The notes under the pieces were generated by a model that saw nothing but the letters and a program-made list of their open reading frames with translations, did no database searches and was not told where the DNA came from. The translations under genes were made by a program, and so were the position numbers. 64,000 nt of DNA, taken from contig NW_027361696.1 of assembly GCF_039654945.1 (NCBI RefSeq), positions 49,228,001-49,292,000 of the forward strand, given 5' to 3'. Shown in pieces: positions 1 through 64,000 of the stretch. The stretch is from Dendrobates tinctorius (Eukaryota). Position 1 is the first letter of the stretch. Every line of letters starts with the position of its first letter.

Positions 1-1299
1 ACTAGTCACACCCATTTAGCACTGCTGATCACACTGACTGGTACTGAAGGCACAGTGGCTGGTACTGTGGGCACACTGACTGGTACTGAGGGAAAGAAAG
101 GGGGGGAACAGGAGGAAGAGAAAAACATTAGAGAGAGAGAGAGCAAAGAGAACAAGAAACAGAACAAAGAGAAACATTCTATAAAGATACTACAGCAGCC
201 CAGCTCCCACTGTAATGCCCACCTGAGCCTCCCAGTGCAGGACATATCATGATCAACATGGCTGACATCCGAGTCCAAAGCAATCCCACTGTCCGCACTG
301 TTGGAGGAGGCCACTGTGATGGATCTGAAGCATTCCCTGAAGTGCCTCCATGGCTCCGTCACAATCTCCTCCTGTAATTACCTCATTTCCGGTCAGCTTC
401 TAGCACATCACTTCCTGTGGAACATCACATGCGAATTTTAAAGTGCTCCTCAGGGCTCCGCCGTGTACTCCTGTGTCTGCGGGAAAAGTAAGCTCCTGGC
501 CGGGGTAGAGGGGCAGACACTCAAAATCGGGACTGTCCCGCTGGATCTGGGATGGTTGGGAGGTATGAATGCTCCCAACCATACACCTTGCACACGCATG
601 ACCCAGCACACCTCATACACACACAGTTCTGCTTTATATGTCTCGTACATATGCGGCTCTGCTCCATACACCTCGTAAACCCCACCTGACCCCACACAAA
701 CTTCCCTCATCCAGCACTATGACAACCAGCACAGCAGAGTCCTGCATACACCAAGGGCTGTGGGCACAGGACCTGTGATGAGATCATAGGAGGGGAGAAG
801 TCACATGATCAGGGGCTTTGGACCAGCCCAGCGACATCATTGCTGGGATTTATCAGTGAGGGGCTGCGGTAGCCGGTGGGTCTCTCTGGGAGGGCGAGGA
901 TGGGGTCAGTGCATGGGGGGGCGTGGCAGCTCAGTGCAATGCGGTAAAAGTAAGCTCCCAGGCGGGACAGCAGGTGGGAGGGTCAAAATCGGGACGGTTG
1001 GGAGGTATGATTTCACCCATAGAGAATGAAGCAGATTCCTGGTAAACGTTAGTATACAAATTATTGAGTTGTCAGGATAATGTAAAAATGACGTATGGTT
1101 TTCGATATCACACCTTTTTAGAACTTTTCACACACTGAGTTCTGCTACATTCATAGCTGCACAATCACCAGCTTCCCCTCTACCCTGTCGCAGCTGCGAG
1201 CCTGTTGCTCACTTCTCACTCCCTCTGCCTGCATGTGTGTAATGCTAAACCCTCCTATCCCTCCCTCAGGAATGTGGTAATTAGCAGAGAGCAGTTCTT

Positions 1300-1330
<31 letters not shown>

Positions 1331-2799
1331 GGGCTCTTTGTTACATGTGGTAATTATTAAAGATGGAATAACTCTGTCCCATTCAGTGACAGATGTAAAA
1401 ATTACATATTTAGGACCCAGGATGCTAAAGCTACACTCCAGCGACTTTGCCTACACTCTAGCACCAGAAGAATCTGAGAAATGGATTTTTCCTGAACCAA
1501 GTCAAATAACTACTCCATGTTTAGATTTGATAGAAAGCTAATTCCAAAACAAGATAAGTGATGGTTCTGCCGTTATTCTGCTAGGTTTTCCATCCGAGCT
1601 TTGCTAAGAAAACTTCTTAATTACAAGTTTTCAGCTCTAAGAAAGAGATTTTCCATAGCTCAGCCCCTTCAGTGATGTCATGACTAGGGGGCATAAGGTA
1701 GTGTCAGTAAACACTGCCTACCTTTTGTAGTAAAATATATAAAATTACTAATTCGTTTCTCCTTGCTCTATAACAAATCTGCACGACCTCTGAAGTGAAT
1801 TACGCTACTAAATTGGGTTTGCTCCAGATCCGTGATTAATTAGGAATCAGAGCTGGTGGCAACGAAGTGTGTTCTGGGCTGGTTAGGTAAATCTGGCAGT
1901 CACATAACGGGTTTTATAAGCTGATTGCGGATAAGAGTAGTTATTTCTCTTACTGCAGCTTGCCTAACAGCCAGTACATGTCCAGGCGGCCCGTGTGGCG
2001 ATTACTTATCATAGGTGCAGTTCCCTGACTGACCTGAGGGTAAGGGGGGTGCCGGAGAGCTGCAAGTTCCAATCCGGAACTGGAAAGCGGGATATACATA
2101 AATCCCTGCAGATGGGATAACTATTAAAAGCCCACCCTACAATATTGGTATTTTTCATCACACTTGGTGGTAGTGGTGGGATTACTAAAATAAGCCCCCC
2201 TGCGATATTGGTATTTTTCATCACACGAGTCATAAACAAGTTTCTCAAAATTTATCAGGATTGACTTAATCTAATAGAAACAGACTTGTGTGACTCTGCA
2301 TAATGGATGTCTGACTTGTGTCATTAGAGTTGTAATAAATAATAAAGTTAATTACTTCTATATTTAGTCTTGGTGTAAGGTCAATTTCACACATGTGTAA
2401 CGCAGGCTGAAAAACAATCGGTGACATCCATGATTGAAACCCACATCCTGCTAAATAGTCTTGTTTCAGATGGCGATTCCCAACCATTATCCTCTCCAGG
2501 GTCAGCTCCCCAAACTCGGATGGTTGAGGTATATCACTTGACCAACAAAGCTTCTTCAGGACAAGGTTTAAAATTGAATATTTGGGGAGCAGAGAACCTT
2601 CTTCCCTACTCAATCCTTCCATTTTTGTAGCGGCTGAAGGATTTTTTAAGGTCTTGCAAACCTGAAGTGGAGACAAGCTCGGGAGTATGGACGTAGGGGG
2701 CATCATACAGTGTTGGGTGCAAGTTCTGAGGTACGCTGTTGGCAAGGACCTTGTTTGCACTCAGCACTGAGCATCACTATATGGTTAGAATAAGCCTTA

Positions 2800-2995
2800 G
2801 GCCAGGATCACACATGCGAGAAACTCGGATGAGTCTCGCATGTTAATACCCTGCACTGCCGCCAGCACTCAGGAGCGGAGTGTGCGGCTGAATGTATTGC
2901 CATATGGCCGCATGCTCCAATCTGAGTGTCGGTGGCAGTGCTGGTTATTAACAAGCGAGACTCGTCCTGAATTTCTCGCATGTGTGATCCCGGCC
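2800..2995. mobile_element. PIF/Harbinger (Tourist-like) palindromic MITE
   Basis: TIR GGCCAGGATCACACATGCGAGAAA / TTTCTCGCATGTGTGATCCCGGCC with TTA target-site duplication on both sides. Confidence 0.8.
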
Positions 2996-3803
2996 TTACT
3001 GTACTAAACAGAGCATTAAACAGTGGCACATGGTGGTCCTTATTGACCCAACATGCCATGGGTGCGCATCCTAATGGAGCGCTCTACAGTTGCACTTTCT
3101 ACCATACGCTTGGATGGGAAGTGAGCACATAGGCTGGAGAAGATGTCAACACAAGGCTGCATGCAGGATCACCACAAAGCAGGTGCGGGACCTGTCAACA
3201 CCTGCACAAACGTCTACTGAAGGGATGTCCATGTACACTCTACGGTTGAAGTGTATTGCAATGCAGAGACCTGTGCCCCCTCCCCCACCAGGTTCATACA
3301 CTGTAATACATTCTGCCAATCAGAGGCCAACAGCTGATGTCGACATGCACGACTGGGGGCACATGGAATTAAAATTGCACGCTCTCATTGCTTGCAAGAA
3401 GTCAGCTGCCGCTTCAAAAGAGGACTTGGTGGGTGAACAGAGGTAAGGTGAGTAGAATCAAAAAATAGCGGTAGGATGGGGCCCAGGCTGGGTGACCTAT
3501 ATACCAGGGCCCTCATCGGGCTCTAGTTACACCACTTGCTACATGGCCCCATCTTTTGACATGGCCCTCGTAAATTTTTATATATAGGTGAAGACATTTT
3601 TTATGATCTAAAAATACCTAAAATCTGCATAACTCCAGCACCACCATAGGTCAGTGATCTCATGGCAGGAATGAGAGCGGTCCAGCCTGTTCTATTCAGC
3701 AGACACCCTTTATAATTGACAGTTGTGTAATATCAGTAACTTAAGTACAAATACAATCAGGAACCACAGGATCAAAATTGGAGATTGTGAGTCTGCATTC
3801 GCC

Positions 3804-3852
3804 ATGAAGATGCTACCAGTAATAGTCTATGGTGTGACCTTCATCACTGCAG
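3804..3852 (+). CDS. Gene A exon 1 (signal peptide [16 protein letters not shown])
   Basis: GCCATGA Kozak context, hydrophobic stretch, donor G|GTAAGT, phase 1. Confidence 0.85.
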
Positions 3853-6800
3853 GTAAGTGACTGCTCCGAGGCACCAAGACATCGTAAAACTGCAGGTTCT
3901 GCACCTTGTTTTCTATATTGTTTATTACAGGGTAGGCAGTTTATTCTGTAATTAGATGTTTCTAGGTAATTATGTTCTTATCATAAGGAGCCAACCTCAG
4001 CAGAGCTAGGTTATATGCACGCAGAACAGTTTTCTAGTGGAAAACCATTTCAGGAAAAGCTCCTGCTTTGCATTTTTTTTTTTTTTTAGAATTTTTGTTT
4101 TTTTAAAGTTCAAGTTTTTTTGTTTTATTTCCCTTAAACTTTTTTTGTAGCCTTTTGATTGAATCATGCACCAATCCTCTGGAATGCTCTACCCCAAGAA
4201 ATTCGGACTGTCCATAATTTGCACAGTTTTAGGCGCTCCCTCAAAACACATCTGTTCAGAGCAGCCTATCACATTCACTAATCAAAGTCATTCTATGTGT
4301 AAGTGTGTGTGTAGCCCATTCACTATCTCCATCCCCCACCATCTCAAGTTGGCTGGACCATCATTGTAAATACACCCCTGTACTTTGTATCTCCCCCACC
4401 TCATTGTAGATTGTAAGCTCTCACGAGCAGGGTCATCTTTTTTTTACTTTAATTATTGTATTGTTAACGTTGTTACCTATGACTTGTTTTGAAACTGTTA
4501 AACTATAAAGCAATGCGGAAAATGTTGGCGCTATATAAATAAAGATTATTATTATTATAAATCAAAGCATATGCTTCAAAGATGTAACACACACTTTGCT
4601 TTTTTTTGGCCACCAGGTGTTTTTCATAACCTGAACGGGAAGAAAAATGCTAAAAAGACTGAGCATATGAGGTGTTTTTGTCTTATTTTGTGTATCAGCT
4701 CGAATCCTTCTAAAATTCTGTGTGCATATATTCTTCTTGGTGTGCCATCATGTGAAGGTCGTAGGTGACTGCCAACACCAAGGCCATGATGGGGCTTGGC
4801 TAGGTGGTCAAAGCTTCACTTGAAGCCCAGTTCACATCAAGTTGTAGTCAACTCCCAACCAGTTCTGTAGAGTCAGTAAGACAAGGGGCCAACTAATTAG
4901 TAACAATAAATTTCCTGTAGTGAAATGGTAACCTCACTGTATCTGGTACAAATATGGCAAATTTTGATTCGGTGATCATTTCCGATCATATTCACTGAAT
5001 TCTATTTCTGAGCTGGTTGATACAGTTGACACTGGAGAGTGATTACTACGATTGGACCTAAAGCCCAACAACACTGTTGAACCCCTAAAATTTCACAGTC
5101 AAGAGTGACCACGGTATTTTAAAACCACCAATATGGCGGTAATCACTTCGGAGGCCATTGGTTTTCCATGCAGTGAGATTTGTTGGGTGCCAATGGGTTG
5201 CCTTTAGAGCTGCTAAAAAAAAGGAGCCTGATCCAGGGGCCTCATTGGTCATTACCAGACCAGAGCACTAGGCACCCCCGTCTACCTGACGGCCGCCTGG
5301 ACCCTTTTCTGATTAGCGATCTTGACACCCTCATGATATTAACCCAAGTGAAATGATCAGAACAAGAGCTATGGCTGCCGGTAGGTACGAGTGGTTTCCT
5401 AAAGCTTTGCTCTGGTGGTAATAGACTACTGATGTCCCCTGTACCAGAGTCTGGCAACTTTTTGCTCAACTCTAATTGGAACCAGCTGAGTTATACTAGA
5501 CAGCCCCACAGTCAATGAATGGAGGTTGAGCTTGCGCACCCCATCTTGGGACCGTTGGAGGTCCCAGTGGTTGGACACCAGCTATCGGCAAATTATTCCC
5601 TATCTGTTGTCAATGAATGCAAACATTTAATGTTTAATTCTAGATGCTAAACAAATCATGCTGATTGTGTCAATGTGGAAGGTAATCTCTATGTGATCGT
5701 TAACAAGAATAAGCGGATTATGTATTTTAGTATCCTCCTTGATATGTGAGACCTGCACTGCGGAAAATGCAGCTACTTGCTCTGGCGACCCCTCGGAGTG
5801 CGACCCCTCGGAGACTTCATGTATGAGCAGCATGTACCAAATATCATACAGTAAGTGGATATCAGATGGGAAAGAATTCTGAAAAAATGGACTAAAGTAA
5901 AGTCAGTCCTAGTATTGACAATGGGGGGAGGAGAAGGAAAAGAGAAGCAACTGTCTAAATAATCGCCATTTAAAAAATTGTCTACCACTATTCTGTGGCA
6001 GAGTGTCAGTAAATCCTTCAACCAGCTGAGATCTCTGCAAAACTGAAAGGAAATCAATTAGTGCTTCTGGTTCTGACAACTTTCTGCTCTCTTCCTCCTT
6101 TTTTCAGATTCTCTCTTTTAAAGATAAGGAGATTGACTGGTACACAGATTTCCACAATGTGGACAGGGAGAAAAGTATTTACAGTCTCAGGGAGGGCAGA
6201 GAAAGTGGGTTATAGACAAAGAGGGGTGCACAAAATTTGAAAATAAGTGCAGGATAGAAGCAGTACCTGGGATACATAAGCAGTAAAGACTGCAATACAC
6301 TAGATACCCACAGGAATAACATCCAAAAATATGAAAGTACATTTTTATTTACAATAAGATTACTCTATTAAATATAAAAGTGCCCCTATCTTCAAGGTTT
6401 TAAATGTACTCTGTTACTCTAGAGAGTGCCTTTCTGGCTCCTATCACACTGTTAATACATACCCTGTGTATTATCTACTGACTTACTGCTATGTTGAATC
6501 AGTAGGCTTGTGCATCCAATCAATTTCACATGATTTACAAAAAATTACATAAACATGAAAAGTAGGCACATTTTGGTGATGCAGCCATCAGGTGGCGCTA
6601 TGTTGGTGCAGTGCTACAGTGTATAACAATGGCTCAGTTCTGTCAGTGACAGCTGTTATCAACTGATACAACTGGGCCAGGATGTCATAAATAGGGGATC
6701 GTCATTTGTAAAAACAGACCCTTATACCACCTTTTATTGGGCAGTGGTCAGATCCACTGCAAACATCTAACTCCACCTTCGAAGGACTGGAGGACTTTGC

Positions 6801-9800
6801 ACAATATGGTTATCTATCATTTGAAATGACACCATGTAGTACCACATTTGTCCTTTAGTGGCCACTACAGGAAAAAAATGCAGCTGCCTGCAATATCCTC
6901 AGCGATCACCAAAGGTTTCATCGGCTAGAAGCAGTGTTCCCCCAAACTCCAGTCCTTAAGAGCCACTAACAGGTCATGTTTTCATGATTTCATTAGTATT
7001 GCCCAGGTGATGGCATTATTGCCAGTGCAGGTACTGCAATTGTCACCTGGGCCATACTAAGGAAATCCTGAAAACATGACCTGTTGGTGGTTCTTGAGAG
7101 CTGGAGTTGGGGAACACTGTGCTAGAGACTCAGACATTTGTTGAAGGCCAGTGAAGCTTCGGAGAATAGGTTGTCCATTTAAATATCAGCATCATCTTCC
7201 AGATCAGATTCTGTACCAATAGTATCTATAGGTTGTTTACATAAAATAAACCATTTTAGGGCACCCTCTTCTATGAAGGCTAGCAGAATTGCTAACTGTG
7301 TGTTTCCATTTATTATGGACCTTAGTCACCCTATCACCAGCTGATTGTCCGGCTTTTCTGAAGTTAGACTCCTTGGTAATCAAGTCATAGCAAGAATTTC
7401 AGATGAAAAAAATCCCTTTTAATGGATTGGTATTTTTAAAGTTTTATTTCCAACTTTGGAGATGGATGTTGTTGGATAGTGAAGACAAGCACTTTTGCAA
7501 TTTACTGCTGATCAAAATTTGCAACCGTTCCTGAGATATTAACACTTTTCTTTTGTTTACAGCTCGTTGCCTAGGAGACCGACCACTGCTGCAGTCTAGC
7601 TTGTAAGCACTGTGCTAAAACTAGCGAAGATTAGGAGATGTTAGCATGTTTCAGAGAACCTGGTGAGCTTCAAAACAGTGCTTCCAAACTCAATAGAAAG
7701 GAGCTTGTAGGCACTGTGCATTTCTGCTGTCTAGCAGCAGTGGTTGGTCTCCAAGGCAACGAGCTGTAAATAAAAGAAAAAATAGTTAATATCTCAAGAA
7801 GGGTTCAAAATTTTAACAAGCAGCAAGTTGCTTGTATTTACAAGAACTATCCGACAATATACATTTGAGAAGTAGAAACAACAAGGCACTCATCAAAAAG
7901 GTTCGTGGAAGGTGCACAAGTAGGGTCTCCAGCCCATGTAACAATATAAAAGAACTTGGTACTCAATTAGCGAATAAAGTGAATCTTTGTTTTATTTGGC
8001 ATCCAGATTATATGTTAAACGTTTTCGATCCAGCAGTGGATCTTCATCAGAAATCCTCTAGAGAACATACATAAAAATAGAAATTAATCTATATCATGAT
8101 CATAAGAGAATATATTAAATCATATGATGCATATTAGAACAGAAATACATAGAGAAAAATTCTAGTACGTCATATAAAATTAAGCATACGGTATCAATAG
8201 GATTGCTGAGATTTAATCTCGGGTGCATATGGTCCGTGAGAGAAAATTTTTTGCAGAGTGGTATTAAGGGAAATAGCCAGTAACTTTATTCATAGTTGCT
8301 ATTGTAAGAAATGAGGAAAAAAACCACATTGAGGCTAAAGGATATTGGTGCTTCCGGTTATTGAGTGCAGGTTGTGTCCGGAAAAATATATAGGTGCTCA
8401 TAATAAGGTGGTTTAGTGAACGCTGGTCCTTCTATGAGGAGACAGAAAGGAGAAAAACATCATAAAAGGCCTTATAGTATCATACATAATAGTTATTTAT
8501 ATACTGGTAGTCCATGTGATAAGGTGAAATGCCCATAACATGAAATGATCTCTTATATTACCTGGACGCTGTGTATCAAGATATAGGGGAGAAAATGCGC
8601 TTTAGTATAGCGACTTAAGTCGCTTTTTGTATGGCGCTGTAATGAAGAAATAGATATAAAGCTTACTATAGGCCCTTTTCAAATAGCCAAAATGCGCAGT
8701 ATAGGGATAAAAATGGAAAATTACCTGCTCCCTGTGGCCCCTAGGGCATGCGGTGTATACCGCTGTATGGAGGACGCCAGGCCTAATGAGGTACTTCCGG
8801 GTTTATATAATCGGGCGGGGATCCCCCTGGCTGCGTCATAACGGTCACGTGTTCATGATGTATCACGCCCCTGACCGCGTCATTGTGGTCACGTGTCAGC
8901 GCTACTGCGCATGTCAGGCCATCCGGTCTGTTATGTGTGTGCTTGTCTCCTGACTGCATAGTAGCGGTCGCTAGGTGCGCCTGCGCTGTAACGTTAAATG
9001 ACGTGTTGTAATGATAAATGATGTGCGTATGTCAGGCTGGGGCGATCTTGTGACAGGAACAATCGCATCTGTTGCTAGGTACTGCGATGTTCACAATTGA
9101 AAGTACCTGGGGAGACTATTAGTATAACAAGATTGCGTCTAAAGGTAAAAAGGAAGGGGGCAGGCTAGTTTTTCGTTATTGAGTCAGGTAAAGAGAACAA
9201 TAGGCGAAATAACCAGTACTTTTAAACAATAATCATTATATTTGCATTGTGGATCTTTGGCCTATGTTTATTATGAATAAAGAGAAAAAATGGTGAAGGT
9301 ATACTATACCAAATAAGGGGGGGTTTCTATCACCAACATGGTGATACTGGTATTAAAAGGTAACTTCACATCTCAGAGAGAGAGAAGAGTCTGTGAGTAT
9401 AAATTTATGACGACCTTTGACACTCTCAATGCTGGAATGAATGTGTCGCATGGATTTATGTCTTTTTACATCAGTTAAGGAATTTGCTCCGAAGACCTTG
9501 TGGGGGCATCACAACACATTAGGAGACCCCAATCAGAGGACAATAAAACATCCGGACTCCTTATCTATGAACTGGTCCAATATTTATGTTTCTCCCTCTC
9601 CCATAATCATAATTCTGCTTCACGTCACTTGTCTCATCTATTGCATTTTTTCTGTGTTGTATTGTGCAGAAATATGTGACTCTTCAGATTTTGTATTAGT
9701 CTAGCCTGATGAAGAGACCTGAGTAGTCTTGAAAGCTTGCAATGTGTTACCATCTTTTCAGTTAGCCATTAAAAGGTATCAACCACTGAGGACTCTCAAT

Positions 9801-12800
9801 TCTGAATATTTTTCTATCTACTGGCTAACACGGTACAAAGATATACATCTTTCCTGTATAACCAAGATGAAGCTTTAAGATACAACTGTGAAAAAAATCG
9901 GAGACGGTTTCAGAAATCAGAGATGGAGCTTAGCTTTGGTCTGATATAGCAATGGAGATATTACATATATGATAGAAATATATCTGATACTAACATAACA
10001 TTTTCACTTGATGTTTCACTAGAAACGATGAATGTAACAATGCCTCGAAAATCCTGCAGCTTTCCAGAGATTTGTAACCTTTCCTATTCATTCACCTTAA
10101 ATGACGTACATATGGCATCGGAAGGCAAATGCTGCAATACAGATCATTGTAACAAGGACATTCCACAGGGTGAGTATAAAGAAACCATCACCATAGTCCT
10201 CTCACCGACATTCATGTAACCCTCTGCAACCAAACAGATTTCACACCTGCAGAAGGTGACCATGCTCGTCTCCACTCCAGAGATGATAGATAGAATATAG
10301 NNNNNNNNNNNNNNNNNNNNNNNNNNNNNNNNNNNNNNNNNNNNNNNNNNNNNNNNNNNNNNNNNNNNNNNNNNNNNNNNNNNNNNNNNNNNNNNNNNNN
10401 NNNNNNNNNNNNNNNNNNNNNNNNNNNNNNNNNNNNNNNNNNNGTCCACACTACAGTAGGGTGACCGCAAAAAATCGATGTCGGAATTTTGTCCGTCTGG
10501 ACCCCACAAAACGATTCCCCTTTCCAGATATTGAGAGAGCCAAAATTTGAGCTCGATCAAACGACGTTAACCCGTGCCGCTCGTCACTCAAAGTTTGAAA
10601 AAATCCAAATTGAAGTATTTTAAGATTTAGGTATTTTGCATAGTCTGTTAGACTATAAAGAATGTGACAACAACATTGCAGAAATAGCCCTGACCAAATT
10701 TTCGAACCATTGGTGGTATTTGAATGCAGAGTTGGTGGGATTATCGTTTTTTGATCCCACCATTACAGACAATGAAAAGTTGTTAATGGCTAATAAATTG
10801 CTCAGTAGCACAGATGAACCATCAGAGCACGCTAGGGTTGTAAATCCAAAAGTTAGGAAAGAAAAATTAAAAGAGGTAGGAAGTAACCGACTTTAACGAC
10901 CTTCTGACAAAAGATGAAGAACAAAAGCAATATGTCCTGCAAGTTGTAAGCAAATGCCGAGCATTATATTCTGACGTTTCAAAAACTACTTTAACAAAAG
11001 CTCTAGAATAGATTAGATAACTATGTAAAATTATCAACTCATGTAGGTTAGCGTGCTCTGATGGTTCATCTGTGCTACTGAGCAATTTATTAGCCATTAA
11101 CAACTTTTCATTGTCTGTAATGGTGGGATCAAAAAACGATAATCCCACCAACTCTGCATTCAAATACCACAAATGGTTCGAAAATTTGGTCAGGGCTATT
11201 TCTGCAATGTTGTTGTCACATTCTTTATAGTCTAACAGACTATGCAAAATACCTAAATCTTAAAATACCTCAATTTAGATTTTTTCAAACTTTGAGCGAC
11301 GAGCGGCACGGGTTAACGTCGTTTGATCGAGCTCAAATTTTGGCTCTCTCAATATCTGGAAAGGGGAATCGTTTTGTGGAGTCCAGACGAACAAGATTCT
11401 GACATTTTTTCCCCCCCATATGAGATCCGGTCACCCTACTGTACAGTAATGAGGCAGTGACCCAGCAAAGTTCAAAAACAAAACATGTTTTTATGTCCAA
11501 CACACATAAATACACAGCACACGGTATCTTCTGGATTGCAGCCGGGAAACAAGACAGTCCCCCTTCAAATCGCAACCGGGAAACTCGACAGTCCACCTCC
11601 GAGACTGTTGCTGTGGGTGACTGCACTGTCGTTCACGCTGAGGGGTGCCAGGCCTTTTGGCTCCATTGGCCCTGTCTTGCCTCACACAGGTGGAGCTCTG
11701 CAGAGCCTCCTGCTCTGCACACTTGCAAAGCCAAACTGACACACCCAACCCTCTGCTTCAGGGGTTTCTACAAGGAACCTGTGGCCGTAGGCCACATGGA
11801 AAACCCAGCCATAGATGATAGATAAATAGATACATATATCTATAGATTTATATATAGATAATAAATTAAATAGATAGATACAATGGGGAAAAATAAGTAT
11901 TTGTTACACTGCTGATTTTGCAAGTTTTCCCACCTACCAATGGAAAAGTCTGTAATTTTTGTCTTAGGTGCACTTCAACTGTAAGAGACAGAATCTTAAA
12001 AAAAGACAAATAAAAAAGACTGAAAATAACATAGTATGATTTTTTAATAATTAAATTGCACTTTGTTACATGAAATAAGTATTTGATCACCGACCAACCA
12101 GCAAGAGCTCTGGCTATCACAGACCTGTTAGTTGTTCCTTAAGAAGCCTCCTACTCTGCACTCATAGCTGTTTGAACTTGTTACCAGTATAAATGACACC
12201 TGTCCACACACTCAATCAATCACACTCCAACCTTTCCACCATGGCCAAGACCAAAGAACTATCTAAGGACACCGGGGACACAATTATAGACCTGTACAAG
12301 GCTTTGATTGACTACAGCACAATAGGCAAGCAGCTTGGTGAGAAGGCAACAACTATTGGCACAATTATTAGAAAATGGAAGAAACACAAGATGACTGTCA
12401 GCCCTCGTGGTTCTTTCCTAGCTGGTCTCCAGACCTGAACCCAATAGAAAATCTTTGGAGGGAGCTGAAACTCAGTGTTTCCCAGCAACATCCCCAAAAC
12501 CTGAAAGATCTGGGGAAGATCTGTATGGAGGAGTGGGCCAAAATCCCTGCTGCAGTGTGTGCACACCTGGTCAAGAACTACAGAAAACGTCTGACCTCTG
12601 TAATTGCAAACAAAAGTTTCTGTGCCAAATATTAGGTTTTTTATTGTATCAAATACTAATTAATGCAATAAAATGCAAATTAATTATGTCAAAATCATAC
12701 AATGTGATTTTCTGGTTTTTATATTTAGATTCTGACTCTCACACGTGACGTGTATCTATGATAAAAATTACAGATTTCAACATTCTTTGTAGGTAGGAAA

Positions 12801-15800
12801 TTTTTTTTGTGTATCAAATACTTATTTTCCCCACTGTAGATAGATAGATAATAGATAAAGGGATAGATAATAAATATACAGATAATAGTTGATAGATAAT
12901 GGATAGATAGATAAATAGATAGATACATATTAGATCGATTAGATGATAGATAGATAATAGACAATATATAGATAGATAATGGATTCATAGATAGATAATA
13001 GGTTAATAGATAATAAATAATATATAATAGATAGATAATAGATAGATAACAGATACATACTAGATCAATAGATGACAGATAATAGATAGATAATAAATTA
13101 ATATATAGATAATAGGTTAATAGATTGATAGATAATAGATTAATAGGTAGATTAATAGATAGGTAATAGATAGACAATAGATAGATACATAATAGATCGA
13201 TAGATAATAGATAGATAATAGATTAATAAATAGATAATAGATAAATAATAGATAATAGATTTGTGCTGAAAACGCACCCCCCCTTGGCTTATACACGAGT
13301 CATTGTCCCAGAAGCCGGCGGGGGAGGGGTGCGGTGGAGCTGAGGGTCACAGGAGGCAGGAGCCAGCGCCTGCAGCTGTAACTGTGCCTACTGCTAAAGA
13401 TAAATGAATATTCAAAGGCAATGAATAATTATTTCTCTTATAGCGCACAAAGTTACAGACGCAGCCGCCGTCTTCCAGCAGCTGTAAAAAAAGAACAACT
13501 CCTACTTACCTTCCCTGCGAGCCCTTGCAGCATCTTTTCCGGCTTCCAACAGCTCCTGCGGCTGAGTGAACACATGTCCCCGGTGAGTGGAGTGAGGTGA
13601 ATATTCATTACCTTAACGAGCGGAGACACGTCATCGGCTGGCCGCAGAAGCTTCTGGAAGCCGGAAGAAAAGATGCTGCGAGGGTGCGAAGGGAAGGTAA
13701 GTAGGAGGGGTTTTTTATGCTTTGCTCATGGAGGGCCATGCATTCAAGGATATGGATGAGCAACCATGCATACCAGGACAGGGATAAGGAACCATGCATA
13801 CAAGGATAGGAATGAGGAGCCATGCATACAAGGACAGGGATGATGAGCCATGCATACCAGGACAGGGATTAGGAGCCATGCATACCAGGACAGGGATTAG
13901 GGGACAATGCATACTCGGCTTATACTCAAGTCAATACGTTTTCCCAGTTTTTTAGCCAACACTAGGTGCCTCGGCTTATAGTAGGGTCGACTTATGCATG
14001 AGCATATATGGTAATAGATAGATAATAGATAGATAATAGATAGAGAGAGAGAGATAAAAGATCAATAGATGATAGATAAGAGATAATAGACAGATGATAG
14101 ATTGATAATAATCGATAGATAGATAGATAGATAGATAATAGATTCATAGATAGATAATAGATAGGTGGATAAATAGATACATTTGTACATGATTGCTTTT
14201 ATCTATATAGATCTATAAATTGCACACCCATTGATCATGTTTTATCTTTCAGTTGCTTCATGGAACTTGACAAAGAACGGATTGAAATGTCCGTTCTGCT
14301 TGCAGGAAGGGCTGAATGGCTGTACACCAAAAAATCAGATCCTGTGTACTGGTTTAGAAGTCATGTGCCTCAAATTTTCAGGTTACTTAAGTTTTGGAGG
14401 TAAAGATAACTTGTTTGAATTGTTTGGTTCTTAATCTTTTCTATTTTTCTTGCCTTATTACAATGCAAATGCTATTACGCGTATAATGTTTGTCCCATGC
14501 CATTATGCAGTATATTAATGTATACTATACCTGCTGTGTAAAATGCTAACCTGATGTTAGGAGCAAACTGTAATGCCTGTATAATGTTTATTGTTGTTGT
14601 TATACTACCTGTGGATCGTGCAGGTGTTTCAGGAGGTGCAGACTCGACGTCATCAACGCTCAACTCGCAATAAATGTACACAAGCCCCTGATATCATCGA
14701 AGAGATCATGAAAGGATTCTTTTTCCCACCAGCAGACATCAGAAACACAGGCTGGAGAGGCAAAAGTTGTGCAGCCCAGCCACAGCCAGGGCCGGTTTTA
14801 GGCAAAGTGGGGCCCTGGGCAAAAGTTTAAAATGGGGCCCCAAATGCTAACATATTGCACATCACACAGAAATATTTCGGTTGTACGATTTACATGTGCT
14901 GAGTTCAGACCCCTAAAGGAGTGTGATCGACAATATTGAAGTCGTTCGCTTGTTTCCCGGCCTCTTTACACCGACTGAGGATGAATAATGGGGACAGAAC
15001 AATTACTAATAGATCAATCTGTCCCCATAAAGTATCATGTTATCAGCAGCACATCTACAGTTTTCACAGGGCATGTGCTGCTGAGAACAATGATTTTTGT
15101 TCCGGCATAAACAAGACAATCTCTCGATGAATAGGCAGCATTTTGTTTGTTTAGTATAATACACCCCATAGTCCTCCACATATTATAATTCACTCTATAG
15201 TCCTCCACATATTATAATACACCCCATAGTCCTCCACATAGTATAATTCACCCCATTGTCCTCCATATAGTATAATGTGCACCACAGTCCTCCATATTGT
15301 ATAATGCACACCCCATAGTCCTCCATATAATATAATGTGCCATATAGACTGCCATATAATATATGTCCCATAGCCCTCCATATAGTATAATACACTTTCC
15401 ATAGTCCTCCATATAGTATAACACACTCCCCATAGTCTTCCATATAGTATAATGAACTCCTCATAGTCCTCCAAATAGTATAATACACTCCTCATAGTCC
15501 TCCATATAGTATAATGCACCCCCACAGTCCTCCATGTAGTACAATTAACTTCCCATAGTATAATGCCCCCCATAGTTCTTCATATAGTATTCCCCATAGT
15601 CCTCAATACATTATAATGCAGGTCCCATGTAGTACATATAGTATAATGCACTGCCCATAGTCCGATAGAGTATAATGCAGCCCCCATAGAGTATAATGCA
15701 GCCACCCCACAGAATATAATGTAGTCCCCTCATAGATCATAATGCAGTCACCCCATATAACATAATGCAGCCACCCCACAGAATGTAATGTAGCCCACTC

Positions 15801-17720
15801 AGAGTATAATGCAGCCCCCATAGAATATAATGTAGCCCCCTCATAGAGTATAATGCAGCCCCCATAGAATATAATGTAGCCCCCTCATAGAGCATAAAGC
15901 AGGACTCACATAGAATAGAATGCAGCCCCATCATAGAATATAATGCAGCCCCCTCATATAGTATAATGCAGGACCCCCATAGAATATAATGTAGCCCTCT
16001 CACAGAGTATAATGCAGCCCTTTCAGTAGAATAAAATGTAGCCCCCTCATATAGTATAATGTAGGCCCCTCAGTCTATAATGCAGCCCCATCATAGAATA
16101 TAATGTTTCCCCCCCATTAGGGTATAATGCAGCCCCCCATAGAATATAATGTATCCCCCTCATAGGGTATAATGCAGCCCCCATAGAATATAATGCAGCC
16201 CCCTTATATAGTATAATGCAGCCCCCATAAACTATAATGTGGCTCCCTCATATAGTATAATAAAGCCTCCTCAGAGTATTATGCAGCCCCCCATCATAGA
16301 ATATAATACAGCCCACCCCTTGTAAAATATCATGTAGCCTCCTACCCTCCTCCATACAATATAATCCAGCCCCACAGTCCAGTACTCACTGATATATTTA
16401 AAAAAAACACTCTCCTCTCCTCATTCCACACACTGCTCCAGGCTTTGCTCCGGTCTCGAACCACCAAAAAATTAATAGGGGCAAAAGAATCAAACAAGCA
16501 AACCAAAGAGAGAAAAAAAACCTTAAAAAATATCTTTTAATTCAATAATTAAAATCTCAGAATTCAATATCAGAAAGCAAAAAACAAAAGAGTGTTAGGT
16601 TCAGACAATTGCTTATCCACAAAAATCTAAATAGATACCCAATTGAAAAGAGGAGGAACTAATCTCACGCTAGTGGGCCCTAGCACTGACCCTACCTGAC
16701 TGCGGAGGTTGGCACCCTAGTTGTTGATGATGTGGCACCCCCGCTTAACATCGGTAGCCCTAGGGACCCTAGGACACCCTACAAACAAACAAAAATTGGG
16801 ATACACAGAAAACACCCCACACACACACCTTTAAATAGCCGAAAAATACCCCTAGTGGGGAGACTAAAAATGTCTAAAGGCCCGCCACTGGCTGGGGTCC
16901 CCTGGGGGAGTGGGGGCCATAGGCAGCTGCCTAGTCTACTTGGCGCTAATGCTGGCCCTGGGGCCAGCAGAAAGTGTCTGCATGACAGCTAGATAGGAAG
17001 TGGGAGTGAGTAGCTCTAACTAGGGCCATAGGAGAGCATGTACAGAGCTTCAGCCTGTACTGATGTTCATGTAGTTTGTCCCACACAAGGTGGCATTAGG
17101 TAATGATATGATAATGACAAAGACAAGGGTAGCCACCACAGAAGGGAGTAGAGAGGTTTATTCTGGGTGAATAGTGCAAATTTTAGTTGACCACAAAGGA
17201 TAAGAAGTAGCCTCAGAGGGAGTTTGTATGCTTATGCCTCAGTGTGAAGAAAGTTGCCACGACAGAGTGAGAGTGAATCCTGAGTGTGAGGAACTGACAT
17301 GCAGTAACAGTGTGAGTAGACCGCAGGGGTAGGCAGTAGTTTAGTTATCTAAATTAAAATATCAAAGATATATCCACATATCCACATCCAATGAAGGTAA
17401 CCCTAAGACTGCTATCCAATTAACATAGAAACAGCGCCACTCTTTTCCGTGGCTTGTGTCTGGTATTGCAACTCCGCCTCATTAATTTCCAGTAAGACAC
17501 AAGATGACAGATTTGACCAACGAAAAATTAAGTGTTTGAAATTTGTATCTTTTTTTCAGAAACATGGAAAGATATTTCATTTCAAGGTTGTGCCACTCCA
17601 AGCGCCTGTCCGGCCACCCCGTCATCGCCAGATCCAGAGAGTAAAATCATGATCAGCTGCACTAAAGGCTTCCACCACTGCTTTGAAGAGGGCGACAACA
17701 GCCTCCCTGTCATCAGCTAA
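3804..17720 (+). CDS. Gene A: secreted two-domain Ly6/uPAR (three-finger) protein, PLI-gamma / sodefrin-precursor-like / PINLYP-like, 5 exons, 207 aa
   Basis: join(3804..3852,5731..5850,10023..10169,14253..14399,17560..17720) = 624 nt, all GT-AG phase-1 introns, open frame: [207 protein letters not shown]. Signal peptide; 10-Cys LU domain ending CCxxxxCN; second domain NGxxCPxC...GCAT; no hydrophobic GPI tail. Confidence 0.9.
4270..4558 (+). mobile_element. 3' end of an L2-type LINE/SINE
   Basis: TAGATTGTAAGCTC...GCGGAAAATGTTGGCGCTATATAAATAAAG followed by a (TTA)n tail. Confidence 0.55.
5731..5850 (+). CDS. Gene A exon 2 (LU domain 1, N-half)
   Basis: TTTTAG acceptor, SSLICETC...TC...EC...SC, donor GTAAGT; 120 nt; absent from the ORF track. 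Confidence 0.9.
6932..7119. mobile_element. hAT-like palindromic MITE
   Basis: CAGTGTTCCCC..ACTCCAG / CTGGAGTTGGGGAACACTG termini with long internal inverted repeat; a related copy lies at ~24954-25079. Confidence 0.65.
7485..7835. mobile_element. Fold-back MITE
   Basis: TTTACAGCTCGTTGCCTAGGAGACCGACCACTGCTGC is mirrored by GCAGCAGTGGTTGGTCTCCAAGGCAACGAGCTGTAAA. Confidence 0.6.
8016..8050 (-). ncRNA. Minimal hammerhead ribozyme motif, probably from a second Penelope-like remnant (~7960-9330, minus strand)
   Basis: Minus strand reads CTGATGA-A-GATCCA-ctgc-TGGATC-GAAA-ACGTT-TA: perfect 6-bp stem II and palindromic AACGTT stem III. Confidence 0.6.
9338..9835 (+). mobile_element. 5'-truncated Penelope-like retroelement (GIY-YIG C-terminus plus 3' pLTR region)
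   Basis: 9338-9478 encodes [42 protein letters not shown], resembling the PLE endonuclease C-terminus; hammerhead motif downstream. Confidence 0.7.
9706..9740 (+). ncRNA. Minimal (Penelope-type) hammerhead ribozyme motif
   Basis: CTGATGA-A-GAGAC-ctgagta-GTCTT-GAAA-GCTT with palindromic stem III. Confidence 0.55.
10023..10169 (+). CDS. Gene A exon 3 (LU domain 1, C-half)
   Basis: KSC...IC...KCCNTDHCN; CTAG acceptor, GTGAGT donor; 147 nt. Confidence 0.9.
10301..10443. other. Assembly gap (143 N) in gene A intron 3
   Basis: Run of N. Confidence 0.99.
10452..11442. mobile_element. Fold-back DNA transposon derivative with ~385-bp arms carrying transposase fragments (tentatively Sola2-like)
   Basis: Arms 10452-10834 and 11049-11442 are near-perfect inverted repeats starting TAGGGTGACC. 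They encode [20 protein letters not shown]; the spacer encodes [15 protein letters not shown]. Confidence 0.65.
11881..12836 (+). mobile_element. Internally deleted Tc1 transposon
   Basis: CAATGGGGAAAAATAAGTATTTG / CAAATACTTATTTTCCCCACTG TIRs, TA flanks, [12 protein letters not shown]-terminus fused to [12 protein letters not shown]-terminus. Confidence 0.9.
12837..14180. repeat. Degenerate (GATA)n/(GATAATA)n microsatellite, interrupted at ~13261-14010 by a pogo/Tigger-like non-autonomous element
   Basis: TAGATAGATAA runs; internal element with CTTATACTC(G/A)AGT subterminal motifs and CCATGCATAC repeats. Confidence 0.7.
14253..14399 (+). CDS. Gene A exon 4 (LU domain 2, N-half)
   Basis: NGLKCPFC...GC...LCTG...MC; TTTCAG acceptor, GTAAAG donor; 147 nt. 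Confidence 0.9.
14787..16960. mobile_element. Non-autonomous hAT-like element with internal ~25-bp minisatellite (15155-16380)
   Basis: Termini CAGGGCCGG / CTGGCCCTG; tandem CCCCATAGTCCTCCATATAGTATAAT and CCCCCATAGAATATAATGCAG units. Confidence 0.55.
17560..17720 (+). CDS. Gene A exon 5 (LU domain 2 C-half, stop)
   Basis: TTTTTTCAG acceptor; [10 protein letters not shown]...ISCT; TAA stop. Confidence 0.88.
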
Positions 17721-17764
17721 ACATTTCTTCCAACATCAGAAAAACACATTTGGAGGGGAAGACT

Positions 17765-17770
17765 AATAAA
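17765..17770 (+). terminator. Probable polyadenylation signal of gene A
   Basis: AATAAA 45 nt after the stop codon. Confidence 0.55.
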
Positions 17771-17954
17771 AACAGACAATTCTATAAAATATAACAATGT
17801 TGAGGGTGTGATCAATGAATAGAATTTCTAGAGCAGGTTCTCAGTTCTCTATGTGCTGACATCACTTCACATTCTCTCTCTCTTGATGCCTGCTGAGTGA
17901 GTGTGGTCTTCCTGGTGCCATGTTCAGCCAATCAGAGCACTCACTGCTCTGTTT

Positions 17955-19820
17955 CCCCTCCCCTTCCCACTTGCAGTCTCACAGACACAAATACTGCAGC
18001 TGCATCTCCCTCCTCATTGTCTCTTACTCATCCGTCAGTATTTTTGAAGGAATGAAGAGGTGTCTCAGGATAATAGCACCTCAATGGGGTTGTGTATTCT
18101 TCTGAAAAGCCTAATTATTAAACATTTTATTCAATAATCAGTCACCAAATAGGAACATTTAAAAAAATTGTCAATTTCCATAAATATGTAACCTGTTCCA
18201 AATGCCGATGTTCTCCTGAATCTGGCATTGTCTTTATTTTGTTCGTGTGCCTCTCCCTCCGTTCCTGAGATCTGACCTCATTTACCTTCTGTGTCAGGCA
18301 AGATTTGTTAGCCAAATGGGCATGGTCCTCAATACTTTTTTTGTGCGTGTATTCTTGATGACCACACCCCTTTGGCTGATAAGAGTAGATTTATCCAGAG
18401 CGAAGAGGGAAATAAAGTTTCCCCTCCCCTTCCCACTTGCAGTCTCACAGACACAAATACTGCAGCTGCATCTCCCTCCTCATTGTCTCTTACTCATCCG
18501 TCAGTATTTTTGAAGGAATGAAGAGGTGTCTCAGGATAATAGCACCTCAATGGGGTTGTGTATTCTTCTGAAAAGCCTAATTATTAAACATTTTATTCAA
18601 TAATCAGTCACCAAATAGGAACATTTAAAAAAAATTGTCAATTTCCATAAATATGTAACCTGTTCCAAATGCCGATGTTCTCCTGAATCTGGCATTGTCT
18701 TTATTTTGTTCGTGTACCTCTCCCTCCGTTCCTGAGATCTGACCTCATTTCCCTTCTGTGTCAGGTAAGATTTGTTAGCCAAATGGGCATGGTCCTCAAC
18801 GATTTTTTTGTGCGTGTATTCTTGATGACCACACCCCTTTGGCTGATAAGAGTAGATTTATCCAGAGTGAAGAGGGAAATAAAGTATCCCCTCCCCTTCC
18901 CACTTGCAGTCTCACAGACACAAATACTGCAGCTGCATCTCCCTCCTCATTGTCTCTTACTCATCCGTCAGTATTTTTGAAGGAATGAAGAGGTGTCTCA
19001 GGATAATAGCACCTCAATGGGGTTGTGTATTCTTCTGAAAAGCCTAATTATTAAACATTTTATTCAATAATCAGTCACCAAATAGGAACATTTAAAAAAA
19101 ATTGTCAATTTCCATAAATATGTAACCTGTTCCAAATGCCGATGTTCTCCTGAATCTGGCATTGTCTTTATTTTGTTCGTGTACCTCTCCCTCCGTTCCT
19201 GAGATCTGACCTCATTTCCCTTCTGTGTCAGGTAAGATTTGTTAGCCAAATGGGCATGGTCCTCAACGATTTTTTTGTGCGTGTATTCTTGATGACCACA
19301 CCCCTTTGGCTGATAAGAGTAGATTTATCCAGAGTGAAGAGGGAAATAAAGTATCCCCTCCCCTTCCCACTTGCAGTCTCACAGACACAAATACTGCAGC
19401 TGCATCTCCCTCCTCATTGTCTCTTACTCATCCGTCAGTATTTTTGAAGGAATGAAGAGGTGTCTCAGGATAATAGCACCTCAATGGGGTTGTGTATTCT
19501 TCTGAAAAGCCTAATTATTAAACATTTTATTCAATAATCAGTCACCAAATAGGAACATTTAAAAAAAATTGTCAATTTCCATAAATATGTAACCTGTTCC
19601 AAATGCCGATGTTCTCCTGAATCTGGCATTGTCTTTATTTTGTTTGTGTACCTCTCCCTCCGTTCCTGAGATCTGACCTCATTTCCCTTCTGTGTCAGGT
19701 AAGATTTGTTAGCCAAATGGGCATGGTCCTCAACGATTTTTTTGTGCGTGTATTCTTGATGACCACACCCCTTTGGCTGATAAGAGTAGATTTATCCAGA
19801 GCGAAGAGGGAAATAAAGTT
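17955..19820. repeat. Tandem repeat, 4 copies of 466-467 bp, near-identical
   Basis: Unit start CCCCTCCCCTTCCCACTTGCAG at 17955, 18421, 18888 and 19355. Confidence 0.95.
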
Positions 19821-21565
19821 CTTTGAGTAATACAAAATAGTTTTAAAGGGGAAGTTGAGGCTTAAGGAGGTTGTCTGTTTGGTGGTGCACTGCTAGCTTC
19901 TCTCTTTCTTGGGGGTGGTGCATTCCCGATGATTGATAGCTCAGGTCAGTAGCATGGTCACGCTGCTGGCTTGTACTGTGCATATTCTGATGCTGCAAGC
20001 AGAGGCAACAAAGGGGCACTACAGCTCATGTGATCAAGGGATCTAGTTAAGATTTACAGCAGTGCTTACAAGCTCTATAGCAAAGAACTGGAAGAACTCC
20101 TTGCTTAGGAGAGCGACCACCACAAATGGACTGTAGAGGTAGCTGGCAACCCAGGCAATGAGCAGTACACTATAAAATCAAAAAATCCTCCATTCTTGAG
20201 AACAGAGAGGAAACTGAATAAGAAGTAAATTGCTAAGTTGCTCATTTGTACAATTACTTTGCCATTGTACCCTTTTAAGAATTCGAGACAACCGGTTCAG
20301 GCTCTGACCACAAGTTTAATAGTATAATTTAACTTTTTTTCATTTTTAATTTCAGAGTTCAATGCGATAGAAAAAATTGAGTAATTTTGTTTTACGGATT
20401 GCTTACTTAGTTGGAGTTACTTAAAGGGGTTTTCTGGGACTTTAATAGTTTTGACCTATTAGAACAGATCATTAAGGATCAGATGCACCAATAAGGAGAT
20501 AAAAGCAGCACAGCACATTATGTTCTCTAGTGGCTGTGATTGTTACTGCAAGTTCTTTCCCATATAAGTAAATGTCAGTACCATTCATGGCCTCTACGTA
20601 GTATACAGCTATGAGCCACTTATGGTGCGCAAACCTCCTTAAACCCCATCACGACATAGACAGTATCCGTTTTTGCGTTTTTGTTTTTTTCCTCTCCTTC
20701 TTCCCTGAGCCACACACTTTTTTTAATTTTCTGTCCACATAGACATATGAGGGCTTTTTTTTGCAGGACGAGTTGTACATTTGACTAAAACACCATTCAT
20801 TTTTCCACATAGTGCACTGTAAAAACGGGACAAAAATTCCAAGTTTTTTTAAAATTGTTTTTACGGTGTACCTTTAGTGGCAGAAATGACCTTAAAATAT
20901 AATTATGCTCATCAGTCTGTTTACAACGATACCAAATATGTGTATTTTTTTTATTTTAGTGGTGAAAAAAAAATCCAAATTTTACAAAAAAAATGTTGAG
21001 GGTGTTTTCGCCATTTTCTGAAATCAGTGACGTTTTCATTTTTGGATGGAGCTGTGTGATGGGTTATTGATACCATTTTGGGATATATGACGTTTTGATC
21101 ACCTATTACCGCAATTTTTGTGGTATTTCAGTGACTAAAAAATACTACATTTGGTGTTCTTGAATTTTTTTTTTGCTTACAGATCTGGTTATTTATTTTT
21201 ATATTTTAACAGATTGGACATTACTGAACATGAAGATACCACATGTGTATTTTTTTAATTTGTTTATTATTTTCATTTTTAATGGAGGTTATTAAACTTT
21301 TTTTATATATATTTTTCATATTTAAAAAAAATAATAACTTTCCCCTATACTCGTCAGTCCACTTAAGGACTATAATCTGTGATTGTCTTAATGCTTGTGC
21401 TTTATACAGCAATTGACCTGCTCACCCAGGCTCTAGGCGAGTAGAAGAACGGGATCCATTAGATCACTTATAATGTGAAAATAGCAAAATCCAACTTCTT
21501 AAAATTGCAAACATTTTATTGGAAAAAGTCAATGAAAAATTGCATGTAGAGCAACGTGTTTTAAA

Positions 21566-21954
21566 TGTAGTTTCACACTCCGCTTACGGCCATGCCTCTT
21601 CCGGTCAGACGTATGACGCTGCATGCGACCTGCGTACCCTATCTTTAGCATTGGGTAAGCAGGCCGTGTGCAGTTATGCGTTTGCCAGCGCATGCGTCCT
21701 TTTGGCAGTGCGCTGATCGCACCAAAATGCAACACAGTGTGCTTGGCGCAGGTCGGCGCGCTGTCAAAAGGACGCATGTGCCAACAAATGCATATCTGCG
21801 CATGGCCTGCATACCCAATGCTGAAGATAGTGTACGCAGGTCGCATGCAGCGTCATGCACCCATAGGCGGAGCTGACCGGAAGAGGCATGGCCGTGGGCG
21901 GAGCTTCACGGCGGCTGTGCGCAGCTCCTGGAAACGCTAGTGTGAAACTAGCCT
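21566..21954. mobile_element. PIF/Harbinger MITE
   Basis: TAGTTTCACAC...GTGTGAAACTAGCC|TAA with internal palindrome. Confidence 0.65.
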
Positions 21955-22649
21955 AAGTCAGACCGAATGCAAGATATAAAAATAATGAAGGTGAGGCATA
22001 CAATCACATGATTTACACATATGGAAACGTAACAATGAAGCATTAAAAACATCAGAAAAGATGCAAAATTGTAAAAAGCAAAGCAAATCTGTGAGTGTTA
22101 AAAATACAATTAAAAAAAAGAACAACAATTCAATAGTGGAACATAAGATCCTTCCACATATTTCGACCGTTCAGGTGACGTATTCAAAATATCCAATATT
22201 CTTCACTGTCACATAAATCCCTTCTGATTCCAACTCTCAAAGTTATGAATACAATCCCAAACACTTGAAACGATTGGGTCTCACGATGGTCCTGTGTCGA
22301 CTATCACCGCACTTGACAAATCCTGTGCAGTTGAGCCAAGTGTGGCCTTGTGTCGACGATTTAGGCGAGTTGGAAAACAGAATGTTGCCCAAGGTTTTTG
22401 CTATTACTGAGCAACCATAAATGAGAATTTTAGAGATGATAATAATATCCTCATGTAATAATGGTAAATAATTCAATATGATGTTTTTGATTTCATAAAA
22501 TTGAGGACTAAATTGAAGGGAGAGAACCGGTTTGTTATTTAGAAAATGTCTTTGTTAGGGTACTCACATGATTAAATCTGAGCGATTTTTTTTCCATGAA
22601 CTACAGTGACGAGCAAAAGGGTAACAATGTTTTGAACTTTTGACTTTCA

Positions 22650-24025
<1,376 letters not shown>

Positions 24026-24708
24026 TAACTGCAATTACATTGATGTGGATGAACTCACCAACCGGTACCGCCTAATTAGTGTGTTTTGGATGTCCATTGG
24101 CCCTTTGTTTCTCTTTATTCAACAGCCGCCCAAGAGATGCAGCAGCAGCAGCACTGGCAGCAGCAGCAGCACCACCCACAGGCATGGAGTCTGGCCAGCA
24201 GGAGGACACCACATCTTCTTCTGGGAGCCCTCCCTCGCATCGTCAGCGTTTGACGGTAAGTTTTTATTTCCAAAATCCATCATCTCTGTAATATATGTCT
24301 ATTCATTGGCTTTTATTTCAAAACAGGAATCAGGAGCTCCCAGAAGAAGAAGAAAGGGGTGGACAAACACCTGGAGTGGGCTCACAATTGGTAAGTTTTT
24401 TGCATCAAACGCAGAAACACAATATCACACTACACACAACACATAGAAAACAATGTACCGCAGACATCACACAGCAAACAAATATGCCAACATCCAAACA
24501 CATAAATATTTTTCTTTTCTTCTCTAGTCTTCCCAATCTGGTGCTCGGCCAAGAGGTCCTCGCAGTGCCTCCCAGGGTCGTCGGCGACAGCAACGCGGCG
24601 GTCACCAGCGTGTAATTATAATATTTAAGTTAAATTTTGGTACACTTTTTATTTCATGTCTTAAAGTGTGGTGCCTAATTTTGCTATTTTTCTCTTTTAC
24701 TTTAACAG

Positions 24709-26365
24709 CCTTCACAGCGTGCTCCCGACTCTGACGGTGAGGATGGAGGAATAGATGTGGACCACCTCATCGATCTCGTCAGAGAAAGGGAGCCGCTATG
24801 GAATATGGCTGACCGCCGCCATGCTGACCTGATAGTTACCCGACGGCTCTGGGAGGAAATCTGTTCGCTCCTTGTGGACCGCTGGGAGGACCTCGATGCT
24901 CGGGCCCAGATTAAAGAGCGTAAGTATATACAGTACCTGTTGCTTGATGTAAACAAGTGTTTCCCGAACTCCAGTCCTCGTGGTCCCCACGGATCATGTG
25001 TTCAGGATTTCTATTTACTATGAAAATCCTGAAAACATGACCCCTGGGGACCATGAGGACTGGAGTTTGGGAAACACTGATGTTGTATACTAACCACTTT
25101 GTCCTTTCTCGTTTCAGGGGAGAGAATTGTGAAGCAGTGGCTGTCTGTGAGGGATCGTTTCAAGAAGGAGTTCAATAAAGAGATGCGGGCCCCGAGTGGA
25201 TCTGGAGGACGCAGGAGCAAGTACAAGTACGCACAAGCCCTGTCGTTCCTCCGGGATACAATGGTCACCAGAAGGTAAATATTACACACCACATGTAAAA
25301 AAAAAAATGTTTAGATGTAAAAAAAAATTTTCAGCCAGGGCCATGCCATGTCACTATTTTAATTGTTTTTTTTTCTCTTTATTCCACAGCACGGTGAGCA
25401 GCACTTGGGAGCCTGCACGGTTGGACCCTTCTGAGGCGATCCCTGAGGAGACCGGCACCGAGGGACACTTCGACCGCCCCGGTACAACTGCACCTTCCCA
25501 GCCTTCCCACACATTAGACCCATCTGTCCCATCCACCAGCACCGGAGCATCGTGGCCGACAACATTCCATGGAGCTGCTGGTGAGGAGATCGCTTTCCCT
25601 TTACCCCACCCTTCTGTCCCTGCCACCTCTAGTACACCTGCAGGTACTGGGCGGCAGCGGCAGAGGGGTCAGGAAAAGAGTTATGCGCCAGAGTTCTTGC
25701 ATCTGAATGCATCTTTCCAGAACAGTCTAAAAGTCTTGTCAGAGCAAATCTCCGCAGGCTTTCAGCAGATCAACTCCAGCATTCTGGAGGTGAAGACACT
25801 TCTGCAAACCATGCATTCAGAAGCAAGATCTTCGCCAAACCACACCTTTTTCAGGTCTGTTGTGGAGCGCATGGAAACGCTCTCTCCTAGCCAGCAGATG
25901 CATGTAATGCATTCGTGCCACGGTGCTCTCCAGCACGTTACCTCCCAACCTCCTCCTCCCACCCCAGTAGTTCCTCCACCTGCACCCCCTCCAGCCACTT
26001 TCCATCCTCCCCCTCCTATTACATACCAGCCACCTCCCCAGTACCAGCAACCTCCCCTTTACCAGACATCTCCCCACTTCCAGCAACCTGCCCCGTACCA
26101 AACTCCTTCCCCGTACCAAACTCCTTCCCCATACCACTTTCCATCCACATCATCTGCTCCTACAGTCCCTGCCCAACCCTCCACTCCACCACCCACCACC
26201 TCTTCTGCCTCCCACATGTCCACCCATTCTCTAGCTTTTTCCACACCTTCACCTCTAACTGTTCCTTCCCCACCACGATCCCAGTCCTCTCTCCACACTC
26301 CCAGTGTCGAAGTGTCCCGCAGCCCCTCCAGCAGTATTTTCACCCCACACTACACAAATTTATAA
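24709..26365 (+). CDS. Harbinger MADF/Myb-SANT-like DNA-binding protein (spliced; additional small upstream exons likely)
   Basis: Exons 24709-24919, 25118-25274 and 25390-26365: LIDLVREREPLWNMADRRH...LWEEI...VKQWLSVRDRFKKE...YKYAQALSFL, a BESS-like FFRSV segment and a Pro-rich tail. Confidence 0.8.
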
Positions 26366-26861
26366 TGTGTGTATTTTAATAAAAAAGACCAGTTTTATGG
26401 TTTCAAAGCTTTATTAAAAAAGTTTATTTAAATTTAAAAACAGTTTACTCAAAAAAATTATTGTTTACACTGGTTGTCTGTCATTTCTTTCTGCGGCGAA
26501 ATATGTTAAAAAAAAAAAGGTTAAATACAGGGTATTTAAAAGGTAAAAAGGTATTCAAAACCAGGTATATAATTGTGGGTGAAAGGTAAATAAATTTTAG
26601 CTTTTTGCCACAGTTGTGTTCCTGGTTGTGTTTGAAGCAAAGTATTTCACCTAAAAAGTTGTGTTTATTGTTGGTGATTTCCTAACAATGTACACAACTT
26701 TTGTTAAAAGGTGAAATACTTTGCATAAAACACAACCAGGTACACACCTGTGGCCTAAAGGTAAAAATAGTAAGACCATGACAAGATAGCCAACTTTGGT
26801 TGGCAAAGGTATATACTGTTGGTACAGAAGGTACACAAGTTTGGTTAAGGGCACAAATCTT

Positions 26862-28244
26862 TCACACTCTGTCATCCTGCCAGTGTACTCTGCCTTGAGG
26901 TGACATAAAGTATAGTGCAAAATTGTCCCTCATTACTGAAACCGTCACAGAACTTCTAGTGGTAATGTTCTAGTAATCTTGCAAGGTGGTTTCTTCAGAG
27001 GTGTCCTCAATGGAAATGGGTTCCTTGCAGATAACAAAATTGTGGAGTACCACGCAAGCTTTGATCACCTCGTCCACAGTTTCTGTCTTGAGGTTGATCG
27101 CAGTCAATAGGACCCGCCATTTGGCTGTCAGAATACCAAAGGTACATTCAACCATTCTTCTTGCTCTTGTGAGGCGGTAATTAAAAATGTATTTTGTTCT
27201 TGACAATCCTCTGCTACCGTACGGTTTCAAAAGGTGTTCTGACAGCTGGAAGGCTTCATCCCCTACACAGACAAATGGCATAGGTGGTCCAGATATTTGC
27301 GGCAGCGGTCTAGGGCATGGGAACTGGAAGGTGTTTCCATACAGTTTACGCCCCATGGCAGACAGTTTGAAAACTTGAGAGTCATTTGAGCGACCATAGG
27401 CCCCAATATCAACAGCAATAAATTTGTATTCCGCGTCAGCGATGGCCATGAGGACAATTGAAAAATATTTCTTGTAATTGAAATATTCCGATCCCGATCC
27501 AGCTGGCTTTACAATGCGGATATGTTTCCCGCCCACAGCGCCCAAGCAGTTCGGAAACTGACATATCTGTTGAAACTTTTCTGAAATTTCAATCCACCTC
27601 TCTGTTGTGGGCTCTGGTAAAAACTCTTCAGCTAAGGAGTCCCACAGTGCACGGCATGTGTAATTCACTATTCCAGATATGGTGGAAATCCCGAGTCTGT
27701 ACTGGAAATGCAGTGACGAAAGGGATTCTCCAGTTGCAAGAAATCTGTGGGGAATTAAAAAACAATCAATTAGTTTAAAATAACAGCATTACATACCAAA
27801 ACTCAGCTATAACACTTGGAGATACAAACTACCACCAACAAGATTGCAGTGAAAGTGTGCTCTGATGCGAGCATATCCAATAAATGTGGCTTACCTTAAA
27901 GTCACCATCAGACGCTCTGCGGGTGAAACAGAGAAGCGGCAATAGGTGTCCGATTTTCTTATGAGGTGTGCAATGCGCTCCACCAAGTAATCAAAATTCT
28001 CCATTTTCATCCGAACATATCCAAAAAATTTCTCTGGGTTTCGTCTAAGGTCCATGCAGAGTGTAGAATAGACCCCACGCGTCATTCTCTTGGCTGTGAT
28101 GGGGTGGATCCACAAACGTCGTCTACGATGCCTGATGTGCTGCTGTCTCGCTCTCTCCTTCTCCAGAACAATCACCCTCAAACGATTCGCCTCCGCTGTA
28201 AAATCCGCCAAATTCTTCAAAATATTTCCAATCACAACATCCAT
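26862..28244 (-). pseudogene. Harbinger DDE transposase, defective
   Basis: Exons 28244-27895 and 27744-26862 (RLMVTLR|FLATG); FPNCLGAVGGKH (catalytic D changed to G), NYKKYFSIVL, GDEAF, RRMVECTFG, CVVLHNF; premature TAG at 26970. Confidence 0.9.
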
Positions 28245-28590
28245 CTTCGCCAGTCACTTGCTCTTCTCTCCAACCTGCACTTTCTCCTCTACAACCTGTC
28301 AAAGAAGGGCTGTAGGAACACGGTATATATAGTTTTTCAGCAGCCAATCCCGTTCGGAAGGCCACAAGGGGCCTTTTTAAAAACCGGATCTGGCGTAATC
28401 TGTCGAAAAACGGATCGAAAACAGGATGAACCGGATGAGACGGATCCGGTTTTGGCTGTCATGCGCAAGACGGATCCGGCAGAAAACCGGATCCGTCACA
28501 TCCGGTTTTACAAAACATTTGCCGGATCCGGCGCTCCGGCACGACGCCGGAACGCGCCTGACGGCGAAAACCTGATGTGTGAAAGTAGCC

Positions 28591-31500
28591 TTACAGACCA
28601 AGATCTCATCATAGATAGGATCCACAGACTTCCCAAACCACAGAATATCGATAAAGATCTACCTAGAGATACCATCTTATGGGTACACTTCTTCAAGATT
28701 AAGGAAAAAATTCAACAATCGGTTAAAGATCTAGGAGGTTTTCCAGAACCCTATGCTCACCTTCCGCTATTTACGGATCTTTCAAAGGAAACGACTGAAG
28801 GAAGAAAGTCTTTTAAGCCAGTCACTTCCACCTTGAGGGAAAATAATATCCCCTATAAATGGGGCTTCCCACTTAAACTTTGGATAATCTACAAAGGAAA
28901 GATGACCGTCCTATTCTCACCTAAAGAAGGAAGAGATTTCCTGTCCTACTACAGGATACCTGACTGCCATAAAATCTCCAACTCTCAAGACCCTGGGCCC
29001 TCGTCAGAGAAGGGATGATCCAACGGAGAGACCTAGCCAATATATTTACTCACCTTGTTATAAGGCCTCTCTACACTTCTTGATTATTTGGTCAATGTAT
29101 TGTACTGTACTGCTTATTATTCTTCTTTCCACAGGTTTTCTCACTTCTCTACTACTTTATGGACTCATATATCACATGAGATTATTTTCCTTCTGGGAAT
29201 AGTGTTGTTATGCCAAAGGATGCCTCCAATGGGATCCATACACAAACTTTCCCCACTAAGGAATTAGAGCCTTCTGGATCAGCTCTTCCTGAAGGACAAT
29301 TTTGTTCTTATTGTTTTTGTGTCTCTTTTGGTTTTGGTTTCAAATAGGTAAATAGTTTGAGGTTTTTGGACAACTAAGTTCTACAAAGGTAGGTGCACTC
29401 TGGTTTCTGCATTTCCTCTACCCCACTTCATACGAACCCAGCCATTCTTGTAACATGAAAATAAAATTCGCATCATACAATGTCAGGGGGCTAAATAGCC
29501 CTTGGAAGAGATTTTCCATTGGTAGGGAGATTAACGGGATGCATCCTGAGGTTGTATGCCTTCAGGAAACCAATTTAAAAAAAGACAACCACCCTTCTAT
29601 AAATCTCAAAAATTTCCCATTTGTATTTGAATTTTGCGGCCCACGAAAGAAAGCTGGGGTTTTAACCTTGATTAGTAACTCAATTTCCTTTGAATTGCTT
29701 TCTGAAGTAAAAGACGAAAAAGGACATTATCATATTCTCCTGTGCAAATTGAACGGCCAAACCTTCACAATAGTTAATACTTATGTTCCCACCATCAGAC
29801 AAATTAGCTTCCTGAATTAGCTAATGAAAAAATTAGACACCTTACGATCAGGAACCCTACTTTTGTTACGGGACTGTGACGGACTCAGCTCCTGCTGAGC
29901 CCATTTTTTGAGTGGACCCTCTGGGTCATGGCACCCACCCACCGAGGGCGAGCTTACCTTGTGAGAATCCACCCCCTGTACAGGGAGTGTCAGGGGCAAG
30001 ACCAAGGGGGTGAGCCACCACGACTGCTGGGACCAGACGGCCGGCTCAGGGGACACTAGACGAGTGTCTGACGACAAGGACAAGCAGGAAGCAAGACGAG
30101 ACAAGACATAGGTGCAAGGTAACTTCATTAGGATAACATACAGTGTAAACAAGCAAACGTGCAAGGTGCGCGCGTGGGCACGCCAAGGTCCATAGAATGG
30201 TACGTGCCAGGTGGCACGCCTAGGTACAGGTATCGGCACGATGGCATCGGACTCCGGACTGCTGGCAACGATCGACATCATCAAGGCATCAGGCTGCGGA
30301 CATCAGCTCCGGACGTCAGGCTGCAGTCATCCAGCTCATGATCTCTGGCAGCGATCGGCAGGTTCCGGGCATCCGGCAGGCAAACCAGGTTCCAGGCAAG
30401 GAGGCACGACAGATATCCGGGCATGGTGCGTGATAGGGAACACGCCGAGGTCCAAGGCTAGGTGCGTGTGTAGGGGACACGCCAGGGTTCAAAGCTAGGT
30501 GCGTGTGTAGGGGACACGCCAGGGTTCAAAGCTAGGTGCACGTGTAGGGGACACGCCAGGGTTCACAGACAAGACACGCCAAGGCATGAGACAGAGTGCG
30601 AGTGTAGACACACGCCAAGGCACAAGGTACGAGACAGAGTGCGTGTGTAGAGACACGCCAAGGCATGAGACAGAGTGCGTGTGTAGAGACACGCCAAGGC
30701 ACAAGGTACGAGACAGAGTCCTAGGCGTGCAAAGGGCACGCCAGGGTCAGGCGAGGCAGAGTCCTGCGCGTGCAGAGAGGCACGCCAGGAACAGGGTTCA
30801 AGGACCAGGTTAGGACCTGTGCGTGCAAGAGGGCATGACAGGGTACATGGCCAAACCTGCGCGTACTATTATAGAAGCACGGGGAGGTATGCCATGGGCA
30901 GGCGAGGGCCTGCACATGCTTTAGAGAGCACGCAGAGCACAGTGTGGAAACAGCGTGAAGTGCAAGGGAGCACAGAGGGCACGGCTGGGGCACTGGCTAG
31001 CTGATCGGGCTGCGGCACTGACAGACGGGCAAGACTCCAGCAAACCCGACTGAGGCATGGCAGGCGACACAGCTGTCACTTACCGACGAGCACGGCTGAG
31101 GCACAAGCAGGCGGGCACGGCTAGGGCGCACACGGCTGAGGCACAAACAGGAGGCTAGGAAGGCCAGGCGCATGCAAAGAGCATACGAAGAAACAGAGCA
31201 AGGGAAGACAAGACGAGAAACAAGGCAGGGCTTAAGCAGAGTACAGAACCAGGAACGGAAGCAAATCAGAGCAAGAACAGAGCTAGCAGCGGAGCGTAGG
31301 CCGAAGCCCAGAGCCGGGCCAAGGGAGAACCTTGGGACTAGCCTAGAAACGTGCAAGAGAGCACAATAGGAAAGAGTGTAGCAGCGGAGCGTAGGCAAAG
31401 CCCAGAGCCGGGCCAAGGGAGAACCTTGGGACTAGACATGGAAAAGAGAAGAGGAAGGGTGCGTGTGCCAGGGAGCACAACAGAGCACCATAGGAGAGAG

Positions 31501-34040
31501 CGAGGCAGAGCAAGCAAAGACCATAGGGAAAAACAAGGCAGAGCAAGACAAGGTACGGAACAAGGCATAGCGAAAACAGGCAAGGCAGAGAAACAGAAGG
31601 ACTACAAGTCCAAGCAGGACAAAGACGAACATGGCACAACAGACAAACATAAGACAAGGCACAGGACAAGAGATGGAGTACGGGCACGGAGCGTGTGCAG
31701 AGACGCACGACAGGGCAGAGTGCAAGGGCACAGAATAGAGGGAGTGCCCCACAGACCAAGCAGCCATGCAGGGACACCACACAATACTCAGGCCCTGAGC
31801 AAAGGAAGGGGCGGCCTGATATAGGGCATAGCACCTCCTCTTCCAGGTCAGGACCAGGGGAGCACTTCCGGGTTCAGATCCACAGGATAACAGAGCACAG
31901 TCACATGATCAGAGTTCCAGACATGACGAGACGACTGCAGATCCAGTGCTGAAACCTAGACAGGTCACATGATCAGAGTTCTAGACATGACGAGATGATT
32001 ACCGAACCAGACAGTGCAGGATCTTTAGGAAATGTCACATGATCAGCGTTCCAGACATGACGAGATGATTGCAGAACCAGACAGTGCAGGATCCAGGCAG
32101 GGACACATGATCAGGGACTCTAGACAAGACGAGAAGATCACAGAAGGCAGAGCAGAAACGCAGGCATCCTGCAGCTCAGACATGAGGTGAGAGTGCACAC
32201 TGCTCTAGTGAACATGCAGGACAGCAGACAAGATATGCGCATGCACATCGCTCCAGGAGTTCTTGAGACAAAACAGACATGGCAGACATGGCGGACATGA
32301 CAGGGACTTTAATATGGTGCCAGATGGTGTACTAGACTCCACCTCTCCCAGCAGACAAAAAATGCAATCCTTGAACAGCTGGATTTATAATCACGAGCTA
32401 TTCGATTCATTCCGCTGTTTGAACACCACATCTAGAGAATTTACTCATTTTTCTGATGGCCATCAGTCGGCATCTAGAATAGATCTGATACTCTCAGATG
32501 TCTTCTCCTTGCCAAGGTTCTCCTCCAGCTCCATACTTAATAAATCTATTTCAGATCATTCCCCGGTAACTGCAGAACTGATAATAGGGTCCCCAATTCA
32601 TGTGGAAATTCAACTCCTCTCTGCTTTATAACCCCACCATCAAATCTGAAATCAGCTCAGCCTTATAAAATTATTTTAGTGAAAACGAATCAAACCTCTT
32701 CAGTCCGTTTACCTATTGGAATGCTCACAAGGCGGTGTTGAGGGGAGTCTTGATTCAAATTTCCTCCAGACAAAAGAAAATTAATAGGGATAAAATCCTT
32801 ACCCTACAACAGTCTATTAAATCTAAAGAAGAGGAACTATCTTGATCCTCTGTTTCCTCTAACAAACAAGCTGTATTATCAGAACTTACTGATCTCAGGT
32901 TGCAGTTAAGGAAAATCATATTCAATTTTTACGACTCAGCTATTAGATCAGCAAAATGCAAACATTACTTATCTATAAATCGCCCTTCAAAATACATGTC
33001 AAACAGAATTAAGAATATACGGAAACGGAATAGAATTGACAGTATAACGTCCTCTAATGGTACATCCCTGGTCCACCCTAAAGATATTGTAGGAGCTTTT
33101 GCCGATTATTACAAAAATCTGTACAATATCAACCAAGACCACCACAATATGCAGCCATCTACCTCAGAGATTGGATCATTTCTTTCCAGCATGAACCTTC
33201 CAAAGCTTAACCCTGAAGACTTATCATTTTTGCCTTCTCCCTTCAATGTACAAGAAGTCCTAGATACTATAAAAAAACTTAAAACATTCAAATCACCCGG
33301 CCCAGACGGGTTTAGTAATGATTATTTCAAGTCTTTTAGTAATATATTAACCCCCCACCTTGTCAAAGTATTTAACTCAGCTTTCCAAACAGGTCAATTT
33401 CCTAAAGAGATGCTGGAAGCGACAATTATCGTAATCCCAAAACCAAATTCTGACACTAGCCAAATTTTTAATTATAGACCTATATCCCTTATCAATACAG
33501 ACGTAAAAATGTATGCAAAGATCCTGGCCAATAGACTAAATCAATTCCTCCCGAGTTTAATTTCCAATGATCAGATAGGGTTCATCAAAGGAAGACAATC
33601 CATAGATGGTGCGAGAAGACTCATTAACATAATTAAGCTTATTTCCTCGAACAAACTCAGGGCCATTGTTACTCTCTTGATGCTGAGAAAGTGTTTGACT
33701 GCCTTAATTGGTCATATCTCGAAGCAACTCTCAAAAAATTTGGAATGGCTTCTCAGATCACGAGAGGTATTATGGCTTTGTACTCCGGCCCTGGTGCGAG
33801 GGTTTATTCCAACAATCATCTTTCCTCTACGTTTAATATAGCTAATGGGACCAGACAGGGTTGCCCATTCTCACCATTGCTTTTTGCATTAGCTATTGAA
33901 CCTCTGGCCCAACTTATCAGGAGCAGCACAAAGATCTCGGGAATCAAAACTTTGCACAGAGATTTTAAAATAGCATTGTATGCAGACGATATTATTCTTA
34001 CCCTCACAGATCCAAGCCACTCTATCTCTGCCTTCCAGGA
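28591..34040 (+). mobile_element. L1-clade LINE, degenerate and interrupted
   Basis: ORF1 C-terminus (IDRIHRL...YKWGFP, to 29018); ORF2 APE endonuclease SYNVRGLN/LQET from 29455, resuming GDFN/SRID/SDH after 32302; RT motifs KSPGPDG, YRPISL, GTRQGCP, LYADD; stops and frameshifts. Confidence 0.92.
29864..32302. mobile_element. Non-coding LTR-type insertion (TG...CA) with internal tandem repeats, splitting L1 ORF2
   Basis: Begins TGTTACG, ends CATGACA, and interrupts the L1 endonuclease just before its GDFN motif; no TSD seen. Confidence 0.6.
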
Positions 34041-35089
34041 CTTTTCCAGCACTATCAGCATTTTGTTTATATACTCGAGTGTCATCTGCTTTATTTTTTG
34101 CTTTGGCATTTACTTTGTTTGCACAGTGCTGATAATTGCTTGAACATTATCTCGAAAATTCTTTTCTCCTCCGGCTCTTACTAGCATTCAGATTATTCTG
34201 TGCCGTTAGTTGTGCCCAATATTCCTGCATTATGGCACATATTATGTTTGTATTCGGCGTTGGCAACACTTATACTACTATCTTTTACCTGTTACTCTAC
34301 TTGATACTTTATATCACACATATTTTGTGGTTTTCATAGATCTTGGATCATTTTTTGATGTCTTACAGAAAATATTTTGCTAGCCTGGAATCATTATTAA
34401 TAGGATATTAAACTTCTGCTCTTTGGAATGACAAGGTTTTTTCGTCGTATTCTGGGTGACTGTATTTAGTCTTGTATGACTTTTTAATTGTTTTTATGAT
34501 TTGTTGAAGCTTGTACTAATAAAGAATTTACTATCTTTTGATGATCCCTGATTACTGCTTTTTTTTTTGTTTTTTTCTTTTTTTTGTATTCTACTCAATG
34601 TGTTTTACATGTTGTAGGTGATCCGGCACATATTTCCAGTGGTGCCCTCTGCTTTTTCCTCTTTTGTTAGTTTGAGCTGTAGACCCCGGACATTATACAG
34701 ATGTCCGAAGAATGTTACCGACAAGCTCATCCTGCCTCCACCCTCTGTCCTTGAACTCTCTCTCACACTACCGTTATCTAATCTAATCAGGAAGTCCTCA
34801 GCCTTTTTATATGACCTGACCCCTCTCATGCTGGGTTGGTCCCAAACATTTAACTGTATCCTACACTCTTCTGTACATTATTTCCTACTGCTAATATGCC
34901 CACTACTGCGTATTTCCCTATTTACTATGCATTACTAACATTGTGTATTGTTTATATTACATTACAATAACCACATCAATTAGTGCTCGTAAGGTTCTAT
35001 GTATTTTCTCATATTACAACACTCAATAAAATATAATAAAATCACTTCACAAAACACACATTTTTCAAATGTTGTCTTAGAAGAGGGAG

Positions 35090-35610
35090 GGCATATGACC
35101 ATTCCGGTCACACCCTTACAACCCCTCAGTAACCCCCACACCACTTTAGTAGCCCTCACTCTGTATCATGGCCTCTTTAGTAGCCCCTCACTGTATCTTG
35201 GCCGTCTTAGTCACCTTCACACTGTATCATGGAACCCTTGGTAGTACTCACACTCTATGATGGCACTCTTAATAGCACCCACACTATGATGACCCCCACC
35301 AGGTTTTAAGGAACGCCTTAGTAGCCCTGACTATGTATGGTGGCCTCCCCATAGTAGCCCCCACTATTTATGAAGACCTCTCTAGTAGCCCACACTATTT
35401 ATGTGGGCCTCCTCAGTAAACTCCACTATTTAAGAAGACCTCTCTAGTAGCCCACACTATTTATGTGGGCCTCCTCAGTAACCCCCACTGTTTATGAAGA
35501 CCTTTCTAGTAGCCCCCACTATTTATAAAGACCTCTCTAGTAGCCCCACTATTTATGGCAGCCTTCTTAGTAGCCCCCACTATTTATGCAGGCCCCCTTA
35601 CTAGCCCCCA
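35090..35610. repeat. ~30-bp minisatellite
   Basis: Tandem TAGTAGCCC(C)CACTATTTATGAAGACCTCTC. Confidence 0.75.
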
Positions 35611-37126
35611 GACAAAAAAAATACATAATTTTAAATGAAAAAAATAAAACATCATACACTCACTTTACCCTGGCAGGCCCCGAACAGACTAACCTGGTGC
35701 ATGTCAATGCTCAAAGATGTCGTTGCATCACTATGCTGTCATCATCATCGCACATGCCATTCTGTAGGTTGATCTGGTCTGCCATTCTTTGCATCATATC
35801 TGCAGTCCACTTGAGACTTTTTATTGATTAATGTTAGGGTTGTTATGTGAACCCTACATCTTGGCGAACATCAATCTTTATATGGGATTGGGTCTGATCC
35901 TATCTATATGTATATATGATCCTACAGCCAGCAGGGATATCTACCTAAAATAGTCGATCCTACCCCTAGAGAGGTGCTTTAAACGCACATCCCCCTTTTT
36001 TTGCTCATAGGTATCAATAATTTAGTTTTGGCTAGGGTTGTTTTTTTGCTTTTTTAATTGTATTTAATAAAGATTGAGTTTTTAGGGGGTTTCTTTGTAA
36101 GCCTTATTGAATATTAGCCCTCCTATGGTCATCTATTTGTGAAAGCTGTTATTGCATGCTACCAAATCTATTCTACCATAGCTGAGCTGCAATACCAAAC
36201 ACAACCTGTAGACAAACATGGCGCTGTTTTTGGAAACCAGTTTGTTTGGGTTTATTTGTTTGGATTTTTTTTTAACCCTGTGCAAACTAAATTATTACAT
36301 GAGAAATACATTTGCAAGGTTTCAGATGGAATATTAAACTGTTAAATATGCCTATATCCAGTTTTTGCTCTGGAGAACTGCATATTATTCATGGACATCT
36401 TTGGCTTTGTCAAAAAAATATCTGCAGCACTGTTAGGGGGCAAATGTGTTAATTTTACCCCAATACTATAAGCCATTCTTCTCCCTCAATACATACAAGA
36501 ACTGTACATTTCATCACTTATATGTGTAATGCATTATTTTCCCTGCTGAGGTGCTGCAAAGGAATAAAACACTTTCTTCTAGTTTCCAAATAAATAATAG
36601 TTAATACTCAGTTAAACTTCTACCATTGTAATAGAAGTAAATTTTATTTCAATAGTAGCAATTGTTTTAATTGTTGTTGTTTTTTCATATATGCAGATAA
36701 AAATAAGAAACTTTGTCACTTATTTTATCAGAGAAATTGACTTCTTTCTCCACAAGGGCTCTTTCATTTTTAACGTATTCACTTCTTGGGTAAAATGTGT
36801 CTTCAGTGAATCCAGACTTTCCCATTACTGAGATAGGAAATGTCAGTTGGTGCTCATAAAGTTCTATGGAGAAATGGCATAGATTCTAGCTCCTCCCTCC
36901 TCCATAGAATTTTAAAAGCACCGACTGTCATCTCTTATCTCAGTAATGGGAACCACTGTCTTCAATGAACACAGAATTTACAGATTTTTTTACCCCTGAA
37001 TCTTGAAAGGATGATCAGTCCAGGAGGAGAAAGAATCTGATTTCTCTAAGAAGATGTATTGCAAAGCTTATATTTTTATATGCAGTATTGATTTATGAAA
37101 TAAAAATTGAAACAGTGTTTACTCTT

Positions 37127-38595
37127 TAAAGGAACACTCGAAGGAAAACTGTTAAAGCATCTCTTTCCTGGTGAAGCATGACACTGGTATGCTCTGTCCC
37201 TCGGGCGATGCACAAGGTAGAACACATTGTATCTGTTTGGCTCAGAATGTTCTTTGATCCTTCCATTGTCCTTACTGACAGTCTAGTTTTTCCAGTCACT
37301 GTCTACAATCTTGCATTATTACCTTTGGTACTGTTATTATTCGTATTTCCTCTTTTGATTACTGGATTGGTCATATCGCTTTGGTATGCAGTTCTTTTGA
37401 TTGTAGGAACATATTCTTCCCAGTTGTGTTCTCCATAAGCGGGAACACATTGTTTCTGCCAGTCAATGAAGTGTTTGCCTCGGCTGCCTTTTGGTGCCAA
37501 CTTGTGAGTTACTTCTGTGGCATCTGTCTATTTAAAGGGAATTAAAATAAAGATTTTAAGGGTAGGGCATCGTAAATGTCAAGAAATAACCATTACGTAC
37601 CTTTCGAGCACTCTGCTCTCGCACCTTGGTGGTCCTCTCCAGTTCTGCAAGGATTATGTGGCATCTGTCTATTTAAAAGGAATTAAAATAAAGATTTTAA
37701 GGGTAGGGCATCGTAAATGTCAAGAAATAACCATTACGTACCTTTTGAGCACTCTGCTCTCGCACCTTGGTGGTCCTCTCCTGTTCTGCAAGGATTATGT
37801 GGCATGCATCATTTACAAGTACCTGTGCAGACAATCATTGACCTTAGCAGTGATGTCTGTATGTAAGGCAACATCCCATTGGACCAGAGACCAGAGATTG
37901 GCTGCACCAGTCACATGAATGGTTGGCAGAGTGTCGTCACTGTAGGGTAGGAGGGGACCACTGGCCTATTGGTTCTGGAGCCATTGTCATCCGGGAAGTA
38001 TTAGTTATATCACTTATTTATAATATTTCTCATACTGTGCCAAGTTTCCCCCAAATGCCCCCAAAAACCACTCTAATTCTCAACTTATCAAGTTGTTGTC
38101 ACCTATCCAGCACTGGTAACCCCACCAATTCCAAGAACGGAGATCTGAAATGTACCACTGGAAAGGAGTAATGGTTGCACATGTCTATCTCCATAGACCA
38201 TGAAAGGTGCAGTGTCACGTGGCATATTCAGTGGCTGCTCCATTCTACCGGGGCATTTCAGATCACTGTTCTCATTGATTCCAGTCATAGCAGTAAGTTG
38301 TTACCTATTCCGTAGATATATGGAAACTTGGCACATTGAGAATAGCCCTTTAATTATTATAGAATCCATTAATTTTATTTGCAAATGTATTAAATTGAAA
38401 AAATGTAATGAGTCAGAAGATATGACCAACTGGTTTGTTTTGCTTGGTTGTAATTGATTATGTACTCACAGGATGAGCATGGACAGTCTTTCTTCATTCT
38501 CTCTGTTTTTGGTGAATTTGGCTTTCAGTTGAAGACTCAAGCGGATATGAACTGGCACATGAGGCATCAGGAGAATCCATAGGCGAGCCAGGGAC
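37127..38595 (-). pseudogene. Putative decayed exons of an unidentified minus-strand gene
   Basis: Candidate phase-0 exons 38595-38470 (126 nt, one TGA), 37822-37742 (81 nt, open) and 37527-~37127 (one internal TAG), with strong pyrimidine-AG and GTGAGT/GTACGT sites; no recognisable domain. Confidence 0.35.
37516..37805. repeat. 141-bp tandem duplication
   Basis: TGTGGCAT at 37516, 37657 and 37798; units nearly identical. Confidence 0.9.
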
Positions 38596-39670
38596 CTGAA
38601 ACAACAATTTTTAGAAGAAATAAAGGAGCGATGCATCTGTTCCAGTTACTATTACTTCAATCTTCTTTCTTTTGCTGGGCTCACTTTATCTAAGACTAGA
38701 GTCTCCCTGATGAAGCTCACATGTTATGCTAAACACACTTTGAGTTCTGTGACCATTCTGTTACACAACCTTATTATTACTTTAATATTTCTGTTTATGT
38801 TCGTACTTTCTAATTTTATTTTTTGCGTTTATGTATATTTTGATTTCATATGTACAATTTTGTCAAATTTTTCACAACTTTCTTTACACTTTCTTTGCAA
38901 ACCTGCTACTTTCTGTATCGGATTCCACTTTGAATGATTTTAACTCATTGATGCACATTTTGCACCTAACCATTTTTTTTGACACAGCTGCATATGGCCG
39001 GGTACCTTAGGGCCTCCACATTCTTTCCTTTTTTCCCTGTTTTTGTTTATATATTTTCTTGTAATGTACAGTAATAGAGAATTTAGCTTTTATTTCCAAA
39101 TCATATGCATCTTTTTCTGTTGGTGTTTTACAATCTCAGTTGGTGAAATTGAACGTATAAGTAACACCAAACTCTGGACAAAGTCCGACTCTTTTCAAAC
39201 TGGGACCTGAACAAATTAGGTGGGACCTATTTCAAAAATTCAGTACCGTTCCTTCGTTATATGATCTATAAAGGTAAGTTATTGCCTCTCCACTTCTGAA
39301 ACCCCCACCGATTTCGAGAATGCAGCTCTAAAATGCCCCACTGGAATGGAGTGGTAGCCGCATATATGCTCCACTGCACCACCGATGGTCTATGAGACTG
39401 CCAGAAAGGAGCTTCCACCACTCGGCTTTACCAGGCAGTTCATAAACAATAAACTTTAGGGCCAATATGAGACAATAATATTTTTAAAGGGATGAGTAAT
39501 AAGATTTTACATTATAACAGTAGATGTCCATCCTTGGTGTTACTGTAGACTCTAGGTCATCATGTCATGTGGATCAAGTAATTAATTCTTAACATAATTA
39601 ATGTGTTGAAACGTCAGAACGGCTAATCTTACAGGTGGAATTTGACCTGGACAACTTCCTTGTAATTGGA

Positions 39671-39677
39671 TATAAAA
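39671..39677 (+). promoter_or_regulatory. TATA box of gene B
   Basis: TATAAAA 74 nt upstream of an ATG in GCCACCATG context. Confidence 0.7.
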
Positions 39678-39744
39678 AGGAGATACAGAACAAACATCAA
39701 AGGTGGGAACTAGAGCTCTGACCTCCTCAATCCCTCCTGCCACC

Positions 39745-39796
39745 ATGAAGAACTTCTCAGGGATCGTAATCATGTTCTTCATCTACATCACAACTG
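39745..39796 (+). CDS. Gene B exon 1 (signal peptide)
   Basis: GCCACCATG, MKNFSGIVIMFFIYITT, donor GTAAGA. Confidence 0.9.
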
Positions 39797-42700
39797 GTAA
39801 GAAGTAATCTATGTTCTCAATAACTGGGCCATACGTAGTACAGTTTGATGATGTTATGTATTATTTCCAATCTTGGCCATGCCAAATACTAAACCCTAAA
39901 ATAGACGGTGGATGGTGGGGTTAGACCACCTACTGTTAGGCTCCTTTCATTCCAGGCATTGGTCTCACCTGTCTGTTGAACTTGAAGGTCATCTGTATGT
40001 AATAATATTCTCTTTACTGTTCTAAAGCGGTGAGTCTTTACTGTGAGAAGTGTGAAAACTACCATGGAAAAACTTGCGAAAACACAACTACCGAGATCTG
40101 CGATCCATCAGTCACAAGTTGCAGAACTACTGTGATGTTTGAACATATCGGTAACTACATTTCATGATTAACAATATACGTTTCTTAAAAATGTCCCAAA
40201 TAATACATTCTTATAGTAGGTATATTCTTGTGAATAGGAACAGTATTATAGTAGGTATATTCTTATACATGGAGCAGTATTATAGTAGCTATATTCTTGT
40301 ACAATATGGGGAAGTATTATAGTAGTTATATTCTTGTACATAGGGGCAATATTATAGTAGTTATATTCTTGTACAAAGGAGCAGTAATATAGTAGTTATA
40401 TTCTTGTACATAGGGGGTAGTATTATAGTAGTTATATTCTTGTACATAAGGGCAGTATTATAGTAGTTATAGTCTTGTACATAGGGAGCAGTATTTATAG
40501 TAGTTATATTCTTGTACATAGAGGACAGTATTATAGTAGTTATAGTCTTGTACATAGGGAGCAGTATTTATAGTAGTTATATTCTTGTACATAGGGGCAG
40601 TATTATTATAGTTATATTCTTGTACATAGGAGCAGTATTATAGTAGTTATATTCTTGTACATAAGGGCAGTATTATAGTAGTTATAGTCTTGTACATAGG
40701 GAGCAGTATTTATAGTAGTTATATTCTTGTACATAGAGGACAGTATTATAGTAGTTATAGTCTTGTACATAGGGAGCAGTATTTATAGTAGTTATATTCT
40801 TGTACATAGGGGCAGTATTATTATAGTTATATTCTTGTACATAGGAGCAGTATTATTATAGTTATATTCTTGTACATAAGGGCAGTATTATAGTAGTTAT
40901 AGTCTTGTACATAGGGAGCAGTATTTATAATAGTTATATTCTTGTACATAGGGGCAGTATTATAGTAGTTATATTCTTGTACATAGGAGCAGTATTATAG
41001 TAGTTATAGTCTTGTACATAGGGACAGTATTGTATTAGTTATATTCTTGTGCATGAGTCAGTATTTTATAGTAGTTATATTGTTGTACATAGGGTTAGTT
41101 TTATAGCAGTTTTAGTCTTGTACATAAGAGGCAGTATTATAGTAGTTATATCCTTGTACATAAGGGGCAGTATTATAGTAATTATATTCTTGTACATAGG
41201 GGGCAGTATTATAGTAGTTATATTCTTGTACATAGGGACAGCATTATAGTAGTTATATTCTTGTACATAGGGAGCATTTTTATAGTAATTATATTCTTGT
41301 ACATAGGGACAGTATTGTATTAGTTATATTCCTGTGCATGAGGCAGTATTTTATAGTAGTTATATTGTTGTACATAGGGGCAGTTTTATAGTAGTTTTAG
41401 TCTTGTACATAAGAGGCAGTATTATAGTAGTTATATCCTTGTACATAAGTGGCAGTATTATAGTAATTATATTCTTGTACATAGGGGCAGTATTATAGTA
41501 GTTATATTATTGTACATAGGGACAGCATTATAGTAGTTATATTCTAGCACATAGGGGGCAGTATTATAGTAGTTATATTCTTGTACATAGGGGCAGTATT
41601 ATAGTAGTTATATTCTTGTACATAGGGGCAGTATTACAGTAGTTATATTCTTGTACAGTGGGGCAGTATTATAGTAGTTATATTCTTGTACATAGGGGCA
41701 GTATTATAGTAGTTATATCCTTGTACATAAGGGGCAGTATTATAGTAATTATATTCTTGTACATAGGGGCAGTATTATAGTAGTTATATTATTGCACATA
41801 GGGACAGCATTATAGTAGTTATATTCTAGCACATAGGGGGCAGTATTATAGTAGTTATATTCTTGTACATAGGGGCAGTATTATAGTAGTTATATTCTTG
41901 TACATAGGGGGCAGTATTATAGTAGTTATATTCTTGTACATAGGGGGCAGTATTATAGTAGTTATATTTTTGTATATAAGAGTGTAAGAGCAGTATTATA
42001 GTAGTTATATTCTTGTACATAGCGGGCAGTATTATAGTAGTTATATTCTTGTATATTCTTATATTTCCCATACACGAGGCTATTTTGGTGATGGGTGCTG
42101 TGCATTCTCCTTTGCCAGTTTCGTTGCATGCGTAGCACTGCATGCCAGTTAGGGTCGAATTCACTGTCACTGTTGGAGAAAAAAAAAGACAATGGAAATA
42201 GTTTGTCACCACAGAGGTATTGCACCTTCTCCTAAGGTGTAGTGCCCCACCATCCAGGTAAGTTGGGAGCTCCTTTCCACACTCCAGCACTCGCATCCCA
42301 CACAACAGGGTAGTTCTGCACAATCACATTGCGGCTCAGCGCTTAGAGAGTAGCAGAGCACCTCTGGTGGTTCCCTGCATGGAACACTGGACGTGCTGGG
42401 AGGTGGGTGGAGTTGAGATCCATATAAAAGATTGGGAAGGTTTAGAATTACAGTTCAGTCTGACTGTCTAGAAGTCAGTCTGACGGGAGGTCAGGCGGGA
42501 GGAGGACAGTCAGTCAGGAGAGTCTGAGGACGGGTCCGAGGAGAAGAAGAGCTGCAGCTGCCTCGGTGATCTGAGCCAGCTGGCACGGGAAAGGAACAGA
42601 AGGAGAAAGACGTAGAACTGCAACCTAAGCTTCCATAAGAGAGGGAAGGAACAGTGCGGAACGAAGGAGTAGGAGAACAGAGAGGAGTTGTGGGTCGGAA

Positions 42701-45700
42701 GAGGAACCCTGCCTATAGATTCTCAGTGCAAGGCCGGGGCCCGGTCCCCGAGGTTGTATGGACGCTTATGGTTCTGCAGCAGACACCGGTGGAGTAGTTG
42801 GTTGTAAATGCACTACTCCCATCTAAGACTTGGGGCACAACAGCAACTGAATAGAGAGCCAGGACTCTGGAGAAGGGAGTCTCTGAGAGAGGCTACAGCT
42901 GTCTGCCATATGAGTAGAGTTGTTAGGAACATCTGACAGGAGGAACTCCAGAGTATCACGGTACTGGAGCTCTTCACACCTTAAGGCGCAATAGAGGAGT
43001 CGTTCAGGAAAGGTACATGTTGGCGGAGTGTTGGAGAGGAGAATCCTGACTTGCCTGGGAGGTTGATTGAGTCTCTGCCCCGGAGGACACGGCACGGAGG
43101 CAGGCACCAGTGTGTACCATGGACTGTGAGTAAAGCTTTGGAACTACAAGCCCTGGTGTCTTCCATTCCTTTCTGCGCTAACACCGTCAGCACCGCTACA
43201 TCTGGGTACCAGCATTCCTCACACCGCCTGCGCCTATCCTCATCTATTGCAATTACACTGCCCTGGGGTTACAGTTTCACCTGTGGGGAGCTACACCATC
43301 TATGCTGCAACACACCATCAGCCCCAGAGGATCTGCACACAGCGTTGGCTTAACATCTTGCTTGCCAAACACCACAGGTGGCATCACGAACTATTCCATT
43401 TCATTAACTACATTCCCCCATTACTTGGGTGCCCAGGGCCACGGACCGGGTCACCGCTGCTGTGACACATTCCCCTGACACCGGCCCGGTACCAAGCACC
43501 CCACAGCCCTGGGAGGGCGACCCAATTTTGGCGTCACGAACAGGATGACGAGACCCGATACCATCGAGTTCTGTGCGCCTGAAATTGTGAGACTTTGAAC
43601 TTTTGAAAATGTGCAGAAGACCCAATTTAATAGACTGTAAAATGGACATTAGAAATGGCCGCTGGCGCAGAGAAGAAGGGCGTGAAGAGATGGGAGGTCC
43701 TAGGAAAAGACCGCGAAGAGTATTGGGCCTTCCCTGCCTGAATTACTATGTGACAGCAACATGGCCCACCCCCCGAGTAGTTCGTATACTGGCTTGGTAT
43801 GGAGGCGCTGGAAGAAGACGCCGCCCCTGGAAGGAGGGGCAGAAGAAGCCAGTGGCGGGAAAGGGGCCGAGGCAGGAAGAAGAACGCCAGAACGCCATTT
43901 TGGAGCATGAGGGAAGGAGGCCTGCGGAGCACGGGGAAACGGATCTCCCTGGCGCCATGGCTGAAGGCTCCGACCCGATCTCAGAGATGAACCGCCGGCA
44001 GCTGGAAGAAGAAATAGTCGAGCTGACCACCCGGCTGCAGCTGAGACAGGAGGCCTTGGAGAGGCTGAACCGGCAACATGCCCAGGAGGGGCCTACGCCT
44101 GCGGTACCCGCTCCACCGGTACCTGCTGAGGCCGCGCTATTGCCTGGACCTGACGCGGCTGCGCAGGTCCCATCGGAGACCCCTGCGGACCCGGAACCAT
44201 CACCCGCTCCACCACCGCTAGCACCCTGGCCAGCCATTCCGGTGGATATCCCGGCAGCAGCTCACCGCCTCAAGCCTGCACTGGAGCTGGAAGACTGCCA
44301 GGAGTGCCCAGGTAGGACTGCAGCCCCTGAACCTGGGAAGGCCCTGGGTTGTGCGCCCGTGGTAGCGGCAGGGCAGGTCGTGCTGGACCTTGTCTGGGAC
44401 CGGGATGCTAGTCCCGAGGGTGAGACATCTGAACCCCTAACGGTGGTGCCGCGGGCCCCGGTGGGTGCGAGCAGGTCCCGGGAGGAGCGGGAGGAAGAAG
44501 AGAACTGGGCCAGCTGTCAGGCCACCATCCGGCAGCTGGCAGCTGAATATCGGGAGAGGAAGCAGAGAAAGATGGCTGTGCTGGGCCCGTATCTAGCCCG
44601 AAAGGAGAAAACCGTGGTGGTCACTTTGGTCACCGGGATTCAGCAGGATGGGGCCAGGTTCTCAACGTGAATCGGGAGCGGGGGTTCGGGTTTATCTCTG
44701 ACCCCAAACGGATCTCCGACCTGTTCTTTAGCCAGAGAGACGTTGAGTCCCATCTGAGTAAGGGACACCTGGACCGGAATCTGGAACCTGGGGAGTATGT
44801 GACATTCACCCGGCATGAGGGGCTCAGGGGGTGATATGCCCTGAATATACGCCGTATCCCGGAGGAGCTTGCTGAGAGGTACAGGCTGAAGCGACCTGCT
44901 GCACCTCCACCCACAGTTGTTACCCAGACTGCTAGAACACCGGCTGCCCTTGCACCAGCTCCAGCCCGGCAGCCTAAGCCAAAGGTCCCCAACTTGACAC
45001 CTTGGAAAGAGGAGTACCTGAGGATGGCCAATGAGTACCTTGCATCTGGTAGCAGTTCCAGTTCGGCTTCCAGAACCCTTTGTTGTCTTGCAGCCCGCGG
45101 ACATGCTGTGTTTAACGGGGGGGGGGTTGGCTTAACATCTGCTTGCCAAACACCACAGGTGGCGTCACGAACTATTCCATTTCATTAACTACATTCCCCC
45201 ATTACTTGGTCGCCTAGGGTCACGGACCGGGTCACCGCTGCTGTGACACATTCCCCTGACACCAGCCCGGTACCGAGTACCCCACAGCCCTGGGAGGGCG
45301 ACCCATCACCACCCTAGATTTCACCAACCAACTCCAAAAAGAGACCCATGGGTTCAATGGCACAAACAGACAGAAATGAGTCCCTGTGCAAGAACACTAT
45401 ATGAGTCCTTTTCATTTTTCACAGTTCTCCTATGACAGAAGCTCCTTATTGCTCTAGGAGGTGGTAGTGGCCCCATTACTTCTTGGGCCTCAGGCTGCAC
45501 CAATGATATGTCCGCCCCTGCTTGGGTTGTATTTTATGGGAAGTTTGTAAACCTCTACCTCTTTTCTGAAAATGAAAAGATGGAGCATATGGAAATCCAA
45601 CAGCCCAATCCTGTATCTAGGTAGGGCACTGTCTAAAAACGTAACAAAAATGTCTCATTTGCTTTTGAGTGCACAGTACCTGCTTGAACGCCATGGTTGA

Positions 45701-47768
45701 AGTACTTGTTCCCACAACATGACACCTCCGTGTAAACCCTGGGACCACCGGTGTTATATGCCAACTGCCGACCACACAGGTTACCCGTTGCACAACCTTT
45801 ATAGACAACGTTCGAGCTGGAATCTGCAGAAATGGGAGAATTATTAGGAATGGGATCTGTGACGAGGTGTCCATACACACTTCACGGGCTGGTCTTACCA
45901 TTGACATACACAGTTTGGATCGTCATGCAGCGATCTTGTACTCCGCCACATTGGAGGGATGTCAGGTTGGACGCTGCACAGGTCACATTGTTACCTTCAC
46001 AGGACTCACAAAATAGAGCGGCAACAGGGACTCGAGCTGGAAAAGAAAATGAAAGTCCTGAATAAATAGGAAGAAAATGACCACAATTGGATGATCTTTC
46101 CTAAGCCGGATCAGAACTACATTTTCTATTCTAAGGCTACTTTCACACTTGCGCTTTTTTGCTGCGCATTTTTTGCGCACACAAACCGCATCATGCGTTT
46201 GTGGGTGTTTTTTTGCGGGTTTTGGTGCGCTTTTTTAAAAAACGCATGCGTTTTTTAATGGGTGTTTTGCTGTAAAAAAAACGCATTGCGTGCGCATGCG
46301 TTTTTTTGGGACAAGTCGGACGCACAAAAAATGCAACAGGATGCATTTTGTGCGCCCGAGTGCACACTACAAAAAAACGCATGTGCGTACAAACGCATGT
46401 GTATGCGCACCTATGCGCACCCATGTTAAAGTATAGGGGAAAAAACGCATGCGTTTTTTTGCGCTACAAAAAGCGCAAAAAAACGCAAGTGTGAAACCAG
46501 CCTCACATGGACATGAAATTGCTTTCAATCTAAAGTTCTCTGCACCATGATCTGTTAATTTCCACCATGATCTTATCAATTCAATTTTCAATTTCATGTC
46601 CTTTTCTAAAAAGTTACCAGGGAACCCCAAAACACCATATTGGGGATCATAAGAAGAAGCAAGTCCATACTCTTCTATTTCTCGGAGGGTGACGCTGTCA
46701 AAGCTCCCATTTTAATAAAATGATTTACAAATAGACTTCTAGAATTGAGCACCATTGGTACCATTTGTGAATTAGGTCCCCATATATTTAAAATTTGGCC
46801 CTTCGGCTTTTGCACCATCAACTGCATCGGTTGAACGAGAGCCTCCTATAAACTGTGAATAAATGGAAAATATTATCTATTGACAGCATAGGATGAATAT
46901 TCTGACTGACTTGCTTGTAACATACCGTAGTAGGTGTCAGTGTTGCATAAGTCTGTGATGCAGCACGTGGAACTAACATAGGTTTTCCTGAAGCCCAAAT
47001 CCGTATAAATTGTCTCATTGCACACAAGTCCCTGTGAACAACCTTTGTATGTCCATTCTGTAACGCTCCCATTCTCTGAAAAAGAATGCATAATAGTAGT
47101 TACATTCTTGTACATAGGGGCAGTATTATAGTAGTTATATTCTTGTAAATAGGGGCAGTATTATAGCAGTTATATTCTTGTACATAGGGACAGCATTATA
47201 GTATATTTTTGTCATTTAAAATCAATTGTGTTATATTTTTAGGTAATGGGAAGTTCTACCAGATCTGGAAGTCTTGTGCAAACTCTCCATCCCTGTGTAA
47301 CCTAACTTTCAACATGACAGTGGGAATTGACATCTATAGCTTAACAAAGTGCTGCAAGGGAAACCTCTGTAATAGTGAATCACTACCATGTAAGTTGAAT
47401 GAATGTGCTATACCCATATATTTCATTTTACTATATGTCCAGAAATTATCTCCTGTTATAAAGATTAACCATATTTATGCAGCTGAGTGCTTATCCTTAT
47501 ACAAATATTGGCAAGTCTGTCAGAATTTTGCAAACAGGACCAATAATAAATGGGTTCTACGGTCAAAGCTATTACTCTGAAGCATATCCAGGGCATGTCA
47601 TTGTTGAACAGTGCTTCATAAAAAGACAAAATTATATTGTCCTACTTGGAAAATTCATCTTTGATTAAAAAAAATTGTTAAGAATAGATTAGTTTTAGAA
47701 TGTCCGGCTCTGAGACCCAAGGGATCATCTAATCGGAGAGTGTAACAGGCGGCCAGTGCTCATTTTCA

Positions 47769-47819
<51 letters not shown>

Positions 47820-50800
47820 GTACTAGCTGAAAAGCCCGATGCTGCCCGGGCATAGTAACTAACTACGGTTAGTTATAACAAATTATAATGATTATATCTA
47901 TATATATAAAGCTGAGTGTAGTGCCCCGCCCACTCCGCATAGCCACATTCACTATAATATCCCACATTATCCTGTCAGCCAGAGCTACCGGACTACTACC
48001 CCTAATATCCCACATTATCCTGTCAGCCAGAGCCACTGGACTGCTACCCCTAATATCCCACATCATCCCGTCAGCCAGAGCCACCGGACTACTACCCTAA
48101 TCATCCCATCAGCCTGGGGTCAGAACCAGAGCGCTGAGTGGATTTGCCCTGACTTGCATACCAATGATCCCTTTAATAGAACCCAGGGGTCAGCATCAGA
48201 GCGCTGAGGGATTTGCCCTAACTTCCATACAGGAGATCCCTTTAAGAGAGCCTGGGGTCAGAACCAGAGCATTTGAAGACAATTGCCCTGACTTCCATAC
48301 TGGGGATCCCTTTAAGAGAGGCCTGGGGTCAGAACCAAAGCACTGGATAGATTTGCCCTGACTTCCATAAAGGAGATCCCTTTAAGAAAGGCCTGGGTGT
48401 CAGTACCAAAGCACAGAGTGGATTTGCCCTAACTTCCATACCAATGATCCCTTTAAGAGACCCTGGGGTCAGAACCACAGTGCTGGATGGATTTGCTCTA
48501 ACTTCCATACCAATGATCCCTTTAAAAGGGAAGATGTGCCTATTGGATGGAGGATGTGTGATGGGTATATGGGAATGGGAGGGGGGATTCATTTCTGTCA
48601 TGTGCTCTCTGCTCCTTTTTGGGGGCAGACAATGGCTGGGAGCTTATGTTCCCAGGGATGCTAGGTTTCTCCCACCATGTCAGTGCCTGCTGAGGTGTTG
48701 TCAAGTGGGAAAACTTGCCCATAGCAAACAATCACAGCTCAACTTCTTTTAACCAGCTCTGGTGAAATGAGAGATGCTTAGTGATTGGTTGCAAGGAAAA
48801 CTGTTGCTCATAGCAACCAATCACAGCTCGGCTTCTCTTGAACAGCTCTGGTGAAATGAAAGATGCTTCATGATTGTGTGTGTGTATCACCAACCATACA
48901 TACATACATACATTCAGATATATATACACAGTACAGACCAAAAGTTTGAACACACACCTCATTCAAAGAGTTTTCTTTATTTTCGTGACTATGAAAATTG
49001 TAGATTCACTCTGAAGGCATCAAAACTATGAATTAACACATGTGGAATTATGTAATTAACAAAAAAGTGTGAAACAACTGAAAATATGTCTTATATTCTA
49101 GGTTCTTCAAAGTAGTCTCTTTAAGCTCTTTAAGCTCATCAAGAGAATGCCAAGAGTGTGCAAAGCAGTAATCAAAGCAAAAGGTGACTACTTTGAAGAA
49201 CCTAGAATATAAGACATGTTTTCAGTTGTTTCACACTTTTTTGTTAATTATATAATTCCACATGTGTTAATTCATAGTTTTGATGCCTTCAGAGTGAATC
49301 TATAATTTTCAGTCATGAAAATAAAGAAAACTCTTTGAATGAGAAGGTGTGTGCAAACTTTTGGTCTGTACTGTGTATATATGGGCAGCACTACCAAAAT
49401 TATACAATTGGTGCAGAACCTATTCAGCAGTGTCCAAACAGCCGAGTTAATAAAATAAAAACATAGGCAGCACTCCAAATTAAATGTGAAAAGTGGATAC
49501 TTTACTGATCCTCAAGTGGCGACATTTCAACAGTTACCCGTCTTTATCTAGCCAGGCTTGATAAAGACGGGTCACCGTTGAAACGTCGCCACTTGAGGAT
49601 CAGTAAAGTATCCACTTTTTTCACATTTAATTTGGAGTGCTGCCTATTTTTTTTAATATATATATCTTAATGAATTTAACCCAGAATTTGATGAGTTCTT
49701 TTATGCATGGGACTAATATGATTTTTCTTGAACCCAGTGGTGCCAACAAACTACAAAGAAAAAAGAAATGGGGTAGAATGCCCCTACTGTTATGCAAGGG
49801 GAAAAGGAGTAAAAAGTTGCACTCCATCTGACACCATGAAATGTCGGGGTCCCCAGTCGCGGTGCTTCTCCTTTGCTGGTAAAATCTGTAATTCAAGTAA
49901 GTATAAGTTTCCTCTTTTGCTCTTTTCCTTTGCCACGTTTTGTACATAACATCTTCCATTTTTACTTAGCTCATCAAAGGGCTAGGAAAGCCTGGTCCTT
50001 CCAGCAGGTGGGGTCCCCTATGAGGTGTTCTTACCCAGTTAAAATTTTAAAAAAAGTTATAAGGCATTTGTTATCTTTTTGACAAGGTGCAAAAACTGTA
50101 AATCTTGTGGTTCCCACTTCCTTAGTATGTCATCTGTGTCGGTACATGCCAGTCCTGTTTCTGCTTCTGTTTCCAAGCGCTGCCATGCTCTTGTCGCGGA
50201 CAGTGAGAGGCGACCCCTCTAGTTCAGTGTTCTCAGGTACTTGTAGTTCTGTCCATACTGGGAGATCAGGAGCTAGCTTTTTAGGGTGTGTTTCCACTAA
50301 GCACATTCATTGCGCTTTGGACAGAGCGGAAAGTCTGCTCCGCCCAAAGCCCCGCCCCTTCTGTACGCGCAGTGATTCCGGATGTGGTCATTGAACACAT
50401 GCTGTATCACCCCATCGTATACATAGACTGAGTTATTTACCTTGTGGAGACTGAGCATCTTCCCAAGGTAAACAGACATGCTGATTTCTAAAAAGACGCG
50501 CCGCATGTCCGGTTTCATGGGTGTGTCACCCACGTATTAGGACGCATAGTGGACTTGGGATTTCATAAAATCCCCTCCACTATGCTGTAACACCTGGACG
50601 CTGCGGCTATACGCAGCATTCAATTCGCAGCAAATCCGGATGTAATACAGCCTGTGGAAACATACCCTTAGTGTTTGTTTCCTTCCTTGTGGCCTGGGTG
50701 GGGCTGCAGGGTGTTTAATCTCCTGAGAGCCTACTGTCCACTGCCAGTTATAATTTGCTCTTAGACAACTTCTCAGCATTCTGCTTTGACTTCCTGTTGA

Positions 50801-52273
50801 CTTTCCTGCTTTTTGACCGTGGCTGATCTTTTGACTACTCTCCTGCCTTGTAAATCTGACCCAGTTATGACCTCCTGGTTCTCACCCAGCTACCCAACTA
50901 TTCTACTCACCAGCTCACACCACCAAAGCATTTAACTCAGAGGCCCGAGCCTAGGAATCATTTTTAAGTCCATATACTTGTATTGGGGATTAAATGGTGA
51001 AGGCCAGGGCAACCCTGGCATCTGGAAAACAGAGTAGCTAGTGGCAAGCCTATTCATGGTAGCCCTCCTTAGAGTTGTCAAGGGATCACGTACAGCACTC
51101 CCTTTACATTTAGTTGGTATGGATGGATAAGAAGCTCTAAATTTCTTCCCTTAAAGGGAAAATGTCACCAGGTTTTTGACACCTAGTTTGAGAGCACCAT
51201 AATGTAGAGACAGATACACTGATTCCAGCCATGTATCACTTTCTGGCGTGATTGCTTTAGTTTGTGTTAAAATCACTGATTCATCTCCAGAGGACTAATA
51301 AACCTGCTGCCATGTAGTCCAACCATACCCCCCCCATCTCTGATTGGCAACTTGCTGCTTATGCACAGTGTACACACATATCAGCCAATCAGGGATGTAA
51401 GCGGGGTTATACAGTGCCCAGTATGCAGAGTACTCAAGATTTGCAACAGTTAAAACTATGATTGTATCAAAACTACAGCAAACAGCCTAGTAAGTGATAC
51501 ATCACCAGAATCAAGGTCTCTGCCCCTACATCTTTCATATGAGGTAGAAAAAAAACTATTGACAGTTTCCCTTTAACAACCTGTTGTCCTATTCTGTCTC
51601 ATGTTTCAAATGTGTACTATATATATATATATAAGGAATTTTTCGACATGTGTCCCCGGAGATCAGCTCTTCCTTCACTCCCTTATACAAACTTCACATC
51701 AGACTTGTTTCTGACCATAAGGCAGAAAGGAACCATCTCCACGTCATTGACCAGGCCACTTTTTATGCCAGGTGGAAATTGAAGCATTTCTGGTGTCAAC
51801 AACTCATGTGTATGCAACTGTATCACCAATCCCAACTCTATGACTGAAGATCGCATTTGTTGCTTGATCTCCTTGATGAAGTTGATTAAACCTTTTGGCG
51901 GATGCTACTTGGAGTTGAAGGTCCCTCTTCTAGTTAAGGCGGGTTGCTCAAGCTAAAGCCATTTGGTAAAGTCCAGTTGGTTTTGAGCCACCTCTGTCTA
52001 CCAGACCGACCTTGACCTCCGATGATTGAACACTTTATCTTCTTAACATATCCAGTGTTTTTCTCCTCAGCTCTTGCAGAAGATTGGGCTTACAAAGGAT
52101 GTGCCACCAAGAACATTTGCATTCATCAAATTCCTCCTTTTCCTGAGACTGTATTTCATGATGGCTACAAAATCACATGCACTAGAAGCGAAGTCGAGGA
52201 TGATGACAAAGATGAAGAGGAATATGATGATGACAAAGACGACCAAGATGAAGAGGAATATGATCCTAGTTAA
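39745..52273 (+). CDS. Gene B: secreted two-domain Ly6/uPAR protein (PLI-gamma / SPF-like) with acidic C-terminal tail, 5 exons, 227 aa
   Basis: join(39745..39796,40028..40150,47243..47389,49738..49896,52071..52273) = 684 nt, GT-AG phase-1 introns, open frame: MKNFSGIVIMFFIYITTAVSLYCEKCENYHGKTCENTTTEICDPSVTSCRTTVMFEHIGNGKFYQIWKSCANSPSLCNLTFNMTVGIDIYSLTKCCKGNLCNSESLPLVPTNYKEKRNGVECPYCYARGKGVKSCTPSDTMKCRGPQSRCFSFAGKICNSTLAEDWAYKGCATKNICIHQIPPFPETVFHDGYKITCTRSEVEDDDKDEEEYDDDKDDQDEEEYDPS*. Same exon architecture as gene A. Confidence 0.9.
40028..40150 (+). CDS. Gene B exon 2 (LU domain 1, N-half)
   Basis: SLYCEKC...TC...ICDP...SC; 123 nt; AAG acceptor, GTAACT donor. Confidence 0.88.
40209..42060. 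repeat. ~35-bp minisatellite; the array resumes at 47091-47203
   Basis: Tandem GCAGTATTATAGTAGTTATATTCTTGTACATAGG(G), same orientation on both sides of the 5-kb insert. Confidence 0.95.
42238..45305 (+). mobile_element. Non-autonomous LTR retroelement with one decayed ORF (coiled coil, Pro-rich linker, cold-shock domain) and no pol
   Basis: Putative 5' LTR TGTAGTGCCC...GGGCGACCCA 42238-43524 (TATAAAA at 42423); PBS TGGCGTCACGAACAGGAT 43529-43546; ORF 43603-44670 continuing in the -1 frame to 45188; PPT-like AACG10 before 45127; 3' repeat 45127-45305 matches 43345-43524; no TSD found. Confidence 0.8.
44652..44855 (+). pseudogene. Cold-shock domain (OB-fold) coding segment within the LTR element
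   Basis: GQVLNVNRERGFGFISDPKRISDLFFSQRDV...LEPGEYVTFTRHEGLRG*YALNIRR fits the CSD pattern GxVKWFNxxKGFGFI...DVFVH...LxEGxxVxF...GxKGxxAxNV; in-frame TGA at 44832. Confidence 0.75.
46135..46502. mobile_element. PIF/Harbinger MITE
   Basis: TAA|GGCTACTTTCACACTTGCG...CGCAAGTGTGAAACCAGCC|TCA; internal AAAACGCA/TGCGTTTT repeats. Confidence 0.8.
47243..47389 (+). CDS. Gene B exon 3 (LU domain 1, C-half)
   Basis: KSC...LC...KCCKGNLCN; 147 nt; TTTTTAG acceptor, GTAAGT donor. Confidence 0.9.
47823..48926 (-). mobile_element. Non-autonomous Helitron-like element (short copy)
   Basis: Minus-strand 3' end is a GC hairpin followed by CTAG|T; contains 48-bp and ~69-bp repeat units; homologous to 55089-58077. 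Confidence 0.65.
48929..49373. mobile_element. Tc1-derived palindromic MITE
   Basis: CAGTACAGACCAAAAGTTTG / CAAACTTTTGGTCTGTACTG with ~195-bp inverted arms. Confidence 0.85.
49463..49647. mobile_element. Inverted Penelope-like pLTR pair with a variant hammerhead motif at 49555-49590
   Basis: ~90-bp arms; GGC-TTGATAA-A-GACGG-gtca-CCGTT-GAAAC-GTC-GCC. Confidence 0.55.
49738..49896 (+). CDS. Gene B exon 4 (LU domain 2, N-half)
   Basis: NGVECPYC...SC...KCRG...RC; 159 nt; CAG acceptor, GTAAGT donor. Confidence 0.9.
51155..51572. mobile_element. T2/Kolobok-type MITE
   Basis: TTAA|AGGGAAAATGTCA...TGACAGTTTCCCT|TTAA. Confidence 0.7.
52071..52273 (+). CDS. Gene B exon 5 (LU domain 2 C-half plus acidic tail)
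   Basis: YKGCATKNIC...ITCT then EVEDDDKDEEEYDDDKDDQDEEEYDPS*. Confidence 0.88.
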
Positions 52274-52390
52274 AAGTTTTGACTTCTTTGCATTTTTTAT
52301 GATCCTGACAAATGGGGCATTATGATGCTTTACAAATGGCTACAACACGCAAACTCTCAATCTGAGCAAATACCAGTATTCTCTTTTTCC

Positions 52391-52396
52391 AATAAA
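52391..52396 (+). terminator. Probable polyadenylation signal of gene B
   Basis: AATAAA ~120 nt after the stop codon. Confidence 0.6.
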
Positions 52397-53049
52397 GTTT
52401 GAACTAAAAAAAAAACAAACATGTCATATATAATTAAATGAGGGATATGGGGATATGGCAAATAAACCAAAATAGGAGCCATTACTAAGACCTACTGCAT
52501 TATAATAGCCCACATGATCAGGCCATAAAAAGAGGTGCTGTATCAGTATAAAACTTGCCCATATGAGTCAGCATAGAATGGGTCCATCAATTTGTGTAAC
52601 TAGAGTCCAATGGGCCCCAGTGAAAAATTTGAAAATGACCCCCCCCTTATTGGTCAGATCTATGGACCCTTGTAGCCATCTAAATCCTATAAAGACATAT
52701 GTGTTCACCCCATCCTGGTTTCCATATGTTCCCCATCCTGGACCCCTCCTATTATATATGTTCCCCAAGTTGGTATATACAGTATGTCCCCATTCTTGGT
52801 ATATATGTCCCTTATCCTGGGCCCCTTCCTAGTAGATATGTCCCCATCCAGTAATACATGTCTCCCTTCCTGGTATATATGTCCTTCATCTTGGGCCCCT
52901 TTCTGGTATTTATGTCCCCCATTCTGGTATATATGGCCTACATCCTGGGCCCATCATGGTGTATATGATCACCATCTTGGTATATATATCTCCCATCTTG
53001 GGCCCCTTTCTGGTTTACAGTCATAAAAAAATGAAGTATTTCTCCCTGA

Positions 53050-53640
53050 AAATTATTGCAATTACACATGTTTTGTTATACACATGTTTATTTTTTTTTG
53101 TGTGTATTGGAACAGCATAAAAAAAATTGTGAAAAAAGGCAAATTGAACATAATTTCACACAAAACCCCAAAAATGGGCCAGACAAAATTATTGGTACCT
53201 TTCTAAAAATGTGGGTAAACAACTTTATGTCAAGCATGTGATGCTCATTTAAACTCACCTGTGGCAAGTAACAGGTGTGGGCAATATGAAAATCACACCT
53301 GAAACCAGATAACAAGGGGAGAAGTTGACTCAATCTTTGCATTGTGTGTCTGTGTGTGCCACACTAAGCATAGGGAACAGGAAGAGGAGATGAGAACTGT
53401 CTGAGGACTTGAGAATCAAAATATCAACAATCTCAAGGTTACAAGTCCATCTCCAGAGATGTTGATGTTCCTTGGCCAACAGTGTGAAACAAAATCATGA
53501 AGTTTGCAAATCATGGCACTGTAGCTAATCTCCCTGGATGTGGACGGCAGAGAAAAATTGATGAAAGGTTGCAATGCGAGATAGTCTGGATATTGGATAA
53601 GCTGCCCCAATCAAGTTCCACAGAAATTCAAGCTGTCCTC
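53050..53640 (+). mobile_element. Tc1 fragment related to the 22650-24025 element
   Basis: ELSEDLR...[21 protein letters not shown] with indels. Confidence 0.75.
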
Positions 53641-54284
53641 AGTAGAGGACTCCTCCACTCCTGTGAATCAAACAGCTTCTCCCTTTACTGAGCTCTTGAG
53701 CTGACTGGTCCTCCTCCATTACAGATTTAAATTTTTTTCCGCTCTTCTGGGGGGGACTTTGTAACCTAACACTGTTCAGTGGTGGCCACCTTGAATCCCA
53801 AAATGTCACACTATTTTTCTGCAATGATCAGAGACAGAAGGCTCTCAGCAGGCTAAACTCGGGGACATTATACTTTTTTTTGCCACAAGGAAGCATCACA
53901 TAACAAATAAGAGATGCAGCCAGAAAACAATACAGCTTCATAGCATCACATCTTTAGAAAGGTGGCCATCTGGCTAATGACACTGGTGGTTCCTCTGGTA
54001 TTTCACTGCACACTCTAACCATAATTCTCTGCCCCCGGCCTCAGAAGTAAAAACACCACAGAACTTCCTCACCATTATGGTCACTTAGAGAAGAGTGAAT
54101 CTGTCCAAATTAAAAATGCAAGCTTCCCCTAAAACCGGGGAAGAAAATTGATTTGCATTAAAATTTATTAGGATTGCTTGTAAAAGACAATTATTATGAG
54201 TTAAAAAAAGAAAAAATGCTATATGCATCTCAGCACTTACTTATCCTGGAGCTGAGTCTCCCTTTCTGGTCTTCAATTGGCTCG

Positions 54285-54640
54285 CTTCCTCGCTCTGGTT
54301 TTTCAGGTCCTCTGCTGGCTTGCTTCCTACTGCCAGCCTTTCAGGTCCTCTGCTGGCTTGCTTACTCCCTCCCACCTTTCAGGTCCTCTTCAGGCTTGTT
54401 TCCTCCCTACTGCCTATCAGGTCTTTTGCTGTCTCGTTTCTTCCCTTTGGCCTTGCAGATCTTTTGCTGGCTCGCTTCCTCCCTACAGCATTTCAGGTCT
54501 TTTGCTGACTCACTTCCTCCCTCTGGCTTTTCAGGTCCTCTGCTGACTTGCTTCATGCCTCCAGCCTTTCAGGTTCTCTCCTGGCACGCTTCCTCCCTCT
54601 GACCTTTCATGTCTTCTTCTGGCACACTTCCTCCCTCCAA
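54285..54640. repeat. ~39-bp pyrimidine-rich minisatellite
   Basis: Tandem TTCAGGTCCTCTGCTGGCTTGCTTCCTCCCTC... Confidence 0.7.
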
Positions 54641-55088
54641 CTCTGGTTTTCTCTTCAATCTTTGGCTCCTCCGGTGCCCACTAGACCTTACATGACATGT
54701 TAACTTGCATCACCCCACAACATTATGACACCATATTTAGGTCTAGTCAATATCGGAGGAGCCTCAGAATGAAAATGGAAGAGAAGAACGGAGGCGGAGG
54801 GAGGAAGTAAGCCAGTTGAGGACCTGGAAAGGAACAGTGGTTATAAGACATATGAGGAATGAGAGTATATATGTTTTATTTCTTTTATTTCTATCCAGCC
54901 TTAAAAACAATAAAGAAAGCAGCACTTCTTGATTTGAGTTAATAAGGTTGCAAAAAGTTCAGATTCTAGCAAATCTAATTTTTTTGTGGAGTTGAAAGTG
55001 AATTCTATTCACTTTCAATCAGTTTTCTTTTCTCTACCAGTAATCAAAGTCAGAAAAAGAAGTCACTTTTGTCAGATTTTATCAGGTA

Positions 55089-58077
55089 CTAGCTGAAGAG
55101 CCCGGTGCTGTCCCGGCATAGTAACTAAATACAGTTAGTTATAACAAATTATAATGATTATATATATATATATATATATATATAAAGCTGAGTGTAGAGC
55201 ACTGCCCACTCTGCATAGCCACATTCACTATAATATCCCAAATCATCCCGTCAGCCAGAGCCACCGGACTACTATCCCTAACATCCCACATCGTCCCGTC
55301 AGCCAGAGCTACCGGACTACTACCCCTAATATCCCACATCGTCCCCTCAGCCAGAGCCACCGACTACTACCCCTAATATCCCACATCATCCCATCAGCCA
55401 GAGCTACCGGGCTACTACCCCTAATATCCCACATCATCCCGTCAGCCAGAGCTACCGGACTACTACCCCTAATATCCCACATCATCCCGTCAGCCAGAGC
55501 TACCGGACTACTACCCCTAATATCCCACATCGTCCCCTCAGCCAGAGCCACCAGACTACTACCCCTAATATCACACATCATCCCGTCAGCCAGAGCCACC
55601 GGATAACTACCACTAACATCATCCCGTCAGCCAGAGCCACCGGACTACTACACCTAATATCCCACATCGTCCCGTCAGCCAGAGCCACCGGACTACTACC
55701 CCTAATATCCCACATCATCCCCTCAGCCAGAGCCACCGGACTACTACCCCTAATATCCCACATCATCCCCTCAGCCAGAGCCACCGGACTACTACCCCTA
55801 ATATCCCACATCATCCCGTCAGCCAGAGCCACCAGACAACTACCACTAACATCATCCCGTCAGCCAGAGCTACCGGACTACTACCTGTAATATCCCACAT
55901 CGTCCCGTCAGCCAGAGCCACCGGACTACTACCCCTAATATCCCACATCATCCTGTCAGCCAGAGCCACCGGACTACTACCCCTAATATCCCACATCATC
56001 CCCTCAGCCAGAGCCACCGGACTACTACCCCTAATATCCCACATCATCCCATCAGAGCCACCGGACTACTACCCCTAACATCCAACATCATCCCATCAAA
56101 GCCACCTGACTACTACCCCCAATATCCAAATAACAGAAAAACTGACGGCACATCAAGAACTAGTCTGAATAGGTGCATACCAAAAAACAGCTTACATATG
56201 AAAATGAGAAAAATGGTTGCACTCGCATTAAGACATGTCAATATGAAATATATGAAGTGTGAATAGCATAAATGGGTTTTGAAATGTAGAAAAAACATAT
56301 GAGATGCTCCACCCTTCACCAAGTTGTGATTTTAATTACATCCAATCACATTTGGTTCCTATCTTCCTATAAAATAGGCTTTACCAAGTTATTAGCCTGA
56401 GGTAAGTGTTCACACTAGGCAGTTAGATTAGGGACCCATTCGATCATGAGATTACCTTGACTTTGGTGAACGGGCTCAAATTTTTTAGCAAAATTTTGTG
56501 CTAAGTATGTCATATGTTTTTTCTAAATTTCAAAAGCCATTTATGCTATTCACACTTCATATGTTTCATATTGACATGTCTTAATGCAATTGAGTGCAAC
56601 CATTTTTCTCATTTTGATATGTATCCCTAATATCCCACATCATCCCGTCAGCCATGGCCACCGGACAACTACTACTAATATCAAACATCATCCCGTCACA
56701 GCCGCCGGACTACTACCCCTAATATCCCACATCATTCCGACAGAGCCACCGGACTACTACCCCTAATATCCCACATCATCCCATCAGCCAGAGCCACCGG
56801 ACTACTACCCCAAATATCCCCCATCAGCCCGTCAGCCTGGGGTCAGAACCAGTGGAATGGTCCTAACTTCCATACTGGGGATCCCTTTAAGAGAGGCCTG
56901 GCATCAGAATCAGAGTGCTGTATGGATTTGCCCTTACGTTCATGCCAATGATCCCTTTAATAGAAGCCTGGGGTGAAAATCAGAGCGCTGAGGGATTTAC
57001 TCTAAATTACATACCGGAGATCCCTTTAAGAGAGGCCTGGGGTCAGAATCAGAGCACAGAGTGGATTTGCCCTCACTTCCATACCAATGATCCCTTTAAG
57101 AGAGACTTGGGTCAGAACCAGTGCGCTGAGTGGAATTGCCCTAACTTCCATACCAGGGATCGCTTTAAGAGAGCCTGGAATCAGAAGCAGAGCGCTGAGT
57201 GGATTTGCCCTGACTTGCATACCAATGATCCCGTTAATAGAATCCTGGGGTCAGAAACAGAGCGCTGAGGGAGGAGATTCTTTTAAGAAAGCCTGGGGTC
57301 AGTACAAAAGCATTTGAAGGCAATTGCCCTGACTTCCATACCGGGGATCCCTTTAAGAGAGCCTGGAGTCAGAACCAGAACGCTGAATGGAATTGCCCTA
57401 ACTTCCATACCAGGGATCCCTTTAAGAGACCCTGGGGTCAGAACCACAGAGCTGAGTGGAACGGTCCTAACTTCCATACTGGGGATCCCTTTAAGAGGGG
57501 CCTGGGGTCAGAACCAGAGCACTTAGTGGAATTGCCCTAACTTCCATACCAATGATCCCTTTAAGAGACCCTGGGGTCAGAACCACAGAGCTGAGTGGAA
57601 CGGTCCTAACTTCCATACTGGGGATCACTTTAAGAGGGGCCTGGGGTCAGAACCAGAGTGCTTAGTGGAATTGCCCTAACTTCCATACCAATGATCCCTT
57701 TAATAGAAGCCTGGGGTCAGAATCAGAGCGCTGAGAGATTTGCCCTAACTTCCATACAGGAGATGCCTTTAAGAGGAAAGATGTGCCTATGGGATGGAGG
57801 ATGTGTGGGTATATGGGCAGGGAGGGGGGGGATTCATTTCTGTCATATGCTCTCTGCTCCTTTCTGGGGGGCAGACAATGTCTGGGAGCTTATGTTCTTG
57901 GGGATGCTAGATTTCTCCCACCCAGTCAGTGTTTGCAGAGGTGTTGTCGTGGAGTGGGAAAACTGTTGCTCATAGCAACCAATCACAGCTCAGCTTCTTT
58001 TAAACAGCTCTGGGGAAATGAAAGATGCTTGTGATTGGTTGGTGATACACATATACATTCAATTTTAAATATATAGA
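55089..58077 (-). mobile_element. Non-autonomous Helitron-like element (long copy) with expanded 48-bp and ~69-bp arrays; fold-back insert at ~56150-56620
   Basis: On the minus strand: A|TC 5' end at 58077 and GC hairpin plus CTAG|T 3' end at 55089. Confidence 0.7.
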
Positions 58078-58370
58078 TTATAAAAGTAATAGAACAGCCC
58101 AGCCAGTGATAGATAGGACTAATACACATGGAAGTAATTACAGCAAATTTTAACTTTACTCACCAAGAGTAAACTGACTTGGTGCTTTCTATACTATTGT
58201 GCAAAATTTAGTAGTTACAATCTTTCAGTTAATGGGTATACATCCAAGGTGGTCACCAACTTTGGAGTTGCAAAAAATAAAACTGCACAGAACACATTTC
58301 CTCCAGAGTCCAGGGGAGGTGGCTTTACACCACTGTGTCCGACACTCGGCATTGCGCTTGATGATGTAAG

Positions 58371-60524
58371 TGTCACGATCCATTTTTGGATCCTTGCCAG
58401 AGTCTGGATTCTCTTAGATAAACGTTTTTCCTTTCAGGCCATCGGGGGTTAATATTAGTTTTTCCCTCCCAGTGGCCGCTGGTGTTACTACAAGTTTAGT
58501 GAGTCTGCTGGTGGCTTCCCCCCCCTGGTGGCCGCTGGCGTTACTACATGTTTAGTTAGTCAGCAGGTGGTCATCACTCCCTCCTTCCTATAAATGGTCA
58601 CGAGGTGCTGCAGCTCACTGTTGGTGATATTATTCCTCTTTAGAGTCCAACCAAGCTGGAGTCAGGAGCAGGCTGTGTTGCAGTGGAGCTCCAGCTATTT
58701 CCTTGATCTGGTGCCTCACTCTGCTGCTCGGAGCATTTGCAGCAGAGAAAGCTAAGTTTTGTTTATTTAACCCCTAGGTGCCTGTATTATCTTTCCTTTG
58801 GTTTTTGGTGCAGTTCACTTTATTCTCTGTCTCACCTCCTGGGGAGGGGGTTGGGGGTTTAGCTCAGGGCTAAACAGGAGATAGGGACAGGTCGGGGACT
58901 TGGGCCTCACTACCATCAAGTGTACCCCCAAGTTAAGGAAAGTCAGTGCACCCCCTTAGCATGAGGGGCAGTGCAGGGGCCTAGGCTCCTCATCCCTTTT
59001 TTTCCCTCAACTGCCCCGTGACATTATCACCAACCATCCCATTTTGTCTGGTGAGAACATGACCCAAATGCAGGCCAGGCCTTTGCCCAACTGCTTCAGA
59101 CCCTCACTGATGAGCTTAGGGTGCTGCATGGTGAGGTGGTGCAGCAGCTGCAGCAGTTTGTGGGGTTTGGGGCCTTGGTTCAGGTACAGGCTCAACCAGA
59201 ACCCAAGATATCTCTCCCTGACAGATTTTCTGGAGGGAGAGGTACATTTTTGGTTTTTCAGGAGGCCTGCAAGTTATACTTCAGGCTCCGTCCTCATTCA
59301 TCAGGGAGTGAGGACCAATGGGTGGGAATCATTATGTCCCTTCTTAAGGGTGATCCCCAAACCTGGGCCTTCTCCCTGCCGGTCGCTTGACCATCTCTAC
59401 AATCAGTAGATGAGTTTTTTGCGGCATTGGCGCTGGTGTATGGAGATCCTGATGGCGTCTCCCTGGCGGAAACCCGACTCAGTAAGATCGAGCAGGGGGG
59501 CTGGCCTGCTGAGGAGTACTGCTCAGAGATTAGGGGGTGGGCCACTGACACATAGTGGAATGACCCTGCCCTTAGGAGTCATTTTGCGCATTGTCTGTCC
59601 CCAAAGTTGAAGGATACTCTGGTGCAGTATGCCGGCCCCAGGTCGTTGGAGGCCGCCATATCCCTTGCCATCCGGGTGGATAGACGCCTCAAGGAGAGGC
59701 ATACACCAAATGTGCCCCCTGTAGTCCTTGCTAGGGAGGAGGACACCCCAGTGCTGACAGATGAACCCATGCAGGTGGGAGGAGGCCAAACGGTGTTGCC
59801 TGCAGTTCGCCGTGGTATGGGGGCATGTTTTTTCTGTGGGTAGACTAGTCATTTCATCGGAGTCTGCCCAGCACGTGCCAAATCTTCTGTACCAGCTAAG
59901 AAGCCGCGTTCCCCTGGTCGTGTGGAGAGAGGCGACCAGGGAGTGTATATTTCCTCCATTTCTTCCCCTCAGTGTAACCTGTCTGCGGAAATGGTGCTTG
60001 GCAGGGAAACTGAGGGTCTACTGGTACTTGTGGACAGTGGAGCTGAAGTCAATCTGGTGGATGCTCACTTTGTCCGGACCCATGGCCTGTGGTGTAGGAT
60101 GCTAGTCAAACCCCTAAGCATCCAGGCCATTGACTCTGTCCCACTTAGCCAGGGGAGGTTGACCCAAGTCATAGATAACATTCATCTACGTATAGGGACT
60201 CATCATGAAGAGTCCCTGTCATGCTACGTCTTGGAGGGAATGCCAGCACCTATCATTTTAGGCCTCCCGTAGTTGAAAAAACACAACCTGGTAATAGATT
60301 GGCGGTCTAGGGAAGTAGTCGTCTGGGGTCAATCATGTAAGAGTTGCTGCCTGGGGGCTACTGTCTCTGCTGTCATTCTACAACCATCCCCTTCTTCTCC
60401 AGTGGGGGGAGCAGAGGTGCTGCCAGGGAGTAGGGGCAAGTCACTACCCTCACCACATGCTAACCCTGGGTGTCAGAGTCCTCTTAGGAGGAGGGGTCAG
60501 AGGAGGGTGGTGACTCCTTCTGAG
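58371..60524 (+). mobile_element. Ty3/Gypsy (Sushi/chromovirus-like) LTR retrotransposon, 5' part, decayed
   Basis: LTR TGTCACG...CGTGACA 58371-59023; gag EPKISLPDRFSG...LLKGDPQTWA, EPMQVG, CCHC knuckle CFFCG*TSHFIGVC; protease LVDSGA; stops present. Confidence 0.88.
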
Positions 60525-63500
60525 TAGAGTTGAGCGAAACGGGTCGGTCAAATTCATAAGTCGCCGATTTTCGCTGAAGTCGGGTTTCATGAAACGAAAC
60601 TCGACCATAGCGTGAGATCAGCCATGAGGTCGGCGACCAGAGCGCCAAAGTCGCGTTTCAAATTATGCTTCCAGCACCCTTTTTCAGCCAATGATGGAGG
60701 ACGTACACTGTGGGCAACGCGATGACATGGGCATCGGTCACCACCGTCTTTGAGAAGGGCATGCAAGTGATTGGCTTGCTTTGTGTGGCGTCACAGGGGC
60801 TATAAAAGGGCGTGCACGCCGACCGTCATCTTTCTTCTGCCGATATTAGCATTAGGGAGAGGTTGCAGCTGCTGATTCTGAATAAGGGAGAGCGTTAGGC
60901 AGGGAAGAAGAACAAAAAAACTGCTTCTGCTGTTAGCGATTTCCACTGTACAACACAACAGTTTGTGTGCAGTGACAGGGAAGGCTATATTTTTTGTGCA
61001 TCAGCTCTGTTGGTTATTAGGCTGCCTTATAAGGCTCCCTGATAGCTGCATTGCTGTTTGAACACTGCTGTGCAAACTGCTTTTTTAAAAGCAAAAATAC
61101 TTTTCTTCCTCTTTTCTGCACAGTTACCAAGCGTTCATTTTTCCACCCTTTTGTGTGTGCAGCAGTCCTGCTTATTAGGCTGCCTGCTGCCATACTTGGA
61201 CTGAGAGCATCATTGTCAGCCTCCTACAATCTCTAGGGAGATTCAAATTCTCCCCAATACTATATACACCTTGTACTTTGTCATACACCAGCCAATTTCA
61301 GCCTGTTAAATTGAGATGTAATCTATATTGGGCCTGAGCTAATAGTTCAGCCTCCTAAAATCTCTAGGGAGATTCAAATTCTCCCCTATACTATATACAC
61401 ACCTTGTACCTGGTCATACACCTGCCTATTTCAGCCAGTTAAATTGAGGTGTAATCTATAGTGGGCCTGAGATAATTGTTCAGCCTCCTAAAATCTCTAG
61501 GGAGATTCAAATTCTCCCCAATACTATAGACACCTTGTACTTTGTCACACACCAGCCAATTTCAGCCTGTTAAATTGAGATGTAATCTATATTGGGCCTG
61601 AGATAATAGTTCAGCCTCCTAAAATCTCTAGGGAGATTCAAATTCTCCCCAATAATATATACACCTTGTACTTTATCATACACCAGCCAATTTCAGCCTG
61701 TTAAATTGAGGTGTAATCTATATTGGCCCTGAGATAATAGTTCAGCCTCCTAAAATCTCTAGGGAGCTTCCAATTCTCCCCAATACTATATACACACCTT
61801 GTGCCTGGTCATACACCTGCCTATTTCAGCCTGTTAAATTGAGGTGTAATCTATAGTGAGACTGAGATAATTGTTCAGCCACCTAAAATCTCTAGGGAGC
61901 TTCTAATTCTCCCCAATACTATATACACCTTGTACCTTGTTTCACAGTACCATATAGCTGGTGGTATTTTTGGTACATTTTTCCAAAAATGAGGAAGTAT
62001 GGTGGAAGAGGCCGTGGAAGTGGGCGGGGGTTGCCAGCTGGTACTGATGGTGGTGGGGGTGGTGGTGCATCTGCTGGTAGTGGCAAAAGCAAAATAGCAC
62101 CTAAGGCAGGAGGTGTTGAGCCTGCGTCATCGTCTGGCTCCACAAGGCCTCGAAGGCTCCCTTTTCTGGGAGTAGGTAAACCGCTTTTAAAGCCGGAGCA
62201 TCAGGAACAAGTTTTGGCTTACATTGCTGACACAGCCTCCAGCTCTATCACCTCCTCTTCTGAAGTTTCAAAAAATAAAAGCACTGAGTCGTCAGTGGAG
62301 GCTCCTGGTCAGGAACAACACCTTTCCTTGTGTCCTTCACCCCTACCAAAAGTGAAGGATGCGGCAGGCCACACTATAGATTACTCCATGGAGCTCTTTT
62401 CACATACCATGCCTGGATTATCAAGTCAAATCATGAATTCCCCAGTCCAAGATGAATCGGACATGGAGTGCACTGATACACAGCCACTGCTAGATTTTTC
62501 TGCTGGTACATTCACTCAGAGCACTACATGGTCCTCGCAGTGTACTGAGCCAGAATCTGACCCTGATGAAACTCAGGTGCCCCTTCCCACATACTATACC
62601 ACCTTACACGGTGACACAGAGTAAGGTCCACATGAAGTTGAAGAGGAGGTGATGGATGACCCAGTTGTTGACCCAGATTGGCATCCATTGGGGGGAAGAG
62701 GGTGCCGCTGCCAATAGCTCAGAAGAGGAGGAGGAGGATCCGCAGCAGGCATCGACATCGCAACAGCTGTTATCTGGCAGGCCCATAGCAGTACAAAAAC
62801 GGTTTACAAAAACCCAAAGAATTGCAGGACAGCTTGGCCAGACGGTCAAATTAGCACAGCGTGCAAGGCCTCAAAATGTCTTCCATAGTAGGAAGAGTGC
62901 AGTGTGGCACTTTTTTGAACAAAATCCTAATGATCAGGCAAAGGTTATCTGTAAGAAGTGCACAAAGACCTTTAGCCGAGGGAAAAATCTGAGAAATTTG
63001 AATACCAGTTGCATGCTTAGACATTTAACCACCATGCACTTGCAAGCGTGGACGGACTACCAAACCTCATGTACCACATGTGCACCTGCTCCGAATGAAG
63101 GTAGTTAGCAACGCTACATCGCTTCCCCCACTGTAAGCCCACCGGTTAGCACACCACCAGCAGCAAATGTTGAGGTGTCGTCGCAAGGCCAAAGCAGTCA
63201 GGGAATCACAATGTTATTGCTACGAAAGACTGAATCTAGGCCATCAGCAAGACCACCAACACCATCACCATCACCAACCTTCTCTCAGTCCGCCATGTCC
63301 ACCGCTAGTTCCACCATATGCAGCTCAAAAGTCCAGCTCACCCTACCAGAGACTCTCAGTAGGACAAGAAAGTACTCATCCTCTCATCCGAGTACACAGT
63401 GTTTGAACGCCCACATTGCCAAACTAATCTCGAAGCTTTCCGCGAGCTCATGGCCTACGCAGTATCACGCTATGACCTACCCAGTCGGCACTTCTTTTCT

Positions 63501-64000
63501 CGAAAAGCCATCCCAGCTCTCCACCTGCATGTGAAAGACTGCATTGTCCATGCACTCAAGCAATCAGCTAGTGGAAAGGTGCACCTCACAACAGATGCAT
63601 GGTCCAGTAGGCATGGCCAGGGCCGTTACGTGTCCATCACTGCGCACTGGGTTAATGTGGTGGATGCAGGGTCCACAGGGGACAGCGGCGGTGGGACAGT
63701 GCTGCCTAGCCCACGGTATAGGAAACAGTTGGCTGGAGCATTCGACCCTCCTCCTTCTCCTCCAGAAGCAAAAGCTCGTCCACAGAGCACAGTCGCACGA
63801 GCACTCCATCCGCAGCTGCCAGTGTTGCACACGAGGTGCCCCACTATCGAACAGCTAGTGGTAAGCGTCAGCAGGCTGTGTTGAAGATGATGTGTTTGGG
63901 TGACAACAGACACACCGCAGAGGTACTGGCTGACTACTTGCAGCGACAAGCATGGCTGGGCAGTCTACATCTTGAGGCAGGCAAGGTAGTTAGTGATAAC
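60525..64000 (+). mobile_element. hAT transposon with decayed BED-finger transposase; runs off the window end
   Basis: TIR TAGAGTTGAGCGAA; BED finger SAVWHFF...CKKC...TSCMLRHLTTMH; PSRHFF, VHLTTDAWSSRHGQGRYVSITAHWV; stops and frameshifts. Confidence 0.88.
61217..61940. repeat. 131/133-bp tandem repeat (~5.5 units) inside the hAT element
   Basis: CAGCC(T/A)CCTA unit starts at 61217, 61348, 61481, 61612, 61743 and 61876. Confidence 0.9.

Follow-up and report, generated by a model that had tools for sequence, protein, structure and literature searches.

Layout of the element

The window, a 64,000-nucleotide stretch of Dendrobates tinctorius contig NW_027361696.1, carries on its forward strand one copy of an LTR element with a single interrupted ORF. 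Its features are as follows.

42205..43524, +, 5' LTR, first ~20 nt missing, ending GGCGACCCA; placed by alignment to full copies
43529..43546, +, primer-binding site (PBS) for tRNA-Ser(CGA), a tRNA gene present in the same genome
43609..43956, +, basic, Arg-rich N-terminal part of the ORF; pLDDT <50, no confident fold; moderate constraint
43993..44082, +, coiled-coil-type helix following a second ATG at 43957; pLDDT >90
44083..44499, +, Pro/Ala-rich linker; ~100 nt absent after 44124 (alignment gap)
44500..44650, +, long charged helix preceding the cold-shock domain (helix 2-41 in the model of a related copy); frameshift near 44611
44652..44855, +, cold-shock domain (CSD) with RNP1 and RNP2 motifs; Pfam, PDB profile, Foldseek and VIA
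44832-44834, +, in-frame stop inside the CSD of the window copy
44856..45078, +, Pro/Thr-rich C-terminal tail with a Ser-rich end, cut by a ~760-nt deletion
45114..45126, +, polypurine tract (PPT), a G-run
45127..45305, +, 3' LTR remnant, last ~180 nt, 95% identical to the end of the 5' LTR

The first-pass annotation of this DNA had read it as an LTR element without pol, and most of that anatomy held on closer examination. Its direct repeats (43359-43524 and 45140-45305) are 95% identical over 166 nt, the reverse complement of the 18-nt PBS equals the last 15 nt of the genomic tRNA-Ser(CGA) gene plus CCA, and the G-run taken as the PPT sits immediately before the 3' LTR of full copies. The ORF had been described as lacking protease, reverse transcriptase (RT), integrase and CCHC knuckle; in the three frames scanned, no Pfam family besides the CSD exceeded its cut-off. 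The proposed coiled coil is a predicted helix (pLDDT >90 in a related copy), and the frameshift and in-frame stop within the ORF show that this copy is indeed dead. Three details needed correction. The alignment puts the frameshift near 44611 instead of 44645. The element had been started at 42238, but family LTRs begin ~54 nt further 5' and the window copy starts near 42205; because ~20 nt of the LTR start are missing, it shows no target-site duplication. Finally, full copies span ~5 kb, and the apparent size of ~3 kb is a product of deletions, which removed ~100 nt after 44124, a further ~760 nt after 45078, and ~1.1 kb from the 3' LTR. The ~760-nt deletion also takes out a conserved 3' block with the motif UGUAHAUA.

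A family of full-length copies with one ORF

The window copy, broken and shortened by deletions, belongs to a family that numbers hundreds to thousands of copies. Members of full length have 1.3-kb LTRs, the tRNA-Ser(CGA) PBS, the PPT, 4-bp target duplications and, in an internal region of ~2.5 kb, a single ORF directly after the PBS. This ORF encodes ~520 amino acids in the order coiled coil, Pro/Ala linker, helix and CSD, with neither gag nor pol. Paired TG...CA LTRs together with the PBS and PPT fit a non-autonomous LTR retrotransposon, and where both ends were readable an exact 4-bp target duplication flanks 6 of 9 CSD-bearing and 11 of 15 CSD-less copies. The CSD frame lacks internal stops in 140 of the best 150 matches and is open in 18 of 22 copies selected by their PBS; only 6 of these 22 keep the frame open all the way from the coiled coil to the CSD. 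Related CSD proteins occur in records of four poison-frog genera or species, and the CSD motifs are still conserved across families that share only 40-56% identity with a relative in another genus. A search of 40 ten-kb stretches by LTR spacing found no longer version of the CSD family with pol. An Rfam scan of one full copy gave no match at E 0.1. Word-index protein searches returned no match to the whole ORF among 8000 scored and, for the CSD region of a relative, only that sequence itself among 130 scored; an Atlas search with the N-terminal 160 amino acids yielded no usable match. In contigs from three runs of one study, for which an RNA origin is a guess, the LTR and leader are well covered and the CSD thinly.

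Identity and fold of the cold-shock domain

The profile check suggested earlier for the shifted frame placed Pfam PF00313 above its cut-off at 44652-44855 (E 2.6e-10 and 40.4 bits, the cut-off being 27, when the stop is written as X); the open part alone still scores 32.3 bits (E 8.9e-8). Four of five open family ORFs also exceed the cut-off, and the fifth scores 26.5; the scan of these ORFs detected no domain other than the CSD. In a profile search of the PDB with the CSD, the best matches were YB-1/YBX2 (E 2e-7, 34 bits), followed by 31.4 bits for the best bacterial protein and 18 bits for LIN28. These matches came only via the profile, as phmmer with one CSD region found nothing in the PDB at E 0.01. 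The model is a five-stranded OB barrel with RNP1 and RNP2, which Foldseek matched to CspA (TM 0.90 by target length). VIA aligned it to CspA with Z 11.7 (rmsd 1.8, 69 aligned) and placed model residues 44-122 on YB-1 52-129 with Z 11.5 (rmsd 2.1, 75 aligned), such that Y-box proteins and bacterial CspA are tied by structure and nearly tied by profile. An Atlas search, taken as a lead only, gave CSD clusters at 0.85. The segment is a cold-shock domain, for which nucleic-acid binding is predicted. It is only 26-33% identical to solved CSDs and has a conserved loop of its own. The aromatic positions of RNP1 and RNP2 are retained in 22 copies of the family and in 20 divergent ones. Two residues that belong to the canonical binding face, which in the profile alignment correspond to the beta-1 Trp and RNP2 His of YB-1, are replaced, and affinity or specificity may therefore differ.

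Selection on the ORF

We measured selection by comparing variants shared between copies with private variants, using other frames, 3' non-coding sequence and the Gag of the partner element described below as controls. Shared variants in the CSD comprise 10 nonsynonymous and 70 synonymous changes (omega 0.04), compared with 36 and 16 among private variants (Fisher p 2.5e-11), and no shared stop occurs anywhere in the ORF frame. Omega was 2.1-9.0 in the other frames, 0.73-0.98 in the 3' non-coding sequence and 0.09 in the partner Gag. Constraint extends to the helix before the CSD (0.12) and to the coiled coil (0.11, in CSD-bearing and CSD-less families alike), and is weaker in the N-terminal part (0.28; pairwise pN/pS 0.60) and the Pro/Ala linker (0.41). 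With a pairwise pN/pS of 0.19 for the CSD, the dN/dS test proposed in the first-pass annotation came out in favor of purifying selection. The CSD, the helix and the coiled coil were thus under purifying selection in lineages that were multiplying. Selection on an ORF within a non-autonomous lineage suggests that its product favored the lineage encoding it, although a small number of active source elements per cell could also produce purifying selection on a trans-acting product.

A probable Gypsy-type partner

The search for an autonomous Gypsy/ERV partner, also proposed earlier, recovered an 8.7-kb Gypsy-type element with the same LTR end and PBS. It carries a PNMA-type Gag with its own CCHC, then protease, RT, RNase H and integrase, with no env and a short gap to the 3' LTR; Pfam recognizes PNMA, RVT_1, RT_RNaseH_2, Integrase_H2C2 and rve, and the protease motif was read by eye. 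The gag/pol type accounts for 29 of 91 PBS-selected places. The DNA common to the family and the partner consists only of two LTR blocks, the PBS with ~55 nt of leader, and a 3' motif. None of 12 ten-kb partner stretches contains a CSD, and tblastn of the ORF against six partner copies gave no match at E up to 1. Judging from shared sequence and age, this element is likely the helper. The original description as a non-autonomous LTR family with a genuine CSD and a tRNA-Ser(CGA) primer is supported. One apparent gag-plus-CSD fusion (L141) is in fact a deleted non-autonomous copy nested inside a partner copy.

CSD-less relatives and the 3' block

The CSD is absent from 40 of 62 non-autonomous copies, many of which have another C-terminal cassette, and about ten also lack the coiled coil. 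The median LTR-LTR mismatch is 3.4% for CSD-bearing copies, 3.5% for CSD-less copies and 3.5% for the partner. Cassette types are scattered over the tree of the 5' region (15 changes against a shuffled mean of 16.9), as expected if different RNAs were co-packaged. The frequent absence of the CSD argues for an accessory part and not a substitute nucleocapsid. The CSD is likely an optional booster cassette, in sister lineages that swap C-terminal modules by recombination and still multiply.

A second conserved feature is a 3' block of ~85 nt, present in 53 of 62 non-autonomous copies, with or without the CSD, and in 8 of 20 divergent copies. UGUAHAUA, a Pumilio response element (PMC5758885), occurs in 51 of the 53 and 4 of the 8, its degenerate position varying among A, U and C, compared with 149 of 12200 shuffles. 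The motif is also found near the 3' LTR of the partner (1-2 observed versus ~0.06 expected, in four of four tested). The block folds weakly (consensus -4.4 kcal/mol, almost no two-sided changes), and thus no structure is claimed.

Interpretation

The best explanation, to which we assign a probability of about one half, is that the window contains a dead member of an LTR family without gag and pol that was likely copied by the Gypsy-type partner, and whose protein likely binds or escorts its own RNA via the CSD. Family and partner share LTR blocks, PBS, leader and 3' motif, and are of equal age. In this scheme tRNA-Ser(CGA) would prime the element RNA, a Gag particle of the partner would take it up, and enzymes of the partner would carry out reverse transcription and integration. 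The CSD protein, presumably translated from the same RNA, would bind single-stranded RNA and aid its survival and packaging by the partner, and the coiled coil may serve in self-association or docking on another protein. A precedent is host YB-1, which co-localizes with MMTV Gag and RNA and whose knockdown lowers particle production (PMC4486188). Against this explanation stand the 40 CSD-less copies of the same age, the roughly ten that are also devoid of the coiled coil, and the two replaced binding-face residues. More tentatively, we envisage a possible satellite-like lineage that predates the split of several poison-frog genera and dropped gag and pol while acquiring an accessory gene, in which a coiled-coil scaffold bears swappable cassettes, including a captured Y-box-like CSD that would mark the RNA for Pumilio-controlled oocyte storage and preferential loading into helper capsids.

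One alternative overlaps this explanation and stresses timing over packaging: the CSD could mask element RNA in oocytes as a Y-box protein does, while Pumilio, perhaps together with CPEB, would keep the RNA in store through the 3' block until the embryo or germ line. The conserved Pumilio-type motif of the non-autonomous copies, also seen near the partner 3' LTR, is consistent with such mimicry of maternal RNA, as are the top profile matches to YB-1/YBX2, the cooperation of PUM2 and CPEB1 in Xenopus oocytes (PMC3736149) and the high Gypsy RNA in the ova of one poison frog (PMC6278860). However, UGUAHAUA also occurs in CSD-less copies and the partner and so does not depend on the CSD, its counts are not independent among related copies, and the probable poly(A) word, located in the LTR, is >1 kb away, a long distance for CPE control. 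By sequence, the protein also lacks the charged C-terminal repeats of Y-box proteins, and we consider this account unlikely.

The product could instead act in trans, binding partner RNA, host small-RNA precursors or silencing factors, and so free particles or relieve repression for all members. As free-riders would, families without the CSD outnumber those that have it and are equally old, the swappable cassettes resemble accessory genes, and PDB titles describe the LIN28 CSD acting on let-7 precursors. Yet weak selection would be expected on a freely shared product, whereas omega here is as low as in the partner Gag, and the ORF has no CCHC as LIN28 does; such a competitor or counter-defense protein seems distinctly unlikely. 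Still more improbable is a role at the DNA level, as an annealing chaperone on cDNA during reverse transcription or a transcription regulator at Y-box-like LTR sites, with the Arg-rich N-terminus importing the protein to the nucleus. That stretch is constrained, and CSDs also bind single-stranded DNA (PDB titles), but the CCHC nucleocapsid of the partner already serves reverse transcription.

The first-pass suggestion of a nucleocapsid substitute, that is, a degenerate Gag with its zinc knuckle replaced by a CSD, is largely excluded. The ORF does sit right after the PBS, where gag would be, but five of five open ORFs scanned contain no capsid family, tblastn found no similarity to partner proteins, residues 1-116 have no predicted folded domain, the partner has its own CCHC and the CSD is dispensable. 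A functionless piece of host Y-box mRNA carried as a neutral passenger, as the broken state of most single copies might suggest, is refuted by the shared-variant omega and by motifs conserved across divergent families.

Relation to known systems

As a rule, non-autonomous LTR elements are regarded as passively carrying cis signals. LARD, TRIM and Cassandra elements are usually non-coding or gag-only; the frog family has in common with them LTRs, PBS, PPT, target duplication, absence of pol and helper dependence, but differs in encoding a selected protein unrelated to Gag. A non-Gag protein with a CSD as constrained as the helper Gag would make the family a parasite of a parasite that actively manages its own RNA.

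Capture of a CSD by LTR elements has precedent in birds, for which 46 such ERVs and repeated capture are reported (PMC12287698). These likewise are LTR elements with PF00313, but they bear RT and vary in CSD position, unlike the dedicated ORF and selected CSD of the gag-less, pol-less frog family; E values of 1e-24 to 1e-25 (CDD) in 2 of 45 supplement rows (PMC12287698) suggest host-like sequence. This precedent makes the novelty somewhat lower than first assumed; we found no report of the frog family, Repbase and Dfam lying outside the search, and a domain list for frog LTR elements includes no CSD (PMC4131045). The partner resembles the PNMA-type Metaviridae, Ty3/Gypsy elements found in fish, amphibians and reptiles that combine a PNMA-type capsid with a putative RNA-binding domain at the N-terminus, to which no role is assigned (PMC11011659). 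In those autonomous elements the domain is part of a Gag fusion, whereas the frog CSD belongs to a separate non-autonomous element; 'cold shock' is absent from the main text of that report (PMC11011659). Retand Gypsy elements of plants, some of them non-autonomous, have additional ORFs and are similar in adding an accessory ORF with a predicted nucleic-acid-binding domain to an LTR element, but theirs is antisense, after pol, with a TRP28 domain (PMC11963269). Another candidate report (PMC13583293) concerns a host gene and is irrelevant.

Through this family one can approach the competition of non-autonomous RNAs for helper particles, the repeated capture of CSDs by retroelements, reported without function in bird ERVs, and one source of the very large size of poison-frog genomes; its sister lineages with and without the CSD are equally old and form a natural comparison. 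LIN28 has a CSD followed by two CCHC knuckles, unlike the frog ORF, in which none of five open ORFs has a CCHC. In Y-box proteins (YB-1, YBX2; ~28% identity), a Pro/Ala-rich region precedes the CSD as in the frog ORF, which adds a coiled coil and a helix. The long C-terminal domain of Y-box proteins consists of alternating basic and acidic blocks; the frog ORF instead ends in a Pro/Thr/Ser-rich tail of ~80 amino acids.

The window copy and its cold-shock domain

The segment that the first-pass annotation likened to a cold-shock domain (CSD) scores 40.4 bits against the Pfam CSD profile with X at its stop codon and 32.3 bits over the open part only, both above the cut-off. In a model of the helix and CSD of a related open copy (mean pLDDT 79.5; a 40-residue helix and five strands), all top structural matches are cold-shock proteins, with CspA (Z 11.7) and YB-1 (Z 11.5) tied. 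A profile built from nine relatives places YB-1 and YBX2 first (34 bits), then a bacterial protein (31.4), with LIN28, CARHSP1 and CSDE1 lower; among animal CSD classes, a Y-box origin appears likeliest.

The window copy retains an LTR end, primer-binding site (PBS), ORF, G-run and a short 3' repeat. It was rightly called dead: it starts near 42205 and carries a frameshift near 44611, a stop codon within the CSD and, relative to full copies, three deletions. The PBS assignment to tRNA-Ser(CGA) agrees with a matching gene in the same genome (two pattern matches, one called as a tRNA). Element and flanks (42061-47207) recur about 690 kb away at G000:C28 near 49.96 Mb (copy L051; 98.7% identity over 4.2 kb). 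Because the flanks are duplicated too and the breaks are identical, L051 is a segmental duplication or second haplotype, not a separate insertion. Three copies (window 45127, L054 and L057) share a 3' LTR break near LTR position 1104, a possible deletion hot spot.

A family of CSD-bearing elements

Searching the 6.36 Gb D. tinctorius genome with the CSD query produced 4139 preliminary candidates; the CSD frame is open in most copies, 140 of the 150 scored matches being stop-free. A strict 33-nucleotide motif has 271 exact matches. Forty copies picked among the query matches share one plan: an LTR of about 1.3 kb, an internal region of about 2.5 kb and a second LTR, about 5 kb in total, with 4-bp target duplications. 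The ORF is about 520 amino acids long, with the CSD as its only Pfam domain; a single frame spanning coiled coil to CSD is kept in only 6 of 22 copies. Two stretches, L062 and L070, are LTR-internal-LTR-internal-LTR tandems with units 98% identical. The CSD element is real, apparently functional at the family level, and dead in the window copy.

A probable autonomous partner

The genome contains 2322 exact matches to the LTR end plus PBS. Of 100 places taken among these, 91 entered a census, 9 near-duplicates being left out: 29 are of gag/pol type, 22 non-autonomous with the CSD and 40 non-autonomous without it. The anticipated Gypsy or ERV partner with the same LTR ends and PBS is the first of these, a Gypsy-type element of about 8.7 kb with 1.0 kb LTRs, encoding a PNMA-type Gag with CCHC knuckle, reverse transcriptase, RNase H and integrase. 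Partner and CSD family have in common two LTR blocks, at about 70-85% identity, as well as the PBS and some 55 nucleotides beyond it; their U3 parts differ, and no protein similarity between the two was found. Median LTR-LTR mismatch is 3.4% in CSD copies (pair in 18 of 22), 3.5% in CSD-less copies (30 of 40) and 3.5% in the partner (6 of 12). Shared DNA and equal ages are what one sees when a helper and its dependants move as a group, which suggests trans-mobilization. Between protease and reverse transcriptase, one partner copy (L102:3166-4131) gave a weak dUTPase-like score under the cut-off (E 0.041).

Selection on the ORF

Since choosing copies by CSD similarity would bias the estimate, we used 21 of the 22 CSD copies selected by LTR end and PBS, omitting one that bears an insertion. 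Variants in at least three copies were taken to reflect active lineages, and private variants mostly post-insertion decay; the counts leave out CpG transitions, variants found in just two copies and codons changed at more than one base. Among shared variants, the CSD shows 10 nonsynonymous and 70 synonymous changes (omega 0.04, purifying), against 36 and 16 among private variants (omega 0.69); the Fisher p of 2.5e-11 for this comparison overstates certainty, because shared variants are not independent events. Elsewhere in the ORF, shared-variant omega is 0.11 in the coiled coil, 0.12 in the helix, 0.28 in the N-terminal part, 0.33 in the C-terminal tail and 0.41 in the linker, and no stop codon occurs among the shared variants of the 21 copies. 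Controls came out as expected (shifted and antisense CSD frames, 2.1-9.0; 3' non-coding, 0.73-0.98). Partner Gag gives 0.09 (26 copies), not significantly different from the CSD. Plain pairwise pN/pS, decay included, comes to 0.19 in the CSD against 0.29-0.70 in the rest.

Cassette exchange

Some CSD-less copies are single deletions; there are also several multi-copy subfamilies with the C-terminal half replaced, whose frame still closes in the Ser-rich tail of the CSD family. Many (L127, L129, L132, L138, L140, L145, L115, L177 and others) carry a different module of about 70 amino acids, under moderate constraint and without a Pfam match; a third group has yet another C-terminal half and lacks the coiled coil, which is absent from about ten CSD-less copies. 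In 18 copies grouped with one replacement module, omega is 0.11 for the coiled coil and 0.40 for the module (threshold two copies), and scanning two such ORFs revealed no Pfam family. Cassette types do not cluster in a tree built from the first 375 nucleotides, which points to frequent recombination. Given the replaced halves and CSD-less copies, the CSD is accessory; the earlier proposal of a nucleocapsid substitute is not supported, the domain being dispensable in multi-copy subfamilies.

Depth across poison frogs

A phmmer search of 1.84 billion representatives, where annotation often leaves repeats out, found 16 proteins with an E-value no higher than 0.001. The top five, with no name or an automatic one, come from Ranitomeya variabilis, R. 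imitator, Phyllobates terribilis and Anomaloglossus baeobatrachus (two); the remaining 11 score weakly and are proteins with several short matches. Further D. tinctorius families have CSD regions 40-56% identical to one of these five, and most of 20 copies carry LTR, PBS or PPT pieces common to the CSD family. On a 41-row tree, with moderate support and some branches flagged as long, four of these five proteins fall among the further D. tinctorius families, so the radiation is likely older than those genera.

Possible function

A 3' block of about 85 nucleotides, lost from the window copy by deletion, is carried by 53 of the 62 non-autonomous copies and by 8 of the 20 divergent ones, with UGUAHAUA in 51 of the 53 and 4 of the 8. 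In the partner, the motif occurs once or twice ahead of the 3' LTR, the second time in a similar context.

Positions of the conserved 3' block and Pumilio-type motifs
L049:3612-3694, 3' block
L102:6850 and 6976, partner motifs
L106:7850 and 7972, partner motifs

UGUAHAUA is described as a Pumilio response element (PMC5758885), reported to act together with CPEB1 in Xenopus oocytes (PMC3736149); the motif of helper and dependants is a putative element of this kind. Masking of RNA in oocytes as the main role is rather unlikely in our estimate.

The element's anatomy, the partner with its shared signals and equal age, selection and cassette exchange are established. The best explanation, with a probability of about 0.5, is a helper-copied element whose CSD protein aids its own RNA. 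The helper would drive copying, the ORF would be translated, the CSD would bind RNA and the coiled coil would oligomerize or dock, benefiting the element's RNA in stability, storage or loading. That the CSD protein acts in trans is doubtful, slightly more so than oocyte masking, and a role at the DNA level is the least probable of these.

The nearest known case is CSD capture reported in 46 bird ERVs (PMC12287698). A full-text search, judged by title and abstract opening, found no description of the CSD family; Repbase, Dfam, subscription journals and frog-genome repeat libraries lay outside its scope and may hold the family unnamed.

Neighbouring features in the window

Other repeats and transposon-like frames, the latter assigned by eye, are as follows.

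17951-19820: 467-bp unit repeated four times, 99% identity
22967-23701, minus strand: presumably a Tc1 transposase
26970-27788, minus strand, with neighbouring ORF 25151-26365, plus strand: presumably a Harbinger-type nuclease
32846-33841, plus strand: presumably a LINE reverse transcriptase
40211-42053 and 47093-47203: about 52 tandem copies of a 35-bp satellite, close to the element on its left
46134-46503: MITE-like nested inverted repeats

What the first reader, a model, noticed from the sequence alone, without database searches (positions are those of the whole stretch)
40151..47242. Four-exon antisense fragment of a 3-domain uPAR-like gene inserted into a minisatellite inside gene B intron 2
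Seen: the 7,092-nt intron consists of ~60 nt unique sequence, 1.85 kb of 35-bp minisatellite, a ~5.0-kb insert (42061-47090), about 3 more same-orientation units and ~40 nt unique sequence. The insert keeps introns, so it is a DNA-level copy. It encodes half an LU domain, a full LU domain and the start of a third, so the donor is not a two-domain gene like A or B. One breakpoint cuts mid-exon and the other lies ~15 nt from an acceptor. Both share short microhomology with the repeat unit (ATATT, GCAT). The exons are open, but one conserved Cys is now Phe. Inference: template-switch or microhomology repair at an unstable minisatellite copies paralogous exon blocks within the cluster. Since all LU introns here are phase 1, a sense-oriented event of this kind could change domain number in frame. 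Gene B pre-mRNA would also carry antisense to the donor gene.
Basis: partly seen in the sequence, partly recalled or inferred. Interest (0 to 1): 0.72.

Follow-up and report, generated by a model that had tools for sequence, protein, structure and literature searches.

The report
Truncated uPAR-like gene copy in intron
A poison-frog gene for a two-domain secreted protein carries, backwards inside one intron, a recent 5-kb partial copy (exons 3 to 6 of 7) of an intact three-domain uPAR-like gene from the same 102.5-Mb sequence record; it is an ordinary dead gene fragment that the public annotation lists as a protein-coding gene.

Summary
The window comes from Dendrobates tinctorius (not human).

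- **Structure:** Intron 2 of a 227-aa two-LU-domain gene (gene B) spans 40151-47242. It holds a 35-bp minisatellite: 52 units on the left and about 3 on the right, in the same orientation. The array is interrupted at 42061-47090 by about 5 kb of GC-richer DNA.
- **Exons:** On the minus strand this DNA carries four open, phase-1, GT-AG exons.
- **Donor:** The donor is XP_073425969.1, an intact 325-aa protein with three LU domains, a signal peptide and a hydrophobic tail. It lies on the same 102.5-Mb record and has one orthologue per frog species. The copy covers donor residues 58-237, which are exons 3, 4, 5 and the first 109 nt of exon 6 of 7. It is identical at 178 of 180 residues.
- **Missing parts:** No other exon of this copy is in the window.
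- **Verdict:** It is a young, intron-bearing, truncated duplicate, that is, an unprocessed pseudogene fragment. NCBI annotates it as protein XP_073427347.1, whose tail is translated minisatellite.
- **Not tested:** The proposed microhomology or template-switch mechanism could not be tested because donor DNA was not retrievable. "Within the cluster" is not shown.

Interest is low to moderate.

The parts
39745..39797 (+). Gene B exon 1 (start codon and signal peptide)
   Evidence: ATG at 39745 and gt donor after 39797. This matches the start of the 227-aa gene called on the strand opposite to the fragment.
40027..40150 (+). Gene B exon 2, first half of LU domain 1
   Evidence: Open frame with the CxxC..C..C..C pattern. 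Pfam UPAR_LY6 profile positions 2-37, below threshold. The start coordinate is approximate.
40211..42060 (+). 35-bp minisatellite, left block, 52 units with higher-order repeats; the last unit is cut after 22 nt and followed by a 9-nt partial re-copy
42061..47090 (-). About 5.0-kb partial copy of the three-domain uPAR-like gene (donor XP_073425969.1), antisense to gene B
   Evidence: 178 of 180 residues identical to donor residues 58-237. GC 0.53-0.56. No part is repeated elsewhere in the window.
46926..47075 (-). Copy of donor exon 3 (second half of LU domain 1), 150 nt, phase 1-1
   Evidence: HMMER hit to P0002 at E 5e-16. Exon numbering follows the 7-exon Spea orthologue.
45899..46036 (-). 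Copy of donor exon 4 (first half of LU domain 2), 138 nt, phase 1-1
45680..45823 (-). Copy of donor exon 5 (second half of LU domain 2), 144 nt; Cys to Phe in the CCxxxxCN motif
42061..42169 (-). Copy of the first 109 nt (about four fifths) of donor exon 6 (first half of LU domain 3), cut inside the donor's Met codon
   Evidence: Exon extent judged from the Spea orthologue.
43344..45305 (+). LTR-like element nested in the copy's exon 5-6 intron: 180-nt terminal direct repeats, primer-binding-site-like motif, G-run, broken ORF with a cold-shock domain
46134..46503 (.). Miniature inverted-repeat element in the copy's exon 3-4 intron
   Evidence: 29-nt inverted ends, 90% complementary.
47091..47203 (+). 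35-bp minisatellite, right block, about 3.2 units; its 3' end grades into unique intron sequence
47243..47386 (+). Gene B exon 3, second half of LU domain 1 (CCKGNLCN)

Best explanation
The piece at 42061-47090 is a recent, partial, DNA-level duplicate of the Dendrobates tinctorius gene for XP_073425969.1. That gene is a conserved seven-exon, three-LU-domain uPAR-like gene with a signal peptide and a hydrophobic C-terminal tail (the tail resembles a GPI-anchor signal; no predictor was run). It lies elsewhere on the same 102.5-Mb record.

The duplicate carries exons 3, 4, 5 and four fifths of exon 6 with their introns. It lies in reverse orientation inside the A/T-rich 35-bp minisatellite of intron 2 of a two-LU-domain gene (gene B). 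It lacks a promoter, exons 1, 2 and 7, and the end of exon 6, and it has lost a structural cysteine. It is therefore a dead unprocessed pseudogene fragment. The public protein model built on it is an artefact whose last ~55 residues are translated minisatellite.

Shown here: the anatomy, the identity of the donor, the extent of the copy and its near-identity to the donor.

Inferred:
- The piece entered by non-homologous repair (end joining or replication template switching) of a break in the array. I put this at about 0.5.
- The event is young, of the order of a few million years. I assumed the copy drifts neutrally at about 1e-9 changes per site per year. Only one residue change has arisen on the copy's side, against the roughly ten that about 25 million years of such drift would give.
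- The nested LTR-like element, whose repeats differ by 5%, was already in the donor's intron when the copy was made.
For: - **Source:** The window's own model P0001 is XP_073427347.1 from D. tinctorius, assembly GCA_039654945.1 (assembly identity confirmed in PMC12467463).
- **Donor family:** An exon-wise HMMER search led to the 326-aa Pseudophryne protein. A word search with that protein gave 28 relatives, essentially one per anuran species and mostly about 320 aa.
- **Intact donor:** The 90% cluster of the Ranitomeya protein contains the intact D. tinctorius protein P0037, on the same 102,543,479-base record.
- **Identity:** 178 of 180 residues match the donor, and the same splice junctions are used.
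- **Donor architecture:** Three UPAR_LY6 stretches, and an end-to-end alignment with uPAR structures (1ywh_A, E 2e-19).
- **Exon structure:** The Spea orthologue has seven coding exons with the same intron positions.
- **No further exons:** tblastn with four orthologues and half-domain HMMs find no other exon of this copy in the window.
- **Not a retrocopy or mobile element:** There is no poly-A tail, no target-site duplication and no transposon end at either junction. Nothing in the insert recurs elsewhere in the window.
- **One array:** The right-hand units carry the same variants as left-hand units, for example the GGGACAGCA ending.
- **Assembly quality:** The published D. tinctorius assembly was built from HiFi reads longer than 10 kb (PMC11152451). 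Such reads would span the whole 7.1-kb intron.
Against: - The donor's DNA could not be fetched ("sample's file is too large"). Nucleotide identity, intron colinearity, exact breakpoints and microhomology are therefore untested.
- The link between GCA_039654945.1 and the HiFi assembly paper is probable but not documented in what I read.
- The protein data do not date the event relative to the split from Ranitomeya. The residues shared with the donor (Q in GRQL, A in VQAV) also occur in the outgroup Anomaloglossus, so they may be ancestral.
- The phase of the array across the insert proves nothing. The left block ends at unit position 22 and the right block starts near position 33.
Confidence: 0.8

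Rival explanations
1. Homology-driven exchange between minisatellite arrays. The donor's intron 2 would carry the same 35-bp array close to the acceptor of exon 3. The right junction would then come from recombination or gene conversion between arrays rather than from a non-homologous join.
For: The right junction lies only 12-15 nt from the acceptor, and the array starts almost exactly at a unit boundary. Such arrays are common in this genome's introns: several families occur in this window alone.
Against: The left junction is inside exon 6, and that exon is intact in the donor protein. At least one end must therefore be non-homologous. No donor DNA was available to show an array there.
Confidence: 0.1
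2. Assembly artefact. A piece of the donor locus, or of its other haplotype, was joined into this intron through the repeat.
For: Both junctions lie in a tandem array, the classic place for chimeric joins. The two differences from the donor (2 of 180 residues) could be allelic.
Against: There is no gap at either junction. The only N run is at 10301-10443. The left join is array-to-mid-exon, which needs a real broken allele anyway. Reads longer than 10 kb were used for the published assembly, and the array is only 1.85 kb. The donor model is complete without these exons being borrowed.
Confidence: 0.06
3. Transposon-mediated capture. The array and the gene piece would form one mobile unit (Helitron-like or Pack-type) that picked up host exons.
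For: DNA-level gene fragments with introns are what such elements carry. The insert is flanked by like-oriented repeats.
Against: No terminal inverted repeats, hairpin or target-site duplication bound the unit. The array's outer ends fade into unique intron sequence. Nothing of the insert or array recurs in the other 57 kb.
Confidence: 0.03
4. A working nested gene, as annotated (XP_073427347.1), encoding a 241-aa protein.
For: NCBI calls it a protein-coding gene. All four exons are open with usable splice sites.
Against: The model has no signal peptide. It begins with half an LU domain at an ATG that straddles the junction, has lost a disulfide cysteine, and ends in about 55 residues of translated minisatellite with an intron placed inside the array. 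Openness over 541 nt is expected for so young a copy.
Confidence: 0.02

Closest known systems
Unprocessed (duplicated) pseudogene fragments, i.e. partial gene duplicates lodged in introns of other genes (my own knowledge of the category). The same assembly is reported to hold untranscribed partial exon duplicates of Dmrt1 (PMC12467463).
   Same: It keeps introns, is truncated at both ends, has an intact parent gene in the same genome, is nearly identical to the parent, and has no promoter.
   Different: It sits inside a minisatellite. It has been given a protein-coding model in the public annotation.
uPAR (PLAUR) and the anuran 'urokinase plasminogen activator surface receptor-like' orthologue group (XP_073425969.1, XP_077116108.1, XP_063797775.1 and others)
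   Same: The fragment's exons are 98.9% identical to the D. tinctorius member. The parent has three LU domains and aligns over its full length with solved uPAR structures.
   Different: The fragment has only half of domain 1, domain 2 and most of the first half of domain 3. Whether the parent is the true PLAUR orthologue was not tested. Sources name orthologues inconsistently as uPAR-like, PLA2 inhibitor-like or LYPD3.
Templated insertions made by microhomology-mediated break-induced replication, fork stalling and template switching, or polymerase-theta end joining (my own knowledge)
   Same: A kilobase-scale stretch was copied from elsewhere on the same 102.5-Mb record and inserted in inverted orientation at a fragile repeat. 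A 9-nt re-copy of neighbouring repeat sequence lies at the left junction.
   Different: Microhomology could not be measured without donor DNA. No second template switch or local triplication is seen.
Two-domain three-finger proteins of amphibians (sodefrin precursor-like factors; PMC11659521)
   Same: Host gene B (227 aa) and gene A have two LU domains. Gene B has 10 cysteines in domain 1 and 8 in domain 2, the count that paper gives for the beta class, and within its range for the gamma class.
   Different: This concerns the host gene only, not the insert. Family membership of gene B was not tested by search or tree.

Membership tests
Ly6/uPAR (LU, three-finger) domain | Pfam PF00021 match above the curated cut-off | tested here: met
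   The database's own spliced model P0001 scores 28.0 bits against a cut-off of 24.8. Single exons score 16-18 bits at the correct halves of the profile.
Ly6/uPAR (LU, three-finger) domain | Cysteine framework with a C-terminal CCxxxxCN motif; each domain split into two exons by phase-1 introns | tested here: met
   The second-half exon of domain 2 has CCGNKYFN, so one cysteine is lost.
Three-domain uPAR-like gene (orthologue group of XP_073425969.1), as an intact member | Signal peptide, three complete LU domains, hydrophobic C-terminal tail, seven coding exons | tested here: not met
   Only exons 3-5 and 109 nt of exon 6 are present. Exons 1, 2 and 7 are absent from the window. It is a fragment of a member, not a member.
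Unprocessed (duplicated) pseudogene fragment | Introns kept at the parent's positions | tested here: met
   The junctions YY/A/RVP, VN/D/SSS and QA/V/TVN match the parent protein and the Spea exon map.
Unprocessed (duplicated) pseudogene fragment | Intact parent gene elsewhere in the same genome | tested here: met
   P0037, 325 aa, on the same 102.5-Mb record of GCA_039654945.1.
Unprocessed (duplicated) pseudogene fragment | Disabling lesions | tested here: met
   Truncated at both ends. Cys to Phe at donor residue 195.
Processed retrocopy | Intronless, poly-A tail, target-site duplication | tested here: not met
   Three introns are present. There is no A-run or duplicated flank at either junction.
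Transposon-captured gene fragment (Helitron or Pack-type) | Transposon termini bounding the captured DNA; multiple copies | tested here: inconclusive
   No termini and no second copy are seen in the 64 kb. The rest of the genome could not be searched.
Microhomology-mediated templated insertion | Microhomology between donor and target at both junctions | not testable with these tools
   Donor DNA was not retrievable. Only the left breakpoint is fixed to 42060/42061, through the donor's ATG codon.

The most novel reading that the evidence does not exclude
The 35-bp minisatellite is a recurrent capture site for ectopic DNA in this 6-Gb genome. In addition, the roughly 540 nt of near-perfect antisense exon sequence, transcribed as part of gene B's intron, pairs with the parent uPAR-like transcript and feeds small-RNA or editing pathways, giving the fragment a regulatory effect.
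Probability: 0.05. Interest if true: 0.6.

Novelty: new member of a known kind. Interest (0 to 1): 0.25.

Why it matters
The main value is curation. XP_073427347.1 should be treated as a truncated pseudogene, not as a second uPAR-like protein of D. tinctorius. Counts of LU-domain genes in poison frogs that include it are inflated by one.

It is also a dated, clean example of a kilobase-scale intron-bearing gene piece dropped into a tandem array in a very large amphibian genome. All LU exons are phase 1-1, so the same kind of event in sense orientation could add or remove LU domains in frame. That is a plausible route to the one-, two- and three-domain diversity of this family. This locus does not demonstrate that route.

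Tried and rejected
- **Donor in the window:** tblastn of the four exons against the window finds only genes A and B at 30-35% identity.
- **Interleaved intact gene:** Half-domain HMMs on all six frames and tblastn with four orthologues find no further exon. Two weak minus-strand hits in colinear order (59.5 kb and 33.6 kb, E above 2) lack the cysteines and are noise.
- **Word search:** The search with the 81-aa open frame around exon 5 found nothing, because of the length window.
- **Rfam:** The whole window gives no family, so there is no ribozyme in the LTR-like repeats.
- **DNA of related loci:** Not available for the donor locus, the Pseudophryne orthologue or a Ranitomeya imitator copy because the files are too large.
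- **Dropped inference:** I had read the public model's lack of untranslated regions as a sign of ab initio prediction. The collection records only coding ranges, for gene B too, so I dropped this.
- **Unusable source:** The accession table in PMC12822217 is misaligned in the stored text and was not used.
Exons were searched singly by reference, and the only spliced models used were ones the databases returned.
  - Gene B was therefore not searched as a protein.
  - The N run at 10301-10443 was left alone.
- **Unspent searches:** The third word search was not used, because the remaining questions need DNA, not proteins.
Full report
**Source and handling**

The window is from the dyeing poison frog, Dendrobates tinctorius, assembly GCA_039654945.1, on a record of 102,543,479 bases (assembly name confirmed in PMC12467463). 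It is not human. The N run at 10301-10443 was left as it is. The only spliced proteins used are those the databases returned.

**What is in the sequence**

- Gene B lies on the plus strand. Its start codon and signal peptide are at 39745-39797. Exon 2 (first half of LU domain 1) ends at 40150. Exon 3 (second half) starts at 47243. Two more exons lie near 49.8 and 52.1-52.3 kb.
- A 227-aa gene is called over exactly this span.
- Intron 2 (40151-47242, phase 1) has about 60 nt of unique sequence, then 52 units of a 35-bp A/T-rich minisatellite (40211-42060). About 5.0 kb of GC-richer DNA follows (42061-47090, GC 0.53-0.56 against 0.31). Then come 3.2 more units in the same orientation (47091-47203) and about 40 nt of unique sequence.
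- The unit occurs nowhere else in the window.
- The outer edges of the array are degenerate. The right-hand units share variants with left-hand units. This fits one array that was interrupted.

**The four exons**

On the minus strand the insert carries four open exons:

| Exon | Coordinates | Length | Content |
|---|---|---|---|
| copy of donor exon 3 | 47075-46926 | 150 nt | second half of LU domain 1 |
| copy of donor exon 4 | 46036-45899 | 138 nt | first half of LU domain 2 |
| copy of donor exon 5 | 45823-45680 | 144 nt | second half of LU domain 2 |
| copy of donor exon 6 (cut) | 42169-42061 | 109 nt | first half of LU domain 3 |

- The three complete exons have AG and GT borders and are phase 1-1. 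The fourth has its AG.
- The introns are 889, 75 and 3,510 nt.
- The 889-nt intron holds a 370-bp inverted-repeat element (46134-46503).
- The 3,510-nt intron holds an LTR-like element (43344-45305). It has 180-nt terminal direct repeats that are 95% alike, a primer-binding-site-like motif just after the first repeat and a G-run just before the second. Its ORF is broken and contains a cold-shock domain (PF00313, 32.3 bits). I describe this element only.

**The donor**

1. Single exons give sub-threshold UPAR_LY6 hits at the right halves of the profile.
2. A word search with the open frame around exon 5 found nothing because of its length window. I therefore ran the full HMMER search with the first exon alone. 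It returned the window's own model (P0001, XP_073427347.1, 241 aa) and a 326-aa Pseudophryne corroboree protein with a signal peptide, three LU domains and a hydrophobic tail.
3. A word search with that protein gave 28 relatives, essentially one per anuran species and mostly about 320 aa.
4. The 90% cluster of the Ranitomeya variabilis protein contains the intact D. tinctorius gene product, XP_073425969.1 (P0037, 325 aa). It is on the same 102.5-Mb record, spans 22.1 kb, and has no other gene called within 10 kb.
5. P0037 has three UPAR_LY6 stretches. It aligns over residues 22-322 with solved uPAR (1ywh_A, E 2e-19).
6. In Spea bombifrons the orthologue has seven coding exons with the same intron positions. 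In Spea it has a ~300-aa UPAR_LY6 gene on each side in the same orientation. In Xenopus tropicalis one such gene was seen upstream.

**Extent and age of the copy**

- The copy corresponds to donor residues 58-237, that is, exons 3, 4, 5 and about four fifths of exon 6.
- It is identical at 178 of 180 positions. One difference is Cys to Phe in the CCxxxxCN motif of domain 2, on the copy's side. The other is Ser in the copy against Leu in the donor. The copy keeps the residue seen in Ranitomeya, so this change is on the donor's side.
- Copy and donor are equally distant from every orthologue, for example 176 of 180 each to Ranitomeya variabilis.
- One change in about 410 non-synonymous sites suggests an age of a few million years under neutral drift, if the rate is about 1e-9 per site per year. 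That rate is my assumption, and the interval is wide.
- The residues shared with the donor also occur in Anomaloglossus, so they do not by themselves place the event after the split from Ranitomeya.
- The 5% divergence between the LTR-like repeats is larger than the copy's divergence from the donor. This suggests that the element was already in the donor's intron. It is a prediction, not a result.

**Junctions**

- *Left:* The copy matches the donor up to the first two bases of its Met codon. Base 42060 cannot be donor sequence, because Met has a single codon. The last array unit stops after 22 nt and is followed by a 9-nt near-copy of the preceding repeat bases. Such small local re-copies are seen at end-joining junctions (my own knowledge), but irregular units also occur elsewhere in this array.
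- *Right:* Only 12-15 nt of intron remain upstream of the acceptor. The boundary is uncertain by about 3 nt, because GCA followed by T also fits a variant unit.
- Without donor DNA the proposed microhomologies cannot be measured. Short A/T-rich matches to an A/T-rich unit are weak evidence.
- The repeat phase across the insert (position 22 to about 33) carries no weight.

**What it is not**

- It is not a retrocopy: it has introns, no poly-A tail and no target-site duplication.
- It is not bounded by transposon ends, and it is not repeated in the window.
- It is not an interleaved intact gene. Exon 6 is cut, and neither half-domain HMMs nor tblastn with four orthologues find exons 1, 2 or 7.
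- A misassembly is unlikely. The join is gap-free, one end is array-to-mid-exon, the donor model is complete, and the published assembly used HiFi reads above 10 kb (PMC11152451). Only read mapping can exclude it.

**The public annotation**

XP_073427347.1 starts at an ATG (47091-47089) that straddles the right junction. It has no signal peptide and reads from the cut exon 6 into the array. It places an intron inside the array (GT at 41903, AG near 41332) and stops at 41320. Its last ~55 residues are translated minisatellite. I regard it as an artefact built on a pseudogene fragment.

**Verdict**

The donor is now named. The mechanism, "within the cluster" and the antisense-RNA idea remain untested.

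The object is a young unprocessed pseudogene fragment, a well-known kind of thing. Untranscribed partial exon duplicates of Dmrt1 have been reported in this same assembly (PMC12467463). Interest is low to moderate. The practical result is an annotation correction and a clean case for studying DNA capture at tandem arrays.

Noticed in passing
window 41320-47091 (minus strand): NCBI protein model XP_073427347.1 is built on the truncated copy. Its ATG straddles the junction, an intron is placed inside the minisatellite, and about 55 C-terminal residues are translated repeat.
   Followed up: yes
window 43344-45305: LTR-like element with 180-nt terminal direct repeats (95% alike), a primer-binding-site-like motif and a G-run. 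Its broken ORF carries a cold-shock domain (PF00313, 32 bits), an unusual domain for such an element. No target-site duplication was seen. The flanking GC-rich DNA at 42176-43343 is unexplained.
   Followed up: partly
window 46134-46503: Miniature inverted-repeat element with 29-nt ends and internal palindromes rich in the motif AAAAACGCATGCGTTTTT.
   Followed up: no
window 47955-48525 and 55231-57776: The same pair of arrays (a 48-bp unit followed by a 70-bp unit) occurs twice: once in gene B's next intron and once downstream of the gene. This is probably the internal repeats of one transposon family.
   Followed up: no
window 17951-19820: Four tandem copies of a 467-bp unit, 99% alike, so a very recent amplification.
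   Followed up: no
window 30001-32200: GC-rich (0.57), strongly purine-skewed stretch with several 36-79-bp arrays. Cysteine-rich open frames on the minus strand here are composition artefacts, not LU exons.
   Followed up: no
window 5736-14389, with the N run at 10301-10443: Gene A, a second two-LU-domain gene on the plus strand. Its exons lie near 5.7, 10.1 and 14.3 kb, and the last exon was not securely found (weak hit at 17532-17717). An N run lies in its intron and was left alone.
   Followed up: partly
L001:3268-26097 (Spea bombifrons) and L002:1-18827 (Xenopus tropicalis): In Spea the orthologue of the donor has a ~300-aa UPAR_LY6 gene on each side in the same orientation. In Xenopus one such gene was seen upstream. 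In Spea the whole seven-exon gene spans 6.1 kb, against 22.1 kb in D. tinctorius.
   Followed up: partly
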